A DNA stretch of 64,000 nt, taken from an uncultured Gammaproteobacteria bacterium. Its GTDB lineage: Bacteria > Pseudomonadota > Gammaproteobacteria > Pseudomonadales > Halieaceae. A program made the position numbers and the translations under genes. The stretch's first letter is position 1, and the number at the start of each line of letters is the position of its first letter. The DNA is taken from NCBI GenBank assembly GCA_963840725.1, contig CAWIZY010000007.1, forward strand, positions 78,474-142,473. The letters are read 5' to 3'. A model generated the notes under the pieces. That model had not been told where the DNA came from. It worked only from the letters and a program-made list of their open reading frames with translations, and did no database searches. Below are positions 1 to 64,000 of this stretch, one piece after another.

Positions 1-305
1 GCGGTTGTTCAACGCAGTTCGTCGATCACTGGCTCGCCTTGCTGGCTGACCGGGGCAGGCTTGAGGAGTTGTCACACAGGGTTGCGAACGACATGGTCGA
101 GTTTATCGAAGTGCAGAACCCACGAATGGTTATCTTCAATGAGTACGCAAGTTGGCGCCAGGAGAGCCGGGGTCTGGGTGATATCCACGGCGCCTGTATG
201 ACTCTACTGCGAACGCTTCGCGATGAACTGCGTCACCGATTACCCCGGGGTCGCTACGGGTGGCGAATAGAGAATCTGGCGAATGCCCATTGGCTGGTCA
301 GCTAG
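1..305 (+). CDS. 3' end of an upstream ORF (hypothetical protein), apparently the first visible gene of the TIR-like/macro/DUF4071 operon
   Basis: Frame 3 is open from base 3 to the TAG at 303-305, so the listed 88-aa ORF is only the tail of a longer protein that starts outside the window. It ends 5 nt before the ATG at 310. No family recognised. Confidence 0.45.
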   Translation, partial: GCSTQFVDHWLALLADRGRLEELSHRVANDMVEFIEVQNPRMVIFNEYASWRQESRGLGDIHGACMTLLRTLRDELRHRLPRGRYGWRIENLANAHWLVS

Positions 306-309
306 CCCC

Positions 310-1485
310 ATGGAGCCCGATAGCGCCAGGACCTGCTTTGTTATTATGCCGTTCGGTGTGAAACGCGACGCGGCGGGCACCGAAGTCGATTTTGATGCGG
401 TCTACGAGACGATTATCAGGCCGTCCGCCACCGGTCTCGGCTTTGCGCCTCTGCGATGTGACGAAATCCAGCGCGCCGGCTCTATCCATCGCGATATGTT
501 TCACCATATCGCCGTCGATGAATTGGCCATCGTTGATATCACCATGCTGAACCCGAACGTCTTTTATGAACTGGGCGTTCGTCATGCATTGCGGCCGTCT
601 ATCACTATTATGATGAAGCAACGGGACGTAGCAGTGCCTTTCAATATTCAGGGTCAGCGCCTGGTAGAGTATCCGCCGGTTGGAGAGGATCCGGCCCAGG
701 CGATAGCCGCAATCAAGGCATTCATTGAGGCAGGTGGTGAGTCATCCCGGCCGGACAGCCCGATTTTCAATATCCTTGCAGAGGCGCGCAAGGACTGGAA
801 AGCGGCCCGTATCGAAGAGACACGGCGTTATCGATACCGCCTTCGCAAGCAGCCGGAGAAGGAGATAGAGATCATTACCGGCGATATTCGACATCTGGAT
901 GGTATAGAGGTTTGGGTGAATTCTGAAAACACCAACCTGCAGATGTCGCGGTTCTTCGACCGTTCGCTCTCCGCCATGATTCGTTATGAGGGAGCGCTGA
1001 AAGATGACAACGGTGAAATTCAGCAGGATATCATTGCCGAAGAACTCGCGGCGAGCAAAGGGACGCGGGAATCAGTGTCGCCTGGATCGGTCTACGTTAC
1101 CGGGGCCGGTGCACTGGCGGCTACCCATGGCGTAAGAAAAATATTGCACGCGGCGACGGTGGTTGGTGCGCCCGGGACCGGTTATCAGTCGATGCCGGAG
1201 GTGGAGCGGTGTGTCGCCCGAGTTCTGCACAGAATGGATAAGTTGAGCACCGCAGAGCAGCCATTGCAGAGTGTTGTATTCCCGATGCTGGGAACTGGCG
1301 CCGGCGGTGGGTCTGTTTACGCTGTAGCCCCACGATTGCTGTCTGGCGCGATAGATTACCTGGTTCAGAATCCGGACAGCCAGGTAAACAGGGTCTGTTT
1401 CTCGGCGTGGAATCAGCGGGACCAGGAGGCCTGTTTGATGGCGCTCAGCACGATGCAAGAAATTGAAGCCATCCCGCATGGATAA
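310..1485 (+). CDS. Two-domain protein: N-terminal TIR-like/nucleoside 2-deoxyribosyltransferase-like domain plus C-terminal macro (ADP-ribose binding/processing) domain
   Basis: 391-aa ORF from ATG 310; the alternative ATG at 283 overlaps the upstream stop. The N-terminal ~170 aa ('CFVIMPFG..DFDAVYETIIRP..LAIVDITMLNPNVFYELGVRHAL') has the layout of TIR-like/deoxyribosyltransferase-like Rossmannoid domains. The C-terminal ~200 aa carries macro-like motifs 'ITGDI..IEVWVNSENTNL', 'VTGAGAL..KILHAATV' and 'VVFPMLGTGAGGG'. Domain calls are by eye, not by HMM. Confidence 0.65.
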   Translation: MEPDSARTCFVIMPFGVKRDAAGTEVDFDAVYETIIRPSATGLGFAPLRCDEIQRAGSIHRDMFHHIAVDELAIVDITMLNPNVFYELGVRHALRPSITIMMKQRDVAVPFNIQGQRLVEYPPVGEDPAQAIAAIKAFIEAGGESSRPDSPIFNILAEARKDWKAARIEETRRYRYRLRKQPEKEIEIITGDIRHLDGIEVWVNSENTNLQMSRFFDRSLSAMIRYEGALKDDNGEIQQDIIAEELAASKGTRESVSPGSVYVTGAGALAATHGVRKILHAATVVGAPGTGYQSMPEVERCVARVLHRMDKLSTAEQPLQSVVFPMLGTGAGGGSVYAVAPRLLSGAIDYLVQNPDSQVNRVCFSAWNQRDQEACLMALSTMQEIEAIPHG

Positions 1486-1589
1486 TCAGCGCCAGCATAA
1501 GCTGTCCGGTACCCGGGCCAGCGGCCACTCGGGTGCCGGGTGCGGCCCTCGCGCTTGGGAAGCGGGGCGCTGTCCACCGCAACTGCACT

Positions 1590-2948
1590 ATGAATAAACC
1601 GATCTGCCTGGTGGTGTTTCCGGTGGGTCAGTCCGATGACAGCCCACTGGACAGGAGCCACTTTGACCGTGTCTTTGAGCGCGCTGTCGGGCCCGCCGCA
1701 GAGGCCATGGGCATGCTGGCGATCAGGGCTGACGATTCTATGGTCTCCGTAACCGGCGGTTCAGTGTTACTCGATCAACTGGCCCTGGCTGATTTCGCCC
1801 TGATTGATGTCAGTGCCGGTGGCGCGCGGGCGCTGTATAGTCTCGGTGTCCGGGCGGCATTGCACGCGGGGAGCAACCAGCTGATGTTCGCCGAGACTCA
1901 CCCGCCCGGGTTTGCTGTCGATACGCAGGATGCGGTGCGTTACCGGCAAAACTCAGAGGGCGAATTTGGCGAGGCAGAGGCAGTCAGCCTGCGGGTCGCG
2001 TTGCAGCGCCGGATGCCAACGCAGTTCGGAGGGGCCGGTCGCCAGGGTGGGGCAGACAATCCTCTCGCCCGGCTGCTACTGCCCTGGCGCCCGCCGCTGA
2101 TCGCCCGCCTGAAGACCGATGTGTTTCGTGATCAGGTGGTCTACTCACATGTCTTGAAAGAGCGCTTGGCAGGCGCGCGTCAAGAGCGCGACTTCGATGC
2201 ACTGGCGCAGATTGAACGCGAGCTCGGTGACATGGGCGGGATCGAAACTGCGCTGCTCGTCGATCTTCTCTTGTCGTATCGGGCAGTTGACGCCTGGCAG
2301 GGTATGGTCGACCTGGTATCGCGCCTGCCGGCCCTGGTGCGCGCCACCGTGCTGGTGCGTGAACAACTGGGTTTTGCGCTCAACCGCCTGGGGCGGGGTG
2401 AGGAGGCACTCGCCGTATTACAGACAGTACTCGATGAACAGGGTCCCAGTTCCGAGACCTGCCCCCTGATAGGACGAGTCTACAAAGACCGGTGGCTGGC
2501 GGCGCGGCAGGCAGGTGATGCAGAGGCGGCCGCAGTGGCGCTGGATCGAGCCATCAGCGCCTATGTCAGCGGGTTTGAGGCTGACTGCAGAGATTCGTAC
2601 CCCGGTATCAATGCCCTTACTTTGTTAGACCTGCGTGGAGATGCCGGGTCACAGGCACAAAAGCAACGGCTGTTACCCATCGTGGCCTATGCGGTTGATC
2701 GCCGTATTGGCTCCGGTGATGCCGATTACTGGGACTATGCAACCCGTCTTGAGCTGTCGGTGCTGGCCGATGACGCCACCGCCGCTGAGCTCGCCCTGGC
2801 GGATGCGTTGCTGCAGGTGCGGGAATCCTGGGAGCCGAAAAATACGCTGGGTAATCTTTGCCTGATACGCGCTGAACGTCGAATCCGCGGCGACCACCAG
2901 GCCTGGCTGGATGACATCATTGTGCAGTTGGAAAGGGCTTCAAGCTAG
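1590..2948 (+). CDS. DUF4071-like (MAP3K TRAF-binding-like/TPR helical repeat) protein with an N-terminal TIR-like/deoxyribosyltransferase-like domain
   Basis: 452-aa ORF from ATG 1590; an in-frame upstream start at 1533 is possible. The N-terminus ('ICLVVFPVG..FDRVFERAVGP..FALIDVSAGGARALYSLGVRAAL') is paralogous to the N-domain of the preceding gene, with the Glu of YELG replaced by Ser. The helical C-terminal half with 'DSYPGINALTLLDL' resembles DUF4071 proteins. Confidence 0.6.
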   Translation: MNKPICLVVFPVGQSDDSPLDRSHFDRVFERAVGPAAEAMGMLAIRADDSMVSVTGGSVLLDQLALADFALIDVSAGGARALYSLGVRAALHAGSNQLMFAETHPPGFAVDTQDAVRYRQNSEGEFGEAEAVSLRVALQRRMPTQFGGAGRQGGADNPLARLLLPWRPPLIARLKTDVFRDQVVYSHVLKERLAGARQERDFDALAQIERELGDMGGIETALLVDLLLSYRAVDAWQGMVDLVSRLPALVRATVLVREQLGFALNRLGRGEEALAVLQTVLDEQGPSSETCPLIGRVYKDRWLAARQAGDAEAAAVALDRAISAYVSGFEADCRDSYPGINALTLLDLRGDAGSQAQKQRLLPIVAYAVDRRIGSGDADYWDYATRLELSVLADDATAAELALADALLQVRESWEPKNTLGNLCLIRAERRIRGDHQAWLDDIIVQLERASS

Positions 2949-3057
2949 CTTGAACTGCGCGACGCAGAGGATAACGTGGCACACTATCGGCAGCCGTTTG
3001 CAGTGCAGGGCTGCCAAGGCACGCTACCGATCCCACCATGGATTTACAGGCGATAAC

Positions 3058-3441
3058 ATGAGTTTCAGTATTACATTGACCCCGCGCTTCTATGAGACCG
3101 ACGCGCTCGGACATATCAATAACGCCGCTATCGCCGCCTGGTTTGAAGTGGTGCGTATCGGCTGGTTGGAATCGCTCACGGGCAGTGCGGTCGGGATCGA
3201 CAAGAACTGGGTCCTGGCGTCGCTCAAGCTGGATTTCGTCGCCGAGACGTTTTACGGCTCAGACGTCACCGCTAGCGTGACGGATGCCAGCGTTGGCAAT
3301 AGCTCACTGACTGTGCATTGCGAAATGTCTCAGAACCAGCGGATTACGGTGCGGGGAACGGCGGTGCTGGTGCATTTGAACCTGCAGACCAAGGAAACCC
3401 TGCGGATTGCTGACAGCCTGCGCAAACAGCTGCCTCAGTAG
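3058..3441 (+). CDS. Acyl-CoA thioesterase, hotdog fold (4HBT/YbgC-like)
   Basis: 127 aa from the internal ATG at 3058. 'RFYETDALGHINNAAIAAWFE' is the typical 4HBT thioesterase N-terminal motif. The ORF-track start at 2911 would add an unlikely 49-aa leader overlapping the previous gene. Confidence 0.75.
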   Translation: MSFSITLTPRFYETDALGHINNAAIAAWFEVVRIGWLESLTGSAVGIDKNWVLASLKLDFVAETFYGSDVTASVTDASVGNSSLTVHCEMSQNQRITVRGTAVLVHLNLQTKETLRIADSLRKQLPQ

Positions 3442-3488
3442 CCTCATTTGCGGTCTGCTGGGCCGCTGGATCTGCCGCGTCCCGGGTA

Positions 3489-4250
3489 TTACGCTCCCAG
3501 GGCGCGCCGGTAGGCCGCGACGGCACTGGCCAGGCCGATGCTCAGCGCGTCCACCGTGAGTGCATGTCCGATGGAGACCTCCAGGAGTCCGGGAACAGCG
3601 GCAAACCGCGGCAGGTTGTGCAGATCGAGGTCGTGACCAGCGTTTAATCCCAACCCCTCTTCGGCGGCCACTTCTGCGGCGATAAGGTAGCGACGGAATA
3701 CGGCGTCGATCGCTGTATTGGTGCTGCAGGCGCGGGCGTAGGCCTCGGTGTACAGCTCAATACGATCGGTGCCGGTCTGCGCTGCCAATCGGATCTGTTC
3801 GGGGTCAGGGTCCATAAATAAGCTGGTCCGAATGCCCAGCGCCTGCAGCTGGCTTACCAGGGGCGCGATCCGGTCGCCGTCCCGTTTGAGGTCAAAGCCG
3901 TGGTCGGAGGTTAGCTGTCCGTCTCCGTCAGGCACCAGCGTGCACTGTGTGGGCCGTATCTCACTGACCAGTGCAAGGAAACCCGGATAGTCGCTAACGC
4001 CGCGTCTGTCGCTGGCACGTGGCCCGGTGAAGGGATTGCCCTCAATATTAAACTCCACCGCCAGAGCAGCGGCCAGGTCAAAGCAATCCTGCACTCTGAT
4101 GTGGCGCTGGTCGGGACGCGGGTGGACGGTAATGCCCTCTGCGCCAGCCTCCACACAGATACGGGCATGGCGGGGAATGTCCGGATTAGTGGTGTCCCGG
4201 GAATTGCGAATCAGGGCGATCTTGTTCAGATTGACGCTGAGGGCAATCAC
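3489..4250 (-). CDS. pdxJ: Pyridoxine 5'-phosphate synthase
   Basis: 253 aa. 'LSVNLNKIALIRNSR', 'ITVHPRPDQRHI' and 'IELYT..YA' are PdxJ-like, and the length is typical. Confidence 0.9.
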   Translation of the reverse strand: MIALSVNLNKIALIRNSRDTTNPDIPRHARICVEAGAEGITVHPRPDQRHIRVQDCFDLAAALAVEFNIEGNPFTGPRASDRRGVSDYPGFLALVSEIRPTQCTLVPDGDGQLTSDHGFDLKRDGDRIAPLVSQLQALGIRTSLFMDPDPEQIRLAAQTGTDRIELYTEAYARACSTNTAIDAVFRRYLIAAEVAAEEGLGLNAGHDLDLHNLPRFAAVPGLLEVSIGHALTVDALSIGLASAVAAYRRALGA

Positions 4251-4819
4251 AGCAAGCTCTTGCGTACGATCTCGAGAATGACAATGGGCTCGGTGGGGAC
4301 ATCGCTGTAAGGGCCCAGTTTCTGCACCGGCGCAGAGGCAATGAAGTCCACTACGTTCATGCCCTCTGTGACCTCACCGAACACGGTATAGCCCTCCTGG
4401 CCGGGCTGCCAGTCCAGTTGCAGATTGGTGCGCTGGTTGATGAAGAACTGGGCAGTAGCGGAATCGGGGTCGTTGAGGCGTGCCATCGCGATGGTGCCGC
4501 GTACATTGTGCAATTTGTTCCTGGATTCGTTAGCTATCGGCTCCCCGACCTCCTTTTCACTCATGTCCGGCATAAAGCCGCCACCCTGAATCATAAAGTT
4601 GGAGATGACGCGGTGAAAGATAGTGCCATTGTAGTGGCCGCTATCAACGTATTTGAGAAAGTTCTCCACGGTGACAGGCGCCTTGTCGCGAAACAGCCGC
4701 AGATGAAAATCGCCGTTGTTTGTCCTTATAGTGACCTGTGGGTTGGGTAGGCCAGTGTCTGCCGCCGCAGCCACCCCGGGCATAAGCAGGGCCGCGCCCA
4801 GCAGTAGTAGTTTCAGCAT
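4247..4819 (-). CDS. ppiA: Periplasmic cyclophilin-type peptidyl-prolyl cis-trans isomerase
   Basis: Start placed at 'MLKLLLLGAALLMPGVAAAAD' (signal peptide; ATG 4819). 'FHRVISNFMIQGGGF' is the cyclophilin signature. Confidence 0.9.
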   Translation of the reverse strand: MLKLLLLGAALLMPGVAAAADTGLPNPQVTIRTNNGDFHLRLFRDKAPVTVENFLKYVDSGHYNGTIFHRVISNFMIQGGGFMPDMSEKEVGEPIANESRNKLHNVRGTIAMARLNDPDSATAQFFINQRTNLQLDWQPGQEGYTVFGEVTEGMNVVDFIASAPVQKLGPYSDVPTEPIVILEIVRKSLL

Positions 4820-4838
4820 TGTGTTAATCGCTCCTGAG

Positions 4839-5528
4839 TCAGGCCCAACTGGAGCCGCCGCGGCGCCGTGGCCACAGTCTAGGCACCACCAGGGTGATAA
4901 TGACGCCAAGCAATACCGCCAGGGCGCCGTTGATGAAGGCTTCGCTATCCAGCTTGTCTTGCAGCCGCAGGTTCTCCGCTTCGAGCATTTCTACACTGGA
5001 TCGCAGCATCTCCGACTGCTCCACCAGTCGGCGGTTGTTGGCGTCCAACTGTATTGCATCGCCGGAGATCTGTTTGATGGCGGCAAGTTCATCATTGATG
5101 CTGTTGAATTCCACGCCGGTCGTCTCGAGTTGCTCACGCAGGGCATCACGCTCGGCGGTCAGGGCCGCCAGCTGCTGGTCGAAGGCGGCCTTCTCCAGCC
5201 CGAGTTCTTCAGCACGTGCGATCGCAGCATCCAGGCGCATTTTGGCCGGTAGCTCTCGCATGAGGTACTGGGTGCGAATCCAGCCCGTATTGCCCTTTGG
5301 CGTTGTGACTTCCGCCCAGACCTTGTCTTTAGAGGTGCGTGCGATTTTCAGTCGTGTGCCGGAGGGGATGCCACGGTGAATAACCCGGTAATCGCCGCCT
5401 GCACCGCTACGCAGCGGGATATATTGAACGTCGCTGACGTAACGGATGTCCTGGGCCCGGGTCACAGGGCTCCAGGTGAACGCCAGTGACAGGGCGAGCA
5501 GCAAGGGGAGCAAGTCGCGTCGCAACAT
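4839..5528 (-). CDS. SH3 domain protein of the TIGR04211/YgiM type (signal peptide, SH3, coiled coil, C-terminal TM)
   Basis: 229 aa. It has a signal peptide, 'YVSDVQYIPLRSG..GWIRTQYL' (SH3b), a long coiled coil and a C-terminal TM helix. Confidence 0.75.
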   Translation of the reverse strand: MLRRDLLPLLLALSLAFTWSPVTRAQDIRYVSDVQYIPLRSGAGGDYRVIHRGIPSGTRLKIARTSKDKVWAEVTTPKGNTGWIRTQYLMRELPAKMRLDAAIARAEELGLEKAAFDQQLAALTAERDALREQLETTGVEFNSINDELAAIKQISGDAIQLDANNRRLVEQSEMLRSSVEMLEAENLRLQDKLDSEAFINGALAVLLGVIITLVVPRLWPRRRGGSSWA

Positions 5529-5599
5529 GGAGTGTCCGATGGTTTTCTGCCAATGAATGGGGCGGTATTGTACCGGAAGTTTGCGCCGCTGTGCGTATG

Positions 5600-5899
5600 T
5601 TAAGGCAGCACCGGTTTGAATGGTTTGACGGTAACCCGGGTAAAAACGCCGGCTTCCACGTAGGGGTCCGCATCCGCCCAGGCCGTTGCTGCCTCCAGGC
5701 TGTCGAATTCAGCAATGATCAGGCTGCCGGTAAAGCCGGCCTCACCCGGGTCCGGTGTATCCGCTGCCGGATGCGGCCCGGCGGCAAGTACCCGGCCGGC
5801 CTCGACCAGTAACTGGATTCGAGCCAAGTGTGCGGGTCTCGCTCGCTGGCGCAGAGGCAGGCTGTTTTCCACGTCTTCGCAGAGTATGGCGTAGTACAT
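5600..5899 (-). CDS. yciI: YciI family protein
   Basis: 99 aa. '[10 protein letters not shown]...RPAHLARI..L...G' has the YciI-like layout, and the gene is adjacent to yciB. Confidence 0.85.
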
Positions 5900-5908
5900 A
5901 TACGGGCC

Positions 5909-6496
5909 TTATTTTTCGGTCACTTCCTGTTCTTTCAGGTGCGGCGACACCAGCACCGCAGTGAGTACTGTCAGCAGCAGGGTGAATCCAATAGCAGAAT
6001 ACAGTTTATAACTCACCCAGGTGGCTTCGCTGAATGAGTAAGCAACGTAGAGGTTGAGGGCGCCGACTATGGCAAAATTGCTGACCCATAACCAGTTGAG
6101 TCGACTCCATACAGGCCCCGGCAGTTGCAATTGACTTCCCAGCGTGCGTTCCATGAGGTTTTTTTCACCGACAAACTGTGACGCGCCGAAGACGAGCGCC
6201 AGTGCCCAATTGAAAATGGTCGGCTTCCACTGGATAAAAACCTGATTGCGAAATACCAGCGTAGCGCCACCGAACAGCACCACAGCCGCCAGCATCCAAA
6301 GCAGGCGTTTCTCCAACTTGCGCGTGAGTGCCCAGGTGATAGCCACCTGAATCACGGTCGCTGTCATCAATACGGCGGTGGCGGTAAAAATACCGTCAAA
6401 GGTGTATTTCCAGTCTCCCAAGTGCACCGTCTCGCCGTCCAGCTGATAGACGATAAAGAACAGGGCGATAGGAACGAACTCAAGTAATTGCCGCAT
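5909..6496 (-). CDS. yciB: Intracellular septation protein A (YciB/IspZ)
   Basis: Start placed at 'MRQLLEFVPIALFFIVYQ' (ATG 6496). Polytopic membrane protein of about 195 aa. Confidence 0.85.
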   Translation of the reverse strand: MRQLLEFVPIALFFIVYQLDGETVHLGDWKYTFDGIFTATAVLMTATVIQVAITWALTRKLEKRLLWMLAAVVLFGGATLVFRNQVFIQWKPTIFNWALALVFGASQFVGEKNLMERTLGSQLQLPGPVWSRLNWLWVSNFAIVGALNLYVAYSFSEATWVSYKLYSAIGFTLLLTVLTAVLVSPHLKEQEVTEK

Positions 6497-6610
6497 GGCA
6501 GATGATCGGCTCCGGCATGTTATCATGCGTGTTTGCTAGGTGGATGCGCAAAGATAGCCGGAACCGCACACGATGGCAAAGCCAATTAACCGAAGTCGAG
6601 GTCCCGTGAC

Positions 6611-7480
6611 GTGTTGATCGATTTACATACCCATAGCACTGCCTCCGATGGAGCGTTGACGCCGGTTGAACTGGTCGAACGTGCCATTGCGGCGAACGTG
6701 GAGCAGTTGGCTATCACTGACCACGACTGTGTGAACGGGTTTGTGGCTGCGCAAGCGTACTGCAGAGACCGGAATCCGACCCTGCGACTGGTGCCCGGGG
6801 TTGAGTTCTCCTGTCGTTGGTCCGGCACGACCATCCATATCCTGGGGCTGGGTATGATGGTGGAGCACCCCGCCATGGAAGAGGGGCTGGCGGTGCTCGC
6901 ACGCGCAAGAATCGACCGCGGTGAGAAGATCGGAAAGCGCCTGGCGAAGCTCGGCTTTGCCGGCGCGCTGAATGGCGCTCAGGCCCTGGCCGGGTCCAGT
7001 CAGCTGGGTCGGCCACATTTTGCCGACTGGATGGTGGCGCAGGGACATGTTGCAGACGCTCAGGAGGCTTTTGAGCGCTATCTTGGTCAGGGTAAAACGG
7101 GCGATGTGAAAGCCTTCTGGCCGGAGTTGGCCGACGCGGTGAGTTGGATTACCAATGCCGGTGGTGTGGCGGTGGTTGCCCACCCGCTGAAATACCGATT
7201 CACCCGCGCAAAGCTGCGACGACTGATTGCTGACTTTGTCGCGGCGGGCGGAGCAGGGGTAGAGGCGATATCGGGTCGTCAGGCGACCGGCCAGCTTTCC
7301 GGGCTGCTGCGGCTGGCGGCGGAGTTCGACCTGGAAGTATCGGCGGGCAGTGACTTCCATCGCGACAGCACCTACGGTGCCGACCTGGGCGTCGATGTGT
7401 CATCGCTGCGACGCGCTAAGGGGATTTGGGAGCGCTGGAGCGAGTCACCACTTCCCGAGCGGGTGATGGCCAGACAATAA
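6611..7480 (+). CDS. PHP-domain phosphoesterase (TrpH/YciV, RNase AM-like)
   Basis: 'IDLHTHSTASDGALTP' is the PHP motif. 289 aa, GTG start. Confidence 0.8.
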   Translation: MLIDLHTHSTASDGALTPVELVERAIAANVEQLAITDHDCVNGFVAAQAYCRDRNPTLRLVPGVEFSCRWSGTTIHILGLGMMVEHPAMEEGLAVLARARIDRGEKIGKRLAKLGFAGALNGAQALAGSSQLGRPHFADWMVAQGHVADAQEAFERYLGQGKTGDVKAFWPELADAVSWITNAGGVAVVAHPLKYRFTRAKLRRLIADFVAAGGAGVEAISGRQATGQLSGLLRLAAEFDLEVSAGSDFHRDSTYGADLGVDVSSLRRAKGIWERWSESPLPERVMARQ

Positions 7481-7507
7481 CAACAGAACAATAACGGACA
7501 ACAGAAC

Positions 7508-8131
7508 GTGAGCCAGTTTTTTCAGATACACCCCGACAACCCCCAGTCGCGTCTGATCCGTCAGGCCACGGATATCGTGCGAGCGGGCGGCGTGCTGGTC
7601 TATCCGACGGACTCAGCCTATGCCCTGGGTTGCCAGATTGGTAACAAAGGGGCAGTTGACCGCATCCGGCGGATCCGTAAGCTTGACGATCGCCACAATT
7701 TTACCCTGGTTTGTCGAGACCTCTCCGAGATCGCCGTCTATGCCAAGGTCGATAATGCCGCTTATCGCCTGCTCAAACACGCTACCCCCGGCCCCTATAC
7801 CTTTATCCTCAAGGCGACTTCGGAAGTGCCGCGGCGATTAATGCACCCAAAGCGCAAAACAGTGGGTTTGCGAGTACCGGAGAATCGGATCGCTCAGGCA
7901 TTGCTGGAGGATATGGGTGAGCCACTGATGAGTGTCACGCTTGTGATGCCCGGCGACGAGTACCCGTTGATAGACCCTTACGATATTCGCCAGACGCTGG
8001 AGCATGACGTGGACCTGGTCATTGATGGTGGTTACTGCGGTATGGAGCCGACGACTGTTGTCGACCTCGCCGATGAGACACCGGTAATGCTGCGGGTCGG
8101 CAAGGGAGATCCCGCGCCTTTTGAGGGTTGA
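7508..8131 (+). CDS. Sua5/YciO/YrdC family (L-threonylcarbamoyladenylate synthase-like, YciO type)
   Basis: 207 aa. 'GGVLVYPTDSAYALGC' and 'PGPYTFIL' are YrdC-fold motifs. Confidence 0.85.
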   Translation: MSQFFQIHPDNPQSRLIRQATDIVRAGGVLVYPTDSAYALGCQIGNKGAVDRIRRIRKLDDRHNFTLVCRDLSEIAVYAKVDNAAYRLLKHATPGPYTFILKATSEVPRRLMHPKRKTVGLRVPENRIAQALLEDMGEPLMSVTLVMPGDEYPLIDPYDIRQTLEHDVDLVIDGGYCGMEPTTVVDLADETPVMLRVGKGDPAPFEG

Positions 8132-8191
8132 TGAGGTATACTCGACCACTCAGAAAGTGCGCCTTACGGCGTTGCAGAATCAATTGCAGGT

Positions 8192-9064
8192 ATGGCCGTG
8201 TCCAGTGACGATTCCACCCCCGATACTTTACCACCGGTGAGCTCAGCGACCCAGGGCGATACCGCTGTGGCATTGCACCCGCAACAGAGCGAGATGCCCT
8301 TTGCCGTGGTGATGGGCAAAGCCGTTACTGAACTCCCCAAAGACCTGTATATACCGCCGCAGGCTTTGGAGGTGTTCCTGGAGGCCTTTGAAGGCCCGCT
8401 GGACCTGCTGCTATACCTGATCAAGCGTCAAAACCTCGATATTCTCGAAATCGATGTGTCGGAGATTACCGTCCAGTACATGCACTACGTCGAGTTGATG
8501 GACGCTATGCAGTTCGAACTGGCGTCGGAATACCTGCTGATGGCGGCCATGCTGGCCGAGATCAAGTCACGCATGTTGCTGCCCCGCTCAGTGGAAACCG
8601 ATGCGGAAGAGGAAGACCCGCGGGCACTGCTAATCCGCCGCCTGCAGGAGTATGAGCGTTTCAAAAAAGCCGCTGAGGATATCGAAGAGATGCCCCGCCT
8701 GGAGCGGGACACCTGGGTAGGCAGCGCTGAGCCGCCTCAGCTCGACCGCGCGAGGCCGGACCCCGAAGTGGATATGCGGGAATTGCTCCTTGCACTCGGT
8801 GGCGTGTTGCGCAGAGCCGATATGTATGAAAGTCACCATGTCCAGCGCGAGGCGCTCTCTACGCGCGAGCGTATGTCAGAAGTGCTCGCTCGTCTCTCGG
8901 GGCAGCAGTTTGTCCCGTTTGTCACGTTGTTTACTGCTCGGGAGGGGCGTCTGGGTGTGGTTGTGACATTTCTCGCCCTGATGGAGCTGATAAAGGAGTC
9001 GCTGGTGGAAATTGTGCAGACCGAGGATTTTGGTCCCATCCACGTCAAAGCGAGAGCGGAGTAA
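8192..9064 (+). CDS. scpA: Segregation and condensation protein A
   Basis: '[28 protein letters not shown]' is the ScpA hallmark. The N-terminal extent is uncertain. Confidence 0.85.
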
Positions 9065-9065
9065 C

Positions 9066-9956
9066 ATGTCCGAAACAGGCTTGATACAGATTCTCGAAGG
9101 CGCTCTGCTGGCCGCCGGTAAGCCGCTGACGGTCGCCCAGCTCGAGGACCTTTTTGAGGACCAGGCGAGACCTGGCAAAGAGGCGATCAAAGCGGCCCTG
9201 GCGGAGATTGCGGGGCGCTGTGAGGATCGTGGGTTTGAGCTGACAGAGGTAGCGAGTGGTTTCCGTTTTCAGGTGCGCCAGAGTCTGAGCCCCTGGGTGG
9301 CACGCCTGTGGCACGAGCGTCCCCAGAAGTACTCCAGGGCATTGTTGGAGACCCTCGCATTGATCGCCTACCGACAACCTATAACCCGCGGTGAGATTGA
9401 AGAAATCCGGGGCGTGGCAGTCAGCAGTAATATTATCAAGACCTTACATGAGCGCGAGTGGATTCGGGTTGTCGGCCACCGCGATGTGCCCGGGCGCCCG
9501 GCTATGTACGCGACAACCCGCCAGTTTCTGGATTACTTCAGCCTGAAGAGCCTGGACCAGTTGCCGGCATTGGCCGAGATCCGTGACCTGGAAACACTCA
9601 ATGCGGAGCTGGGCTTCAATGAACCATTGCCGGAGAGTCTGGTTCAGGACGCGCCGGGCGGCGAGCCGGATGGAGGCAGTGTTGATGATGCTGACTCTGC
9701 GCCGGGTTTGACGCTGGTCGGTGGCCGAGACCACAAACCCGATGTCTCCCTCGAGGAATTGTCTGCTGTTGGATTGGCAGCCGGCAGTGCAGTTCATGAC
9801 GTGAGCCCGGCGACGGACCTGGACGTCGAATCGGCCGCAGCTGTTGAGGGTGAGGGTGAGACTGAGCGGACTGCGGGAACCGCCGCATCCCAGTCGGATG
9901 AGTTGCCTGCCGAGGACGAAACAGCGGCAGATACCCAGCCTGAGTCACGACATTGA
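9066..9956 (+). CDS. scpB: SMC-Scp complex subunit ScpB with an acidic C-terminal tail
   Basis: ATG at 9066 sits 2 nt after the scpA stop. '[15 protein letters not shown]' and '[23 protein letters not shown]' are ScpB motifs. Confidence 0.85.
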
Positions 9957-9969
9957 GATGGGGTAAATA

Positions 9970-10863
9970 GTGCAGAAAACGCGACCGGACACACCCGACG
10001 AAACCGCGGGCGATGGCCCCGCTGCCAAGGGTGAGAAACTGCAGAAGGTGCTGGCGCGCACCGGACTGGGGTCACGGCGCGAGATGGAGCGCTGGATAGA
10101 GAGTGGCCGCGTGACGGTGGATGGCAAAATTGCCGGCCTCGGCGCACGGGTCGATGTGCGGGCCCGGATCAGCATCGACGGGAAACCCCTGCGCGCAGCG
10201 CCCGCCGAGCACACGCGATGTATCATTTACCATAAACCGGTTGGCGAGGTCTGCTCACGCAGTGATCCTCAGGGCCGCCGTACCGTCTTCGAGCGTTTGC
10301 CCAAGCTAAAAAGTGGGCGCTGGATATCGATTGGTCGCCTGGATTACAACACATCGGGCCTGCTGCTGTTCACCACTGACGGAGAGCTCGCCAACGCGCT
10401 CATGCACCCTTCGGCCAACATCGAGCGAGAGTACATGGTGCGGGTGATGGGCGAGGTTGAAGAGGCGCAATTGCAGCGAATGCTGGAAGGCGTGATGCTG
10501 GAAGACGGTGTGGCCCGGTTTACCGATATCCAGGATGGTGGAGGTGACGGCATTAACCGCTGGTTCTACGTGGTGTTGATGGAAGGGCGCAATCGCGAGG
10601 TTAGACGACTTTGGGAGTCTCAGGGGCTGACCGTGTCGCGGCTCAAGCGGGTTCGGTACGGTGATGTTTTTATTCCATCTAAGGTCAAGCAGGGCCAGTG
10701 GCTGGAATTGGAATCCAAAGAAATGAAGAGCTTGTATCGGCTTGCGGGCCTGCCGCCCAAATCCTTGCAGAAAAGCAGCGGTAAAGAACGTCAGGTCATG
10801 GAACGTCAATTCAACAAGCGTCAGGGGCCAGGTGGCGGTGGTCGTCGCCCCGCCAAGCGTTAG
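9970..10863 (+). CDS. rluB: 23S rRNA pseudouridine(2605) synthase
   Basis: S4 domain ('[30 protein letters not shown]'), '[17 protein letters not shown]' and a basic C-terminal tail. Confidence 0.9.
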
Positions 10864-10907
10864 GGCGCCTTGATTGCGGGTTTGCCTGAAAGCCTGAGCC
10901 CCGCTCC

Positions 10908-11666
10908 TTACTGGGCGTCAAAACTCTTGCCATTTTCGTCAGCACTGTCTTCGCCCATCAGGTAGAGATAGGCGTTCATGATGTCTTCGGGGCCGGGGTT
11001 CGTGGTGGGCTGTTCTGCGGGGTAAGCGCTCCGTCGCATTGCGGTATTGGTGGCGCCGGGGTTGATGCAATTGACGCGCACTCTGGATGTATTTTCCAAC
11101 TCACTGGCCAGCACTTGAACCAGCCCCTCGGTGGCGAACTTGGAGACAGCATACGCACCCCAGAACGCTTTGCCCGTGCGACCGACGCCCGAAGAGGTGA
11201 AAACCAGTGACGCAGTGGGCGCGGCCTGTAAGAGCGGTAGCAAGTGCCGGGTAAGCAGGAAGGCTCCGTTGACGTTGACCTGCATGACCCTTTGCCACTC
11301 GCTGTAGGTAGCACTCTCGATCGGGCGTCTCTCCCCCAGTATCCCGGCGTTGTGCAGCAGTCCGTCCAGATGGCCGAACGCTGCGGTCAACTCTGCAGCG
11401 AGGCGAGCGCACTCCGCTTCGGTTGCGTGTTCCAGATCCAGTTCTATAATGGCAGCCTTGGGTGCGCCGGCCGCCTCAATCGCATCGTACACCTCCTCAA
11501 GCTTACTGCCCGTTCGCCCCAGCAGCAGCACCGTGGCGCCGGCTGCCGCATAGGCCTGTGCGGCGGCCCGACCGATCCCGTCACCGGCCCCGGTCACGAG
11601 AATGGTTTTTCCCTCCAGCAGCGCTTCCGCCGGTGCATAGTGGCTGGGAATAGCGAAGGTCTGCAT
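10908..11666 (-). CDS. yciK: YciK-family SDR oxidoreductase
   Basis: 'ILVTGAGDGIGRA' Rossmann motif and 'YAVSKFA' catalytic YxxxK. Synteny with ubiG/HAD phosphatase matches Pseudomonas. Confidence 0.8.
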   Translation of the reverse strand: MQTFAIPSHYAPAEALLEGKTILVTGAGDGIGRAAAQAYAAAGATVLLLGRTGSKLEEVYDAIEAAGAPKAAIIELDLEHATEAECARLAAELTAAFGHLDGLLHNAGILGERRPIESATYSEWQRVMQVNVNGAFLLTRHLLPLLQAAPTASLVFTSSGVGRTGKAFWGAYAVSKFATEGLVQVLASELENTSRVRVNCINPGATNTAMRRSAYPAEQPTTNPGPEDIMNAYLYLMGEDSADENGKSFDAQ

Positions 11667-11689
11667 CGCAGCGGTCTCCTGATAGCGGG

Positions 11690-12361
11690 TTAGGTTGGCA
11701 GCAGCAGGTTCATCAGCTCCGTACTGCAGTTGACCGTGGCACTGGCGCCCCAGCGGTCGAGGTCCTCATCCGGGTGAATATAGCCATAGCCCGCAGTGAT
11801 GGTATACATACCGGCATTGCGCCCGGCCTGAATATCGCGGAGATGGTCGCCGACATAAATAGCCTGATGAGGTGCGCAATCCAGTTCACGACAGTTTCGG
11901 TAGAGCGATTCCGGGTGTGGCTTGCGCTCAGCGACGTCATCTGAGCAAACAACAGAGTCGGGCGGCGGAGTGAGCGCCAGTTTTGCCAGCAGCGGCTCGG
12001 TGAACCTGCGTGGCTTATTAGTGGCGATGCCCCAGCGGATGCCGCGTTCCGCCAACGCCGTCAGCAGTGTCGATAGCCCTGGATACAGGCTTGCGTTGGT
12101 GCCAAGCTCTGCGCTATAGAATTCGAGCAGGCGCTCTCTCTCCGTTTCAAACTCAGGTGCCGAGTCCGGCAAACCCAGGGCCAGAGTCACCAGTGATGCG
12201 GCACCATTGGAGACGCTGGCACGAATTGCCTGGGCATCCACTGCCGGCCGTTGATGGTATGCCAGCAGCGCTTGAACTGCGACGACGAACTCGTCGGCGG
12301 TATCAACAAGTGTGCCGTCGAGATCAAAAATCACCGCCCGAAGGTCATCAGGTTTTTTCAT
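11690..12361 (-). CDS. HAD-superfamily phosphatase (phosphoglycolate phosphatase/MupP-like)
   Basis: '[12 protein letters not shown]' is HAD motif I and '[16 protein letters not shown]' is motif IV. Its position downstream of ubiG matches mupP in Pseudomonas. Confidence 0.75.
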
Positions 12362-13071
12362 TGGGCGGGCCGGGTGGCGTGCACCATGTAGTTCACTGAC
12401 ACGTCGTTTTCTTCGAGTCGATACTCTCCGGTGAGTGGATTGTAGGTGAGGCCGGTCATGCCCTGCAGCGCCAGACCGGTGGCCCTGATCCAGCCGGCCA
12501 ACTCAGAGGGTTTTATGAACCGGGCATATTCATGGGTGCCGACTGGCAGCATGCGCAGCAGATGCTCGGCACCGACAATCGCGAATAAAAACGACTTGGG
12601 ATTTCGGTTCAGCGTCGAGAAGTAAACACTGCCGCCCGGCTTTACCAGCTCGGAACAGGCTTTGACGACAGCGCCGGGGTCCGGCACGTGCTCCAGCATC
12701 TCCAGGCAACAGACGATATCGAATTGCCGGGGTGCCTCACTGGCTAACTGCTCGGCCGTTGACTGGTGGTATTTTACCTCCAGCCCCGCATCACGCTGAT
12801 GCTCCCGGGCCACGGACAGGGGTGCCTCGCCCATGTCTATGCCGGTGACCAGCGCCCCGCGCTGAGCCATGGATTCAGCGAGGATACCGCCACCGCAGCC
12901 GACATCAACCAGCTCCTTGCCGGCCACGGGCGAATGCAGATCAATGTAATTTGCGCGCAGCGGGTTGATGCGGTGCAAGGGCTGAAACTCACCTTCGGGG
13001 TCCCACCAGCGCGAAGCCAGGGACTCAAACTTGGCGATTTCCTGTGGGTCAAAATTCAATTCCTTGTTCAT
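12358..13071 (-). CDS. ubiG: Bifunctional 3-demethylubiquinol 3-O-methyltransferase / 2-polyprenyl-6-hydroxyphenol methylase
   Basis: '[15 protein letters not shown]' and '[12 protein letters not shown]' (SAM-binding motif). Start placed at the ATG at 13071, which forms an ATGA overlap with the mtaD stop. Confidence 0.9.
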
Positions 13072-14393
13072 GATTTCGCTATCCTGACTTGCCACTGCTG
13101 CACCCGCTGCAGCAGATTGTTGAGGTCATGTCCGATCAGGCGTCGCGCTTCCATCACCGGTGTTCCGTCGATCCAGCTGTGGGTGACCTGGCTCGCGGAA
13201 GCGGCGTAAACCAGCTGTGACAAGGGGTGATAAAGTGGCTGGGTTTCCGGTTGGCTCAGGTCTACAGCGATCATGTCGGCGCGTTTGCCGGGCTCCAGGC
13301 TGCCAACCAGGTCAGCCAGCCCCAGCGCTCTGGCGCCGCAAATGGTCGCCATTGACAGGGCACGCGAGGCCGGCAGTGCCGTGGCGTCGGCGGAACGTAG
13401 TTTGGCGAGCAGTGCGGCTGTCTGCAGCTCGCCGAACATATTCAAATCGTTATTGCTGGCAGCACTGTCGGTCCCCAGTGCGACATTGATGCCGGCGTCC
13501 TGCAGACGGTTGACGGGACAGCAGCCCGATGCCAGTTTCATATTGGATTGGGGGCAATGAATGACGTGGGCGCCCGACTGGGCCAACAGTGCAATGTCCT
13601 GATCCCCGAGGTCGGTCATGTGGACACATTGGGTTCGCGGGCCCAGCAGGCCCAGACGGTTGAGCATATCCAGCGGTCGCTCGCCGGAGTGCTCGACTGC
13701 CATCAATACCTCACTGGCAGTCTCGTGCAGGTGGATATGCACCGGGAGGTCAAGCTCGGCTGCCAGCGTGGAAATCTTGGTCAGATTGGCCTCGGAGACA
13801 GTGTAGGGTGCGTGAGGGCCGAATACGACAGTGATTCTTGGATCGTGCTTGTATTGGTCCCGAAGTGCCAGGCCTTTGCTGATATATTCGTCAGCGTCGC
13901 GGGCCCAGATTGTTGGGAAGTCAAAAACGGGAAATGTGATTTGACAGCGCATGCCCATGGCGCCGGCCACATCGGCGCAGACGTCGGGAAAGAAGTACAT
14001 ATCACTGAAGGTGGTGGTACCGCTGCGGAGCATTTCGGTGATCGCCAGCTCCACACCAACGCGGACAAACTCGGCGCTCATGTGTTGACTCTCTGCCGGC
14101 CAGATGTGCTCCTCCAACCAGGGCATCAGCGGCAGGTCGTCTGCATAGCCCCGCAGCAGGGTCATGGCCGCATGTCCGTGGGCGTTGATGAGGCCCGGTA
14201 GCAAAGCGTGACCGGGTAACTCCAGCTCGTTGCCGGCGCTGATTGCTTGCGCTTCCCCGCGCGGCAGCAGCGCGCTGACGCAGCCATCTCGCAGCGCGAT
14301 ACTGTAGTCCTCCAGCACGACACCCTCGGGCACCACTGGAATGATCCAGCCGGGGTGGATGAGAGTGTCCACGGAATCGGGGAGGTCGCTCAT
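13068..14393 (-). CDS. mtaD: 5-methylthioadenosine/S-adenosylhomocysteine deaminase (TRZ/ATZ amidohydrolase)
   Basis: 441 aa. '[17 protein letters not shown]' (metal-binding HxH) and 'HLHET' motifs. Synteny with ubiG. Confidence 0.85.
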
Positions 14394-14911
14394 GTTGGGC
14401 TGGCTGTCCTTGTGTAGCCTCTATTCGATGCTTCGTTCGACCAGCGGCTGCACTGGTTTTGCAGCGAATTGACTGATCGCCGCGCAGTATAACCGCAAAT
14501 TGTCGCTGCGCGTCGTGCTGCGGGCTCAAAACCCGCTTGCAGCGGCTAAAAACATAGCGGAAATGCGCCGATTTCCGTATAATTGCGCGCTGGTGAGCGG
14601 AGGGTCTCTGGCCGCGGTGCGTTGCATCAGGCGTCGGAGTCTGGTGGCGATATCTTTGAAGCTGGCGGCCCCTTTGAAGCGCCTGTGGAAAAGCCGGTCG
14701 AATAAGGTGGAATAGATTGTCGGACGGGTTAGAGCGACCGATGGTCATGCTTGATCAGGCCGGCGTCCCGGGCATCGCCGCAGGGCCTTAATCGGGCGCG
14801 GCGCAGTATATGCGGCCATAATAAACGGCGCCTGTGGTGCGCGGTGTGTGAATCCGGTGCGCGAGTCAGCTTCTTGAGTGAAAGGGGTGCTGCGAGAGCG
14901 CTGAGCAGCCT

Positions 14912-14990
14912 TTTTAGCTAGTAGCCAAACGATTTTAGCTAGTAGCCAAACGATTTTAGCTAGCAGCCAAAATTTAGTTAGTGGCAAAAA
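14912..14990. repeat. 21-bp tandem repeat, about 3.7 copies (unit TTTTAGCTAGTAGCCAAACGA)
   Basis: Two identical copies at 14912-14932 and 14933-14953, followed by two degenerating copies (TTTTAGCTAGCAGCCAAAA, TTTAGTTAGTGGCAAAAA). It lies in the 839-bp mtaD-gyrA intergenic region, about 245 bp upstream of the gyrA ATG. Confidence 0.9.
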
Positions 14991-15232
14991 TAAAGGTGCC
15001 TGCAAGGAGCGAGGTGGGGTGTATACGGCCTACCATCCTGCGCGTTTGTCCTCTTCAGCGATCTCTTTCGCTGCAGTTGTACTGGTTGCAGTCGGCGTCG
15101 CTTTAGGGGTGGGATCAGTCGGGCGTGGCGTCTGCCATAGACTTTTGGCATTGAGTTAGGGCTTCAGATTTTCGTGTCGCGATAGCGCTACACGAGGTTC
15201 GGGTAATAGTCAGACCAAGGAAACGCGTTTAA

Positions 15233-17947
15233 ATGGGTGACATCGCTAAAGAAATCGTCCCGGTTAACATTGAGGATGAACTGAAACAGTCTTATCTCGA
15301 CTACGCCATGAGCGTTATCGTCGGCCGGGCTCTGCCCGATGTGCGAGATGGCCTCAAGCCTGTTCACCGGCGGGTACTGCACGCGATGAACGAGCTGAAC
15401 AACGACTGGAATAAACCCTACAAAAAGTCAGCGCGGATTGTGGGTGATGTAATCGGTAAGTATCACCCTCATGGTGACTCGGCTGTTTACGATACCATTG
15501 TGCGGATGGCGCAACCGTTTTCCATGCGCTACATGTTGGTAGACGGGCAGGGAAATTTTGGTTCCGTAGATGGGGATTCGGCCGCAGCCATGCGGTATAC
15601 CGAAATCCGCATGCAGAAAATCTCTCATTCGATGCTGGCGGATCTTGATAAAGAGACGGTCGATTTTGTCGACAACTACGACGGCACCGAACAGATTCCG
15701 GCTGTTCTGCCTACCCGCATACCCACTCTCCTGGTGAATGGTTCCTCAGGTATCGCCGTAGGAATGGCCACCAACATTCCGCCCCACAACCTCACCGAGG
15801 TTATCAGTGGTGCGCTGGCGCTGATGAGGGATCCGGGTATTACGGTTGATGAGTTGATGGAGCACATCCCGGGACCAGATTTTCCCACCGGAGCCATCAT
15901 CAACGGGCGTGCGGGGATTATTCAGGCCTACCGCACCGGTCGTGGTCGGATCTATGTGCGTGCCCGTGCCGAAGTCATTCATGACGAAAAGCGCGGCAAA
16001 GACATCATTCTTATCCACGAGATTCCCTATCAGCTCAACAAGGCGCGATTGATAGAGCGTATAGCGGAGCTGGTTAAAGAGAAAAAAATCGAGGGTATCA
16101 CTGAACTGCGCGATGAGTCCGACAAGGACGGCCTGCGTGTGGTGATAGAACTGCGGCGCGGTGAAATGGGCGACGTGGTGCTCAACAATTTGTACGCCCA
16201 GACCCAACTGCAGTCCGTTTTTGGCATTAACATTGTCGCTCTGGTAGACGGGCAGCCAAAGATACTCAATCTCAAGCAGATTCTGGAAGCATTCATCCGG
16301 CATCGTCGCGAGGTGGTTACGAGGCGCACGGTCTATCTACTGCGCAAGGCGAGAGAGCGGGGCCATGTGCTCGAAGGCTTGGCCATTGCGCTGAGTAATA
16401 TTGACCCGGTGATTGAATTGATCAAATCCTCACCGAGTGCCAGCGAGGCGCGTGAAAAGCTCATCGCCGAGGCTTGGGCTCCCGGCGATGTGATTGCCAT
16501 GCTGGAGCGTGCCGGGCCCGATGCCTGTCGGCCTGAAGAGCTGGATCCTCGCTTCGGACTGCATGACGGTCTGTACCATTTGTCACCCGTGCAGGCGCAG
16601 GCGATTCTGGATCTGCGCCTGCACCGCTTGACGGGTTTGGAACATGAGAAGCTGCTCAATGAGTATCAGGAAAAGTTGGTGGAAATCGCAGATTTTCTCG
16701 ACATACTCGCTGACCCTGACCGGCTAAAAATTGTCATCCGAGAAGAACTTGAGGAAATTGTTACTGAGTTTGGCGATGAAAGGCGTACGGAGATCACCGC
16801 GTCCCAGCACGACCTGACGGTAGAGGATTTGATCACCGAAGAGGATCGCGTGGTGACTATCTCGCACGGCGGTTACGCGAAAACCCAGCCGCTCTCTGAC
16901 TACCAGGCCCAGCGGCGCGGTGGCACGGGTAAATCGGCGACCGCGGTCAAGGACGAGGACTTTGTCGAGCATCTACTCATCGCAAGCACTCATGCGACCA
17001 TCCTGTGTTTTTCCAATGTGGGCAAAGTCTACTGGCTGAAGGTTTTTCACATTCCCCTCGCGGGACGAAATTCCAGAGGCCGACCGATGGTAAATTTATT
17101 GCCACTGGAAGAGGGCGAGCGGGTGACATCCATCCTGCCTGTTGAAGAGTATCTGGACGACCATTACATTTTTATGGCAACCGCCAGCGGGACAGTGAAA
17201 AAGACTGCGCTGACTGACTTTGCACGCCAGCGCAGCGTCGGATTGCGTGCCATCGAACTCGATGAAGGCGACGTGCTGGTGGGTACCGCCATCACCCGCG
17301 GCGACTGTGACGTCATGCTCTTCAGCAGTGAGGGAAAAGCGGTGCGTTTCCGAGAAGGCGATGTGAGGGCCATGGGGCGCACGGCACGCGGTGTTCGCGG
17401 TATCCGTCTCGGCCAGGGGCATCAGATGATTTCCCTGATTATTCCGGAGACCGAGGGAAGAGTGCTGACGGTGAGCGAAAACGGGTATGGGAAACGAACC
17501 GAAATCGATGAATTTCCAACCAAGGGCCGGGGCAATATGGGGGTCATCGCGATGTCCACCAGTGAGCGCAACGGTCGTCTTGTCGGTGCGATTCAGGTGT
17601 TTGACGGTGATGAACTGATGTTAATTTCCAATCAGGGCACCATGGTGCGCACCCGCGCCGAAGAGGTCTCTGTGTTGGGGCGTAACACGCAGGGCGTGCG
17701 TGTTATTCGTACCAAGGATGATGAGACCCTGGTCGGTGTGGAGCGTATCGATGAGCCCGAACCCGAAGCTGAAATAGGCGTCGAAGCCGAGGCGGGATCT
17801 GCCCCTGGCGAAGCCGCGACAGCTGACGGCATTGACTCAGTCGGCGATGCAGAGAATGACGGGGCCGCAGACGAAGGTGCTATCGGAGGAGATGGTATTA
17901 AAGGAGACGGTACCGAAGAAGACGGTACCGAAGACGATGGGGCCTGA
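15233..17947 (+). CDS. gyrA: DNA gyrase subunit A
   Basis: 904 aa. '[11 protein letters not shown]' and '[11 protein letters not shown]' (active-site Tyr), beta-pinwheel CTD repeats and a long acidic tail. Confidence 0.97.
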
Positions 17948-18046
17948 AACGACCGGGTCAAAGGCGATTCACAAGGCAACTGAAACGAGTGCGTAGCAAC
18001 TGGCGATGGCTAGTCCCGGAACAACAGCTATGAGGAAGGTGGAATA

Positions 18047-19126
18047 ATGAGTCGTCGTTACAACTTTTGCGCAGGGCCGGCGGCCCTGCCGGAAGCCGTG
18101 CTGGAAACAGCCCGCCAGGACATGCTGGACTGGCATGACACGGGCCTGTCTTTTATGGAAATGAGCCACCGCAGCCCAGAGGTCGTGGGTGTCGCTCACC
18201 GCGCCGAGGCGGCACTGCGAGAACTGCTGGCGATTTCCGACGACTATGCGATTTTGTTTTTGCAAGGTGGTGCCAGCACCCAGTTTGCTGCTGCGCCCCT
18301 TAATTTGCTGGCTGGGAAAGGTAACGCAGATTATGTCAATACTGGACAATGGTCCAAGAAGGCGATCGCAGAGGCCCGCCGTTACTGCAGTGTGAACGTC
18401 GTTGCCAGCTCCGAGGGCAGTAACTTTACCGGTATTCCCGCTGCGGAGACCTGGCAGCTGGGCAGTGAGGCGGCTTATCTTCACTACACCCCGAATGAGA
18501 CGATTGGTGGGGTGGAGTTTTCCTGGATACCTGATGTCCCTGCGCCACTGGTAGCAGACATGTCGTCTACGATTCTCTCCAGGCCGCTTGATGTGAGCCG
18601 CTTTGGTGTCATCTATGCAGGCGCTCAAAAAAATATCGGTCCCGCGGGTTTGACGCTGGTAATCGTGCGTCGGGATCTGCTGGGAATGGCGTCTGAACAC
18701 TGTCCTGCGATGCTGAATTGGCAGCTTGCCGCTGACAATGATTCAATGTACAACACCCCACCAACCTTCGCGCTGTATCTGGCCGCGCTGGTGTTTGACT
18801 GGTTGCAGGCACAGGGCGGGTTGGAGGCGCTGGAAGTCGTTAACCGCCGCAAAGCCGAGAAGCTTTATGGGTTTATCGACCGCAGCGGGTTTTACGCCAA
18901 CCCGGTAGAGCTTGCGAGCCGCTCATTGATGAATGTGCCGTTCACGCTGGCCGATGCAGCATTGGATAAGGATTTTTTGCAGGATGCAGAGTCAGCCGGC
19001 CTGCTCAACCTCAAGGGGCATCGATCGGTGGGGGGCATGCGTGCCAGTATCTACAACGCTGTGAGCGAGGAAGCCGTGGACGCTTTGATCGATTTCATGG
19101 CTGATTTTCAGCAGCGCCGCGGCTGA
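18047..19126 (+). CDS. serC: 3-phosphoserine/phosphohydroxythreonine aminotransferase
   Basis: 359 aa. 'YNFCAGPAALPEAVLE' and 'GAQKNIGPAGLT' (PLP Lys). Confidence 0.95.
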   Translation: MSRRYNFCAGPAALPEAVLETARQDMLDWHDTGLSFMEMSHRSPEVVGVAHRAEAALRELLAISDDYAILFLQGGASTQFAAAPLNLLAGKGNADYVNTGQWSKKAIAEARRYCSVNVVASSEGSNFTGIPAAETWQLGSEAAYLHYTPNETIGGVEFSWIPDVPAPLVADMSSTILSRPLDVSRFGVIYAGAQKNIGPAGLTLVIVRRDLLGMASEHCPAMLNWQLAADNDSMYNTPPTFALYLAALVFDWLQAQGGLEALEVVNRRKAEKLYGFIDRSGFYANPVELASRSLMNVPFTLADAALDKDFLQDAESAGLLNLKGHRSVGGMRASIYNAVSEEAVDALIDFMADFQQRRG

Positions 19127-19161
19127 GGTGCCGCCGCTGATAAGCCGGGTAGCCAGGGGCC

Positions 19162-20280
19162 ATGACTGACGCCAAAGAGCTTGAACAAATCAGGGTAGAT
19201 ATCGATACCATTGATCAGCGGATTCAGCATTTGCTGGGTGAACGTGCGGGTTGTGCGCAGCGCGTGGCAGAAATCAAGATGGCCGAGGTGCTCGCTGCCC
19301 GGGAGCGGGGAGAACCGGAGGTCGAGGTGGTGTACTACCGCCCCGAGCGAGAGGCCCAGGTTCTGAAACGTATTATGGACCGCAATCAGGGACCGTTGGC
19401 GGGAGAGACAGTAGCGCATATTTTTCGCGAGATCATGTCAGCCTGCCTCGCTCTGGAACGACCCCTGCAGGTGGCCTACCTCGGACCGGAGGGGACGTTT
19501 ACTCAGGCGGCGACCTTGAAACATTTCGGGCATGCGGCCGTCTGCGTCTCCCAGACGTCGATTGACGAGGTATTCGCCCGGGTAGAATCCGGCGAGTGCA
19601 ATTATGGCGTAGTGCCGGTCGAAAACTCCACAGAGGGTATGGTGAACCATACTCTGGACAGTTTTCTGGATTCGCCGCTGAAAATTTCCGGGGAGGTGGA
19701 AATACGCATCGTTCATCATCTGCTGGTCGCGGCCCACACCTCTGCCGAGGGAATTACTCGCATTTGTGCCCATCAACAGGCGTTGGCACAGTGCCGGCAC
19801 TGGCTGGATACACACTGGCCTGGTGTCCCGCGTGAGGCAGTGAGCAGCAATGGCGAGGCAGCGCGCTGTGCCGCGCAAACACCCGGCATAGCGGCTGTGG
19901 CCGGCGAAATGGCGGCGGAACAGTATCAACTTGAGAAGCTTGCCGAACATATCGAGGACTACGCCGACAACACTACCCGCTTTCTGGTGATCGGTAGAGA
20001 GGAGGTCCCCCCCAGCGGGCGAGACAAGACCTCGATCGTCGTGTCCAGCCGCAACAAACCGGGCGCACTCTACGCACTGCTGGACCCTTTTCGGCAGCGT
20101 GGCGTCAGTCTGACACGTATAGATACCCGTCCCTCGCGCACTGAGAAGTGGGCCTATGTTTTTTTCATTGAGTTCGAGGGGCACGTGCAGGACGAGACCA
20201 TCAGTGGGCTCATTGATGAGCTCAATGAGCAGTCGATACTGCTGAAACCGTTGGGTTCCTATCCGCGTGCAGTGCTGTAA
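19162..20280 (+). CDS. pheA: Bifunctional chorismate mutase / prephenate dehydratase (P-protein)
   Basis: N-terminal CM helix ('LEQIRVDIDTIDQRI'), PDT domain and an ACT domain with 'LTRIDTRPSR'. Confidence 0.95.
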   Translation: MTDAKELEQIRVDIDTIDQRIQHLLGERAGCAQRVAEIKMAEVLAARERGEPEVEVVYYRPEREAQVLKRIMDRNQGPLAGETVAHIFREIMSACLALERPLQVAYLGPEGTFTQAATLKHFGHAAVCVSQTSIDEVFARVESGECNYGVVPVENSTEGMVNHTLDSFLDSPLKISGEVEIRIVHHLLVAAHTSAEGITRICAHQQALAQCRHWLDTHWPGVPREAVSSNGEAARCAAQTPGIAAVAGEMAAEQYQLEKLAEHIEDYADNTTRFLVIGREEVPPSGRDKTSIVVSSRNKPGALYALLDPFRQRGVSLTRIDTRPSRTEKWAYVFFIEFEGHVQDETISGLIDELNEQSILLKPLGSYPRAVL

Positions 20281-20292
20281 ACCGGTGATTAC

Positions 20293-21237
20293 GTGACTGA
20301 CCTTCATGGCTCTGGCACTGATACGGTGGTGATCATGGGGCTGGGGCTTATCGGCGGGTCATTGGCACGGTCACTGCGCGCTTCTGGCTTCAGCCGCCGT
20401 CTCATGGGCTATGACCATTGTGCCCAGACCTTGGCTGAAGGCATGGAGCTGGGGCTTATCGATGATTACACCCTGGACCCCGAAGAGGCGCTGCAGCGTG
20501 CCGACCTGCTGGTCCTGGCTGTGCCGACAATGGCAACCGAGCGCCTGCTGGCGCAATTGCTGCCGCTGCTGTCACGCCGCCGAACATCACCGGTAATCAC
20601 CGATGTGGCGAGCGTCAAAGGTAACTTGCTGCGCACAGCCCTGGCGGTCAATGGCGATCAGATGCCGCCCAAACTGATACTGGGGCATCCCATCGCGGGC
20701 TCTGAGCGCAGCGGCCTGGCAGCGTCGGATGCCGGGTTGTTCTGCAAGCACCGGGTTATTCTCACTCCGGTAAAGGGTAACGACCCGGAAGCGCTGGAGC
20801 TGGTGAAGGTCATGTGGGCCTGTACTGGCGCTGAGGTGGTCGAAATGGGTGTGGCGGAGCACGACGCGATTCTGGCGGCGACCAGTCACCTGCCCCATGT
20901 CCTCGCATTCGCACTGGTGGACGCCCTTGCCAAGTCGGAGCTGAGCGAGGAGATTTTCCGCTTTGCTGCTGGTGGTTTCCGGGACTTTACCCGCATTGCC
21001 TCCAGCGACCCGGTGATGTGGCGCGATATTGCGCTGGCCAATAAAGACTCACTGCTGGCCAGTATCGATCAGTTTCAGGCGCATCTCGACGAGCTCCGCA
21101 GTGCCGTGGCGAGCCAGGCTTCAGAGCCGTTATTGGAAACTTTTACCCGTGCCAAAGCTGCTCGGGATCGATTCACCGCTGAACTGGCGGTCCGCGGGTC
21201 GGACGTCACTGATGGCCATACTGCGAGCAGGTCCTGA
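20293..21237 (+). CDS. tyrA: Prephenate/arogenate dehydrogenase
   Basis: 'VVIMGLGLIGGSLA' Rossmann motif and 'HDAILAATSHLPHV'. It is separate from aroA, not fused. Confidence 0.85.
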   Translation: MTDLHGSGTDTVVIMGLGLIGGSLARSLRASGFSRRLMGYDHCAQTLAEGMELGLIDDYTLDPEEALQRADLLVLAVPTMATERLLAQLLPLLSRRRTSPVITDVASVKGNLLRTALAVNGDQMPPKLILGHPIAGSERSGLAASDAGLFCKHRVILTPVKGNDPEALELVKVMWACTGAEVVEMGVAEHDAILAATSHLPHVLAFALVDALAKSELSEEIFRFAAGGFRDFTRIASSDPVMWRDIALANKDSLLASIDQFQAHLDELRSAVASQASEPLLETFTRAKAARDRFTAELAVRGSDVTDGHTASRS

Positions 21238-21240
21238 CTC

Positions 21241-22545
21241 ATGCAATTCACGTTAATGCCCGGCGGGACCATAACCGGCGAAGCGCGGGTGCCGGGCGAC
21301 AAGTCTATCTCTCACCGCGCGATTATGCTGGGAGCGCTCGCCGAGGGCGTGACTGAGATCAGCGGGTTTCTCGAGGGAGATGATGCTCTGGCCACGGTGG
21401 CCGCTTTTCGTGCCATGGGTGTAAAAATAGAGGGGCCTCGCGACGGCGAAGTCACGGTTTACGGCGTTGGCTTGCGAGGGCTCAAGCCGGCGCCAGAAGC
21501 CCTGGATCTGGGCAATTCCGGCACCAGTATCCGGCTCTTGAGTGGCCTCTTGGCCGGCCAGAACTTTGCCAGCGAATTGACGGGTGATGCCTCTCTTCGG
21601 GGCAGACCGATGGGTAGAGTTATGACACCGCTGAGTCAGATGGGGGCGCGCATTGCCGCCACAGCAGCGGGCACTCCGCCGTTGCATATCGAACCGGCGG
21701 CGCAATTGCAGGGTATTCATTACGACCTGCCGATAGCCAGTGCGCAGGTGAAATCTTGCCTTCTGCTGGCGGGATTGTATGCATCGGGGCAAACTTCGGT
21801 GACTGAACCAGCCCCGACTCGGGACCATACCGAGCGCATGTTGCTCGGTTTCGGTTATCCTGTATCCACCCGGGACGGAATCATCGCTTTGCACGGTGGC
21901 GGCAGTTTGCAGGCGACCGATATCGATGTGCCCGGAGACATTTCTTCGGCCGCTTTTTTCCTCGTGGCGGCGAGTATTGCACCGGGTTCTGACCTCATTC
22001 TCACCCATGTTGGGGTGAATCCCACTCGCACCGGAGCGATCGACGTACTGCGACTTATGGGTGCTGATATCAGCTTGGGCAATGAACGGGAAGTGGGTGG
22101 CGAACCGGTCGCCGACCTTCGGGTCCGTTTTGCACCCCTGCAGGGTATTGAGATACCGTTGGATCTCGTGCCCCTGGCCATTGACGAGTTTCCCGCGTTG
22201 TTTGTGGCTGCTGCCTGCGCCGAAGGGCGCACCGTGCTGCGCGGCGCTGCCGAGCTGCGGGTAAAGGAGAGTGATCGTATCGCCGCAATGGCTGAAGGGC
22301 TCACCACCCTCGGAGTAGCCTGTGAAGTACTCGAAGATGGCATTGTTATTCATGGAGGCGCGATGGGCGGCGGGGTCATCAATACCCACCATGACCATCG
22401 TATAGCCATGTCCTTTGCCATTGCGGCACTGCGTGCCGAGCGAGAGATTCACATTCTTGATTGTGATCATGTATCGACCTCTTTCCCCGGGTTTGACGCT
22501 CTTGCCAGAGGGTTGGGTCTGCAGATTTCGGTGCAAACAGCCTGA
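21241..22545 (+). CDS. aroA: 3-phosphoshikimate 1-carboxyvinyltransferase (EPSP synthase)
   Basis: 434 aa. 'PGDKSISHRA', 'LGNSGTSIRLL' and 'DHRIAMSFA'. Confidence 0.95.
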   Translation: MQFTLMPGGTITGEARVPGDKSISHRAIMLGALAEGVTEISGFLEGDDALATVAAFRAMGVKIEGPRDGEVTVYGVGLRGLKPAPEALDLGNSGTSIRLLSGLLAGQNFASELTGDASLRGRPMGRVMTPLSQMGARIAATAAGTPPLHIEPAAQLQGIHYDLPIASAQVKSCLLLAGLYASGQTSVTEPAPTRDHTERMLLGFGYPVSTRDGIIALHGGGSLQATDIDVPGDISSAAFFLVAASIAPGSDLILTHVGVNPTRTGAIDVLRLMGADISLGNEREVGGEPVADLRVRFAPLQGIEIPLDLVPLAIDEFPALFVAAACAEGRTVLRGAAELRVKESDRIAAMAEGLTTLGVACEVLEDGIVIHGGAMGGGVINTHHDHRIAMSFAIAALRAEREIHILDCDHVSTSFPGFDALARGLGLQISVQTA

Positions 22546-23225
22546 TGGAAGACGCCCCCGTGATTACGGTTGACGGGCCCTCAGGGGCAGGCAAGGGCAC
22601 GATTTCGCACCGGCTTTCGGCAACCCTGGATTGGCATTTTCTCGACAGTGGCGCGCTGTATCGGGTTACCGGACAGGCCTGCCTTCTGGAGGGGGTGTCC
22701 TGGACCGACGCGCCAGCAGTCACAGCTATCGCTCGCCACCTCGAGGTCGATTTCAGAACCGCCGCGAGTGGCGAGGTGCATGTCAGCTATAAAGGACAGG
22801 ACGTGAGCCGTGAAATCCGTACGGAGGAGGGCGGTCGAGGCGCGTCCACTGTTGCCGCCATCCCCAGTGTGCGAGAAGCGCTGCTGGCGCGGCAGAAAGA
22901 GTTCAGGCGCCCCCCCGGACTGGTGGCGGACGGCAGAGATATGGGCACAGTGGTTTTCCCCAATGCGGCGCTGAAACTGTTCCTCACGGCGAGCGCTGGT
23001 GAAAGAGCCCGGCGGCGCTACCTTCAGTTGCTTGCAAAGGGAGAAAGTGTTAGTCTCCCGCGCCTTCTCGCGGACATCGAAGAACGGGATGAGCGTGATA
23101 GCAACCGAGCTGTCGCCCCGCTGGTTCCCGCGAGAGACGCTATCATCATAAACAGCACCACCGCATCGATTGATGAGGTGTTTCAGCAGGTGATGCAGGA
23201 AGTGCGCAAACAGGGTTTTGCTTAG
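22545..23225 (+). CDS. cmk: Cytidylate kinase
   Basis: 'ITVDGPSGAGKGT' P-loop. The start overlaps the aroA stop (ATGA). Confidence 0.95.
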   Translation: MEDAPVITVDGPSGAGKGTISHRLSATLDWHFLDSGALYRVTGQACLLEGVSWTDAPAVTAIARHLEVDFRTAASGEVHVSYKGQDVSREIRTEEGGRGASTVAAIPSVREALLARQKEFRRPPGLVADGRDMGTVVFPNAALKLFLTASAGERARRRYLQLLAKGESVSLPRLLADIEERDERDSNRAVAPLVPARDAIIINSTTASIDEVFQQVMQEVRKQGFA

Positions 23226-23395
23226 CACACCTGGATACTGCCGTACGATGAGAGCGAGTATAGAGTCTGTTTTCCCGCATCTGAATCCAGCACCGTGTGG
23301 GTAACAGTTAACCAGGGATGACCCGGGCCTGCTGGAGGCGCGGCAGTCGGTGACCACAGGTTGCCGCCGTGATCATGATTAACAGGTAATGTGTA

Positions 23396-25072
23396 ATGAG
23401 CGAATCATTCGCCGAACTTTTTGAAGAAAGCTTGAAGACCGTCGATATGGAGCCCGGCTCAATTGTCACCGGGGTCGTTATCGACATTGACAACGAATGG
23501 GTAACCGTGCACGCGGGACTCAAGTCTGAGGGTGTGATTCCTCGCGCCCAGTTCCTGGATGCAGCGGGTGATTGTGACCTGAGCATCGGCGATGAAGTAC
23601 AGGTAGCGCTGGAGACAGTTGAAGACGGTTTTGGCGAGACCAAGCTGTCGCGGGAAAAAGCCAAGCGCGCCGAGGCCTGGAAAGATCTTGAAGCGGCCTA
23701 CGAGGCCGATGAAGTGGTCACCGGTGTCATTAACGGCAAGGTCAAGGGTGGTTTCACCGTCGACATCAATACGATCCGCGCCTTTCTGCCCGGATCGCTG
23801 GTCGATGTGCGCCCGGTGCGCGAAACAGTGCACCTGGAAGGCAAGGAACTCGAATTCAAGGTTATCAAGCTCGATCAGAAGCGCAACAACGTGGTGGTTT
23901 CGCGTCGCGCAGTGATGGAGGCAGCGAATAGTGTCGAGCGGGACGCTCTGCTGGAGACGCTACAGGAGGGCATGTCAGTGCCCGGTATTGTGAAGAACCT
24001 CACCGATTATGGCGCCTTTGTTGATCTTGGCGGCATCGATGGTTTGCTGCACATTACTGATATGGCCTGGAAGCGGATCAAGCATCCGTCCGAGATCGTT
24101 GAAGTAGGGCAGGAGATAGAAGTCAAGATCCTCAAATTTGACCGGGAGCGCAATCGCGTTTCACTGGGTCTCAAGCAGTTGGGCGAGGATCCCTGGGTTG
24201 AGATCAAGAACCGCTATCCCGAGAACAGCCGGGTCAAGGCGCGTATTACTAATCTCACCGACTACGGATGCTTTGCAGAACTGGAAGAAGGTGTAGAAGG
24301 GCTGGTTCACGTATCTGAAATGGACTGGACCAACAAGAATGTTCACCCCTCCAAAATCGTGCAGTTGGGCGACGAGGTAGAAGTGATGGTGTTGGATATC
24401 GACGAGGAGCGTCGCCGCATCTCGCTGGGTATCAAGCAGTGCCAGCAAAACCCGTGGGATGCATTCGCTTCGCAGTACGCAAAGGGCGACAAGATCTCCG
24501 GCAATATCAAATCGATAACGGATTTTGGTATTTTCATCGGCCTCGAGGGCAACATAGACGGGCTGGTTCATTTGTCCGATATCAGCTGGAACGAGACGGG
24601 CGAAGAAGCCGTGCGCAGCTACAAAAAGGGTGATGAAATTCAAACTGTTATTCTCTCCATCGATCCGGAGCGTGAGCGTATCTCTCTCGGCATCAAGCAA
24701 CTGGAAGATGATCCCTTTGGCAATTATGTCGCCGAAAATGACCGTGGAACCATAGTCACGGGTGAGGTGATCGAAGTTGACGCCAAGTCTGTTCTGGTCA
24801 AACTGGCTGACGAAGTTGAGGGTGTCCTCAAGGCCTCCGACATCAGCCGCGACCGGGTGGAAGACGCGCGTAATTCTTTCAAGGTCGGCGATTCAGTCGA
24901 GGCCAAGATCATTTCAGTAGATCGCAAGAACCGGGGTCTGGCTTTGTCGATCAAAGCCAAGGACTATGAAGACGAGCAGGAAGCTGTTAAGTCGCTGAAA
25001 GATCAGGAGACCGAAACAGCGTCGCCGGGTACGATTGGCGATTTGATCAAGGCGCAGATGAGCGAGAAGTAA
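23396..25072 (+). CDS. rpsA: 30S ribosomal protein S1
   Basis: 558 aa with six S1 repeats (recurring 'G.V...[19 protein letters not shown]'). Confidence 0.97.
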
Positions 25073-25111
25073 GTAACCGTCTCGTAGACGTGCTACAAGC
25101 CAGACTCGCAA

Positions 25112-25139
25112 GGGCTCACTTAAGTGGGCCCTTTTTTTT
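25112..25139 (+). terminator. Rho-independent terminator after rpsA
   Basis: Stem GGGCTCAC / GTGGGCCC (one mismatch), loop TTAA, followed by T8. Confidence 0.7.
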
Positions 25140-25233
25140 CTTTTAAAAATAGGGACTTGCGCAAAGTTCTGAAGCCGTCCAGAATAAGCCGTCACGAAAA
25201 CAAAGGTTTTCATGAACCTTCGCAGGAGGCGTC

Positions 25234-25530
25234 ATGACCAAGAGCGAATTAATTGAAGCGATTGCGGCGCGTCAAACCCAGCTGTCCTCCAAGGATGTGG
25301 AGTTGGCGGTGAAAACGATTCTGGAACACATGTCCCAGGCCCTCTCAACAGGGGAGCGGATCGAAATCAGGGGTTTTGGCAGCTTCTCTCTGCACTACCG
25401 GGAACCCCGGCGCGGGCGCAATCCCAAGACCGGCGATACTGTTGAACTGACCGGGAAATACGTCCCCCATTTCAAACCGGGCAAAGAATTGCGCGAGCGG
25501 GTCAACCTGGGCTTACAGATGGGTCTTTGA
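25234..25530 (+). CDS. ihfB: Integration host factor subunit beta
   Basis: 98 aa. 'MTKSELIE' and '[22 protein letters not shown]'. Confidence 0.95.
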
Positions 25531-25558
25531 TGCCGGGTGAAGGTGTTGGAGCACAGGC

Positions 25559-25858
25559 ATGAAATTTCTGAGTACGATCTTGTCCATCCTGGTGATAGCC
25601 GCCACCACCGGTGCGGGTGTTTTGTTCGCCTTGCAAAATAAGACCCCGGTACCACTGGACATGCTGGTCTATACGTTCGAGCCGAGGAGCATGGCCCTGT
25701 GGATTTTGGGTGCTTTTGCTATCGGCGGTTTTTCAGGTCTCCTGATATCCTCTGGCATGGTGTTGCGAAAACGCACCGCTCTTGCAGTGAGCGACCGCCA
25801 GTTGAAACGCACTCGCGAGGAGTTGGAGCAACTGCGCAGCGGACCTGAGCGACGGTGA
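25559..25858 (+). CDS. lapA: Lipopolysaccharide assembly protein A (DUF1049)
   Basis: 99 aa with two TM helices. It sits immediately upstream of, and overlaps, lapB. Confidence 0.75.
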   Translation: MKFLSTILSILVIAATTGAGVLFALQNKTPVPLDMLVYTFEPRSMALWILGAFAIGGFSGLLISSGMVLRKRTALAVSDRQLKRTREELEQLRSGPERR

Positions 25859-27045
25859 ATGACCTGCTCATTTTTGGGCTGTTATTTGTCGGCATTGCTA
25901 CCGGTTGGTTGCTCGGCCGGCGCGGTGCACTGGAGGCGGTAATCGAGACGCAGCCGCCCAGCCAGTATTATCAGGGCCTGAATTACTTGCTCGACGGTCG
26001 TCATGATGGGGCCATGGACAGCTTTATTAATGATCTTGAGATCAACAGCGAGACACTGGACACCCATATAGCGCTGGGCAACCTGTTGCGAAAGCGGGGT
26101 GACGTGGATCGCGCCATCCGCATACATCAGAATCTCCTTGCCGGCAGCGAACTGCCGAACTCGCAGCTCCATCAGGCACATCTTGAGTTGGCTCGCGATT
26201 ACATCAGCGCTGGCCTGCTGGATCGTGCGGAACAACTACTGATTGATCTGACCGGAGAGTCTCCGGCGCAGCACCGGGTCAGCCTGAGACACCTGCTGGA
26301 TATCTATCACAGTGAACGCGACTGGCCCCGGGCCATCGAAGTGGCAGGTGAGCTCGCTCGCCTTGAGTCGGCAAACGATGCTGATAAGTCCAGGCAGCCA
26401 GCGACATTGGTATTGGCGCATTATCATTGTGAGCTGGCCCTGGAAAAACAGGCGGCTGGTGATACGGATGCAGCCAGGCATTTGTTGCGTCGCACTCTGG
26501 CCGCCGATCCGGGTTGCGCGCGGGCCTCGTTGATGCTCGGAGATCTGGAGATCGAAGCGGGTCGCTATGCCGCTGCAGAGAAGATCCTGCGCAATGTAAA
26601 GCGACAAGATCCGGGTTACGTCCCCGAGACTATCGGCCCTTTGCGTCGTTGCTACGGGGAACTGGGGCACGAAGGCAGGCTAAAGCCCTGGCTGCAGGAA
26701 TGTATGGCGGAGCACCCGTCGGCGCCATTGGTGCTGGCCATTGCCGAGGACATGCAGCGCAACGATGGTGCGGCGTCGGCCGGAGATTTTCTCGCGGCGC
26801 AATTGGCGCAGCACCCCTCTATACGGGGCATCGCCCAGCTGATCAGCCTGCAAGTGGGCGGCACCGACGGAAAAGCCAAGGCTGATCTGGAGCTCTTGCA
26901 GGCGCTGGTGGAGCGGCTGATTGCCGAGCGACCCGCATACCGTTGCAGCCACTGCGGATTTTCCGGCCAGCGACTGCACTGGTGTTGCCCTGGATGTCAG
27001 TACTGGGGTACGGTCAAGGGTATTTGCGGCGCCCCTATAGATTAG
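25855..27045 (+). CDS. lapB: Lipopolysaccharide assembly protein B (YciM)
   Basis: N-terminal TM helix, TPR repeats and a C-terminal rubredoxin-like '[24 protein letters not shown]'. Confidence 0.9.
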
Positions 27046-27073
27046 TTTTCCGGTGTCAGGAGTTGCAACCCCC

Positions 27074-27775
27074 ATGGATTCACAGATCATCGTCGCTCTG
27101 GACTACCCCGCTGCAGACCCTGCGCTGCAGTTGGCACAGAGGCTGGATCCTGGCGCCTGCCGTCTCAAAGTAGGGAAGGAGCTGTTTACCCGCTGCGGCC
27201 CTGAGTTGGTAGAGAAGCTGCAGCAGGCAGGCTATGAGATTTTTCTGGACCTGAAGTATCACGACATCCCCAATACAGTCGCCGGTGCGGTGCGAGCAGC
27301 CGCAGATCTAGGCGTCTGGATGGTCAATGTACATGCGGGCGGTGGCCGCCGTATGATGGAGGCGGCGGCGGAGGCCCTATCGGGCGTGACGCGCGCGCCC
27401 ATTCTGCTTGCGGTTACGGTGCTTACCAGTTTGACTGATGCCGATTTGAAAGAGCTGGGCTATACGGAGAGCGCTGAAGAGCGGGTGCAGCTTTTAGCCA
27501 GTTTGGCGGCGGCGAGTGGGCTCGACGGAGTGGTGTGTTCTGCGGCTGAGGCGAAGGCTTTACGCGCGTCGCAGGGGCCTCAGTTTTGCCTGGTAACACC
27601 GGGCATAAGACTCGGCGGCGATGCGGCTGGTGATCAGCGTCGTGTAGTAACTCCGGCGCAGGCGTTGGCCAATGGAGCCGACTATCTTGTTGTGGGGCGG
27701 TCCATCACCGCGGCGAAAGATCCGCTGGCTGCACTGGCCAGAGTGCAGCAGGATATCGCCAATCATCTAGCCTAA
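27074..27775 (+). CDS. pyrF: Orotidine 5'-phosphate decarboxylase
   Basis: 'IVALDY', 'LKVGKELF' and '[10 protein letters not shown]'. Start placed at ATG 27074; a GTG at 27053 is also possible. Confidence 0.93.
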
Positions 27776-27905
27776 ACGGGCCCAGGCCCCGGCCGATAAT
27801 AGATCAGATCCGTTCCGATTGCAGTTGTCTGCGTTGTTCGTTGCTAGACTTGTTTGCGATGCGGATGCTTGCAAGGACGCAGCGTCTTAATATGGAGATT
27901 TGATC

Positions 27906-28280
27906 ATGAAGAAACCCTACCCTATTGCAGTTACAGTTGGATCGGCCAGGGCCGAACGCCAAGTACTCTCCCGTCAGTCTGTCGCTATCAGGGTCGCGAT
28001 CCTGATCCTGATGATGGGACTTGGTGCCAGCCTTGTCAGTTTGCCGGCCGGTGCCGAAGATGCGGCCCCCTCGTCGGTGGCTACAAGCATCAACATCAAC
28101 ACCGCCAGCGCCGAGGATCTGGCAGCGGGTCTCAATGGTATTGGCCTCACGCGGGCGCAGGATATTGTCCGTCATCGGGAAGCCTTTGGCCCGTTTGCCA
28201 CCCTGGAAGAACTGACCGAGATCAAAGGTATCGGCCAGGCAACAATCGATAAGAATCGCACAGTGATTACATTGGAATAA
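27906..28280 (+). CDS. comEA: ComEA-family helix-hairpin-helix DNA-binding protein
   Basis: ATG at 27906 lies 7 nt after a GGAGA Shine-Dalgarno. It has a hydrophobic signal/anchor and 'NINTASAEDL..GIGLTRAQDIV..R..FGPF..LEEL..IKGIGQATI'. Confidence 0.85.
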   Translation: MKKPYPIAVTVGSARAERQVLSRQSVAIRVAILILMMGLGASLVSLPAGAEDAAPSSVATSININTASAEDLAAGLNGIGLTRAQDIVRHREAFGPFATLEELTEIKGIGQATIDKNRTVITLE

Positions 28281-28301
28281 ACCCAGTGCATCCGTATCAT
28301 G

Positions 28302-28323
28302 AAGGGCCTTAGGGCCCTTTTTT
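28302..28323 (+). terminator. Rho-independent terminator after comEA
   Basis: Perfect 7-bp stem AAGGGCC/GGCCCTT, 4-nt loop and a T-run through 28323. Confidence 0.8.
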
Positions 28324-28442
28324 ATGGGTCCGGTTGCCGGGCTCTAGCCACTTCCCTGGTCTTGCTTGAGGGACATTGGGGGTGAGTTTGGGAGGCAATT
28401 TCAGGCCAGCCGGTGGGCACGGCGCGAGAGTAGGCGGCAAGG

Positions 28443-29390
28443 GTGAAGTATCTGATAACCGGAGCAAGTGGGTTTATAGGGCGTGAGCTGATGCGTGCGC
28501 TCTCCGCTCGCGGCGCTTCTTTATTGGCTATAAGTCGGCGAGCCGGGGAGTCGCTACCGGGTGTGCAATGGTTTATCGTCGATCTCAGCCAAGAGTCAGT
28601 CCCGGAGTCCCTGCTGCAAGGCGTGGATGTCGTTTTCCACCTTGCGGGTGTGGCGCATCGGCAGGGTGGCGGCGATGATTATCGCCGTGTCAATTATCAG
28701 GCAACTCTGGACCTTGCTTCCGCTGCGGCCCGCGCAGGCGTGAGCAGCTTTGTATTTGTCAGCAGTGTTAAAGCGATGGGCCCGCCGAACGATTGCTCGC
28801 CGCGTCGCGAGCTGGATTGCTTTCCTCCCACCGATGAATACGGCCATTCCAAGTGGCAAGCCGAGCGGGCGTTACGCAGCGCTTACGCCGAGTCATCTAT
28901 GGGTGTGGTGATCCTGCGGCCCGCGCTGGTATACGGCAGTGGGGCCAAAGGTAACCTTGCGGTTCTTGCGATGGCGGTACGCTATGGTCTGCCGCGGCCT
29001 CCTGAATCAGGCGGGCGTTCGATGATATCGTTGCCGGATCTGGTGAGTTTGCTTTGCATCCTGGCGGACAGCCCGGTGAAGACTTTGCAGACCTGGATTG
29101 TCTGCGACGGGGAAAGCTACAGTTTTCGGCGGATTCACGATTCCTTGCGAGTGACGCAGGGGCTGGGTCCGGCTGCAGACTGGTGGCCGTTGTGGATGTG
29201 GCGATTCGCGGCCGCTGGCCTGGATTTACGTCGCAGAGGTGGGGGCTCCAGAGAGCGTGAGTCGAGCTTCGATACATTGTTTGGCTGTGAACATTACAGC
29301 AACGGGGCGCTGCTTGAGGCGTTATCCTGGCGGCCCCAATGGAAAATTGAGGATCTGGCTGAGCGGCTCGGTCCGGGCTCATTGTCTTGA
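28443..29390 (+). CDS. NAD-dependent sugar-nucleotide epimerase/dehydratase (WbpK/WbpV-like)
   Basis: 'YLITGASGFIGREL' Rossmann motif and 'YGHSK' catalytic YxxxK. Same position as wbpK in the wbpK-wbpL-wbpM arrangement. Confidence 0.75.
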   Translation: MKYLITGASGFIGRELMRALSARGASLLAISRRAGESLPGVQWFIVDLSQESVPESLLQGVDVVFHLAGVAHRQGGGDDYRRVNYQATLDLASAAARAGVSSFVFVSSVKAMGPPNDCSPRRELDCFPPTDEYGHSKWQAERALRSAYAESSMGVVILRPALVYGSGAKGNLAVLAMAVRYGLPRPPESGGRSMISLPDLVSLLCILADSPVKTLQTWIVCDGESYSFRRIHDSLRVTQGLGPAADWWPLWMWRFAAAGLDLRRRGGGSRERESSFDTLFGCEHYSNGALLEALSWRPQWKIEDLAERLGPGSLS

Positions 29391-30382
29391 ACTCTGCGAT
29401 CCTGCTTCTGGTCACCCTGGCCCTGTCTGTGCTTTTTTGTGGCCTTTATAGACGCCTTGCCCTTCGTTGGCAGTTTCTGGATCGTCCCAATGATCGCTCT
29501 TCCCACAGCCAACCGACACCCCACGGCGGCGGTGTACCGATGCTTTTCGCGTTTTGTGCGGGCATTCTCATGGCTTTTTACTCGGGTGTGCCGATTGGCA
29601 CGTCCTACCAGGTGGTGCTGCTCGTTGCCCTGGTATTGATGGTTATAGGGGTTCTGGACGACCTCTGGCATTTGCCCGTGCTGCTGCGTTTTACTCTCTA
29701 TGGTCTCTGTGCGCTGCTCACGGTCAGCATACTGTGGGTCCCCCTGTTCCCGGTGCTCGAGGTACGGCACTACTTCCTGCTTGCGACGGCGGCCATCGCC
29801 CTGCTGTGGCTGATGAACCTGTTTAATTTCATGGACGGCATAGATGGCCTTGCTGGGCTGCAGGGCGTTTTCGCCTGTGCTGCAGCAGCGCTACTCAGTG
29901 GATGGATAAATGGCAGTCAGCCCTTTGCGCTGATCTGTATGCTGCTGGCTATGGCTCTATCGGGATTTTTGTTCTGGAACTGGCCCCCTGCACGTCTGTT
30001 TATGGGGGACGCGGGCAGCGTTCCTATCGGCTTTCTGTTGGGCGCGCTGGCCTTACTCGGCGCAGCGGATGGGCTGCTCCCGCTGGCTTGCTGGCTCATT
30101 CTGCTGGCGCCGTTTATCACAGATGCAACGTATACCCTGATCTGGCGGGCAGCCACCGGGCAGCCCTTCATTCGGCCACATCGGCTACACGCCTACCAGC
30201 GGTTAAGCCGTCTTTGGCGTGGACATCTTTCCGTCGATCTGCTGTTGCTCGCCATAGGATTGTTCTGGCTACTTCCTCTCGCCAGCCTGGTGCTGTTTTA
30301 CCCGAGTTACGAGCTTATATTGGTAATTTTGGCATATTTTCCTCTGCTCTGTGGCATGGTGGTTGCAGCCAAAATCGCGTAG
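29387..30382 (+). CDS. Glycosyltransferase family 4 initiating enzyme (polyprenol-phosphate HexNAc-1-phosphate transferase, WbpL/WecA-like)
   Basis: 'LDRPNDRSSHSQPTPHGGG' and 'NLFNFMDGIDGLAG' (MraY/WecA motifs), polytopic. TTG start overlapping the upstream stop. Confidence 0.85.
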   Translation: MNSAILLLVTLALSVLFCGLYRRLALRWQFLDRPNDRSSHSQPTPHGGGVPMLFAFCAGILMAFYSGVPIGTSYQVVLLVALVLMVIGVLDDLWHLPVLLRFTLYGLCALLTVSILWVPLFPVLEVRHYFLLATAAIALLWLMNLFNFMDGIDGLAGLQGVFACAAAALLSGWINGSQPFALICMLLAMALSGFLFWNWPPARLFMGDAGSVPIGFLLGALALLGAADGLLPLACWLILLAPFITDATYTLIWRAATGQPFIRPHRLHAYQRLSRLWRGHLSVDLLLLAIGLFWLLPLASLVLFYPSYELILVILAYFPLLCGMVVAAKIA

Positions 30383-30452
30383 TATCAACTGCTTATAGGC
30401 ACCGCTGAACAAGTTTCTTAAGAGCGGGAGCGGGCCAGGATCAGGGGATAGA

Positions 30453-32474
30453 GTGGAATTGCTGAGTCGACTAGCCGGTGTCGCTGTGCGTTATACGTCC
30501 GTGGTCTGGGGCAGCGTTCGCGACGCGCTGCGCAAATTGCTGGAACTGCCGCGCAACATCAAGCAATCGCTGCTGTTGTGTCTGGACATGATTTTTGTTT
30601 GTGCCGCGATGTGGAGCGCCATCGCGCTGCGCTACGGATACACATCATTTCCCATAGGGGCACTCGAGATCGGCTGTGCCCTGTTCGTTGTCCTCGCCAG
30701 TGCGGTGATTTTTTTGCGGCTCGGGCTATACAGGGCCGTCATCCGCTTTATGGGACAGCAGGCTATCTGGGCCGTGATAACTGCTGTCAGTTACTCCAGC
30801 CTGGTGCTCGGAGCAGCGGTATTCTTTACCCGCGCCGATGTGCCCCGGTCGTTGCCCTTCATATACTGGGGGCTGGCATTGATGCTCATTGGTGGTACCC
30901 GACTCACTGTTCGGGCCTACTATCAAGCCAAGCTGCGCTCCACCTCCGAGCATGTGATCATTTACGGGGCCGGAGAGTCCGGCCGGCAGCTTCTCACGGC
31001 ACTTAATCACGGTGACCAGTACCGTCCGGTTGCGTTTGTTGACGACGACAAACGCCTCCACAACTCGGTGATTAATGGACTGCCTGTGGCGCGCGCCCGA
31101 GATGTGCCAAGATTGATCAGTGAGTTCGATATCACGCAGGTTCTGCTGGCTATCCCGGCGGCCTCTCCCGAGCGCCGCAAGGAAATCATCAACTCGTTGG
31201 TGGGGTTGCCTGTCTATGTGCGTACAGTGCCGCCGATCAGCGAACTGGTGTCGGGTAAGGCTACGGTCAATCAGATCCAGGATATCGAACTGGAGGATCT
31301 TCTGGGCCGAGACCCGGTGCCGCCGCATCCGGAGCTGGTTGCGACCTGTATTACTGACAAAGTCGTCATGGTCACAGGTGCGGGTGGGTCTATTGGCTCG
31401 GAGCTGGCCCGCCAGATTCTGCGTGCCAGGCCGCGGACGCTGCTGTTATTCGATAACTCGGAGTACGCGCTCTACAGCATAGAGCGAGAGCTTGGCGAGG
31501 TGAGAGAGGCCGAGGGTCTTTCAGCTGAGATCGTGGTGCTTTTGGGCTCGGTTCAGAATCAGGTGCGGCTGGAGAATGTGTTCAGGTCTTTCGGTGTGCA
31601 GACGGTTTATCATGCGGCGGCCTATAAGCATGTCCCGCTGGTGGAACATAATATTGTTGAGGGTGTCGCGAACAACGTGTTCGGTACCTGGTACGCAGCA
31701 GAGGCTGCCCGGAAGGCTCAGGTAGAAACCTTCGTGCTGGTGTCTACAGACAAGGCGGTTCGTCCCACCAATATTATGGGAGCCTCCAAACGGTTTGCTG
31801 AAATGATTCTTCAGGGTCTGGCCCAGAACGATACAGCTACCCGGTTTTGTATGGTGCGCTTCGGTAACGTCCTGGGCTCATCGGGCTCGGTCGTGCCTTT
31901 GTTTCGTGAGCAGATTGCTCGCGGTGGTCCTGTCACTGTGACCCACCCTGAAGTGTCGCGCTACTTCATGACTATCCCCGAGGCTGCCCAGTTGGTGCTT
32001 CAGGCCAGCGCAATGGGCACCGGAGGGGATGTTTTTGTGCTGGATATGGGCGAGCCTGTCAAGATTGTGGAACTGGCCCGGCGCATGATTCACCTCAGTG
32101 GCTATGAGATGAATCACGATACGCACATCGGTGAACACATCGAGGTGGAGTTTATCGGTCTGCGACCGGGAGAAAAATTGCGTGAGGAACTGGTTCTGGG
32201 CAGCAATGTCACTGGCACCGGGCATCCGATGATTATGCGAGCCGAGGAGGAATGCCTCAGCTATGCCCAGATTCATCGCAAGCTGATAGACCTGCGACGT
32301 TTTTGTGATCAGATGGATTGCGATGGAATCACCGCTGTTCTGGGGCGTGCAGTCAGCGGCTACACAGGTCCCGAAGAGCGTTACGATCACATGTGGATTC
32401 GTAATGTCACTCACTCGCAGGCCCCCGCAGTCGCAGCCTCCAATGTGCAGGAACTGTTTCCTGACAAGGTCTAG
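30453..32474 (+). CDS. Membrane-anchored UDP-GlcNAc 4,6-dehydratase-type polysaccharide biosynthesis protein (WbpM/CapD/PglF family)
   Basis: 673 aa. Four N-terminal TM helices, 'VMVTGAGGSIGSEL' and 'VSTDKAVRPTNIMGASKRFAE'. Confidence 0.9.
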   Translation: MELLSRLAGVAVRYTSVVWGSVRDALRKLLELPRNIKQSLLLCLDMIFVCAAMWSAIALRYGYTSFPIGALEIGCALFVVLASAVIFLRLGLYRAVIRFMGQQAIWAVITAVSYSSLVLGAAVFFTRADVPRSLPFIYWGLALMLIGGTRLTVRAYYQAKLRSTSEHVIIYGAGESGRQLLTALNHGDQYRPVAFVDDDKRLHNSVINGLPVARARDVPRLISEFDITQVLLAIPAASPERRKEIINSLVGLPVYVRTVPPISELVSGKATVNQIQDIELEDLLGRDPVPPHPELVATCITDKVVMVTGAGGSIGSELARQILRARPRTLLLFDNSEYALYSIERELGEVREAEGLSAEIVVLLGSVQNQVRLENVFRSFGVQTVYHAAAYKHVPLVEHNIVEGVANNVFGTWYAAEAARKAQVETFVLVSTDKAVRPTNIMGASKRFAEMILQGLAQNDTATRFCMVRFGNVLGSSGSVVPLFREQIARGGPVTVTHPEVSRYFMTIPEAAQLVLQASAMGTGGDVFVLDMGEPVKIVELARRMIHLSGYEMNHDTHIGEHIEVEFIGLRPGEKLREELVLGSNVTGTGHPMIMRAEEECLSYAQIHRKLIDLRRFCDQMDCDGITAVLGRAVSGYTGPEERYDHMWIRNVTHSQAPAVAASNVQELFPDKV

Positions 32475-32498
32475 GGCACTTCAGAGACTCGCATAGGC

Positions 32499-35400
32499 TT
32501 ATCTCAGCAGTGCCTTTTTCAGGGGAGTCTCTTGAAAAATGCGATCAAGAGTCGTCAGCAACACATCGGCATCCTGTGCCGTAAAGATCATCGGTGGACG
32601 AAGCTTGATAACATTGTGGTGCGGCCCGTCGCTACCTGCCAGGATGCGGCAGTCTCTCAGCCGGTTGACGACGTAATCAGTTTCTGACCCAGCCGGCTCC
32701 AGTGTGTTTGCGTCCCGGACCAGTTCCACACCCAGGAACAAACCCCGGCCGCGCACGTCACCGATCAGTGGATGCTTGTGCTTTAGCTTTTCAAGCCCAC
32801 TGATTAACTGCTCGCCGCGGGCGAGTGCATTGGCCTGAAGCGACTCCTCATCCAATATATCCAGAACGGCCAGTCCCGCGGCGCAGGCCACAGGGTTGCC
32901 GCCATAGGTGCTGAAGAACTCCATTCCGTTATCGAGACTGGCGGCGATTTCTGCTCGGGTGATCACTGCCCCGAGCGGATAACCATTGGCGATAGGCTTT
33001 CCCAGCACCACAATATCAGGGATTGCGTCCTCCTGCTCAAACCCCCAAAAACTGCTCCCCATTCTGCCGAAACCGACCTGAACCTCGTCGGCGATGCACA
33101 GGGTCCCGTGGCAGCGGGCGTGCCGGTAGGCCGCCGCCAGATAGCCCTGCGGAAATACGATTTGTCCGCCTACCGATGGGATTGTCTCAGTGATAAACGC
33201 GGCCACGTCGCGCCCATTGGCGGAAGCCCGCGACAGCGTGCTATTGACGCATTGCGCATAGCGCAACCCCGCTTGCGGATCGTCGCGGCGAAAGAGGCCT
33301 CTATAGTCGTCAGCGAGGGGCACTTCATGAACCCAGTCGGGGCGGCCTCCGCCCCCGGGCCCGTCGTACTTATAGGGACTGATCGCCGTCAGTGTGTTGG
33401 TGTGGCCATGGTAGGCGGCTTCCATCACGCAGACATCGTGCCTGCCCGTATAGTTGCGGGCCAAACGCAGCGCCAGTTCATTTGCCTCGCTGGCGGAATT
33501 AACGAACAGGCAGGTGGAGAGGGGTGCCGGGAAGGTGGCATTCAGCCGTTCGGCATAGTCGAGTATGTTCTCATGCAGATAGCGTGTGTTGGTGTTCAGC
33601 AGTGCTGTCTGGCGCTGAATCGCCGCAACCACCCGCGGGTGACTGTGGCCGACATGGGCGACGTTATTGTAGGCATCCAGGTAAGCGCGGGCCTGGCTGT
33701 CATAGAGAAACTGGCGAAAGCCGCTGACCAGGTGCAGAGGCTTTCGATAAGACAGCCGTAGCGACGGTCCCAGCAGTCTTTCCCGTCGCTTGAGCAACTG
33801 GTTCACAGTAGGCTTTGAATCCGCTCGTGCATCCAGTCGGTCGAGCGGGGCTCCCGGTATCAGTGCTGCGGGACAGGGGCACAACTGCCGCCAAATGTGT
33901 GCGTGGGTTGGACTGACTACGCCGGGAAATTCAGCGTCTAGGCCCAGCAAGTCGATCATAATCTGCAGATGGAGATGCGGTGGCCAGCCGCCATTTTCAT
34001 GACTGTCGCCCACCTCGGCGAAGCGCTCACCCGGCCGCACTGTCTGGCCTGTGTGGAGGCCATTGATGCTGGCGAGGCTCAAGTGCCCGTAGAGCGTATA
34101 AAAAGGCTCTTGCGCGGTTGTGACATGCCTCAGTATCACCAGCGGGCCGTAATCGAGCGGCGCCTGATTGTGCGCGATACACTCGATCGTCCCGGCCAGC
34201 GGGGCTTGCACTGCGGTGCCCGGGGGGCAGAAAATGTCGAGACCAATGTGTTCCGTGCGGCGTTCCTGAGTGGGATATCTGTCGCCGCCAAACGCCGCGT
34301 CAGTGTAGAGGGCACGCGGCTCAGCGTAGCGGCCATAGGCAACACTTGCGCCGGAGGCGGCCATCGAGTGATTGATCAGGGTCGCCAGGGGTCCCAGTCG
34401 GTGGTTTGCCGGATCAGATCCCAGCAGTGGGCTGTCCACACTGAGGTCAATAACAGCGGGTTGGCTGTCCGACTTGACCACCGGCGCCGCCTCGGCGCCC
34501 ATCGTCTCCAGGGCGGCAGTGACTGATTCTATGCCGGGGAGGACTGGCAGGGCGCAGGCGTCCCGAAATACACACTCGGCAAATCTGGTCGGGATGCTTT
34601 GCAGTCGATTGAGGGCGGCTCCTGCCGGCCCCTGGCTGATAGTAACGTACGGGTCTTCCGGCTCCTCCTGTTCGCGATCGCTGGAAATCACCAGGCTGAC
34701 CGCCAGCCTCGCTTGAATAAGCCCGAACAACAGTGATATCTCAGCCGCGCTGGGTTGCCGCAGGGTGCAATAGCCACGCAGGAAGCTTGCGCAGACTGAC
34801 AGTGGGTCTTCCTGGTCCAGAATCAGGTAAGCGAGGGCGATAGCGGCGTCACAGATCAGTGGCTGCCAGCTCGTATCGCCAAAATCAAACAGGCCAGTGA
34901 CCAGAGCTGCACCCTTGTCACTGGTTACCAGAACATTGTAGTCGTTGGCATCATTATGAATGACGCCCTGGGCCAGTCCGCTGAGTCGAGGGCTAGTTTC
35001 AGCCGCAAAGCACTCCAGTGCCCGACGCGCGGCCTCCCGGTAATCCTCCGACACGGCATTGACTTTGAGCAGGTGCTCATCAGCACGGGTCAGGTCCCAG
35101 CAATGGTCCCGGCGCATGGCAGGATGCCGGAAACCCTCCAACTCCCTGCACAACTGGGCCATGGTTTTGCCAAAGCTCTCATAGAGTGGTCCGGTGTGCG
35201 GACGGTAGTCTGCCAGTAACTCCCCGGGGCAATAGTGCAATAGCCACAAAATCCGGGTCTCGGTCCCTATTTGCGCGGAGACGAGTGCAGCACCGCTGGC
35301 GGATCGCACCACCCGTGGCAATAGGAGTGAACTCTTATCCAGGTGGTCGAGGGCTGCGATCTGCAATTCTACGACAGCCTGCTCGCACCCCGCATGCATG

Positions 35401-35597
35401 AGTTTACATATATAGCGTTCGCCGTCAGTCGTTGTCGCCAGGTAGTTAAGATCGCGCTCCCCGGGGAGTACCGTCAACTGGGCTCTGATACCGTAGAGTC
35501 GATCCAGTAGGGTATGGAGGCTGTTTTCCACTGCCACTGGCCATCCTCTCGAAAATGACATCATAGCAAGCGATGTCCGGCCTTCACCGCAGAGCAA
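32499..35597 (-). CDS. Tri-domain fusion: APH/choline-kinase-like phosphotransferase + M23 peptidase-like domain + class-III (AGXT2L-like) PLP aminotransferase/phospho-lyase fold
   Basis: 1032-aa uninterrupted ORF. Kinase loops 'VIHNDANDYNVLV' and 'FDFGD'; M23-like 'HIGLDIFCPPGTAVQAPLAGTI', 'YGHL' and 'PPHLHLQI'; class-III fold 'NVAHVGHSHPRVVAAI', 'DEVQVGFGRMG' and 'VVLGKPIANGYPLG'. The exact start is uncertain (35597 or 35564). Confidence 0.8.
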   Translation of the reverse strand: MLCGEGRTSLAMMSFSRGWPVAVENSLHTLLDRLYGIRAQLTVLPGERDLNYLATTTDGERYICKLMHAGCEQAVVELQIAALDHLDKSSLLLPRVVRSASGAALVSAQIGTETRILWLLHYCPGELLADYRPHTGPLYESFGKTMAQLCRELEGFRHPAMRRDHCWDLTRADEHLLKVNAVSEDYREAARRALECFAAETSPRLSGLAQGVIHNDANDYNVLVTSDKGAALVTGLFDFGDTSWQPLICDAAIALAYLILDQEDPLSVCASFLRGYCTLRQPSAAEISLLFGLIQARLAVSLVISSDREQEEPEDPYVTISQGPAGAALNRLQSIPTRFAECVFRDACALPVLPGIESVTAALETMGAEAAPVVKSDSQPAVIDLSVDSPLLGSDPANHRLGPLATLINHSMAASGASVAYGRYAEPRALYTDAAFGGDRYPTQERRTEHIGLDIFCPPGTAVQAPLAGTIECIAHNQAPLDYGPLVILRHVTTAQEPFYTLYGHLSLASINGLHTGQTVRPGERFAEVGDSHENGGWPPHLHLQIMIDLLGLDAEFPGVVSPTHAHIWRQLCPCPAALIPGAPLDRLDARADSKPTVNQLLKRRERLLGPSLRLSYRKPLHLVSGFRQFLYDSQARAYLDAYNNVAHVGHSHPRVVAAIQRQTALLNTNTRYLHENILDYAERLNATFPAPLSTCLFVNSASEANELALRLARNYTGRHDVCVMEAAYHGHTNTLTAISPYKYDGPGGGGRPDWVHEVPLADDYRGLFRRDDPQAGLRYAQCVNSTLSRASANGRDVAAFITETIPSVGGQIVFPQGYLAAAYRHARCHGTLCIADEVQVGFGRMGSSFWGFEQEDAIPDIVVLGKPIANGYPLGAVITRAEIAASLDNGMEFFSTYGGNPVACAAGLAVLDILDEESLQANALARGEQLISGLEKLKHKHPLIGDVRGRGLFLGVELVRDANTLEPAGSETDYVVNRLRDCRILAGSDGPHHNVIKLRPPMIFTAQDADVLLTTLDRIFQETPLKKALLR

Positions 35598-35703
35598 TCC
35601 CGCGATCCGGGGTATGGGCGCGAGGGGGCAGGGCCGGTTGGGTACAGTTGAGGACGGTCCCTCAACTCACCCGGAGCGTCAGGCAGTGGGTGGTGCGTCA
35701 GCT

Positions 35704-36123
35704 TCAGTCGTCTTCCACGTCGTCGACTGACACTTGCCCGGACATGGAGCGGCGAATGATGGACCAGGACATGCCGACTGCCAACACGAGGGACAAGACT
35801 GTGAGAATGATCCAGGTCTGGGTATTTTCCGCGTCCAGACTGAGCCAGCCCATATCGACAAATAGCCATGCCAGGCAGGCGAAAAGGGCGCCAGAAAGGA
35901 CCACGCCGAGGACACCCATCGACAGTAGTGTGGCTCTCACAAAGACTATCCAGGCAATAATCAGGGCAATCGTGGCCAGCGCGGGAATGGGCCCGAATTC
36001 CGTACCTTCGGCTGTCATCCAGCCCACATAGGAGTAACCCGTAGGGTTAAAAGTACCGAATACCAGAGCCGCAGCGAAGAGCCACCGGCCGAGGAAGTCG
36101 GGGATAGAGAATGAAGATGCCAT
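35704..36123 (-). CDS. Small polytopic membrane protein with an acidic C-terminus (hypothetical)
   Basis: 139 aa from ATG 36123 ('MASSFSIPDFLGRW'), with about four hydrophobic helices. The longer ORF start at 36201 lacks support. Confidence 0.6.
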   Translation of the reverse strand: MASSFSIPDFLGRWLFAAALVFGTFNPTGYSYVGWMTAEGTEFGPIPALATIALIIAWIVFVRATLLSMGVLGVVLSGALFACLAWLFVDMGWLSLDAENTQTWIILTVLSLVLAVGMSWSIIRRSMSGQVSVDDVEDD

Positions 36124-36338
36124 AGGGTAGCCTTGTGTGAGTTCAACAAAATGCAAAGTTAGTTCAGTTGTCCCCTCAGGGCAAGGCTCAAGCTGAGGCA
36201 TTTTTGCGCCCTGGGGTTTCTCGATCCACTCAATTCCGGGTTATAGTGCACACGCCACGCTGTGACAGTCCAGCATGTGGAAACCATTTCGAATGAAAAC
36301 ATCTACCTACAGTGCCCAGGGGCGGAAGGAGTCTCACA

Positions 36339-36761
36339 ATGAACATTCTCGAAAGTGCAGTCAATATGCTCAGCCAGCAGCTCAACAAGGGGGTCGATGC
36401 CGAGTCCACCCTGTCTGCATTAACGTCCGTGCTGGGTCAAGACGGCAAAGGCGGCCTTGATTTGTCCAGCGTTGTGACCAAGATGACCGAAGAGGGTGGT
36501 CTGGCGGATACAGTGCAATCCTGGCTTGGGGACGGCGGTAATGCGCCCATTAACGCGGATACTGTCAGGTCTCTGTTTGGTGATGAACGAATCGCGGAGT
36601 TTGCCAGCAAGCTAAACATCGACACGGATGCCGCAGCTAGCAGCCTGAGCGGTTTGTTGCCTGAGGTGATGGATAAAGCCAGCCAGGGTGGGCAGCTGCT
36701 CGACAGCGCCGGCGGCATCGGCGGTCTGATGGACGCGGCCAAATCGTTTCTGAAGAAGTAA
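36339..36761 (+). CDS. YidB-family protein (DUF937)
   Basis: ATG at 36339 is preceded by GGAAGGA. 'VQSWLGDGGNAPINADTV..LFG...I..FA..L......A...L..LLPEVMDKASQGG' matches the DUF937 layout. Confidence 0.75.
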   Translation: MNILESAVNMLSQQLNKGVDAESTLSALTSVLGQDGKGGLDLSSVVTKMTEEGGLADTVQSWLGDGGNAPINADTVRSLFGDERIAEFASKLNIDTDAAASSLSGLLPEVMDKASQGGQLLDSAGGIGGLMDAAKSFLKK

Positions 36762-36770
36762 TCGCCGGCT

Positions 36771-37571
36771 GTGTCCGCGGCGACCAGGTGTAGAGCCGTC
36801 GCGGCCCGATACGGCGTGAAGATTTTTTGGTTCTGCACGCTTGTGCTCGGCCTGTGTAGCGGCCTCGCGCAGGCCGCGGGGCAGCCGCAAGGGCCGGCAA
36901 CGGTGGCCCCCTCTAACGAAGAATGTGTGATCCTGCTGCATGGATTGTGGCGGACTCAACTATCGATGCTTGCCGCAGAGTGGAAGCTGGCGTATGCGGG
37001 TTATCGAGTGGTCAATAACAGCTACTCCTCCCTGACCCGCAAAATTGAGGAAAACGCCCGCGCGGCAATCGATCCGGCACTGGATGAATGCCGTGCTGAG
37101 GGGGCTACGCGGATTAGTCTTGTCACCCATTCTCTCGGTGGAATTCTGGTTCGACATTATCTCAGCAAGCAGCCGATAGCAGAGTTGGGACGCGTCGTGA
37201 TGATGGGCCCACCCAACCAGGGAAGCGAGTTGGCAGATTACTATGCTGCGTTGATTACCGCCGACTACCTGGAGCCGCCCGCTCTGGCCCAGTTGGGTAC
37301 CGGGCCAGAGTCAGTACCGCTCGAATTGGGGCCGGTTGATTTTGAACTCGGGGTTATCGCGGGCAATACACATCACCGCAATTTTTTGCCGGGTCTGCCC
37401 GACGGGCCAGGCGATGGCACTGTCAGCGTCGCTGAAACTGCGGTCGCGGGAATGGCAGATTTCATAGCAGTGCCCGCCAGCCATACTCTGATGATGTGGA
37501 GCGACACGGTACTCGCCCAGATGGTGTATTTTCTGCGCCACGGAGCGTTTGATCATCAACCGCGGCGCTGA
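36771..37571 (+). CDS. Secreted alpha/beta-fold hydrolase (esterase/lipase-like)
   Basis: 'VILLHGL' and the nucleophile elbow 'VTHSLGG', with an N-terminal signal-like segment. Start is ambiguous (GTG 36771 or GTG 36816). Confidence 0.75.
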   Translation: MSAATRCRAVAARYGVKIFWFCTLVLGLCSGLAQAAGQPQGPATVAPSNEECVILLHGLWRTQLSMLAAEWKLAYAGYRVVNNSYSSLTRKIEENARAAIDPALDECRAEGATRISLVTHSLGGILVRHYLSKQPIAELGRVVMMGPPNQGSELADYYAALITADYLEPPALAQLGTGPESVPLELGPVDFELGVIAGNTHHRNFLPGLPDGPGDGTVSVAETAVAGMADFIAVPASHTLMMWSDTVLAQMVYFLRHGAFDHQPRR

Positions 37572-37607
37572 CAGCGGAAGTTTTACCCAAACCGGCCGGT
37601 GGTGTTC

Positions 37608-37880
37608 TTACTGCTGTCTCCGGTCTTTCGGAATGAGAACACCATCTATCATCAGCGGGAATGCGACCAGCCGGTCGCTGCGCCTCTCGTCCCGGCCCTG
37701 AGAGGAGCGTCCTTGCGTTTGTCGTGAGTCGGCGTAGGAAGAGGGTTCACCGGCGGACATATTGTCATCATCGCTGGAAACATATCTGCGGGCCGCAAGC
37801 GTGAACACATAGACGCCTGCGGCTGCGGTCGCCAAACCCAGGGCCCCCACAATGAGGTAAAAACTGTTTATGTCAGACAC
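37608..37880 (-). CDS. 90-aa single-pass membrane protein, hypothetical; putative sigma-54/PrsR target
   Basis: GTG start. It has an N-terminal TM helix ('FYLIVGALGLATAAAGVYVFTLAA'), then a polar/charged tail ending 'ERRSDRLVAFPLMIDGVLIPKDRRQQ'. A strong sigma-54 promoter match lies about 40 nt upstream. No family recognised. Confidence 0.5.
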   Translation of the reverse strand: MSDINSFYLIVGALGLATAAAGVYVFTLAARRYVSSDDDNMSAGEPSSYADSRQTQGRSSQGRDERRSDRLVAFPLMIDGVLIPKDRRQQ

Positions 37881-37917
37881 GACTGGTCAACCTCTGCATT
37901 CATCTCACCATAGGAGA

Positions 37918-37933
37918 AGCAACAATCGAGCCG
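37918..37933 (-). promoter_or_regulatory. Sigma-54 (-24/-12) promoter
   Basis: The minus strand reads CGGCTCGATTGTTGCT against the consensus TGGCACG-N4-TTGCW. GG and GC have the canonical spacing. It sits about 40 nt upstream of the GTG at 37880. Confidence 0.55.
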
Positions 37934-38008
37934 GAGCGGGTTTTTGCGTTGAAAAACAAGGATGTTCTGAATTTCGAGCGGTTTAGGGCTGGAGCGTTTT
38001 GTGATCAG

Positions 38009-38025
38009 TGTCTAATTTTTTGACA
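38009..38025. promoter_or_regulatory. Putative enhancer (UAS): TGT-N11-ACA, AT-rich core
   Basis: TGTCTAATTTTTTGACA (palindromic ends TGTC/GACA), 76 nt upstream of the -24 GG of the 37918-37933 promoter. The other two sigma-54 promoters in this window show the same geometry. Confidence 0.5.
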
Positions 38026-38061
38026 CCGGATTTGCACATGATGCGTTTTACTGATTCGCTT

Positions 38062-39498
38062 TTATCGCGCGCCCTTGCCGAACAAGACAACTTCTACCGT
38101 TGTCAGCAGGATCATACAATCCAGGAACAGGCTGTGGGTCTTCACATAGTAAAGGTCGAACTGCAATTTTTGCTTGGCATCTTCCTCGCTAGCTCCGTAG
38201 GGGTAGCAGAGCTGCGCCCAACCGGTAATTCCTGGCTTTACACAGTGGCGCACATCAAAGTAGGGGATTTTCTCCGCCAAATCTGCGACAAACTGAGGCC
38301 GCTCCGGGCGGGGCCCGACAAATGCCATATCGCCATTGAGCACATTGAGTATCTGCGGTAACTCATCTATACGGACTTTGCGTATAAAGTTGCCCACACG
38401 GGTTACTCGACTGTCATTGGCCGTCGCCCACCGCGCCTTACCGTCGCTTTCAGCATTGACTGACATGCTGCGAAACTTCAGCACCTCAAACCGGGTGCCG
38501 CCGAGCCCGACCCGCTCCTGGCGATAAAATACCGGCGCATCAAATCCGTCCTCCAGCCAGATTGCGATTGCAGTACCGAGCATCAGTGGCCAGGAGACCA
38601 GCAATAGCAGCAGGCTTGAGATCACGTCAAAGCAGCGTTTGCACAGCATTGCCGCTGTGCCCTGCTGGAATCCGTCTGCAAAAATCAGCCAGCCCGGATT
38701 GATATAATCAACCAGGATCTTTCCGGCCTCCTGCTCAAAGAAGGTGGTAATCTCAACTACCTTTACGCCATCCATTCGACACTGCATCAAGTCCTGCATT
38801 TCCAGAGCCGTGCGTTTGTCGTCAACCGCCACAACGATCTCGTCGATTTCCATTTGCTGAGCGTAACTGGGCAAGTGTGGCACCTGGGCGATCACCTGGT
38901 CAGACTGAATAGAGGTTTTCTCGCCATTTACCTTCATAAAGGCGAAGATCGAGAAACCCCGCCGATCTGACTTTCTGCGCATCGATGTGGTGATGGTGTT
39001 AGCGGTCTGACCCGTCCCGAGCACCAGAACACGTCGTTTGAACTGATCGAGGTCGGTAAGGTTAACAAACGCCAGTCGGCTGGCCAGGCTGGCGATAAAA
39101 GCAATGGAGGCCGTGTAAACAAAGATTCCGCGCCATACGAAGAGGTTGGGCAGGAAGTAGTAAATAAGCGACATGCCAAGGGTGACAATGATAAAAGCGC
39201 CGACGGTACGCAGCAGAATTCCACTGGCACCTTCACGCATTCGTGGCTGGTACAGGCCCATCGCTACCATGCTGATGACTGACACCGCAGAAAAGAGGGC
39301 CGCTCTCATAGGTACCTTATTGAGATAGTCATAGAGACTCCCCGGTTCGAGCAAAAAGTAGAGATAGGTGCCGAGGTAAAAGGAAAGAAAAAACAGAATG
39401 CTGTCGACTATCACCAGATGGTAGATCGCCCGAGGGACATGATGATTAAAGACCTTTACAGTTGCCACTAGTTGTATACATCCTTTTTGCAGGGGCAA
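38062..39498 (-). CDS. PEP-CTERM/XrtA-system-type initiating sugar transferase (TIGR03013-like, bacterial sugar transferase family)
   Basis: 'FYRQERVGLGGTRFEVLKFRSM' and 'DELPQILNVLNGDMAFVGPRPERP'. The N-terminal TM block beginning 'VKVFNHHVP' resembles the TIGR03013 N-terminus. The real start may be the GTG at 39468 rather than the TTG at 39498. Confidence 0.85.
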   Translation of the reverse strand: MPLQKGCIQLVATVKVFNHHVPRAIYHLVIVDSILFFLSFYLGTYLYFLLEPGSLYDYLNKVPMRAALFSAVSVISMVAMGLYQPRMREGASGILLRTVGAFIIVTLGMSLIYYFLPNLFVWRGIFVYTASIAFIASLASRLAFVNLTDLDQFKRRVLVLGTGQTANTITTSMRRKSDRRGFSIFAFMKVNGEKTSIQSDQVIAQVPHLPSYAQQMEIDEIVVAVDDKRTALEMQDLMQCRMDGVKVVEITTFFEQEAGKILVDYINPGWLIFADGFQQGTAAMLCKRCFDVISSLLLLLVSWPLMLGTAIAIWLEDGFDAPVFYRQERVGLGGTRFEVLKFRSMSVNAESDGKARWATANDSRVTRVGNFIRKVRIDELPQILNVLNGDMAFVGPRPERPQFVADLAEKIPYFDVRHCVKPGITGWAQLCYPYGASEEDAKQKLQFDLYYVKTHSLFLDCMILLTTVEVVLFGKGAR

Positions 39499-39681
39499 GG
39501 TGCGCGCCTGCCTTTATCAGTTTTACCAAGCTCGCGCCTGATTGCGGTTGCGTACAAGCTCAGCTCGAGGCACCAAAGGCACGATAATTCTTGTCTGTAG
39601 CGGGAATGTACCATGACAAAATCTTGGGAGTTCCTATCGGTGCCGTTTGTGTGAATCAGTTCGCAGCAAAACTGAGGTGCC

Positions 39682-40888
39682 CTAAAAACAGGCTTGCAGC
39701 GGTAGCGGATGACTCAAAAAGTGAAGCGGGCTTGCACTATAGCCATAGGCCCCCGACTGGTAGATAACTACCAGATCACCGACCTGTGTCACTGGCAGAT
39801 CAATGTTCTGGGCCAATATGTCAAGCGGTGTGCACAACGGCCCCACGATGTTGACAGTTTCGGTCTGCTGCGAATGAATGCGATTCCCAATGGCAACGGG
39901 GTAATTCTTGCGGATAATCTGGCCAAAATTGCCCGAGGCAGCCAAGTGGTGATGTAGTCCGCCATTGGTGATCAGGAACGCCTGGCCTCGCGACAGTTTT
40001 CGGTCTGTTATCTCGCAGACATAGATGCCGGCCCCACCGACCAGGTAGCGGCCCAGCTCAATCACAAGTTCAATGCCGGGAAACCGATGTTCAGCCACGG
40101 CGGCAAGGCGCTCGAGATTTTGAGCGATCGGTGTCACGTCCAGCGCTTCCTCTCCGGGGAAATACGGAATACCCAAACCGCCGCCCAGATTGAGCCATTT
40201 CAGCGCTACCTGGGTTTCCTCGGCCAGCCGCATTGCGAGTTCCAGAGCTTTGGTGTGTGTGTCAATTATGGCCTGTGTCCGAAGACTCTGGGAGCCGCTG
40301 AAAATGTGGAGGCCGATGAAGTCGACAGCCAACTCCGGCAGTCCTGCCAGCACCGAGGGAACGACCTCTGCGTCGATGCCAAAGGGCCTCGGCCCGCCAC
40401 TCATTTTCATGCCAGCTGTCTTCAGCTCGAAGTCGGGGTTGACCCGAATGACTACCCGGGGCCGCTTGCCGCGTTGGCGACCCAGCGCAGCCACTCGCCC
40501 CAGTTCACGCTCCGATTCGATCACAATGATCACGCCGCCGTCCACCGCTGCTGACAGGTCCTTAGCGGATTTTCCAGGCCCAGCGAAACTGATGGTAGCG
40601 GGGTTTATGCCGGTCCCCAGTGCGATGTCGAGCTCGCCGGAGGAAGCCACGTCCAGTCCGTCGGCAATGGCCGCGAAGTGCTTGACGACCGCTGGCATCG
40701 GGTTGGCCTTGACTGCATAGTGAACGTGCACTGCAGCGGGAAAGCACAGACCTCAGGTTGGACATTGTCTGGCTCATAACTGCCCGGTCGTAGGCGTAAA
40801 ATGGCGTCTGACCCAGTTCGCTCGCCAGTGCGGTCAGCGCTCGACCACCAATTTGCAGTTGGTTGTCGGCGATGGGAAACTGCGTCAT
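39682..40888 (-). pseudogene. Exosortase-A-associated PLP-dependent decarboxylase (TIGR03099-like, DapDC/ODC fold), interrupted by one frameshift
   Basis: The N-terminus 'MTQFPIADNQLQIGGRALTALASELGQTPFYAYDRAVMSQTMSNLRSVL' (40930 frame) continues as 'PAAVHVHYAVKANP...' only in the 40731 frame. The switch falls at the TTT run on the coding strand (plus 40741-40743), consistent with one extra base. Confidence 0.8.
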
Positions 40889-40926
40889 CGGAGCATGACC
40901 TACTGCGGCGGGTTTACTTTTCTCTT

Positions 40927-42530
40927 TCAACGGTCTGGTTCCAGGAAAGTGTTCTTGTGTTGACTGGCCAGTGAGGTTCGATCGATCTTGCCGTTAGGGT
41001 TAAGCGGCAAGCTATCAACTACAAAGATTGCCTTGGGCACCATAAAAGCTGGCAGTTCATGACGGCACTGCCTCATTAGCTCCTCCCGGGTGCTGTGATC
41101 GCCGTGCGGCGGTGTGTTGAGGCTGACCACCAACGCAATCGCCTGACCGATATCGGGATGCGGCAGTCCAAGCGCAGCGGCCTCGACCACTCCGGATATG
41201 TTGAGAGCAACCTCCTCAATTTCAGAAGGGCTGACGCGATAGCCGGATGTCTTGATCAACTGATCCTCGCGACTGATAAAATACAGGTAGCCTTCGCTAT
41301 CTTTCATTACCCGGTCTCCGGACCACACCGCCAGTTCAGTCAAAGGCAACTGGGGGGCGGCTGGGCGGGGCATGGACGAAATCGTATGGCGGTGGCTTCC
41401 GGATCGTTCCAGTAACCCATGGACACCATTGCGCCCCGGTGCACCAACTCGCCGGATTCACCAGGTCACACGGCTGGTCCGTCGTTATTGATCACCAGTA
41501 TCTCGGCATTGGGGATCGCCCTGCCAATGGAATCCGGACGCCGGGTCACCTGATCAGGTGGAAGGTACGTGGACCGGAAGGACTCGGTAAGACCGTACAT
41601 AAGGTAAATGTCGGTGTCTGGCAGTTTTTTCTGCAGTGTCCGCGTTGTGGCGACGGGCATGGCTCCGCCGGTGCTGCTGACGAAACGCAACGACTCTGCT
41701 GCCTCGGGGGGCCAGTCCAGATTAGACAGCTTGTTCCACAGGGGAGGTACGGCCGCTAGCCCGGTCACCCGGTAGTGACAGACGGCCTTAATGACGTCCC
41801 CCGGGAGCAGGTAATCCAGCAGCACAACGCGGGCGCCGGCGACAAATGCAGTCGTCAGCTGGCTCAGCCCCGCGTCAAAGCTCAGCGGTAACACCGCCAG
41901 CAAGCGGTCACCGGCAACTGTATGGGTATACTCGGCGACACTGCGGGCCCCCGCCACCAGGTTGCCATGGGACAGGACAACACCCTTGGGTTTACCGGTG
42001 CTGCCGGAAGTGTAGAGTATGGCGGCGATGTCCTGGTCTATGCGCTCACGTGTCACTGGCCGGCGCGACTGGCCGAGCGCCGACCATGAAAGAACCTCGG
42101 CCCGGAGCGGAAGCTCTGAGGGCGTTGCCGTGACCTCCTCGACAAGGATGATAGAGCCGAGGGACCGGCACCCGGGCAGGGTTGGTGTCAATAGCTGCAG
42201 GCGCTGAGACGAGGTGATCAGGACTTTGACGTCACAATCATCGAGTATATGCAGCACCTGCCGGGGTTTCAGCAGGGGGTTGATCGGCACAAAGCAGGCA
42301 TTGGCATACGAGCTGCCGAACAGAGCGAACACCGTCTCTGGTAGCTTGGGTAGAAATACGGCGATGCGGTCGCCCGGACCAACGCCAAGCTGCTGCAGGC
42401 CCGATGCAACAGAAGTTGCTGCCGCTTCCAGTTCAGCATACGTAACCTGCCGTTCACCCGCTTGCAGGGCGATAGCGTGCGGACACCGTGCAGCTTGTTC
42501 ACTGATGCAGTCGTGTATGAGTGTGGTCAT
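40927..42530 (-). pseudogene. Exosortase-A-associated acyl-CoA ligase (AMP-forming, TIGR03098-like), interrupted by an in-frame TGA and a frameshift
   Basis: The N-terminal part (start ATG 42530, 'YTSGSTGKPKGV') ends at TGA 41466-41468, yet the same frame continues 'PGESGELVHRGAMVSMGYWNDPEATAIRFRP'. The C-terminal part ('AVWSGDRVMKDSEGYLYFISREDQLIKTSGYRVSP') is in another frame, and the switch is most simply placed at the C6 run (plus G6, 41352-41357). Confidence 0.8.
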
Positions 42531-42757
42531 TAAACGTGCTAAACCCCCGGTCTCTGCTTGTGGTAGCAGCCAAGCTATTGTAGCTTCAAGCCTCGGCGCC
42601 ATAGAAGTAAATAGTGGGGATTCAAGCACTTGTCTGAACAATCATATCGATCACTCCATCATCCATATCGGTTTTCCTGTGCTCCATTGCGGCGACAACG
42701 GGCTGACCTGTTAACGGGTTCACTGCCGGTAGCGGTCGAGTCCGAGCGGGGGCCCAG

Positions 42758-43525
42758 ATGCTGAAAAGGATGCTGATTGCGCTATGCTGCCTGACAGCTC
42801 TGAGTGTGCAGAGCGCCAGTTTGCCCGATGTGATAGATCGTGTGCGCGGGGGGGTCGTGGGGGTGGGGAAGGTCTATCCACCGCGCCAGCCGATACCCAA
42901 GAAAAAGGCGCGACTGACCTTCTCCGGCACCGGGTTCGTGGTGGGCAACGGCCGACAAATCATTACCAATGCACACGTCATTCCTGAGCAGATTGACAGC
43001 GATAACAATGAGAGGCTGGCGATCTTCAGCGGTACGGGCCACCAGAATCAGGCGCACTATGCTCGCGTGATAAAAGTTGACGCAGAACATGATCTGGCCC
43101 TGCTGGCCATAGACTCCCCCGCACTGCCCGCACTGCAGCTGGGTGACTCAGACCAGGTCAGAGAGGGGCAGTCCGTTGTCTTCACGGGTTTTCCTATCGG
43201 CATGGTGTTGGGGCTGTTTCCCGTGACGCACCAGGGTATCATCGCCGCAATTACACCGATGGCGCGTCCGGCCGAGCGTGCAGCCACTCTGAACGCCGCG
43301 CAGATTCGCCGCATGCGCAATATGTTTAATGCCTTTCAACTGGATGCGATCGCCTACCCGGGAAATAGTGGTAGCCCTGTTTACGAGCCCGAGACCGGTC
43401 GTGTTATTGGCGTGGTAAACAGCGTGGTGGTGAAAGAATCGCGAGAGTCTCTCCTCACACGTCCCTCTGGGATCAGTTATGCTATCCCCGCCAAGTATGT
43501 TAAAAGCCTGCTGGGCAATCCGTGA
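42758..43525 (+). CDS. Secreted trypsin-like (S1) serine protease
   Basis: Signal peptide plus a His ('ITNAHVI'), Asp ('HDLALLAI'), Ser ('GNSGSPVY') triad context. Confidence 0.8.
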   Translation: MLKRMLIALCCLTALSVQSASLPDVIDRVRGGVVGVGKVYPPRQPIPKKKARLTFSGTGFVVGNGRQIITNAHVIPEQIDSDNNERLAIFSGTGHQNQAHYARVIKVDAEHDLALLAIDSPALPALQLGDSDQVREGQSVVFTGFPIGMVLGLFPVTHQGIIAAITPMARPAERAATLNAAQIRRMRNMFNAFQLDAIAYPGNSGSPVYEPETGRVIGVVNSVVVKESRESLLTRPSGISYAIPAKYVKSLLGNP

Positions 43526-43748
43526 CAGACGGTTGAATAAACCTGTGCCGTTGAGACGCGGTGTGAACGCGATTCTGGCCTTGTGTTTGGCGAAGGCGCC
43601 CGCAGGTATCACGCCTTGGTTGCGTTTTCGCCCGAACGTATTCGAGGCGTTCCCGTTGTCCTGTGGTTGCGCTGCGCGTGATTCTAGTTTGCAGGCTGAC
43701 GGTGGTTCAGTGGCCTGAAAAGTCCACTTGATGAGATAGTTAAATCGC

Positions 43749-44237
43749 ATGTTTTGGTCTAAGCCGTCTTACCGGGTACTGTTTGTCTGTACCGAGAATA
43801 TCTGCCGTTCACCTATGGCCGAAGCCCTGCTTAGGCAGCGGCTTCACGGTTTGGGTTTATCCAGAAAGGTTGGCGTGGACTCTGCGGGGACGCATGTGTC
43901 CCGGCGTGGCCAGAGACCCGATGCTCGGGTTGAGCAGGTCTGCGCAGCTACTGCCTGCAACCTCAGTGGTATCCGCTCGAGGCAGGTGAGCCAGCGCGAC
44001 CTTGTGAGGTACGATCTGGTGTTGGCGATGGAGCAATCGCATCTGGATTTCTTGCTGACCCTCTGTCCCGATAATTTCGAACACAAACTCAAGTTGGTGA
44101 TGGCTTACGGCCCGGCCCTCGGAGTCGAGGAAGTCCCCGACCCCTACTTCGGCAATAGGCAAAGTTTTGAACGGGTTCACACAATGCTGTCGTCCGCGCT
44201 GGACGGCTTGGCCGAAAAGCTGCTCACCCTCGGTTAA
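43749..44237 (+). CDS. Low-molecular-weight protein-tyrosine phosphatase
   Basis: 'VLFVCTENICRSPMAEA' (CX5R(S) P-loop) and 'DPY' near the C-terminus. 162 aa. Confidence 0.9.
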   Translation: MFWSKPSYRVLFVCTENICRSPMAEALLRQRLHGLGLSRKVGVDSAGTHVSRRGQRPDARVEQVCAATACNLSGIRSRQVSQRDLVRYDLVLAMEQSHLDFLLTLCPDNFEHKLKLVMAYGPALGVEEVPDPYFGNRQSFERVHTMLSSALDGLAEKLLTLG

Positions 44238-44320
44238 TGCCATTAATTGCGACCTTTTTGTTGCGACGTCTCGAAAGCAACTGTTCTAATTCATGGGTAT
44301 CGCGATGCCTGGAGTTGTTG

Positions 44321-45103
44321 ATGAACCTGCCCACGAGGAGCCCGCTGGCGCCTGTAACGGAGCGCAAGCCGACGCTGGTTGAGGACTTTCAGAATTACTT
44401 CACCCTCGAATTAGCGACCACGCCGGAGCAAATGGAGGCAATCTGGCGTATACGCTACCGGGTGTATTGCGAGGAATTTGGCTACGAGGCGGCGGAGGCG
44501 TTTCCCGACCAGTTGGAGGCAGATGACTTTGACAGCCATTCCGCCCATTGTCTCATCACCCATAATTCGAGTAAGATGCCGGCGGCCTGCGTGCGCCTGG
44601 TTGAGGTCGACAACACTCGCTTGATGCCCATGGAGCATTATTGCGCAGATGCCATTGAACGCGGGGTGCTCGATAGCTTTTCCAATCAACGGGCAACCTT
44701 GTGTGAGTTCTCCCGGTTGGCCGTGGACGGCGCGTTCCGCAGGCGAGCGGGAGAGCGGGCCACCCGCTTTGGGGAAATCTCCTCACTGGATATCACCCAG
44801 CGCGAACAACGCACGTTTTCACTGATTGCCGTTTCGACCTTTACCGCCGCTTTTGCACTCAGTGATGTGCTCGGTCGCACCAATGTTTTTGCTATGATGG
44901 AGCCCTTTCTGCCGCGGCTCTTGCGACGGTCCGGAATATTGGTGAATAAGGTGGGCAGCGATATCGACTACCATGGGCTGAGAGCACCCTACTTCATGAC
45001 CACCGACGCGGCCGCCGATGGCATGAAAGATGACCTGAAGGCCCTGTATCGGGATATACGCGGGGAGTTCGCGCAAACTTCGCTCGCCAGCCGGACCCGC
45101 TGA
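44321..45103 (+). CDS. PEP-CTERM/exosortase-system-associated GNAT acyltransferase (TIGR03694-like; related to N-acyl amino acid / autoinducer synthases)
   Basis: 260 aa from ATG 44321. 'FQNYFTLELATTPEQMEAIWRIRYRVYCEEFGYE' and 'CEFSRLAV' resemble that family. Call is by recollection of family features, not HMM. Confidence 0.7.
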   Translation: MNLPTRSPLAPVTERKPTLVEDFQNYFTLELATTPEQMEAIWRIRYRVYCEEFGYEAAEAFPDQLEADDFDSHSAHCLITHNSSKMPAACVRLVEVDNTRLMPMEHYCADAIERGVLDSFSNQRATLCEFSRLAVDGAFRRRAGERATRFGEISSLDITQREQRTFSLIAVSTFTAAFALSDVLGRTNVFAMMEPFLPRLLRRSGILVNKVGSDIDYHGLRAPYFMTTDAAADGMKDDLKALYRDIRGEFAQTSLASRTR

Positions 45104-45164
45104 GCCCGCGCGGGTTGAGCAGCGCAGGCCGGGTTCGTGAATCTATCGGGAGGCAGCGAGGCAC

Positions 45165-46025
45165 ATGGCTTTTGACTACAACGAAGCGTTTTCCCGCAAC
45201 ATCGGCTGGGTGACAGACCGTGAGCAGGCGCTGCTCAGGGAGAAGCGGATCGCCATTGCGGGCCTCGGTGGAGTCGGGGGCAGTCATGTATTGACAGCCG
45301 CTCGGTTGGGAATAGGTGGGCTCACCATTTCCGATCTGGATCATTTTGAACTCGCGAACTTCAACCGCCAGGCCGGTGCTGGCATGGGTTCACTGGGGCG
45401 ACCCAAGGTCGAGGTGCTGGCGCAGATGGCGCATGATATCAATCCGGATCTGGCCATTAGCCAATTTGGGTCAGGCGTCACGGCAACTAACGTCGATGCC
45501 TTCCTCGACGGCGTTGACCTATATATAGATGCGCTGGATTTTTTTGCCTTCGAGGCGCGGCAGACGGTCTTCAAGGCCTGCGAACAGCGCGGCATTCCAG
45601 CCATCACTGCGGCTCCACTGGGCATGGGTGTGGCCCTGTTGTGTTTTTTGCCGGGTCAGATGAGCTTTGAGGCGTATTTCCAGCTCGCCGGTCATGATCC
45701 TGACGAGCAGGCTTTGCGGCTGATGCTGGGTCTGTCACCCGCATTGTTGCAGATGGGCTACCTTGTCGATGATTCCCGGGTGGATTTCGAAGCCAGAAAA
45801 GGTCCCTCCACACCCATGGCTTGCGAGTTATGCGCGGGGTTTGCGGGCACCTATGCATTGAAGGTCTTGCTGGGCAGGGGTGAGGTAGTGGCCGCCCCCC
45901 GGGGTGTGCACTTCGATGCCTATCGCAATAAGCTGGCCACCACCTGGCGCCCGTGGGGCAATCGCAATCCGCTGCAGAAGCTGGGACTGGCGATAGCTCG
46001 TCGTCGGGTAATGGCCAAGCGGTGA
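45165..46025 (+). CDS. ThiF/MoeB-family (E1-like) adenylyltransferase
   Basis: 'IAIAGLGGVGGSHV' nucleotide loop and 'SDLDHFELANFNRQ'. 286 aa. Confidence 0.8.
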   Translation: MAFDYNEAFSRNIGWVTDREQALLREKRIAIAGLGGVGGSHVLTAARLGIGGLTISDLDHFELANFNRQAGAGMGSLGRPKVEVLAQMAHDINPDLAISQFGSGVTATNVDAFLDGVDLYIDALDFFAFEARQTVFKACEQRGIPAITAAPLGMGVALLCFLPGQMSFEAYFQLAGHDPDEQALRLMLGLSPALLQMGYLVDDSRVDFEARKGPSTPMACELCAGFAGTYALKVLLGRGEVVAAPRGVHFDAYRNKLATTWRPWGNRNPLQKLGLAIARRRVMAKR

Positions 46026-46041
46026 AGTCCGTCATTGAGGT

Positions 46042-46058
46042 TGTCAGGATATTTTACA
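46042..46058. promoter_or_regulatory. Putative enhancer (UAS): TGT-N11-ACA, AT-rich core
   Basis: TGTCAGGATATTTTACA, preceded by GAGGT. It lies 76 nt upstream of the -24 GG at 46135, inside an AT-rich intergenic stretch. Confidence 0.5.
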
Positions 46059-46133
46059 CTGGAGCCTCGAGCAGATGTTTTTTTCACGCCGTAAAATTTT
46101 TAAATGTATGATTTAAAAGAATTATTTGTTTAT

Positions 46134-46149
46134 TGGCACGTTAGCTGCT
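46134..46149 (+). promoter_or_regulatory. Sigma-54 (-24/-12) promoter of the PEP-CTERM protein gene
   Basis: TGGCACGTTAGCTGCT has a single mismatch to TGGCACG-N4-TTGCW. The -12 GC lies 95 nt upstream of the ATG at 46242. Confidence 0.7.
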
Positions 46150-46241
46150 TTATTCAGCGTGAGAGACAGCAGAACCTGACAAGTGTAAAGACTGTTGAAC
46201 TTGGGGATTATTCATTCATTCGTCGGAAGGGGTTTACTACG

Positions 46242-47165
46242 ATGAAACTATTGTTAAAAAAAGCTGCGATCGCTGCATCTCTGGTGGCGCTGAGTTCGAC
46301 AGCAAGCGCGATGTCGTTCCAGAGCAATGTGATGCTCGACGTTGGGGACAACGAGTACGACCTGCAAGGGGCTCCGTTCTTCGGCACGCAGGACGGCGAC
46401 ACACTGACCGGATTGTTTGATCAGTTTGGTTTCAGTCAATTTTTGGCCACTTCGGTGTACGATTTCACCGATGGCGAGATCTTTGGGGATTTTTACGACT
46501 CGAACAGAGCCGGTGACCTCCCGTTTGTACCGGGGTCAGGTACGGCGCTGGATGGAGAGACAACGGTAGTATTCAGGACTCCTGAGGATCCTGCACAGGT
46601 CGATATCGATGCGTTGTCACCACTGGCCCCGCCCTTAGACTCTGACAATGAGGGTTTCCTGGGTACTTGGGAGCTGGTGGCCGACTACACGTTTACCGGC
46701 AACCTCTCGCCTGTTGGACCGAGCTATACTGGCGGCGATATCAACTTCACTTTTCGGGAGCGAGTCGACGTCGGTGGTGATGGTGTACTGGACGAGTTCC
46801 TGGCATTGACGCTGACCGTCACCGGTTCGCAAATCGACGCGGCGAACCTGGCTGTGCTGTTTGACGTGACTTTTGCCGCAGACAACTTCCTGATGGTCGA
46901 GACACGGCCCGGTGTGTTTGTCGATGCGGCGGATTTGGTAGGTACCATGTCCCCGGTAATGGCGAGGCTTGATACCAACGTTGATCCGCCCATTCCAACG
47001 CCCGATCAGCTGCTCCTGGTTGATACGGATGGTGATGGGGTAGGCGACGCGGTGGCTCGCCAGTCGACTCTGGATGGTTCTATCGGCTTCCAGGTTCCGG
47101 TACCCGGTACTCTGCTGCTGATGGGACTGGGTCTGATGGGCCTGGGCTTGCGCAAGCGCAGCTAG
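46242..47165 (+). CDS. PEP-CTERM sorting-domain protein (secreted, exosortase substrate type)
   Basis: ATG at 46242 follows GGAAGGGG. It has the signal peptide 'MKLLLKKAAIAASLVALSSTASA' and a C-terminal 'VPVPGTLLLMGLGLMGLGLRKRS' (PEP-like motif, TM helix, basic tail). Confidence 0.85.
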   Translation: MKLLLKKAAIAASLVALSSTASAMSFQSNVMLDVGDNEYDLQGAPFFGTQDGDTLTGLFDQFGFSQFLATSVYDFTDGEIFGDFYDSNRAGDLPFVPGSGTALDGETTVVFRTPEDPAQVDIDALSPLAPPLDSDNEGFLGTWELVADYTFTGNLSPVGPSYTGGDINFTFRERVDVGGDGVLDEFLALTLTVTGSQIDAANLAVLFDVTFAADNFLMVETRPGVFVDAADLVGTMSPVMARLDTNVDPPIPTPDQLLLVDTDGDGVGDAVARQSTLDGSIGFQVPVPGTLLLMGLGLMGLGLRKRS

Positions 47166-47224
47166 AGAAAGCTGAAACCGGGCCGGCGCAGCTGGAGCGG
47201 TTTGCCGAGAACAAAGCCGAGGAA

Positions 47225-47248
47225 GGGGCGCGAGAGCGCCCCTTTTTT
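47225..47248 (+). terminator. Rho-independent terminator
   Basis: GGGGCGC-GAGA-GCGCCCC followed by T6. Confidence 0.85.
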
Positions 47249-47437
47249 GTGGCCGGTCAATCTAGCGTTATCGTTGAGCTGCCACAGACAGGCTCTTCTT
47301 CCTGATCGACGATTGCCCCCTGGCGAGACCCGGGTCCGGGCCTCTCAGGCCCGGTCGCGCAGCTTTTCTGCGGTTTATAAGGGTGCGCGCTTGCCTGGGC
47401 GAGCAGGCTGAGGCAAGATCACGCCACGATAATAGCC

Positions 47438-50221
47438 GTGGAGTGCCGTCCCGTGTCATATCTTTGCCGTGTGGCCTGCTTGCTGGCTGTGTTGGTTGCA
47501 CTCACTGGCTGCGACACTCGCCTGGATGAAACCCAGTCCCTTGCAGACGCCAGATCCTACCTAAAGGCTGGCGATTTGCCCGCCGCCTCGGTTCAGCTCA
47601 AAGGGATTCTTCAGGAAAACCCCGACAGTGGTGAAGCGCGGCTGCTCTTGGGGCAGGTGCAGTTGGAGGCGGGGGACCCGCGTGCCGCGGAGAAAGAGCT
47701 GCAGCGGGCTACCGAGCTTGGCGTATCACCCGAGTTGGTGATGCCTGCGCTGGCCGACTCACTGCTGCAACAAGACAATAATAGTGCTTTACAGGCGCTC
47801 TCTCAGGACACGGTGGCCGATCCCCAGGCTGCGGCCCTGATATTTGCAGCCCAGGCTATGGGTAATCTGCGTGCTGGCCAGACCGAATTGGCGGCGCTTC
47901 AAATCGAGCAGGCCCGACTGGGCTATCCGGACTCTCCTTACGTGCAGGTAGCCAATGCCAGTTTGTCTATTGCGCGTTGGGAAGAGGAGTTCGCCAGAGA
48001 TGAGTTGCGACAGATTCTGGACCAGACTCCCGATTATGCGCCGGCTTGGAGTTTGCTCGGGAATCTGCAGCGACGCCAGGGTCAGTTAGCTGAAGCGGAA
48101 AACTCACTGACCCAGGCGATTGATAATCGACAGGCGAACCTGTCTGATCGTATGGCTCGTGCCCAGGTCCGTATTGCGCTGGGTCTGATCGATGAAGCAC
48201 AGGCAGACCTCAACGTCATTTCCCGTGATCTGAGTAACCACCCGGAGGCCAACTACGCACAGGGGCTTATTTACTGGCGCCAGAAGAAATTCCCGGAAGC
48301 GGCCGAGGCGTTCCAGAAAACCCTCGCACTGGACAGTAAAAACGCTAATGCGACTTACTTTTTGGGAATGCTCAGCCTGCAGCAAGGCAACGTGGAGCTG
48401 GCAGATAGTTACGCGCGTCGGTTTTTTTCGATGCACCCAAATGCCGTGCCCGGAAGAAAATTGCTGGCAGCGGTACACCTCGCCAAGCGGGAGACTGACG
48501 GCGTGCCAGCCCTGCTGGCACCGGTGCTGGAGGCGGATCCAGACGACATTGAGGCCCTGACGCTGGTCGCAGATGCGCTGGTGCGCAACGGTGATTCACT
48601 AGCGGCACTACCTTACCTTGAACGACTGTTGGGACTGCAGCCCGAGACAGCAGCGGTGGGAATTCAGTACGCTGCCGCCCTCTTTGCCACCGGAGAGCCC
48701 GAGGCGGCAACACGCCAGGTGGAGTCAGTTCTCCAGCAGGCTCCAAAGGCGTCGGCAGCTTATCGACTGCTGGTGCGGGAACAACTCAAACAAGAAGCCT
48801 ACCCGTCGGCGCTGCAGACAGTCGAGCGAATGCGCACCAGCGGAGCAAGCAAGTTGGACGCGTTGGCGCTGGAGGCACAGATTCGGCTGGCCTCCGGCGA
48901 TGCAAAAGCCGCAGCGGCTGCGCTGAATACAATTGAAGATCTGGACCCGGGCAACCGGCAGGCTAACCATGCTCTGGCTCGGCTGGCGATGGATCGACGC
49001 GAGTACCCCGACGCCGAGTCCTACTACCGTCGGGTGCTCGCGGTCAGCCCTGAGGATATTTCAACTTTGCTGAGCTTGGCCCGGGTCAAAGCCCTGCAGC
49101 GTGACGAAGCAGCCATGGTCTCCCTGCTGGAGGCCGCCAGGGAGGCCCGCCCGGGTATTGCCGCGCCAAGTCTCATGTTGGCCCGGTATTACTACTCACA
49201 GGCTGAGTTCAGGCGTGTCCTTGCTGAGCTGCGCGATTTGCCCGTGCAGGGGGTACACAGATTCGAGACATTGCAGCTCCAGGGCATGGCCGGGTTGGGT
49301 ATGAAAGACTTTGATGCGGCCCGTGACAGGTTTCAACAGCTGATTGCTCTGAAGCCAGACTCCGGTGGCGCCTATTACCTGTTGTCACGGTCCCAGGTGG
49401 GTCTTGGGGATCTTCCGGGCATGAGGGAGTCCCTGGAGGCGGCGGCTGAGCTGGAGCCCGACAGTATTGCCGCAGGGACCGCGTATGCGGCGGCGCTGCT
49501 GGTCTCGGGTGATAATGCTGAGGCAGCACGGCAGTTGGACAGGATCGAGGCGATTCACAAAGGCAGTCCTGCGACACAGAGGATGCGGGGTATGCTGGCA
49601 AGAGAGCGTGGTAACAAGGCGGAGGCGCTGGAATTTTTTCAACAGCTATTTGAGGAACAGCCCACCACCGAAAACATGCTGATCACTGTGGCCCAGATGT
49701 GGGAGCAAGGCGACCAGTCTGCCGCCATTGCTCTGCAAGAGGCCTGGCTGACCGATAACCCGAATGATGTCAAAGCCTTGGAAACACTGGCACAGGCCTA
49801 TGTTATTCGCGGTGACAGTGGGCGAGCAGCGGGATTGTTTGAGACAGTGGTCGAACTCGATGAGTCCAACTACGTGGCCCTCAATGAGCTGGCATGGATG
49901 CTCCGAGAGGAAGACCCGGATCAGGCCTACGACTATGTGCTGCGCGCTCTGGAATTGAGCGATAATAACCCGGTGGTACTGGATACTGCGGCCGTTATCG
50001 CTTACCACCGGGGTGAGTATGATGTAGCGCGCGAGTTCATCGACCAGGCACTTGCGGCGTTTCCTGATGAGCCCACCTTGCGCTACCACGGCGCGATGAT
50101 CGATGTTGCGATGGGACGGCGTGATCAGGCAATGAAGACGCTGGTATCCATCCTTGAGGCGCAGGGAGAGTTTGCTGAGCGTGGGGATGCTGAACAGTTG
50201 CTGGCCCAACTGCGTCCTTGA
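47438..50221 (+). CDS. prsT: PEP-CTERM system TPR-repeat lipoprotein
   Basis: 927 aa with the lipobox 'LVALTGC', TPR repeats throughout, and length and context typical of TIGR02917. GTG start; its exact position is uncertain. Confidence 0.85.
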   Translation: MECRPVSYLCRVACLLAVLVALTGCDTRLDETQSLADARSYLKAGDLPAASVQLKGILQENPDSGEARLLLGQVQLEAGDPRAAEKELQRATELGVSPELVMPALADSLLQQDNNSALQALSQDTVADPQAAALIFAAQAMGNLRAGQTELAALQIEQARLGYPDSPYVQVANASLSIARWEEEFARDELRQILDQTPDYAPAWSLLGNLQRRQGQLAEAENSLTQAIDNRQANLSDRMARAQVRIALGLIDEAQADLNVISRDLSNHPEANYAQGLIYWRQKKFPEAAEAFQKTLALDSKNANATYFLGMLSLQQGNVELADSYARRFFSMHPNAVPGRKLLAAVHLAKRETDGVPALLAPVLEADPDDIEALTLVADALVRNGDSLAALPYLERLLGLQPETAAVGIQYAAALFATGEPEAATRQVESVLQQAPKASAAYRLLVREQLKQEAYPSALQTVERMRTSGASKLDALALEAQIRLASGDAKAAAAALNTIEDLDPGNRQANHALARLAMDRREYPDAESYYRRVLAVSPEDISTLLSLARVKALQRDEAAMVSLLEAAREARPGIAAPSLMLARYYYSQAEFRRVLAELRDLPVQGVHRFETLQLQGMAGLGMKDFDAARDRFQQLIALKPDSGGAYYLLSRSQVGLGDLPGMRESLEAAAELEPDSIAAGTAYAAALLVSGDNAEAARQLDRIEAIHKGSPATQRMRGMLARERGNKAEALEFFQQLFEEQPTTENMLITVAQMWEQGDQSAAIALQEAWLTDNPNDVKALETLAQAYVIRGDSGRAAGLFETVVELDESNYVALNELAWMLREEDPDQAYDYVLRALELSDNNPVVLDTAAVIAYHRGEYDVAREFIDQALAAFPDEPTLRYHGAMIDVAMGRRDQAMKTLVSILEAQGEFAERGDAEQLLAQLRP

Positions 50222-50226
50222 TAAAA

Positions 50227-53200
50227 ATGACTGCAGAGACTGTCAACCCTCGGGTGAAGTTGTCGGCAAGGATTCTTGATAATCCCTGGAAAGTCCTGCT
50301 GGCGAGCGTGTTGCTTATCGCCCTGGCTGCTATGCTTCTGCCTCAACTGGTAACAGATACAAGACCCAACACGTTTCTTGCCCCTGATAACCCGGCGCTT
50401 GTTTACCGCGAAAAAGTCAAAGAGCAGTTTGGACTCAGCGACCCATTGATAATAGCGGTCGTAAATGAGGGGCCACACGGAATTTTCAATCCCGGGACAC
50501 TGGCGCTGGTGGATTGGCTCGCAACAGAAGTAGCGGCCCTTCCCAACGTTGATGAGAACCGGCTGCAAAGTCTCGCAACCGAAAGTAACATCAGGGGCAG
50601 TAGTGACGGGCTGGAGGTCGCACCTTTTTTCGACCCGGTACCGGCGACGCAGAGGGAGGCGGACCTCCTTCGAACGCAGGTTGAAGACTTTCCACTCTAC
50701 CGGGGCACGCTGGTAGCCGAAGATGGTTCCATGACTCTCTTGATCGTGGAAATTCTCAATGAGTTCGAGGTCGAGGAGACCTACGCGAGGCTTACTGCAC
50801 TGATCGATTCGGCACCGGTTGGGGCGGGTGAGAAGCTTCACATAGCGGGCGAGTCGGCCATTGCGGGATTTCTGGCGGTATATATCGATGAGGATGCCCG
50901 CAAGCTGAATCCCCTGGCATGGCTTATTATCATGATCATCTTTCTTGTCGCCTATCGACGCCTGAGCCCAGCGCTGATGGCAAATTTTATCATCCTGGCG
51001 GCGGTGATCATCAGTATAGGCTTCATGGCAGGCAGTGGCGTCCCCTTCTTCATGATTACCACCGCCCTGCCGGTGATATTGATCGGTATCTCGGTGGCTG
51101 ACACCATTCATATATTCAGTCACTATTTTCAGCTTCAGGCGGAGGCGCCGGAGCGCGAAGTAAAAGACCTGGTGGGTCAAACCATGCTCGAGATGTGGCG
51201 GCCGGTTACCCTTACATCCTTGACCACAATAGCGGGCTTTCTGGGGCTCTACCTTGCGGCATTTATGCCTCCCTTTCGTTTTTTTGGCTTGTTTGCAGGG
51301 CTCGGTGTCGCTGTTGCCTGGCTTTACTCATTGTTGGTGCTGCCCGCTGCCATGGTGTTGATCAAGCCGCGAGTTTCCCCGGGCTTTGCGGCCAATTTCA
51401 ACAGCCAAAGAACCGATATTTTTGGCCGTTTCATGGCGGCCCTGGGAGGGTTGACGCTGGGGTATCCACGCTGCGTGGTGGCCGTCGGGGTGATTATTCT
51501 TGCGGTGGGTGTGTTTTCTGCGAGTCACTTGGTGATTGAAGAGGACCCAATAACGATCTTTCACCCCGATGAGCCTATCGCCCGCGCCGATCGAGCGATC
51601 AATCAGCACATGGCGGGCAGCAATATCCTCGACGTAGTGGTCGAAAGCCCGGGTGTTGAGGGTCTTTTCGAGCCCGAAACCCTTAGAAAAATAGATGCGA
51701 TGCAACGCTACGCTGAGAGCCTGCCTCATTTGGGCGGCTCGGTGTCGATCGTGGACTACCTGAAACAAATGAATCGCGTATTGCATGATGGTGCTCCCGA
51801 GGCGTACGAATTGCCGGGCAGCAGGGAGCTGGTAGCCCAGTATTTCCTGCTCTATTCAATGTCGTCGGATCCGACGGATTTTGAAGAGGAGGTTGACTAC
51901 GACTACCGGACGGCGAACGTACGATTCTATGTCGATTCTGGCAGCTACCGGGATTTCAAGGTGATCGTTGAATCGCTAAACCAGTACCTGGCAGAGAATT
52001 TCAATGATGATCAATTGACTGCAACGCTGAGTGGTCGGGTGAATCTGAATTATCACTGGATCAGCGATCTCGGACGCAGTCATTTCATGGGCCTGGTAGT
52101 TTCGCTGTTTTTGGTCTGGGGTATGGCATCACTGATGTTTCGGTCCCTACTTGCCGGGGTTTACGCGCTGGTCCCGGTGGCCAGTTCGGTTCTGCTGGTG
52201 TACGCTGCCATGGTGGCCATGGGAATGAGTATCGGTGTGGGTACGTCCATGTTCGCTGCGATCGCGATCGGCCTGGGCGTCGATTTCTCTATTCATACAC
52301 TGGAGCGAATGCAGGTCCTGTACCGTCGGAATGGTGAGAACACTGCGCGGACATTCGCTGAATTCTACCAATCTACGGGGCGAGCGCTGCTGTTTAACTT
52401 CCTCGCCATTGCCTGTGGTTTTGGCGTTCTTATCTCTAGCGAAGTGTCTTCTTTGCGGAATTTCGGTGGAATACTGGTGATTGCCGTCGGTGTCAGTTTT
52501 TTTTCCAGCATGAGTCTACTTCCTGCAATGCTGGATTTGTTCCGCCCAGCGTTCATCTCGGAAAAGACGACTTCCACTGCGCTTGGTTCCTTGTTGCTGA
52601 GTATTGGTCTGGTCGGGCTAATGATTGTCGCTTTAGTGCTGACTGTGCCGGCTGCTCGTGCCGAGACCGGGCCGGAGACCGCAATAGGCAGTGCCATGGC
52701 GAAGCAGCCGCTGGCTGAAACGACAGCTCCCGGTGGGACGGTTTTGGAAGCGTTAGAGGCGGAGCAGAAAACAACGGACGAAGGCGAGGGTGGTGGCTCT
52801 GCGGCAGATACTCCCGATATGCCGTTGTCGGACGAGGCCACAGTCACCGCCGATGACATTGTCCAGCGGGTGAATTCTGCAGATCGCGGTGAACATGTTG
52901 TCAGGCAGTTGGAAATGGAACTGATCGACCGGCGCAACAAGCGTCGGGTCCGCAAGACGACTAACTATCGTAAATACTATGGTGAAGAAATGCGTACGGT
53001 GATGTTCTACCGCGAACCTGCCAATATACGGGGTACGGCTTTTCTGATCTGGGATTACCCCGAACTGGACAAAGAGGATGATCAATGGCTATACCTGCCC
53101 GCGCTGCGCAAAGTGCGCCGGGTGTCGGCGTCGGATCGGGGCGATTACTTCCTGGGAACGGATTTTACCTTTGAAGATATCAGGCTCGACGGCCGATTGG

Positions 53201-53571
53201 AGTCTCGGGATTATCATTACACATTACTTGGCGAAGAATCCCGGGGAGGGGAAACGGTCTATTTGCTCGAAGCCATGCCAGTGAGTGATGAAGTTAGCAA
53301 GGCGCTGGGCTACTCGAAAGTCAGGATGCAAGTCAACGCCGAGAGCTGGATAGTAAGTCAAATAGACTTCTGGGATGTCAAAGGGAATCCACTGAAGACC
53401 TTACAGGTTGAAGAGGTGGAACTGGTGCAGGGAATCTGGACACGGAAAGTGATAGCAATGAACAATATCAAGACGGGGCACAAGACACGGTTCACCTTCT
53501 CCGGTGTGGATTATCAGGCAGAGGTGACCGATCGTGTATTCACCCGGCAAGCATTGGCACGCGGCCGATGA
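50227..53571 (+). CDS. COG1033/MMPL-type RND exporter fused through an extra TM helix and an acidic linker to a LolA-like outer-membrane-lipoprotein-sorting domain
   Basis: 1114 aa from ATG 50227, 6 nt after the prsT stop. The RND body ends around '...LDLFRPAFI' and is followed in frame by 'LGSLLLSIGLVGLMIVALVLTVPAARA' (signal-anchor-like). A low-complexity linker and a LolA-like module ('FYREPANIRGTAFLIWDY..DDQWLYLPALRKVRRV..DFTFEDI') complete the protein. Confidence 0.8.
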   Translation: MTAETVNPRVKLSARILDNPWKVLLASVLLIALAAMLLPQLVTDTRPNTFLAPDNPALVYREKVKEQFGLSDPLIIAVVNEGPHGIFNPGTLALVDWLATEVAALPNVDENRLQSLATESNIRGSSDGLEVAPFFDPVPATQREADLLRTQVEDFPLYRGTLVAEDGSMTLLIVEILNEFEVEETYARLTALIDSAPVGAGEKLHIAGESAIAGFLAVYIDEDARKLNPLAWLIIMIIFLVAYRRLSPALMANFIILAAVIISIGFMAGSGVPFFMITTALPVILIGISVADTIHIFSHYFQLQAEAPEREVKDLVGQTMLEMWRPVTLTSLTTIAGFLGLYLAAFMPPFRFFGLFAGLGVAVAWLYSLLVLPAAMVLIKPRVSPGFAANFNSQRTDIFGRFMAALGGLTLGYPRCVVAVGVIILAVGVFSASHLVIEEDPITIFHPDEPIARADRAINQHMAGSNILDVVVESPGVEGLFEPETLRKIDAMQRYAESLPHLGGSVSIVDYLKQMNRVLHDGAPEAYELPGSRELVAQYFLLYSMSSDPTDFEEEVDYDYRTANVRFYVDSGSYRDFKVIVESLNQYLAENFNDDQLTATLSGRVNLNYHWISDLGRSHFMGLVVSLFLVWGMASLMFRSLLAGVYALVPVASSVLLVYAAMVAMGMSIGVGTSMFAAIAIGLGVDFSIHTLERMQVLYRRNGENTARTFAEFYQSTGRALLFNFLAIACGFGVLISSEVSSLRNFGGILVIAVGVSFFSSMSLLPAMLDLFRPAFISEKTTSTALGSLLLSIGLVGLMIVALVLTVPAARAETGPETAIGSAMAKQPLAETTAPGGTVLEALEAEQKTTDEGEGGGSAADTPDMPLSDEATVTADDIVQRVNSADRGEHVVRQLEMELIDRRNKRRVRKTTNYRKYYGEEMRTVMFYREPANIRGTAFLIWDYPELDKEDDQWLYLPALRKVRRVSASDRGDYFLGTDFTFEDIRLDGRLESRDYHYTLLGEESRGGETVYLLEAMPVSDEVSKALGYSKVRMQVNAESWIVSQIDFWDVKGNPLKTLQVEEVELVQGIWTRKVIAMNNIKTGHKTRFTFSGVDYQAEVTDRVFTRQALARGR

Positions 53572-54910
53572 AAACCGTTTTCTCGCTGTCGGCCCCGGGC
53601 TGTCTTGTCCTCGCGAGTCTTCTCGCTCAGGCGGGCGATTCTGGCGTTGAGGTGAATTTCGATGGGACCTGGGAGCAGGAGTGGGCCATTGCAACCGAGG
53701 GCGGAGGCAATCAAAAATTTGAGGCATTAGTAGAACCTCGACTGGACCTGGGATTCTCCAATGGCATGCAATTAACCGCTATCGCCAGGGTAAGACTGGA
53801 TACAGTGGGTGAGTTAGGCCCTGCCGAGCGAAGACCAGACAACTATTCGGGCGCTAATGGTCCATGGTACAACGACGAGTACGGCGAATTGTCGCTCCGA
53901 GAATTGTACCTGGATGCCAATTGGGGCAACACTGTCTGGCGGCTGGGTAAGCAACAAGTAGTGTGGGGGAGGCCGACGGGATCAAGGTCCTGGACGTGGT
54001 CAATCCCCAGAGTTTCAGAGAGTTCATCCTGGATGACTTCGATGATTCACGAATACCCCTCTGGACCGTAAACGCAGAGCTACCGGTTGGCGCTGGCGGC
54101 ACGGTCCAGTTGCTCTGGATACCGGACACGACCTACCATGAGCTTGCGGAGCCAGGTACCCCGTACGAATGGACCAGCCCACTCTATGTGCCTCATGGGA
54201 AAAACGCAGCGATTGTAGCTGCGCGCGCGCCGGACAAGCCGGATAACCCGCTCCAGGACAGCGACGCTGGAATCCGCTATTCCACCTTTGCGGGTGGCTG
54301 GGACATGACCCTCAATTACCTTTACCATTATCATGATCTGCCGGTTTTTTATCAGCGAGCGACCCATGACCAGCAGCCTCTGGAGCTTACCGTGGCTCCT
54401 GAGTACGAGCGCAACCATCTGCTCGGAGGAACGCTGAGTAACGCGTTTGGGGACACGACTATACGCGCTGAAATCGCCTACTCAAGCGACACATTTCATA
54501 CCACTGACCACCCCACATACTCTAACTCGGGCATCGAGGAGTCGTCGGAGCTGGCGGCTGTTCTGGGTTTGGACTGGCAGCTGGGGGGAAGTGACAAGTT
54601 CCTCAGTTTGCAGTGGTTTGTCAGCCATCTCTTCGATTATCGCCGCGACATCATAAGGGATGAAACAGAACACAACCTCTCCGCCTTGTACCGGCAGATG
54701 TTCATTAACGAGACACTGCAGCTGGATGTTCTGGGTCTCTACTCACCGAATCGAGGGGACTCCTCTGTGCAGTTGAAGCTGAGTTATCTGGTCAGAAGCA
54801 ACCTGGAACTCTGGGTCGGTGGCGACTTTTTCAGCGGAGATGACGATGGATTGTTCGGCCAGTTTGCTGATCGTGACCGAGTATTGCTGGGCTTTAAGCT
54901 GGGCTTCTGA
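53568..54910 (+). pseudogene. DUF1302-like outer-membrane beta-barrel protein, interrupted by one frameshift
   Basis: ATGA overlap with the RND stop, and a signal peptide. '...LRELYLDANWGNTVWRLGKQQVVWG' (53568 frame) continues as 'EADGIKVLDVVNPQSFREF...' only in the 53963 frame. The switch is at the G5 run at 53965-53969, consistent with one missing G. Confidence 0.7.
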
Positions 54911-55108
54911 GCGGACGAAAACTCGTCCCCTTCCGAATTCGCGCTCAATACAGTCTTTTTAAGGGAGTCGTGTTGAGGCATTGCTTGCAGGGTAGACGGG
55001 TCCCCCGGCGACCGAGCTGTTCAAACGCAGTTTAAAGACGCTCATTAGGCAACGATAGTTAACGCGGGGAGGCTGCCGCGGGTGGTTGGCTGCCCTGGGG
55101 GTCACGCA

Positions 55109-56473
55109 TTATTCATCTCTGATTCCAAGCTTCTGCACCAGGTTGTAAAGGGTCGGGCGAGAAAGCCCTAGCAGGGCGGCCGCATCAGAGATGTTCTCGT
55201 TAGAGTGCTCCAGCGCCCGCAGGATAGCCTTGCGTTCTGCGTCCTCGCGCACCATTTTCAGATTCAAGGGCAAGACTGAGGCCTCTGGATCCCCCAACTC
55301 CAGATCGGTCACCGAAATGTATCTGCCGTCTGCCATAATGATCGCTCGCTTGACCCGGCTCTCCAGCTCGCGAACGTTTCCGGGCCAGGCATAATTTTCA
55401 ATAGCGCTGACGGCCTCTTTGTCAAACGCCAGGATATTGCTGTTGAGCTCGGCGGAAAATCGTCGCAGGAATGCTCTTGCCAGAACCAGTGCATCGCCAC
55501 CCCGATCTTTCAGTGGCGGGATGGTGATTGTGATATCGCTGACCCGGTAGTAGAGGTCTTCGCGAAACCGTCCTTCTTCAATTAGCTGCTGCAGGTTTTG
55601 GTGGGTGGCGCAGATTATCCGGACATCGACCGGGATCTCTTTGCGCCCACCCACCCGCTCCACGACTCGCTCCTGAATGAAACGAAGCAGTTTGGCCTGC
55701 AGCTCGAAGGGAAGATCTCCAATTTCGTCGAGGAACAGGGTGCCGCCGTTGGCGCTTTCTATCTTGCCAGGTGTGGTTTGTGCAGCGCCAGTGAATGCGC
55801 CTTTTTCGTAACCAAAGAGCTCGCTCTCAAGTAGGTTTTCAGGAATTGCAGCGCAATTGATAGCGACCAGCTTTCCTGAAGAGCGCCGACTCAGTTCATG
55901 CAGTGCACGGGCGAAGCGCTCTTTGCCCGTGCCACTGGCACCCAGCAGCAAGGTAGTGACATCAGCCGGGGCAACTTTCTCCACCGTGCGACAGACCTCC
56001 AGCATTTCCGGGCTGGTCGCAATGATGCCAGACAGTGGCATTTTGTCCTTGCCCTGTTTAAGTCTGCGGTTCTCTGCTTCCAGCTCATAGACGCTGTAGG
56101 CACGGTCTACGATAAGGCTGAGTATTTCTGCATCCACCGGCTTCTGATAGAAATCGTAGGCACCCATCCCTATTGCCTGGACGGCGTTGGCGCGGTCGTT
56201 ATCGCCCGTCACTACGATGACCTTGGTCTCGGGGGAGAGAGAGGTGATCTCTTGCAGTGTTGCCAGACCTTCCGAAACACCGCCGGGGTCGGGTGGTAAT
56301 CCCAGATCCAGAAGTACCACCCCCGGCTGGACGCGGCGCAGTTGGTTGATCGCTTCATTGCGGTCGCCTGCAATAGCGACTTCAAAGCCCTCGAAAGCCC
56401 AGCGCAGCTGGCTTTGGAGGCCCTTGTCATCCTCGACCACCAGCAGATTTTTCTTAATTTTTGTCATTACCAC
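55109..56473 (-). CDS. prsR: PEP-CTERM-box response regulator transcription factor (sigma-54-dependent, NtrC family)
   Basis: Receiver domain ('[18 protein letters not shown]'), AAA+ sigma-54 interaction domain with 'GAFTGA', and a C-terminal Fis-type HTH. 454 aa, adjacent to prsK. Confidence 0.9.
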
Positions 56474-56498
56474 TCCTTGCGTGGTTGGTGTGTCTCAA

Positions 56499-58559
56499 TC
56501 ATGCCGCGTCACTCGCTAGCAGTGGAATCTCCACACGGAATATCGAACCCTGTCCGGGTGTGCTCTCAACGGTGATGTCTCCACCCAGTGAGCGGATGAA
56601 TTCGCGGCTTTCGAATGCGCCAATACCCATGCCCGTGAGTCCCTTGGTTGAGTCAAATGGTTTAAACAGGCGATTGTTAATGAAAGTTTGTTCCATTCCC
56701 GAGCCACTATCCGCTACTTCAATAGTCGCGTACTGCCCGTTTTTGCCCAGCCTCACTCGCACGGCTCCCTCTTTGTCAGTGGCCTCCTGGGCGTTTTGGA
56801 TAAGATGCCCAAACACGGTCTGCAGGCGATCGCGGCTGGCCTGTACTGAGGGGTGAGAATCCGCAGTAAAGGTGGGAGCCGGCGTCTGAGCGCTGCGCGC
56901 TTCGACTACCTCTTGCAATAGCTCAGTGAGGTCTACCTGCAGGGCGGTGGTGCCGCGCATTCCACTGCGCATCTGCTCCATCAGCTTGGTCATCCGATCG
57001 ACCGAGTTACTGATGGTACTGATCATATCATCGACAAAAGCCGGGTTGTGCTTGTGCTTCTCGGCATTGGTGACCATGAGAGACTGCTGAGCGAGAATGT
57101 TTTTAAGGTCGTGAATAACATAGGCTGAGAGGCGGTTAAATGCCTCAAATTGCCGCGCTTCGACCAATTCCTCGTTGGCGAGAAATTGTGCGAGGTGGCT
57201 TGCTGCCTGGCGCCCTGCAGTTTTTAGCAGGTCTCGGTCTTCCCAATTCAGTGACTTTTTCAGCTCGGATCGCTTTAACAAGAGAATACCTTCCAGGTCC
57301 TCTTTGAACATCAGCGGGATAATGAGCCAGGCATCCGGCGTCCGGAGCAGCCAATCGGGTAACGACAGGTCGCCGTAAATGTCCGAGGCAGACTGAAACT
57401 CCTCGATGTCGATGACCCAACCCCTATGGTGCAGCCACTCGGTCAGCTCAGCCGTCATCGGAGTTTCAACTGGCGTGTTCATTTGCCAATTTTCCATCAG
57501 GCGATAGCGCCCGTCTCCGCTGGTAGCCCATAGCAGTCCACCCGTGCTGTCTACCAATGGAGCCATGGCCCGGGTGATACCTCCTGGTACGTTATCGCCG
57601 ATGGAGGCCAGGGTCTGGGTAAACTTCAGCCACTCTTCCCGATAGTCATATTTATAGCTGAAGAAGTGTTTGTTCAACAGCACTCTGACCGTGGCGCGTA
57701 TCTTTCCGGAAAAGAGCAGGGCGAAGAGCAGGGCGGCGGTAGCCATCAGAAACGAGACCTGTAAAATCCCACCCCAGGTTGCGTTCATGTATTTTATGAA
57801 ATAGCCGGCTAGCGCCATCAGTATCAGATAGAGTCCGGCTCCCAGCAGCGTGACGCTGTGGAAGACCACTTTGCGCGATACCTGCAGGCTGAATTCGGTG
57901 GAGGTACTTCTCGACACTGAGACTGCGATCAAAGGGGCGGCGATGGCGTTAACAAGCCCGCGGGCCTGCCAGAGCTGTGGGTCCAGTTCCCGGAACAACA
58001 ATCCTTCAGCGTACATGAAAAAATCGTAGGCGTAGATGCCACCCAGCCCAAGGCAGAGGTATTTCAGCGCCCAGCGTTCACTGTCGCTGGAGTTGCGGAA
58101 CAATTGCTCAATCAGCAGCAGGCCGCCTATGGCCATGATCAGCCAGATAAGGAAAATCGTGTTGCTGTACAGGGTGTAGTCAATTGCAAAGTGCCTCATC
58201 AGGGGCCTGAGGAGCAGAATGACGAGAGCGGCCAGTCCGATTCCAAAGTAGGCTCTGCGGGTCCAGTGATGGGCGGAAAAGCCGGGTTGATTGTCAAAAC
58301 GTAAAGCGAGGATCTTCAGGAGAAACACCAGCCAGGCTGCGTTTCTTGCCCACTCGCAGAGCTCAATGAGCTTGACCGGTGGGTACTCGTTAAGGGTGCC
58401 GAGTGCGATCACCGCAGCCCAGAGGCTGGTCAGGGCGCTGACAGCAACGAGGAGAATGCCCAGACGCCTGCCGCGCCAGGTGGCGATCAACAACACGGTC
58501 AGCAGTGCATAGGCGATGGCACTGGTCGAATAACTGTATAAGCCCACATTGGCGAGCAT
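56499..58559 (-). CDS. prsK: PEP-CTERM system histidine kinase
   Basis: 686 aa. It has a long polytopic N-terminal region, a GAF-like segment, a HisKA domain ('YVIHDLKNIL') and a HATPase domain ('VADSGSGM'). Confidence 0.85.
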   Translation of the reverse strand: MLANVGLYSYSTSAIAYALLTVLLIATWRGRRLGILLVAVSALTSLWAAVIALGTLNEYPPVKLIELCEWARNAAWLVFLLKILALRFDNQPGFSAHHWTRRAYFGIGLAALVILLLRPLMRHFAIDYTLYSNTIFLIWLIMAIGGLLLIEQLFRNSSDSERWALKYLCLGLGGIYAYDFFMYAEGLLFRELDPQLWQARGLVNAIAAPLIAVSVSRSTSTEFSLQVSRKVVFHSVTLLGAGLYLILMALAGYFIKYMNATWGGILQVSFLMATAALLFALLFSGKIRATVRVLLNKHFFSYKYDYREEWLKFTQTLASIGDNVPGGITRAMAPLVDSTGGLLWATSGDGRYRLMENWQMNTPVETPMTAELTEWLHHRGWVIDIEEFQSASDIYGDLSLPDWLLRTPDAWLIIPLMFKEDLEGILLLKRSELKKSLNWEDRDLLKTAGRQAASHLAQFLANEELVEARQFEAFNRLSAYVIHDLKNILAQQSLMVTNAEKHKHNPAFVDDMISTISNSVDRMTKLMEQMRSGMRGTTALQVDLTELLQEVVEARSAQTPAPTFTADSHPSVQASRDRLQTVFGHLIQNAQEATDKEGAVRVRLGKNGQYATIEVADSGSGMEQTFINNRLFKPFDSTKGLTGMGIGAFESREFIRSLGGDITVESTPGQGSIFRVEIPLLASDAA

Positions 58560-58825
58560 AGAGAGTGAGTCCCGGTGAGTGATCCGTGGAGATTGTCCGA
58601 ACTGTGGTGCTGGTCACGCAATGACATAGCATCGGTTTGGCAATAACCCTATACTCTGTCTGCGTGAGTGTAAACGTGGAACTGACCCGAGTGAGAGCTG
58701 CCGCACAAAAGGCGGGCGGCTGAGAATGGCGGTCATGAAAAACGCGCCGTCACCTACGTTTTTGGGCGGCGATACAGCTAATGAATCAGGGTAACTTTTC
58801 TTTGAAAACAGAGGAATCGAAATCG

Positions 58826-59865
58826 ATGCCGTTCAGCGACCGGCTATCGGATAAGCTCTCGGCAGTGAGCGCTACATGGCTAGTGACCGGTGCCGCCGGC
58901 TTCATTGGTTCAAACCTGGTTGAATGCCTTCTGGAGCATGACCAGTCGGTGGTTGGGCTGGATAATTTTTCGACCGGACACCGCGCCAATCTGGAGGATG
59001 TTCGCGCCTCTGTCGGCGAGGATCACTGGCGCAAATTTGCTATGGTCGAAGGAGATATACGGGAAATCGAGGCCTGCCGGCAGGTGGTGGAGGGCGCTGA
59101 TTACGTTCTCCACCAGGCCGCACTTGGCAGTGTCCCCAGATCACTGGTTGATCCGATTCTCAGCAACCAGTCCAATGTCGACGGCTTTCTGAATATGTTG
59201 GTCGCAGCGCGTGACGCCGGAGTCAAGCGTTTCGTATATGCAGCCTCCTCATCGACTTATGGTGACCATCCCGGTCTGCCCAAGGTTGAAGATACCATCG
59301 GAAGGCCGCTTTCTCCCTATGCTGTGACCAAGTACGTAAACGAATTGTACGCTGACGTTTTTGCACGTGCCTATGGGATGGAGACAATCGGTCTGCGGTA
59401 TTTCAACGTGTTCGGCCGCAGACAGGACCCGCAGGGGGCTTACGCAGCGGTCATCCCGCGCTGGATTGAAGAACTGATGAGTGGAGCCGTCTGCCAGATT
59501 AATGGCGACGGCGAGACGTCCAGAGATTTTTGCTACATTGACAATACGGTCCAGGCGAATGTTCTCGCCGCCCTTGCAGACGACCCATCCGCAGCAACCA
59601 GGTTTATAACGTCGCCTACGGCGCGCGCACCACGCTCAACGAACTGTATCTGACGATTCGTGATCAGTTGGCGACCGCGCTTCCCGAACTGGTTGGTCGA
59701 GAGGCACATCGGGCCGAATTCAGAGAGGGCGATGTGAGGCACTCTCAGGCGGATATCGGGCGGGCTGTGTCGCTACTCGGTTACTCGCCTCAGTACGATG
59801 TTCACGAGGGTCTGGCAAAAACCGTGCAGTGGTATCTGGCCAGAGCAGATCAGGACCGGCCATGA
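58826..59865 (+). pseudogene. UDP-GlcNAc 4-epimerase-type SDR (TviC/VipB/WbpP-like), interrupted by one frameshift
   Basis: '[14 protein letters not shown]' and 'YAVTKYVNE' (YxxxK). After '...ALADDPSAA' the expected '[33 protein letters not shown]...WYL' is found only in the -1 frame. The junction is near 59594-59598, consistent with one missing base. Confidence 0.8.
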
Positions 59866-61262
59866 GTACCCCGGAATTGACTGAAAAGGCACCTTTGCGG
59901 GCCGGAGTTGAACGCGACCGCGCGCCAGTCGACCAGTCGGGGGTTGGTTTGGAGACAGTGGCGGTGGTGGGTTTGGGTTACGTGGGCTTGCCTCTGGCGG
60001 TTGCCTTTGGAGCCAGCCGCAGGACTCTGGGTTTTGACTTGAATGAGGCTAAACTGGACAGTTATCGCGGTGGAGTTGATCCCAGCGGCGAAGTGGCGAC
60101 CGGGGCGATGGAGGCTGCGGTCTCGCTCCAGTATACGGCGAAGCCTGAGGATCTCGCCGCGGCGGATATTATTGTTGTCGTTGTCCCCACGCCGATCGAT
60201 CAGGCCAAGCGCCCGGACCTGCGGCCACTGGAGGCTGCTTGTCGGACTGTGGCGCGACATATGACGGCCGGTACCACGGTGATCTTCGAGTCCACCGTCT
60301 ATCCCGGCTGCACAGAAGAGGTCTGCGTGCCCATTCTGGAGCAGGACTCCGGGCTGGTGTGGTCGGGCAGGTCGGGGAACGATGATGTCTCGGGGGATGG
60401 TTTTAACGTCGGTTACTCACCCGAGCGTATCAACCCCGGGGACAAGGTGCACCGACTCGAAACGATTATCAAGGTGGTCTCGGGCGATACGCCCGGGACG
60501 CTGGAGCAGGTAGCGAATCTCTATGAGTCGGTAGTGACTGCAGGCGTACACCGGGCCGCCAGCATTAAGGTAGCTGAGGCCGCCAAGGTTATTGAAAACA
60601 CCCAGCGAGACCTCAACATTGCGCTTATGAACGAGCTGGCGATCATTTTTGGCCGCCTGGACATCGACACACTCGATGTTCTGGAGGCGGCGGGGACCAA
60701 GTGGAACTTCCTGCCGTTCCGACCGGGATTGGTCGGTGGGCATTGCATTGGTGTTGACCCCTATTACCTGACCTACAAGTCTCAGAGTGTGGGGTATCAC
60801 CCCCAGGTGGTACTGGGCGGTCGCCAGACTAATGACGGCATGGGTAAATATATTGCAGAACAGACCGTGAAGCAGCTGGTTCATCTTGGTCATCCCGTCA
60901 GTGGCGCGCAGATAACGATCCTGGGCTTGACCTTCAAGGAAAACTGTCCGGACCTGAGAAATTCGAGAGTTGTCGACATTATCGCCGAACTTCGAGAATA
61001 TTGTTGCGATGTGACGGTGCACGACCCGGCTGCCAGCAGTGCTGAAGCCGAGCGAGAATACGGTATCGGGTTGACGGACTGGGAGGCGTTGCCAGCCGCG
61101 CAGGCCATTATTGTTGCCGTACCTCACCGCCAGTATCTGGACCAGTCGCAGGACGGTGGCTTGCTCAACAGCCTCGTGCCCGGTGGTCTCGTGGTTGACG
61201 TTAAATCAGTACTCGACCGCGCAATGGTAAAAACGAGCGGGGCTCGGCTCTGGCGTCTATAA
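59862..61262 (+). CDS. UDP-N-acetyl-hexosamine 6-dehydrogenase (TviB/VipA/WbpO family nucleotide-sugar dehydrogenase)
   Basis: ATG at 59862 forms an ATGA overlap with the epimerase stop. 'VAVVGLGYVGLPLAVAFG' and 'GGHCIGVDPYYL' (catalytic Cys). Confidence 0.9.
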   Translation: MSTPELTEKAPLRAGVERDRAPVDQSGVGLETVAVVGLGYVGLPLAVAFGASRRTLGFDLNEAKLDSYRGGVDPSGEVATGAMEAAVSLQYTAKPEDLAAADIIVVVVPTPIDQAKRPDLRPLEAACRTVARHMTAGTTVIFESTVYPGCTEEVCVPILEQDSGLVWSGRSGNDDVSGDGFNVGYSPERINPGDKVHRLETIIKVVSGDTPGTLEQVANLYESVVTAGVHRAASIKVAEAAKVIENTQRDLNIALMNELAIIFGRLDIDTLDVLEAAGTKWNFLPFRPGLVGGHCIGVDPYYLTYKSQSVGYHPQVVLGGRQTNDGMGKYIAEQTVKQLVHLGHPVSGAQITILGLTFKENCPDLRNSRVVDIIAELREYCCDVTVHDPAASSAEAEREYGIGLTDWEALPAAQAIIVAVPHRQYLDQSQDGGLLNSLVPGGLVVDVKSVLDRAMVKTSGARLWRL

Positions 61263-61297
61263 TAAGAGGTTGTCAGTCAGGGCTGCGGCGTCAAGCA

Positions 61298-61314
61298 TGT
61301 CAGAAATTTTAACA
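61298..61314. promoter_or_regulatory. Putative enhancer (UAS): TGT-N11-ACA, AT-rich core
   Basis: TGTCAGAAATTTTAACA lies 75 nt upstream of the -24 GG at 61390. A second copy of GAGGTTGTCAG lies at 61267-61277. Confidence 0.5.
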
Positions 61315-61388
61315 CTCAGGAGGGTGTTGTACGGTAGCCCGCGGGGGCTCCTACAAGAAAAGGCCTATAAATCAATAGGTTAAGAACA

Positions 61389-61404
61389 TGGTATGTAAAT
61401 TGCA
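61389..61404 (+). promoter_or_regulatory. Sigma-54 (-24/-12) promoter
   Basis: TGGTATGTAAATTGCA has the canonical GG-N10-GC spacing and a perfect TTGCA -12 element. It sits 56 nt upstream of the ATG at 61460. Confidence 0.6.
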
Positions 61405-61459
61405 TGCTGTGAGTAAGGGACGGCAGTTTTGCTGCATACAGGTTATGGGAATTTAAATT

Positions 61460-62026
61460 ATGTCCGAAGAGAAACAGCGGGAAGACGCGGTGAGCGCGTC
61501 TCCGAGCGACCGACATCCGCTCGACAGCTCGCGTCGAAACTTCACCAGAATGGGGCTTGGGGCGCCTGTGCTGATGACTCTGGCGAGTCAGCCGGTATTT
61601 GGTGCGAATTGTGGTTCAAATGCCGCTTCCGGGAACTTGTCTGACCCGGACAGGGGGGAATGTACCAGGGGCTTCTCGGCGGAGGCTATCCTGGACTCGG
61701 GGAACTATGGCCCCAGGTATATGCACTACCACAAAATTAGGGAGACCATGCTGGGAGAGATGGTTCACATATTCCCCGGAAATCAGCAGAACAAAAACCT
61801 CAAGCAGATTTTGATGCATGGCAACGAGATGCAGACGCTGGCGGTAGCGGCAATGATAAACGCCAGTATGTCGATGACCTATATACTCACCAGCGAACAG
61901 CTGGCGGAGTTGCTAAGAAACGGGACCCCCGCCTCCAATGGTGCTTTATCGGCACGTATGCGTCGGGTTTCCATGCCTTATTACGGAATGACCACCGAGC
62001 AGTTCCTCGCGTGGACGATGATCTAG
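61460..62026 (+). CDS. Hypothetical exported protein with a twin-arginine (Tat)-type signal
   Basis: 188 aa. 'SRRNFTRMGLGAPVLMTLASQPVFGA' fits the S/T-R-R-x-F-x motif plus an h-region. No family recognised. It is preceded by a sigma-54 promoter and UAS. Confidence 0.6.
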   Translation: MSEEKQREDAVSASPSDRHPLDSSRRNFTRMGLGAPVLMTLASQPVFGANCGSNAASGNLSDPDRGECTRGFSAEAILDSGNYGPRYMHYHKIRETMLGEMVHIFPGNQQNKNLKQILMHGNEMQTLAVAAMINASMSMTYILTSEQLAELLRNGTPASNGALSARMRRVSMPYYGMTTEQFLAWTMI

Positions 62027-62262
62027 CAGGTCGTTGATTTCGTTTTCGAGGCATTCAGTGGCAGGAAAAAGCAGGCGAACTGAGGGCGTGTACAGTGAGT
62101 ACATGACCTATTTGAGCCTGGTTTCAATGTAGCGGCGGTCGGACCGGTAGAACAACAACAACCTGCGAGGTCACTTGATCACCTCCTTGGGGCCGGGCAG
62201 CCAGCGATAGTGTGAACAGACGCTCGGTTTAGCACTCTTGGACCGTCTGCAGCGGGGGTGCT

Positions 62263-62588
62263 GTGATAGACTCCCGCAGCATGATATTTGGTAATCACAC
62301 ACGTCTTTCTGCGCCCTCTGGGCCGCGACCATTGGTGCGGTGGCTGGGTTCAGAGGTCGTCGTTTACAATCCGGTTTCAGCCGATACGCACTTGTTGAAT
62401 CCCTCGGTGGTCGCTGTACTCGAAGATATTATCGCCGGCGAGCGAACGTATCCGTCGTTGCTGCCCGGTTTCGGGATCAGGCTGCCCCTGGCATGTCTGC
62501 TGCGCAAGCGGAAGCCTATTTGTGTGATGCCCTGACTCAGCTTTCAGCACTCGATCTGATTGACGTAGTCGAGGCGCAGGCAGATTGA
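62263..62588 (+). pseudogene. HPr-rel-A-system PqqD-family protein, apparently frameshifted
   Basis: The N-terminal 'LVRWLGSEVVVYNPVSADTHLLNPSVVAVLEDI' (62263 frame) is PqqD-like. A plausible C-terminus 'VVAARFRDQAAPGMSAAQAEAYLCDALTQLSALDLIDV' is in the 62340 frame and ends at a TGA overlapping the next gene's TTG start. The switch lies somewhere in 62440-62500. Confidence 0.6.
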
Positions 62589-63490
62589 AGCTGGCCGATC
62601 TCGACCCGGTGCAGCTCAGGGATGGGCTGAAAGAGGGCACTCTTGGGCTGTGTATTGGCGACTTTGATGTGCGCCTCAAGTCATCGCTGCCCGCTGTGTT
62701 GCTCAACCTGCAACAGTTGTACGCCAACTACCCAATACTGGCGCAAGGCGAGATTGCGGATTTCTATCTCGAATTGAAATCGCCAAGCATGTTGCGGCGG
62801 TTCTTGCGGCCCCAGGTCAATTTCTACAATGACGGCGTCGTGCCTTTCAAGCCGCTTCCGCTGGCTCAGGCCTTTGCGATGTTTGAGTGGGGGCTGAACT
62901 GGTGTGTCGCCGGCAACGCTCATGACCGGCTGATCATCCATGCCGCCGTGGTTGAGCGCCAGGGCAAGGCGGTTATTCTTCCGGGAACCCCCGGCAGCGG
63001 CAAGAGCACCCTCTGCGCGGCCATGATCAGTCGCGGTTGGCGACTACTTTCTGATGAAATGACGCTGATTGATCTTGAGAATGGTCTGGTCAGACCTTTT
63101 CCGCGCCCGGTGAGCTTGAAAAACCAGTCCATAGAGGTAATCCAGTCCTATGCTCCGGATGCCTTTATGGGCGAGGTGGTGCGCGATACCTCCAAAGGAA
63201 CGGTTGGCCATCTGCGTCCGCCCGCAGCGAGTGTCGACCGGGCCCTGGAACCCGCAGCTCCGGCACTGGTCGTATTTCCCAAATACCGGGCGAATGCCGG
63301 TGTAGCGTTGACCCCCATGTCCAGAGGTTACGCATTTCATGGAGATGGTAAGCAATAGCTTCAACTACCATGTGCTGGGTCAGATGGTTTTGAAGCGCTC
63401 GCCGCTCTGATGGAGCGCAGCGATAGCTATAGCCTCGACTATAGCGATCTGGATCAGGCGCTGGCGACCATAGGGGAACTTTTGGAGTGA
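62585..63490 (+). pseudogene. HprK-related kinase A (HPr-rel-A system), with two nearby opposite-sign frameshifts
   Basis: 'ILPGTPGSGKSTLCAAM' P-loop. After '...LTPMSRGYAF' the expected 'MEMVSNSFNYHVLGQ' is at +1 (63339-63383). The original frame then resumes as 'GFEALAALMERSDSYSLDYSDLDQALATIGELLE' up to TGA 63488-63490. Read without correction, the original frame stops at TAG 63356-63358. Confidence 0.7.
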
Positions 63491-64000
63491 GGACGCCCGC
63501 GGTGTTAATCCGTTATCTGCGCAATTCTGGTCAGGCTGCCAGTGAGTTTACGATGGCAGACTGGTCAACGTTGTTGCGCGAGTCACAGCGCAACAAGCTG
63601 TTGAGCCGGGTAGCCGGCACGTTGACGCAGGATGGCAGCTTGCAAGCCTGCCGGAAAAAGTGCGCCGCCGTTTCGAGGGTGCACTCAAGGTGGCGGCGGG
63701 CAGCAGTCGGTCAGTGCGATGGGAGGTCGAAAAGATCGAAACGGCCCTGTCGGGTGCGAAAATTCCCTTTGTTTTGTTAAAGGGGGCTGCGTACGAAATG
63801 GCCGGTCTGCCCGCTGCCACAGGACGATTGTTTGTCGATGTGGATATCATGGTCCGGCTGGATGACCTCGAGCGCGCGGAGCGAGCGCTGTTTGACCACG
63901 ACTGGATATCTTCCAAGCTCGACGCCTATGACCAGCGCTATTACCGTACCTGGATGCATGAGATCCCGCCAATGCGCCATATCACCCGAAATACGTCTCT
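63487..64000 (+). pseudogene. HPr-rel-A-system nucleotidyltransferase-family protein (5' part, runs off the window), apparently frameshifted
   Basis: GTG at 63487 overlaps the previous stop. 'WSTLLRESQRNKLLSRVAGTL' continues as 'LPEKVRRRFEGALKVA..WEVEKIETAL..IPFVLLKGAAYEMAGLPAATGRLFVDVDIMV..YDQRYYRTWMHEIPP' only in the -1 frame, which stays open to the window end. The switch is near 63630-63647. Confidence 0.65.

What the first reader, a model, noticed from the sequence alone, without database searches (positions are those of the whole stretch)
1..2948. Operon pairing two paralogous TIR-like/deoxyribosyltransferase-like domains with a macro domain and a DUF4071/TPR module: candidate nucleotide-signalling conflict system
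Seen in sequence:
- Three tightly packed same-strand ORFs (upstream ORF stop at 305, ATG 310; stop at 1485, ATG 1590), the first truncated by the window edge.
- Genes 2 and 3 open with the same domain layout: 'CFVIMPFG...DAVYETIIRP...LAIVDITMLNPNVFYELGVRHAL' versus 'ICLVVFPVG...FDRVFERAVGP...FALIDVSAGGARALYSLGVRAAL'.
- The conserved Glu of YELG is Ser in gene 3, suggesting one catalytic and one degenerate copy.
- Gene 2 ends in a macro-like domain ('ITGDI..VWVNSENTNL', 'VVFPMLGTGAGGG').
- Gene 3 ends in a helical-repeat region with 'SYPGINALTLL', typical of DUF4071.

Established knowledge: TIR and deoxyribosyltransferase-like Rossmannoid domains process NAD or nucleotides. Macro domains bind or hydrolyse ADP-ribose derivatives. 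Such combinations recur in anti-phage systems, for example Thoeris-type TIR producers with ADPR-derivative-sensing effectors.

Inference: this is an NAD/ADPR-centred immunity or toxin-type module. It does not match any named system architecture I recognise, and it sits next to plain housekeeping genes (thioesterase, pdxJ).
Basis: partly seen in the sequence, partly recalled or inferred. Interest (0 to 1): 0.75.

Follow-up and report, generated by a model that had tools for sequence, protein, structure and literature searches.

The report
NAD/ADP-ribose-type conflict gene cluster
The left edge of the window carries part of a horizontally spread gene cluster built from nucleotide-cleaving, ADP-ribose-binding and nucleotide-sensing domains, most likely an uncharacterised relative of Thoeris-type anti-phage systems that lacks the usual TIR gene.

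Summary
Gene 2 (310-1485) has an N-terminal N-glycosidase-like domain of the DNPH1/MilB ("DRHyd") type with all catalytic motifs intact, followed by a macro domain. Gene 3 (1590-2948) has a paralogous but degenerate copy of that domain, followed by a DUF4071/TPR-S helical sensor. This architecture matches the N-terminal half of human ASK1 and the phage-defence proteins BcTpr and ThsI (type VIII Thoeris effector).

The conserved unit is a triad:
- a SLOG-fold protein, just outside the window;
- a methyltransferase-like protein (gene 1, cut by the window edge);
- gene 2.

The triad was found in 7 of 8 independent contexts, from Gammaproteobacteria to Frankia and a Bacteroidales-like contig. A DUF4071 gene adjoins it in 4 of 8. 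Only in this lineage has the DUF4071 gene lost its catalytic Asn and Glu. Its sensor half is still under strong purifying selection.

No TIR gene is present. No PADLOC model matches the system, and I found no description of the triad in the accessible literature. Function is inferred, not shown. I rate it a new variant of a known kind.

The parts
1..305 (+). 3' end (last 101 codons) of gene 1, a methyltransferase-like protein that is the second member of the conserved triad. The full-length gene is 214 aa in the identical public contig L001:1024-1668.
   Evidence: Translation. The full gene was recovered in L001. It is conserved next to gene-2 homologues in 7 of 8 contexts. Class-I methyltransferase-like motifs (VVEIGPGF, LVEPN, VDxLxxNHxxDDL) are visible in alignment A6. 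Pfam matches are only sub-threshold: Methyltransf_23 in 5 of 26 members with best E = 0.0055, and Methyltransf_25 in 3 of 26.
310..1485 (+). Gene 2, a 391-aa two-domain protein (alternative start ATG 283 gives 400 aa): N-glycosidase-like (DRHyd) domain plus macro domain.
   Evidence: ORF list. At least 1631 homologues of about 390 aa exist, including in Frankia, Amycolatopsis and Bacteroidales at 49-63% identity. The AF2 model has pLDDT 87.5. dN/dS against the orthologue in L169 is 0.08.
325..800 (+). Gene 2 N-terminal Rossmannoid domain (about residues 6-165), DRHyd / nucleoside 2-deoxyribosyltransferase-like, with catalytic motifs intact.
   Evidence: The AF2 secondary structure is an alternating strand-helix pattern. 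The domain is homologous to the N-domains of canonical DUF4071 proteins at E = 1e-29 to 1e-36. The best PDB hits of profile A5 are DNPH1/Rcl (E = 0.055-0.8) with the catalytic YELG in register, followed by ASK1 8qgy. PADLOC model PDLC00733 'Effector TIR' matches residues 29-115 at E = 6.4e-7. dN/dS is 0.046.
550..576 (+). Motif NPNVFYELG (residues 81-89), the predicted active site.
   Evidence: N81, N83 and E87 are invariant in 27 family members. The equivalent residues N82 and E86 of BcTpr are reported as essential for NAD+ depletion, cADPR-isomer formation and phage defence.
856..1482 (+). Gene 2 macro domain (about residues 183-391), carrying GDI (874-888), VNSEN (916-936) and GTGAGG (1291-1308).
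   Evidence: Pfam PF01661 scores above its gathering cut-off. phmmer finds PDB macro domains TTHA0132 and MacroD1. Foldseek gives target-normalised TM-scores of about 0.8 to macroH2A, Af1521, OiMacroD, YmdB and MacroD2.
1590..2948 (+). Gene 3, a 452-aa protein: degenerate DRHyd domain plus DUF4071/TPR-S helical sensor. The architecture is that of the ASK1 N-terminal half and of BcTpr/ThsI.
   Evidence: Pfam PF13281 E = 2.4e-39 and PF20308 E = 1.9e-24. ASK1 structures 8qgy and 5ulm match at E = 1e-8 and 1.5e-7. At least 3914 homologues exist.
1590..2100 (+). Gene 3 N-terminal domain, a paralogue of the gene 2 N-domain that is predicted to be catalytically dead.
   Evidence: phmmer paralogy. Four family motifs are lost: MPFG to FPVG, GxIHxxM to TGGSVLL, NxNVFYELGVRH to GGARALYSLGVRA, and PFD..R to GFAVDT.D. 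dN/dS is 0.35, which is relaxed but not neutral.
1818..1847 (+). GGARALYSLG, the degenerate counterpart of NPNVFYELG. Ser84 replaces the catalytic Glu, and both Asn residues are lost.
   Evidence: Glu is present in 115 of the 120 closest homologues.
2130..2945 (+). Gene 3 helical TPR-S / DUF4071 region. The Pfam TPR-S core covers residues 236-346, equal to 2295-2627, and includes SYPGINALTLL at 2595-2627.
   Evidence: Pfam. It aligns with the ASK1 central regulatory TPR region. dN/dS is 0.10 against the L169 orthologue.

Best explanation
The region is the right-hand part of a mobile NAD+/ADP-ribose-type 'nucleotide-centric' conflict locus, most probably anti-phage.

Its conserved core is a triad:
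- a SLOG-fold protein (215 aa, divergently transcribed, about 0.4-1.1 kb beyond the window's left edge);
- a methyltransferase-like protein (gene 1);
- gene 2, an intact DNPH1/MilB-type N-glycosidase (DRHyd) domain fused to an ADP-ribose-binding macro domain.

In this lineage the triad has recruited gene 3. Gene 3 belongs to the DRHyd-TPR-S family (DUF4071, the ASK1 N-terminal type, which includes BcTpr and the type VIII Thoeris effector ThsI). Its glycosidase domain has been inactivated, while its TPR-S sensor half is kept under strong selection.

Proposed working (inferred, not shown). The gene 2 glycosidase cleaves the nicotinamide-ribose or a related N-glycosidic bond, and so makes or consumes an ADP-ribose-type molecule. 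Its macro domain holds the ADP-ribose moiety. Gene 3 acts as a non-catalytic nucleotide sensor and regulator. It may pair its dead DRHyd domain with the live one of gene 2, since DNPH1- and NDT-type domains work as dimers. The SLOG and methyltransferase-like proteins bind or modify the nucleotide ligand. No TIR protein takes part.

Shown: the domain identities, the paralogy, the loss of catalytic residues, the conservation of the triad, the recurrent DUF4071 adjacency and the selection pattern.

Inferred: the substrate, the direction of signalling, the heterodimer, and the immune role.
For: Domains:
- Gene 2 macro domain.
- Gene 2 DRHyd-like N-domain with invariant N81, N83 and E87.
- Gene 3 DUF4071/TPR-S and similarity to ASK1.
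- The upstream 215-aa protein folds with pLDDT 92. Most of its listed Foldseek matches, and all of the confident ones, are SLOG-superfamily proteins: Moco carrier protein, LOG, PpnN/YgdH and TRPM MHR1/2. A few low-probability matches to unrelated enzymes (APS kinase, ATP sulfurylase, DAHP synthase, pantothenate synthetase) are mixed in.

Paralogy of the two N-domains.

Dead copy: gene 3 lacks the Asn and Glu that are reported as essential in BcTpr.

Selection: dN/dS is 0.046 for the gene 2 N-domain, 0.10 for the gene 3 TPR-S half and 0.35 for the gene 3 N-domain.

Triad conservation: 7 of 8 independent contexts at 49-86% gene-2 identity, across Gammaproteobacteria, Frankia/Parafrankia, Amycolatopsis, a Bacteroidales-like contig and others.

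DUF4071 adjacency: 4 of 8 contexts, in different positions and orientations.

NUDIX link: a NUDIX gene lies between gene 1 and gene 2 in Frankia. NUDIX is fused to gene 2 in P0074. It lies directly upstream of four more distant DRHyd-macro genes.

Conflict-type neighbours elsewhere: TIR-STAND, RES, NB-ARC and SLATT; nSTAND-WD40; TPR-S-patatin and TIR-FGE-sulfatase; a transposase.

Family precedent: TIR + DRHyd-TPR pairs defend against phage. ThsB-type TIR genes lie next to DUF4071 genes in at least 6 of 125 loci, and in one viral contig.
Against: - There is no experiment on any member of the triad.
- No PADLOC model hits gene 1 or the SLOG protein, and only one single-domain model hits gene 2.
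- In this window and in L085 the cluster lies between ordinary housekeeping genes, and GC content is unremarkable.
- Three Chloroflexi/Anaerolineae genomes (L004, L005 and L014) keep NUDIX and DRHyd-macro next to recR, which looks like a stable chromosomal arrangement.
- The DRHyd assignment of the N-domain rests on sub-threshold PDB matches (E = 0.055 or worse) plus motif register. There is no Pfam hit.
- Macro loop 1 (the usual GGG) is replaced, so ADP-ribose binding is not certain.
- The methyltransferase assignment for gene 1 is weak.
- The proposed heterodimer and substrate are pure inference.
Confidence: 0.45

Rival explanations
1. Two independent systems sit side by side. Gene 3 is a decaying or orphaned ThsI/BcTpr-type (type VIII Thoeris-like) effector that lost its TIR partner and its catalytic residues. 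The triad is a separate module. Their adjacency only reflects the clustering of defence genes.
For: Nearly all DUF4071 genes sampled (about 120 of 125 loci) have no DRHyd-macro neighbour. The triad occurs without DUF4071 in L085, L087 and L174, and the NUDIX fusion in L255 stands alone. The gene 3 N-domain is degenerate and evolves faster: 61% identity against 92% for the gene 2 N-domain.
Against: DUF4071 is adjacent in 4 of 8 independent triad contexts. In two of these (the window and L172) it lies directly downstream on the same strand, with a gap of about 100 bp or less and no terminator-like site. The TPR-S half has dN/dS 0.10 and even the dead N-domain has 0.35, so the gene is maintained. 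The four-gene order is kept in the orthologous locus L169.
Confidence: 0.17
2. The triad is an immune off-switch or buffer rather than a producer or effector. Macro, NUDIX, SLOG/LOG-like and DRHyd activities degrade ADP-ribose-derived second messengers such as cADPR. This sets the firing threshold of TPR-S-sensor systems or protects the cell from self-intoxication.
For: Macro, NUDIX and SLOG domains are described as ADP-ribose-derivative processors (PMC9503650). NUDIX is repeatedly linked or fused to gene-2 homologues. The triad lies beside TPR-S sensors with their own effectors, such as patatin, in L082.
Against: The triad stands alone in several genomes with no TPR-S or TIR gene within 6-7 kb. 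The glycosidase active site is the most strongly conserved part of the locus (dN/dS 0.046), which fits a primary enzymatic role as well as it fits a clearing role.
Confidence: 0.15
3. This is housekeeping or accessory nucleotide metabolism: a salvage or sanitation cluster. It would combine DNPH1-like removal of aberrant (deoxy)nucleotides, LOG/PpnN-like nucleotide nucleosidase, macro/NUDIX clearance of ADP-ribose and its phosphate or acetyl derivatives, and a small-molecule methyltransferase. It would have no role in conflict.
For: The closest solved relatives of each domain are metabolic enzymes: DNPH1, LOG and PpnN/YgdH, and MacroD and YmdB. The flanks are housekeeping genes here and in L085, and recR in Chloroflexi. 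PADLOC gives no system-level hit.
Against: The distribution is patchy. Gene 2 shares 55-63% identity between Gammaproteobacteria, Actinobacteria and other phyla, which suggests horizontal transfer. The cluster is repeatedly adjacent to TPR-S sensors, patatin, TIR, STAND, SLATT and transposase genes. The DRHyd-TPR-S family has experimentally tested defence members.
Confidence: 0.15
4. This is a toxin-antitoxin pair of the DarT-DarG or sirtuin-macro kind. An NAD-consuming toxin would be neutralised by a macro-domain antitoxin.
For: The macro domain is next to an NAD-type enzyme domain. Two-gene sirtuin-macro toxin-antitoxin-like systems are known (PMC9503650).
Against: No DarT/ART or sirtuin domain was found. 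The macro and the putative toxin domain lie in one polypeptide. The conserved unit has three genes.
Confidence: 0.04

Closest known systems
Type VIII Thoeris (ThsB TIR + ThsI 'CMP hydrolase + TPR'; Yirmiya et al., bioRxiv 10.64898/2025.12.03.692087)
   Same: Gene 3 has the ThsI architecture: an N-glycosidase-like domain plus the TPR predicted by Burroughs and Aravind. ThsB-type TIR genes lie next to DUF4071 genes in my sample. The known signal is canonical cADPR, an NAD-derived nucleotide.
   Different: There is no TIR gene in the window or in L001/L169. The gene 3 hydrolase domain has lost its catalytic Asn and Glu. The partners here are a DRHyd-macro protein, a SLOG-fold protein and a methyltransferase-like protein. 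I could not compare with ThsI sequences directly, because the IMG identifiers are not retrievable with these tools.
BcTir/BcTpr of Bacillus cereus (Liu et al., bioRxiv 10.1101/2023.05.26.542521)
   Same: BcTpr has a MilB-like glycosidase N-domain plus a C-terminal TPR. Its contact residues (I10, M11, N80, P81, N82, E86) correspond to the IMPFG and NPNxxxE motifs that the gene 2 N-domain shares with canonical DUF4071 proteins.
   Different: In the window those residues are intact in gene 2, which carries a macro domain instead of a TPR. They are lost in gene 3, which carries the TPR. There is no TIR partner.
Human ASK1/MAP3K5 N-terminal half (thioredoxin-binding domain + central TPR region; PDB 8qgy, 5ulm)
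   Same: It is the best solved-structure match of gene 3 (E = 1e-8). The match includes the N-domain segment ADIAVVEMS..FYHLGVRESF, which aligns with ADFALIDVS..LYSLGVRAAL. Both lack the catalytic Glu: His in ASK1, Ser in gene 3.
   Different: ASK1 continues into PH, kinase and SAM domains, whereas gene 3 ends after the TPR-S region. ASK1 is regulated by thioredoxin and TRAFs. Nothing comparable is known for gene 3.
Type II Thoeris (TIR + macro-domain effector sensing His-ADPR; PMC11204291)
   Same: A macro domain is used in an NAD-derived nucleotide immune pathway.
   Different: There the macro domain is fused to a membrane effector and a TIR makes the signal. Here the macro domain is fused to a glycosidase-like domain, no transmembrane segment is evident, and no TIR is present.
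DNPH1/Rcl, MilB and nucleoside 2-deoxyribosyltransferases
   Same: These give the best remote sequence matches of the N-domain profile, with the YELG catalytic Glu in register. The fold is Rossmannoid.
   Different: The E-values are sub-threshold and no Pfam Nuc_deoxyrib_tr hit was found. The extra conserved motifs (MPFG, RxDE, GxIHxxM, PFN..R) define a separate family that gene 2 shares with DUF4071 proteins.

Membership tests
Macro domain (PF01661) - gene 2 C-terminal half | Profile match above the curated cut-off | tested here: met
   28.6 bits against a cut-off of 22, E = 1.5e-6.
Macro domain (PF01661) - gene 2 C-terminal half | Macro fold | tested here: met
   AF2 pLDDT is about 90 over the domain. 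Foldseek gives target-normalised TM-scores of 0.75-0.83 to macroH2A, Af1521, OiMacroD and YmdB.
Macro domain (PF01661) - gene 2 C-terminal half | ADP-ribose-contacting motifs (GDIT-type Asp, NxxN, two Gly-rich phosphate loops) | tested here: inconclusive
   GDI, VNSEN and GTGAGG are conserved, but the first Gly-rich loop (usually GGG) is replaced by RF(Y/F)DRSLSA. Binding and hydrolysis cannot be tested here.
DRHyd / nucleoside 2-deoxyribosyltransferase-like superfamily (DNPH1, MilB, NDT) - gene 2 N-domain | Significant profile or sequence match to a member | tested here: inconclusive
   There is no Pfam hit even at E = 10. Profile A5 against PDB puts DNPH1/Rcl first, but at E = 0.055-0.8.
DRHyd / nucleoside 2-deoxyribosyltransferase-like superfamily (DNPH1, MilB, NDT) - gene 2 N-domain | Catalytic Glu at the start of the helix after strand 3, in a (Y/I)ELG-type motif | tested here: met
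   E87 in NVFYELG is invariant in 27 sequences. It aligns with the YELG Glu of DNPH1 and corresponds to E86 of BcTpr.
DRHyd / nucleoside 2-deoxyribosyltransferase-like superfamily (DNPH1, MilB, NDT) - gene 2 N-domain | Structural match of the isolated domain to NDT, DNPH1 or MilB | not tested
   Macro-domain hits filled the 50 Foldseek rows shown for the full-length model. The domain could not be submitted alone.
TIR domain | Match to TIR profiles (PF01582, PF13676, DUF1863-type ThsB) | tested here: not met
   There is no Pfam TIR hit for gene 2 or gene 3. The only signal is a partial match of gene 2 residues 29-115 to PADLOC PDLC00733 'Effector TIR' at E = 6.4e-7. ThsB-type TIR queries hit nothing in the window.
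DUF4071 / MAP3K_TRAF_bd + TPR-S (DRHyd-TPR-S, ASK-N type) - gene 3 | Profile matches PF13281 and PF20308 | tested here: met
   E = 2.4e-39 and 1.9e-24. ASK1 structures match at E = 1e-8.
DUF4071 / MAP3K_TRAF_bd + TPR-S (DRHyd-TPR-S, ASK-N type) - gene 3 | Intact N-terminal glycosidase motifs (MPFG, NxNVFYELGVRH) | tested here: not met
   All are degenerate in gene 3 and in its orthologue P0122. Glu is present in 115 of 120 relatives.
Type VIII Thoeris | Adjacent ThsB TIR gene that makes the signal | tested here: not met
   No TIR was found in the 64-kb window, in L001 or in L169.
Type VIII Thoeris | ThsI effector with a functional hydrolase domain, activated by cADPR | tested here: not met
   The architecture is present but the catalytic residues are lost. 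The cADPR response cannot be tested here.
SLOG superfamily - upstream 215-aa protein (L001:276-923, outside the window) | SLOG/LOG-type Rossmannoid fold | tested here: met
   AF2 pLDDT is 92. Foldseek hits include Moco carrier protein (E = 6e-5), LOG types I and II, PpnN/YgdH and TRPM MHR1/2, with query-normalised TM-scores of 0.42-0.55. There is no Pfam or PDB sequence match.
Class I SAM-dependent methyltransferase - gene 1 | Profile or structure match; motifs I, post-I and IV | tested here: inconclusive
   The motifs are visible (E-IGPGF, LVEP, VDxLxxNH). Pfam gives only sub-threshold methyltransferase hits in 5 + 3 of 26 members. The PDB profile search found none.
DarTG-type toxin-antitoxin | DarT/ART toxin gene next to a macro antitoxin gene | tested here: not met
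   No ART or DarT domain was found in any of the genes.

The most novel reading that the evidence does not exclude
A TIR-less, Thoeris-like pathway. A DRHyd-type enzyme belongs to the same superfamily as ADP-ribosyl cyclases. Here it would replace TIR as the maker, or the regulated consumer, of the NAD-derived nucleotide. A catalytically dead DRHyd-TPR-S protein would serve purely as sensor and scaffold by pairing with the live paralogue. This would be a bacterial counterpart of the inactive DRHyd + TPR module that regulates ASK1 kinases. The SLOG and methyltransferase-like partners would create a chemically new (for example, methylated) ADP-ribose-derived messenger.
Probability: 0.15. Interest if true: 0.8.

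Novelty: new variant of a known kind. Interest (0 to 1): 0.6.

Why it matters
Thoeris-type immunity is currently defined by TIR enzymes that make NAD-derived signals. This locus brings together the other two branches of the same enzyme clade (DRHyd and SLOG) with a macro domain and often a NUDIX hydrolase, but no TIR.

The gene 2 family has at least 1,600 members across several phyla. No experiment on it, and no match in the PADLOC or Pfam libraries beyond the macro domain, could be found here. If the family is defensive, it adds a widespread TIR-independent route to NAD/ADP-ribose signalling or depletion.

The live and dead paralogue pair also gives a tractable bacterial model for how the inactive DRHyd + TPR module of human ASK1 kinases could have arisen and how it might work.

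Tried and rejected
- **NCBIfam:** no hits for any of the three window proteins.
- **PADLOC:** nothing for gene 1 or the SLOG protein.
- **Pfam on the isolated N-domains:** no hit, so no Nuc_deoxyrib_tr or TIR call was possible from Pfam.
- **Profile searches against PDB sequences:** only chance-level hits for the SLOG protein (A2) and for gene 1 (A3 and A6).
- **Pattern-based scans of genome contigs and metagenome contigs:** They returned mainly canonical DUF4071 genes and distant DRHyd-macro genes, not the close gene-2 relatives. The co-occurrence tally therefore rests on eight hand-picked contig look-ups, not a census.
- **Foldseek of the full gene 2 model:** only macro hits appeared in the rows shown, so the N-domain fold could not be compared separately.
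- **Literature:** the key comparative paper (Burroughs and Aravind 2020, J Bacteriol e00365-20) and Burroughs et al. 2015 (NAR) are not held. I cannot exclude that the triad is listed in their supplements.
- **Organism identification:** cluster look-ups returned no names.
- **Viral contigs and plasmids:** no full-length gene-2 homologue in either, so I rejected a phage-encoded counter-defence reading.
- **Foreign-island signature:** I rejected this because the GC and GC3 of genes 2 and 3 are close to the window average.
- **Operon signals:** the promoter and terminator scans were uninformative.

Full report
**1. What is in the sequence**

Three same-strand ORFs occupy window positions 1-2948, exactly as described.
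- An ORF runs off the left edge and stops at 305.
- Gene 2 spans 310-1485. An in-frame ATG at 283 is the start called in public assemblies.
- Gene 3 spans 1590-2948.

All quoted peptides are present. The next genes are a 4HBT thioesterase and pdxJ. No promoter-like site was found, and no terminator-like site on the coding strand (the single terminator-like match lies on the opposite strand inside gene 3). GC content is close to the window mean.

**2. Domain identities**

*Gene 2, C-terminal half.* This is a macro domain. Pfam PF01661 scores above its cut-off. phmmer finds solved macro domains. The AF2 model (pLDDT 87.5) matches macroH2A, Af1521, MacroD2 and YmdB with target-normalised TM-scores of about 0.8.

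*Gene 2, N-terminal half.* No Pfam or NCBIfam model recognises about the first 165 residues. The family alignment shows very strong conservation of MPFG, RxDE, GSIHxDM, VDIT..NPNVFYELGVRHAL and PFN..R. The AF2 model gives an alternating strand-helix Rossmannoid pattern.

A profile of this domain places DNPH1/Rcl N-glycosidases first among all PDB sequences, followed by ASK1. The catalytic YELG glutamate is in register, although the E-values are sub-threshold at 0.055-0.8. PADLOC gives a partial match to a 'TIR' effector model at E = 6e-7. I therefore call the domain DRHyd / deoxyribosyltransferase-like rather than TIR.

*Gene 3.* It matches PF13281 (DUF4071/MAP3K_TRAF_bd, E = 2e-39) and PF20308 (TPR-S, E = 2e-24). 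Its best solved relatives are the human ASK1 structures 8qgy and 5ulm.

**3. Paralogy and degeneracy**

The two N-domains find each other by phmmer at E of about 1e-8 and align motif by motif.

Canonical DUF4071 proteins have N-domains that resemble gene 2 (E = 1e-29 to 1e-36) more than they resemble gene 3 (E = 1e-10 to 1e-22). Of the 120 closest gene-3 homologues, 115 carry NxNVFYELGVRH. Only gene 3 and its 73%-identical orthologue P0122 have ...ALYSLGVRA. They have also lost the MPFG, GxIHxxM and PFD..R motifs.

In the homologue BcTpr, the residues corresponding to the second Asn and the Glu (N82 and E86) are reported to be essential for NAD+ depletion, cADPR-isomer formation and phage defence (bioRxiv 10.1101/2023.05.26.542521). 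Gene 2 keeps both and gene 3 has neither.

Gene 3 is not a pseudogene. I computed pairwise dN/dS against the orthologous locus L169:

| Region | dN/dS |
|---|---|
| Gene 2 N-domain | 0.046 |
| Gene 2 macro domain | 0.10 |
| Gene 3 TPR-S half | 0.10 |
| Gene 3 dead N-domain | 0.35 |

**4. The missing upstream part and the real conserved unit**

An identical public contig, L001, extends 1363 bp to the left of the window. It shows three further features.
- Gene 1 is 214 aa in full.
- A 215-aa gene is transcribed divergently.
- Beyond that lies a DUF7379 + alpha/beta-hydrolase gene. It is complete at 831 aa in the orthologous contig L169.

The 215-aa protein has no Pfam or PDB sequence match. It folds confidently (pLDDT 92). 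Most of its listed Foldseek matches, and all of the confident ones, are SLOG-superfamily proteins: Moco carrier protein, LOG, PpnN/YgdH and TRPM MHR1/2. A few low-probability matches to unrelated enzymes are mixed in. Its invariant GGGxxAAxE lines up with the LOG-type PGGxGTxxE motif. That comparison is from my own reading and was not tested.

Gene 1 has class-I methyltransferase-like motifs, but the profile support is only sub-threshold.

I looked up eight independent contexts of gene-2 homologues at 49-86% identity.

| Context | Triad (SLOG + gene 1 + gene 2) | Adjacent DUF4071 gene | Notes |
|---|---|---|---|
| Window / L169 | yes | yes, downstream on the same strand, degenerate | same four genes and the same 4HBT neighbour in L169 |
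| L082-84 | yes | yes, upstream on the opposite strand | also TPR-S-patatin and TIR-FGE-sulfatase |
| L085/86 | yes | no | between housekeeping genes |
| L087/88 (Parafrankia/Frankia) | yes | no | NUDIX gene between gene 1 and gene 2 |
| L172 | yes | yes, downstream on the same strand | transposase adjacent |
| L173 | yes | yes, two copies upstream | nSTAND-WD40 neighbour |
| L174 (Amycolatopsis) | yes | no | TIR-STAND, RES, NB-ARC and SLATT neighbours |
| L255 | no | no | gene-2 homologue fused to NUDIX; only 662 bp of contig lie upstream |

The triad assignments were confirmed by phmmer and hmmsearch. In every context other than the window lineage, the adjacent DUF4071 copy keeps the catalytic Glu.

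More distant DRHyd-macro proteins (29-47% identity) lack the SLOG and gene-1 partners. Four of them have a NUDIX gene directly upstream.

**5. Relation to known systems**

TIR + 'CMP hydrolase and TPR' pairs are type VIII Thoeris. They signal through canonical cADPR (bioRxiv 10.64898/2025.12.03.692087). That paper attributes the prediction of the TPR's role to Burroughs and Aravind 2020.

I searched my 125 DUF4071 loci with the published type VIII ThsB TIR sequences. TIR genes lay within 200 bp of the DUF4071 gene in six loci, and within 2.5 kb in four more. One viral contig carries TIR-DUF4071-TIR. So the gene 3 family is, with good probability, the ThsI/BcTpr family.

The window has no TIR, and gene 3 lacks the hydrolase residues. 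It therefore fails membership of type VIII Thoeris on both defining points.

I found no description of the SLOG + methyltransferase-like + DRHyd-macro triad in the papers I could read. It has no PADLOC match either. The two Aravind-group comparative papers most likely to mention it are not held.

**6. Mechanism**

*Shown.*
- An intact, very strongly conserved glycosidase-type active site is fused to a macro domain.
- A co-located dead paralogue is fused to a conserved TPR-S sensor.
- SLOG-fold and methyltransferase-like partners are conserved.
- NUDIX is recurrently linked or fused.
- Conflict-type genes are recurrent neighbours.

*Inferred.* The locus handles an NAD+/ADP-ribose-type nucleotide. 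Gene 2 would be the enzyme, either making the signal or depleting a pool. Gene 3 would be a non-catalytic sensor and regulator, possibly through DRHyd-DRHyd pairing. The SLOG and gene 1 proteins would bind or modify the ligand.

*Rivals.* Each is scored in the report sections: chance adjacency of two systems, an immune off-switch, plain nucleotide salvage, and a toxin-antitoxin pair.

**7. Verdict**

The main correction is to the unit: it is a triad plus an optional DUF4071 partner, not a gene pair. Gene 3 belongs to a family that has tested defence members.

I rate it a new variant of a known kind, namely the NAD/ADP-ribose nucleotide-centric conflict systems. Interest is moderate to high. 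The gene-2 family is large, its members are cross-phylum, no experiment on them could be found here, and the locus contains a natural live and dead paralogue pair that mirrors ASK1.

Noticed in passing
L001:3-71 (-) and L169:3-2498 (-), just left of the window: An 831-aa DUF7379 + alpha/beta-hydrolase (LCAT/PGAP1-like lipase) gene lies downstream of the SLOG gene on the same strand in both orthologous contigs. Its first 23 residues are 100% identical between them, while the neighbouring genes are 75-86% identical. It could be a lipase-type effector of the locus. Compare the TPR-S-patatin gene in L082.
   Followed up: partly
L082:651-2876 (-) and L082:7493-8926 (-): A TPR-S + patatin phospholipase protein (741 aa) and a TIR_2 + FGE-sulfatase protein (477 aa) flank the triad and a canonical DUF4071 gene in this metagenome contig.
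   Followed up: partly
L175:620-2943 (IMG/VR contig IMGVR_UViG_3300028571_002339): A viral or prophage contig carries a DUF4071 gene flanked on both sides by type VIII ThsB-like TIR genes. This looks like a type VIII Thoeris-like cassette on a mobile element.
   Followed up: partly
L176-L254 (viral contigs), e.g. L183:5941-6675: More than 70 prophage or viral contigs encode stand-alone proteins of 150-250 aa that have the same N-glycosidase-like domain with an intact NPNVFYELG motif and no macro or TPR-S domain. Their role is unknown.
   Followed up: no
L002:2-1390 (+), Gemmatimonadota MAG: Upstream of a DRHyd-macro gene, one ORF joins the C-terminal part of a gene-1-like protein (E = 3e-17) to an APH-type phosphotransferase domain (E = 1e-22). 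This hints that the gene-1 family acts on a small molecule that can also be phosphorylated.
   Followed up: no
L004, L005 and L014 (Anaerolineae/Chloroflexia MAGs): The arrangement NUDIX, DRHyd-macro, then recR (convergent) is conserved in three genomes. This is a stable chromosomal setting that fits a housekeeping reading better than a mobile one.
   Followed up: partly
L017:9995-11431; also L054, L057 and L067: Some loci carry additional DRHyd-only genes in tandem with, or next to, a DUF4071 gene. Pairing of two DRHyd paralogues therefore recurs outside the window lineage.
   Followed up: no
plasmid records H1-H15, e.g. Rhizobium etli CIAT 652 CP001076.1:15364-15822: DUF4071 ('TRAFs-binding domain-containing protein') genes are common on large Rhizobium, Agrobacterium, Vibrio and Aliarcobacter plasmids. 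No DRHyd-macro gene was found on any plasmid.
   Followed up: no
window 3058-8131: Downstream of the locus the genes look like ordinary gammaproteobacterial housekeeping genes: 4HBT thioesterase, pdxJ, a cyclophilin-type peptidyl-prolyl isomerase, an SH3 protein, a YCII protein, IspA/YciB, a PHP (TrpH-like) protein and a YciO/Sua5-type protein.
   Followed up: no

Follow-up and report, generated by a model that had tools for sequence, protein, structure and literature searches.

Three paired elements and their genes

The DNA analysed here (the window) is 64 kb long. It encodes PrsR, PrsK and PrsT, each scoring above its curated family cutoff, as well as EpsB_2 and other XrtA-associated families. 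Three loci contain an upstream element (UAS) paired with a sigma-54 promoter; each pair lies between genes, in the correct orientation. The features are as follows.

46042-46058, plus strand: UAS 1 (PEP-CTERM box motif 1), TGTCAGGATATTTTACA, 17 nt, ends TTTACA; PWM score 25.5
46101-46113, minus strand: IHF-like site TAAATGTATGATT, one mismatch to YAANNNNTTGATW, between UAS 1 and promoter 1
46134-46149, plus strand: sigma-54 promoter 1, TGGCACGTTAGCTGCT, GG-N10-GC
46242-47165, plus strand: gene for a 307-aa PEP-CTERM protein (TIGR02595, 22.6 bits; cutoff 16), directly 5' of prsT
47225-47248, plus strand: intrinsic terminator, GGGGCGC-GAGA-GCGCCCC-TTTTTT
47438-50221, plus strand: prsT, TPR lipoprotein (TIGR02917, 535 bits)
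61266-61276, plus strand: GAGGTTGTCAG, a separate copy resembling a left half-site, 27 nt upstream of UAS 2
61298-61314, plus strand: UAS 2, TGTCAGAAATTTTAACA
61370-61382, plus strand: IHF-like site AATCAATAGGTTA, exact match to WATCAANNNNTTR
61389-61404, plus strand: sigma-54 promoter 2, TGGTATGTAAATTGCA
61460-62026, plus strand: first cassette gene, 188-aa protein with Tat-type signal SRRNFTR, without Pfam or NCBIfam family
62263-62535, plus strand: PqqD-like ORF, apparently frameshifted; misses TIGR04353
62585-63358, plus strand: HprK-related kinase A (TIGR04352, 327.7 bits; cutoff 200)
38025-38009, minus strand: UAS 3, TGTCAAAAAATTAGACA, 37 nt 3' of the epsB2 stop codon
37933-37918, minus strand: sigma-54 promoter 3, CGGCTCGATTGTTGCT
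37608-37880, minus strand: gene for a 90-aa small membrane protein with an N-terminal TM helix and conserved AARRYVS and AFP..G..I..DRRQQ motifs
55109-56473, minus strand: prsR (TIGR02915, 695.8 bits; cutoff 502.6), with receiver, sigma-54 AAA+ (GAFTGA) and Fis-type HTH domains; presumed box-binding activator
56499-58559, minus strand: prsK, sensor histidine kinase (TIGR02916, 796 bits)

Of the 10 TGT-N11-ACA sites in the window, UAS 1, 2 and 3 have the cores richest in A/T (8-9 of 11 positions). The gaps from UAS to promoter GG at loci 1, 2 and 3 are 76, 75 and 76 nt (92, 91 and 92 nt start to start), and the promoters lie 92, 55 and 37 nt from the respective start codons. Each promoter has the GG-N10-GC arrangement and matches 10-11 of the 12 consensus positions of TGGCACG-N4-TTGCW. 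A sequence-only reading of this DNA had given the same coordinates and sequences for the three pairs, and its gaps of 75-76 nt and its GG-N10-GC spacing were unchanged when we recomputed them. UAS 3 is the weakest match (PWM score of 18.6 versus 25-26), with an A-tract in place of the T-tract. The 3' ends of UAS 2 and UAS 3 are TTAACA and TAGACA, and promoter 3 begins CGGCTC, not TGGCAC.

Loci 1 and 2 had also been said to share GAGGTTGTCAG. Exactly two copies are present in the window (46037 and 61266), where 0.04 would be expected, but the copy at locus 2 is out of register with the UAS. The sequence was not found in L001, a 75%-identical ortholog of locus 2, or in the flanks of the metagenome matches listed, and we rejected it as an extended motif on these grounds.

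Short degenerate motifs might pair by chance in A/T-rich intergenic DNA. TGT-N11-ACA and GG-N10-GC are each low in information, and Markov simulations gave 0.54 pairs per 64-kb window at distances of 60-130 nt, with four pairs at least once in 300 simulations. However, the three pairs in the window fall inside a 2-nt distance window, and all of them are intergenic and correctly oriented. For a distance window of 3 nt, the simulations led us to an estimate of approximately 0.02 pairs, which makes three such pairs by chance very unlikely. The loose pattern TGTCA-N9-ACA-N{70,80}-GG-N10-GC had 4 matches in the window, whereas dinucleotide shuffles led us to expect 0.10. Besides the three pairs there was one match internal to prsT, which we attributed to chance.

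Several other candidates were set aside. Sigma-54-like 16-mers at 9298, 19454, 20363, 6141, 50300 and elsewhere are within housekeeping or coding sequence and lack a UAS; one at 30352 lacks a box, although it is well placed 5' of a polysaccharide gene. We treated a box-like 17-mer at 52491, inside an MMPL gene, as chance because there is no promoter downstream. Readings of the UAS as a LysR (T-N11-A) or NifA (TGT-N10-ACA) site were rejected: the element is strictly coupled to phased sigma-54 promoters, and its spacing is N11. An Rfam scan of the window gave no matches.

Comparison with the published PEP-CTERM box

The PEP-CTERM box was described by Haft, Paulsen, Ward and Selengut in 2006 (BMC Biol 4:29; PMC1569441). 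It consists of a 17-nt motif 1 ending TTTACA, a spacer (mean 62.8 nt, SD 10.6, range 32-92) and a 17-nt sigma-54 -24/-12 motif 2. Across 13 proteobacterial genomes its phylogenetic profile coincided exactly with the profile of PrsR, PrsK and PrsT, and occasional boxes 5' of non-PEP-CTERM genes were mentioned, without being listed.

The sequence-only reading had called for a comparison of its element with this box. The 3' end, spacer and sigma-54 motif agree, and we take the three paired elements, judged by their sequence, to be copies of the PEP-CTERM box, a kind of element known since 2006. The TTTACA end of motif 1 is exact at locus 1, with one mismatch at locus 2 and two at locus 3; UAS positions 1-11 were compared with boxes collected in this analysis, not with the published logo. 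The spacers in the window (73-75 nt) fall inside the published limits, exceed the mean of 62.8 nt by about 1 SD and correspond to the second of the phasing classes described below (+1 helical turn). As in the published description, locus 1 is an intergenic box 5' of a single-gene PEP-CTERM operon (a TIGR02595 gene), and PrsR, PrsK and PrsT are encoded in the same genome. In contrast, two of the three sites in the window precede non-PEP-CTERM genes, the minority class mentioned in 2006. Haft et al. make no mention of helical phasing, IHF-like sites or the HPr-rel-A cassette described below.

Locus 1 resembles pepA-prsT of Aquincola tertiaricarbonis RN12 and Zoogloea resiniphila MMB (PMC9850573; Gao et al. 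2018, as summarised in PMC9012009). In what these sources report, a PEP-CTERM gene likewise lies directly 5' of prsT, the promoter is of the form TGGCAC ... CTGCTT, a stem-loop terminator separates the PEP-CTERM gene from prsT, and epsB2, prsK and prsR are part of the same system. The hexamers of promoter 1 (TGGCAC and CTGCTT) are those of the Aquincola pepA promoter (PMC9850573). The terminator at 47225-47248 indicates that locus 1 is monocistronic. In contrast to Aquincola and Zoogloea, the host is a gammaproteobacterium related to Halieaceae/Porticoccaceae, known here from sequence alone, not a betaproteobacterium. The locus 1 product also differs. It scored 36.9 bits against the PepA model (floc_PepA, NF033554), under the equivalog cutoff of 80, and is best classed as a PEP-CTERM protein that is a positional analog of PepA, not its equivalog.

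Conservation, spacing and the genes at loci 2 and 3

We found that the UAS and promoter of locus 2 are retained at 90-91 nt in orthologous loci with 75% (L001), 48% (L002) and 38% (L003 and L004) protein identity, although the spacers have diverged. The ortholog of locus 3 (L085) has the UAS TGTCAGAAAACTATACA at 91 nt, and its promoter 16-mer is identical even though the spacer has diverged. When the three loci were aligned with four orthologous loci, the only invariant columns were in TGTCA..T..ACA and GG..TGC.T. The common TGTCA...ACA ends proposed in the sequence-only reading were kept throughout the alignment.

Metagenomes were scanned with a pattern in which the UAS-promoter distance was free from 72 to 102 nt and much of the motif was fixed. 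There were at least 123 matches. Because the pattern fixed so much of the motif, independent evidence comes from the downstream genes and the distances of these matches, not from a logo made from them. Among the matches listed, distances clustered at 79.6±1.4 nt (n=94), 91.0±0.9 nt (n=19) and 101 nt (n=10), with only one match at 84-89 nt and none at 94-98 nt. The three sites in the window fall in the "+1 helical turn" class (~91 nt). Quantisation of box spacing in steps of one DNA helical turn is new relative to the 2006 description. PEP-CTERM genes were enriched downstream: among the matches listed, TIGR02595 was found in 59 of 99 complete downstream genes and any PEP-CTERM family in 66 of 99 (two thirds). 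The TTAACA end of UAS 2 occurred in 5 of the 123 matches listed. The conservation of UAS and promoter across orthologs, the sharply quantised distances and the PEP-CTERM enrichment already refute chance co-occurrence, to which we assign next to no probability.

The spacers of loci 1 and 2 contain sequences that may bind IHF, judging by their match to the consensus. The site between UAS 1 and promoter 1 shares its position class, counted from the promoter, with 15 strict matches to the IHF consensus in spacers of the metagenome matches listed. The best matches in orthologs of locus 2 are at the same position as the site at locus 2 (-19 from the promoter start), with 1 mismatch in L002, 2 in L003 and 3 in L001. 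The spacer of locus 3 has no good IHF-like site.

Locus 2 precedes a cassette of genes for a Tat-signal protein, a PqqD-like chaperone, an HprK-related kinase A and a nucleotidyltransferase (PF14907). A PqqD-family chaperone adjacent to an HprK-related kinase A characterises the HPr-rel-A system (TIGR04352/TIGR04353), and this adjacency is found here. Intact PqqD-like orthologs in L002 and L026 scored 47.7 bits against TIGR04353 (cutoff 35), and the gene order is intact in eight loci (L001-L004, L026, L039, L057 and L059). A box and sigma-54 promoter precede the cassette in 14 of 17 gamma- and beta-proteobacterial loci, some of them retrieved independently of the DNA pattern. A box 5' of this conserved, uncharacterised protein-modification cassette is new. 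The window holds many broken genes, the PqqD-like and kinase genes of the cassette among them.

The 90-aa protein at locus 3 has one known homolog (in L085) and no family assignment. Neither protein matched EppA (NF046088), which we rejected as the identity of these small membrane proteins. The ORF is open in both genomes, with substitutions commonest at third codon positions (39/29/52) and 24 synonymous codon changes.

Our results might also indicate that only locus 1 is functional, that loci 2 and 3 are degenerate or fortuitous look-alikes with downstream ORFs that are otherwise regulated, and that the 90-aa ORF is perhaps not a gene. The TTAACA and TAGACA ends, the CGGCTC start of promoter 3, the single homolog of the family-less 90-aa ORF and the broken genes, including those of the cassette, would fit this explanation. 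Against it, the elements and their 90-92 nt spacing are kept in orthologs whose proteins are as little as 38-48% identical and whose spacers do not align, the box precedes the cassette in most loci, and the 90-aa ORF is maintained with third-position-biased substitutions. We consider it very unlikely that locus 1 alone is functional. Footprinting across orthologs at loci 2 and 3 and the boxes 5' of the cassette support the earlier proposal that the regulon extends to non-PEP-CTERM genes.

PrsR as the presumed activator and possible roles of the regulated genes

We propose, with a probability of about 85%, that each locus is a PEP-CTERM-box promoter module made up of a PrsR enhancer site, an A/T-rich spacer and a sigma-54 promoter. 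The UAS, an imperfect palindrome of 17 bp (core TGTCA-N6-T-N2-ACA) whose centre lies ~110 nt 5' of the predicted transcription start, would serve as the enhancer to which PrsR, an NtrC-family response regulator, binds as a dimer. Sigma-54 RNA polymerase would bind the -24/-12 promoter. PrsR phosphorylated by PrsK would oligomerise on the UAS and contact the closed sigma-54 complex via DNA looping, perhaps aided at loci 1 and 2 by the IHF-like bending site in the A/T-rich spacer, and its GAFTGA AAA+ domain would drive open-complex formation. The allowed spacing classes (~80, 91, 102 and 113 nt), one helical turn apart, would keep PrsR on the polymerase's face of the DNA. The three promoters are predicted to drive the monocistronic gene of a pepA-like PEP-CTERM matrix protein, the HPr-rel-A cassette and the gene of the 90-aa membrane protein beside epsB2; RpoN dependence and operon extents are likewise predictions.

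NtrC recognises TGCACC-N5-GGTGCA, and TGT-N10-ACA is the classical NifA site. The proposed module resembles textbook NtrC- and NifA-type sigma-54 promoters (glnAp2, nifH) in having a ~17-bp dyad for a Fis-type HTH dimer ~100 nt or more upstream, an IHF-like site in between, face-of-helix dependent spacing and a GAFTGA AAA+ activator. It differs in its site (TGTCA-N7-TnACA), which is usually single, not tandem, and in its signal and regulon.

Experiments in other bacteria point to the same regulators. Transcription of Aquincola pepA is RpoN1-dependent, and its TGGCAC/CTGCTT promoter was mapped by primer extension (PMC9850573); the same 2023 paper states that the regulatory mechanism still needs clarification. 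In Zoogloea, pepA transcription depends on RpoN and PrsK-PrsR, and PEP-CTERM gene transcription is lost in prsK and prsR mutants (both as summarised in PMC9012009). The box match and the presence of prsKRT in the window argue for the suggestion, made in the sequence-only reading, that these are PrsK/PrsR-type promoters.

The 17-mer could instead be a sigma-54 enhancer bound by another enhancer-binding protein (EBP) encoded elsewhere, with the link to prsKR reflecting only co-location in an EPS island. We found no experiment in the literature searched, for any organism, that shows PrsR bound to motif 1; our view covers 64 kb of the genome, with rpoN not within it; and, since TGT-N10-ACA is classical for NifA, TGT..ACA ends are not unique to PrsR. 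However, the UAS has N11 spacing where NifA sites have N10, and PrsR has the only sigma-54-activator AAA+ domain encoded in the window. The match between the profiles of the motif and of PrsR/PrsK/PrsT (PMC1569441) and the loss of transcription in the Zoogloea mutants also argue against another EBP. In addition, many unrelated genomes carry boxes no more than 10 kb from prsR. Near-identical ones adjoin prsKR in beta- and gamma-proteobacterial genomes, for example in L013, 5' of two PEP-CTERM genes. The two genomes with the closest relatives of PrsR (Chromatocurvus, L005, 74%; a Porticoccaceae MAG, L006, 71%) showed no clean box within 10 kb of prsR. We consider regulation by another EBP unlikely, and retain PrsR as the presumed activator.

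The TGTCA..ACA dyad, the distance quantised by helical turns and the reproducible presence of the cassette in the regulon are refinements of a 20-year-old prediction. The window is a clean three-promoter example from an uncultured-type gammaproteobacterium and does not overturn current understanding. The regulon is relevant to floc formation in activated sludge and to aggregate formation in sediments and on marine particles, and the regulatory link gives the orphan HPr-rel-A system a biological context. We found no mention of this system in papers of the searchable literature.

The nucleotidyltransferase family of the cassette, PF14907, is presumably that of lasso-peptide clusters. With this assumption, the cassette (TIGR04352, PF14907 and TIGR04353) parallels the HPr-kinase homolog, nucleotidyltransferase and PqqD-like RRE that tailor paeninodin and pseudomycoidin (PMC8498205). 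Unlike those clusters, the locus 2 cassette has no lasso cyclase, protease or short precursor peptide, and its first gene encodes a 180-240 aa Tat-signal protein that is predicted to be co-transcribed. By analogy, we tentatively suggest, as a possibility less probable than not, that the cassette belongs to the conserved core of the PrsR/sigma-54 regulon and serves PEP-CTERM/exosortase-dependent matrix assembly as a module that phospho(glyco)sylates proteins. The kinase might phosphorylate the co-transcribed secreted protein (or PEP-CTERM proteins), the nucleotidyltransferase might add a sugar to that phosphate, and the conserved N-terminal region of the first product might be the recognition sequence for the PqqD-like chaperone.

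The first-gene families of gamma- and beta-proteobacteria aligned with 92.7% probability in hhalign, but only over 39 columns of the Tat-signal/Cys region, and we did not accept their homology, as the mature domains are not demonstrably homologous. An AF2 model of the 188-aa protein, for which a comparison with the PDB gave no match with E <5, had a core at pLDDT 84-96 (approximately residues 65-155).

Paired elements in the window

A sequence-only reading had described three loci, each with a 17-nt upstream element (UAS; TGT-N11-ACA) and a sigma-54-type promoter. We re-read the window and found that the coordinates, sequences and two-part layout were correct at all three.

Features of the window
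46042-46058 (+), UAS of locus 1, TGTCAGGATATTTTACA; promoter 46134-46149 (+), TGGCACGTTAGCTGCT; 92 nt start-to-start; PEP-CTERM gene downstream
61298-61314 (+), UAS of locus 2, TGTCAGAAATTTTAACA; promoter 61389-61404 (+), TGGTATGTAAATTGCA; 91 nt start-to-start; gene for a 188-aa Tat-signal protein downstream
38025-38009 (minus strand), UAS of locus 3, TGTCAAAAAATTAGACA; promoter 37933-37918 (minus strand), CGGCTCGATTGTTGCT; 92 nt start-to-start; gene for a 90-aa membrane protein downstream
38062-39498, EpsB_2
47438-50221, PrsT
55109-56473, PrsR (TIGR02915, 696 bits)
56499-58559, PrsK
62585-63358, HprK-related kinase A

From the end of the UAS to the GG there are 76, 75 and 76 nt at loci 1, 2 and 3, and every pair is intergenic and directed at the ORF downstream. 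The window (57.6% G+C) contains ten TGT-N11-ACA sites, and those with the most A/T-rich cores are the three UASs. A loose composite pattern had 4 matches in the window, compared to 0.10 expected from shuffles; the fourth match is inside prsT. Simulated sequences had 0.54 pairs per window at any distance of 60-130 nt, so we estimate the chance of three pairs within a 2-3 nt distance range at ~1e-5 to 1e-6. Only TGTCA, T, ACA, GG, TGC and T were invariant columns in a 7-sequence alignment.

The 11-mer GAGGTTGTCAG, said to be shared by loci 1 and 2, is indeed present in exactly two copies in 64 kb (46037-46047 and 61266-61276; 0.04 expected), but at locus 2 it stands apart from the UAS, as a lone left half-site that precedes the full element by 27 nt. 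This copy may be an auxiliary half-site, or a second site that has decayed; GAGGTTGTCAG was not found in L001, the contig with the closest ortholog of locus 2. Both copies sit at PrsR-box promoters.

Two unpaired sequences were also seen. A box-like 17-mer, TGTCAGTTTTTTTTCCA (52491-52507, +; PWM 19.7), lies within an MMPL/RND transporter gene; no sigma-54 promoter follows it, and it is probably fortuitous. A strong sigma-54-like 16-mer, TGGCATGGTGGTTGCA (30352-30367, +), lies at the end of a wecA-like gene, 101 nt upstream of a 673-aa Polysacc_synt_2/sugar-transferase gene (start 30453). This 16-mer has no PEP-CTERM box upstream and may be a chance match or the target of another activator.

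An XrtA/PEP-CTERM exopolysaccharide island spans 28-64 kb of the window and also encodes an exosortase-A-associated decarboxylase, acyl-CoA ligase, acyltransferase and TviB/TviC-like sugar enzymes. The annotated genes of 13-28 kb are housekeeping genes (gyrA, serC, pheA, tyrA/aroA, rpsA, lapB, pyrF). PrsR has the GAFTGA motif reported earlier, plus a C-terminal Fis-type HTH, and is the only protein in the window with a sigma-54-activator AAA+ domain. The most similar PrsR in the genome collection is that of Chromatocurvus halotolerans (74% identity), followed by one from a Porticoccaceae MAG, which places the source among gammaproteobacteria of this neighbourhood.

Several genes appear broken. 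The acyl-CoA ligase gene (40927-42641, -) is split into two ORFs, and the DUF1302 gene (53568-54910, +) is split. TviC (58781-59653, +) covers 255/348 profile positions, and the decarboxylase match (39682-40731, -) begins at profile position 50. Within 62263-63358 (+), the C-terminus of the PqqD-like ORF is aberrant and the ORF does not match TIGR04353, and HprK_rel_A ends at profile position 232/280. This suggests indel sequencing errors (perhaps from a long-read MAG) or locus decay; single-base indel errors could therefore move the distances in the window by a base.

The PEP-CTERM box and its spacing

The element at loci 1-3 is the known PEP-CTERM box. Motif 1 of Haft et al. (2006) is 17 nt with the 3' end TTTACA, repeated in some cases, and is followed after a spacer (mean 62.8 nt, SD 10.6, range 32-92) by a 17-nt sigma-54 -24/-12 motif; its phylogenetic profile agrees with those of PrsR, PrsK and PrsT (PMC1569441). 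Locus 1 matches the box exactly, and loci 2 and 3 differ from it slightly. The kind of element is thus not new. Our additions to it are concrete, if modest: the core of the dyad, spacing classes set by helical turns, and an IHF-like element. Neither helical phasing nor IHF is mentioned in Haft et al. 2006 (PMC1569441).

Independent boxes of the same form (for example TGTCGGAATTTTTTACA, TGTCAAATAATTTTACA and TGTCGGCATAATTTACA) were gathered from 80 PrsR neighbourhoods; their distances to strong sigma-54 promoters are 80, 101-103 or 113 nt. Two such boxes in a Sulfuricella MAG precede PEP-CTERM genes.

A search of metagenome contigs for TGTCRNNWWWWTTWACA-N{55,85}-TGGYAYRNNNNTTGCW, permitting 72-102 nt start-to-start, gave at least 123 matches in at least 120 loci. 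Spacers were distinct in 120 of the 123 matches listed.

Distance classes among the 123 matches listed
Class 1: 79.6 ± 1.4 nt, n=94
Class 2: 91.0 ± 0.9 nt, n=19
Class 3: about 101 nt, truncated at the upper edge of the permitted 72-102 nt, n=10

Between the classes, one of these matches fell at 84-89 nt and none at 94-98 nt. The ~11-bp step is one helical turn, and the 113-nt boxes in PrsR loci continue the series. A mixture of these classes would produce the spacer mean (62.8) and SD (10.6) that were published. The gap noted earlier as a fixed 75-76 nt agrees with class 2, and is therefore the +1-turn class of an enhancer constrained to one face of the helix.

Among the matches listed, 66 of 99 complete downstream ORFs matched a PEP-CTERM family (59/99 matched TIGR02595); such modules are overwhelmingly upstream of PEP-CTERM genes. 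The remaining ORFs include other small membrane or exported proteins.

Promoter-aligned spacers of these matches have a conserved AA-N5-TGAAWAT ~20-35 nt upstream of TGGCAC, and 25/123 contain a strict IHF consensus, at three fixed positions only. Locus 2 has an exact WATCAANNNNTTR (61370-61382) and locus 1 a 1-mismatch IHF-like site (46101-46113); no IHF-like site was found in the locus 3 spacer.

Loci 1-3 are conserved, helically phased two-block modules adjoining prsKRT. In Aquincola, the PEP-CTERM gene pepA is directly upstream of prsT with a terminator between, and its primer-extension-mapped promoter, TGGCAC...CTGCTT, is RpoN1-dependent (PMC9850573). Locus 1 is similar: it has the same hexamers, adjoins prsT, and is followed by a strong terminator at 47225-47248. 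RpoN and PrsK-PrsR are reported as required for PEP-CTERM gene transcription in Zoogloea (PMC9012009). The proposal that PrsK/PrsR control these promoters is supported as far as sequence analysis reaches. By analogy with the NtrC family, phospho-PrsR would bind the 17-bp dyad as a dimer and oligomerise, IHF-type bending would aid its contact with the closed sigma-54 complex, and ATP hydrolysis would open the promoter.

Probable targets other than PEP-CTERM genes

The suggestion that the regulon extends beyond PEP-CTERM genes is favoured by orthologs of loci 2 and 3, which keep both elements and the spacing. For the 188-aa protein, a search of 5.8 billion clusters found only 11 homologs.

Orthologs of locus 2 (comparison contigs; spacers unalignable)
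L001: 75% protein identity; UAS TGTCAGAATTTTTAACA; promoter TGGTATATATATTGCA; 91 nt
L002: 48% protein identity; UAS TGTCAGCATTTTTGACA; promoter TGGAATAAATATTGCA; 90 nt
L003/L004: 38% protein identity; UAS TGTCAGATTTTTTGACA; promoter TGGTATAGAAGTTGCA; 90 nt

The 188-aa gene is the first of a conserved cassette encoding a Tat-signal protein, a ~100-aa "HPr-rel-A system PqqD family peptide chaperone" (TIGR04353), HprK-related kinase A (TIGR04352) and a PF14907 nucleotidyltransferase. In Rugosibacter, Rhodoferax and Propionivibrio the cassette is 3' of prsKR and begins with another Tat-signal protein, again with a box upstream. Of 19 kinase loci, 17 had sufficient upstream DNA. In 14 of these, a box with a sigma-54 promoter at phased spacing precedes the kinase by 1.0-1.3 kb, and several of the 14 had been recovered without use of the DNA pattern; one other locus had a degenerate box, and at two no box was found. 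A further addition to the known element is therefore a reproducible regulatory link to this uncharacterised cassette and to the small membrane protein next to epsB2.

The first-gene families of gamma- and beta-proteobacteria have the signal/Cys region alone in common (hhalign 92.7%, 39 columns). Their products share an N-terminal Tat-like SRRxF followed by P[VI]xxTLASxP....C.S, and the mature parts are unrelated. The pattern resembles a conserved leader with variable cargo, beside a PqqD-type chaperone. A helical core is confidently predicted for the 188-aa protein, with no relative found in the PDB. Our literature search found no mention of the HPr-rel-A system. In lasso-peptide clusters, an HPr-kinase homolog phosphorylates the precursor and a nucleotidyltransferase adds a hexose (PMC8498205); from this precedent we speculate that the cassette might act in protein phospho(glyco)sylation. 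A weak hairpin lies at 62016-62036, 3' of the 188-aa gene.

The 90-aa protein has one homolog (44% identity), on contig L085, in the order epsB2 tail, TGTCAGAAAACTATACA, 91 nt, CGGCTCGATTGTTGCT, small ORF, convergent hydrolase; the promoter 16-mer is identical in the window. The ORF is open in both genomes. Substitutions by codon position are 39/29/52, most at the third, with 24 synonymous codon changes, and a TM helix, AARRYVS and AFP..G..I..DRRQQ are kept. The ORF appears to encode a genuine small membrane protein. The convergent gene is alpha/beta-hydrolase-like (DUF7379/DUF676; window 36771-37571, +; L085:1042-1506, -), so transcripts from promoter 3, if unterminated, could read antisense into it.

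A ~79-aa membrane protein family (MYLGPAFLFAAF...DPVWPWRPGFRR) repeatedly has a perfect box and sigma-54 promoter upstream in metagenomes (L092:6714-6950 (-), L176:1893-2129, L187:2946-3188 (-), L199:4255-4527). It is a further non-PEP-CTERM regulon member, unrelated to the 90-aa protein.

In Sphingomonadales epsB2-prsK-prsR loci, the start codon of epsB2 is preceded at 55-90 nt by a box-like 17-mer (TGTAAA[AG]TTTACCGACA) in inverted orientation with respect to the gene (L078:6406, L062:6381, L061:6423, L065:6421, L054:6412, L066:6443, L083:6409, L036:6407, L051:1261). No GG-N10-GC promoter was found between the 17-mer and the epsB2 start. PrsR may use the 17-mer as an operator on a sigma-70-type promoter; if so, this would be autoregulation.
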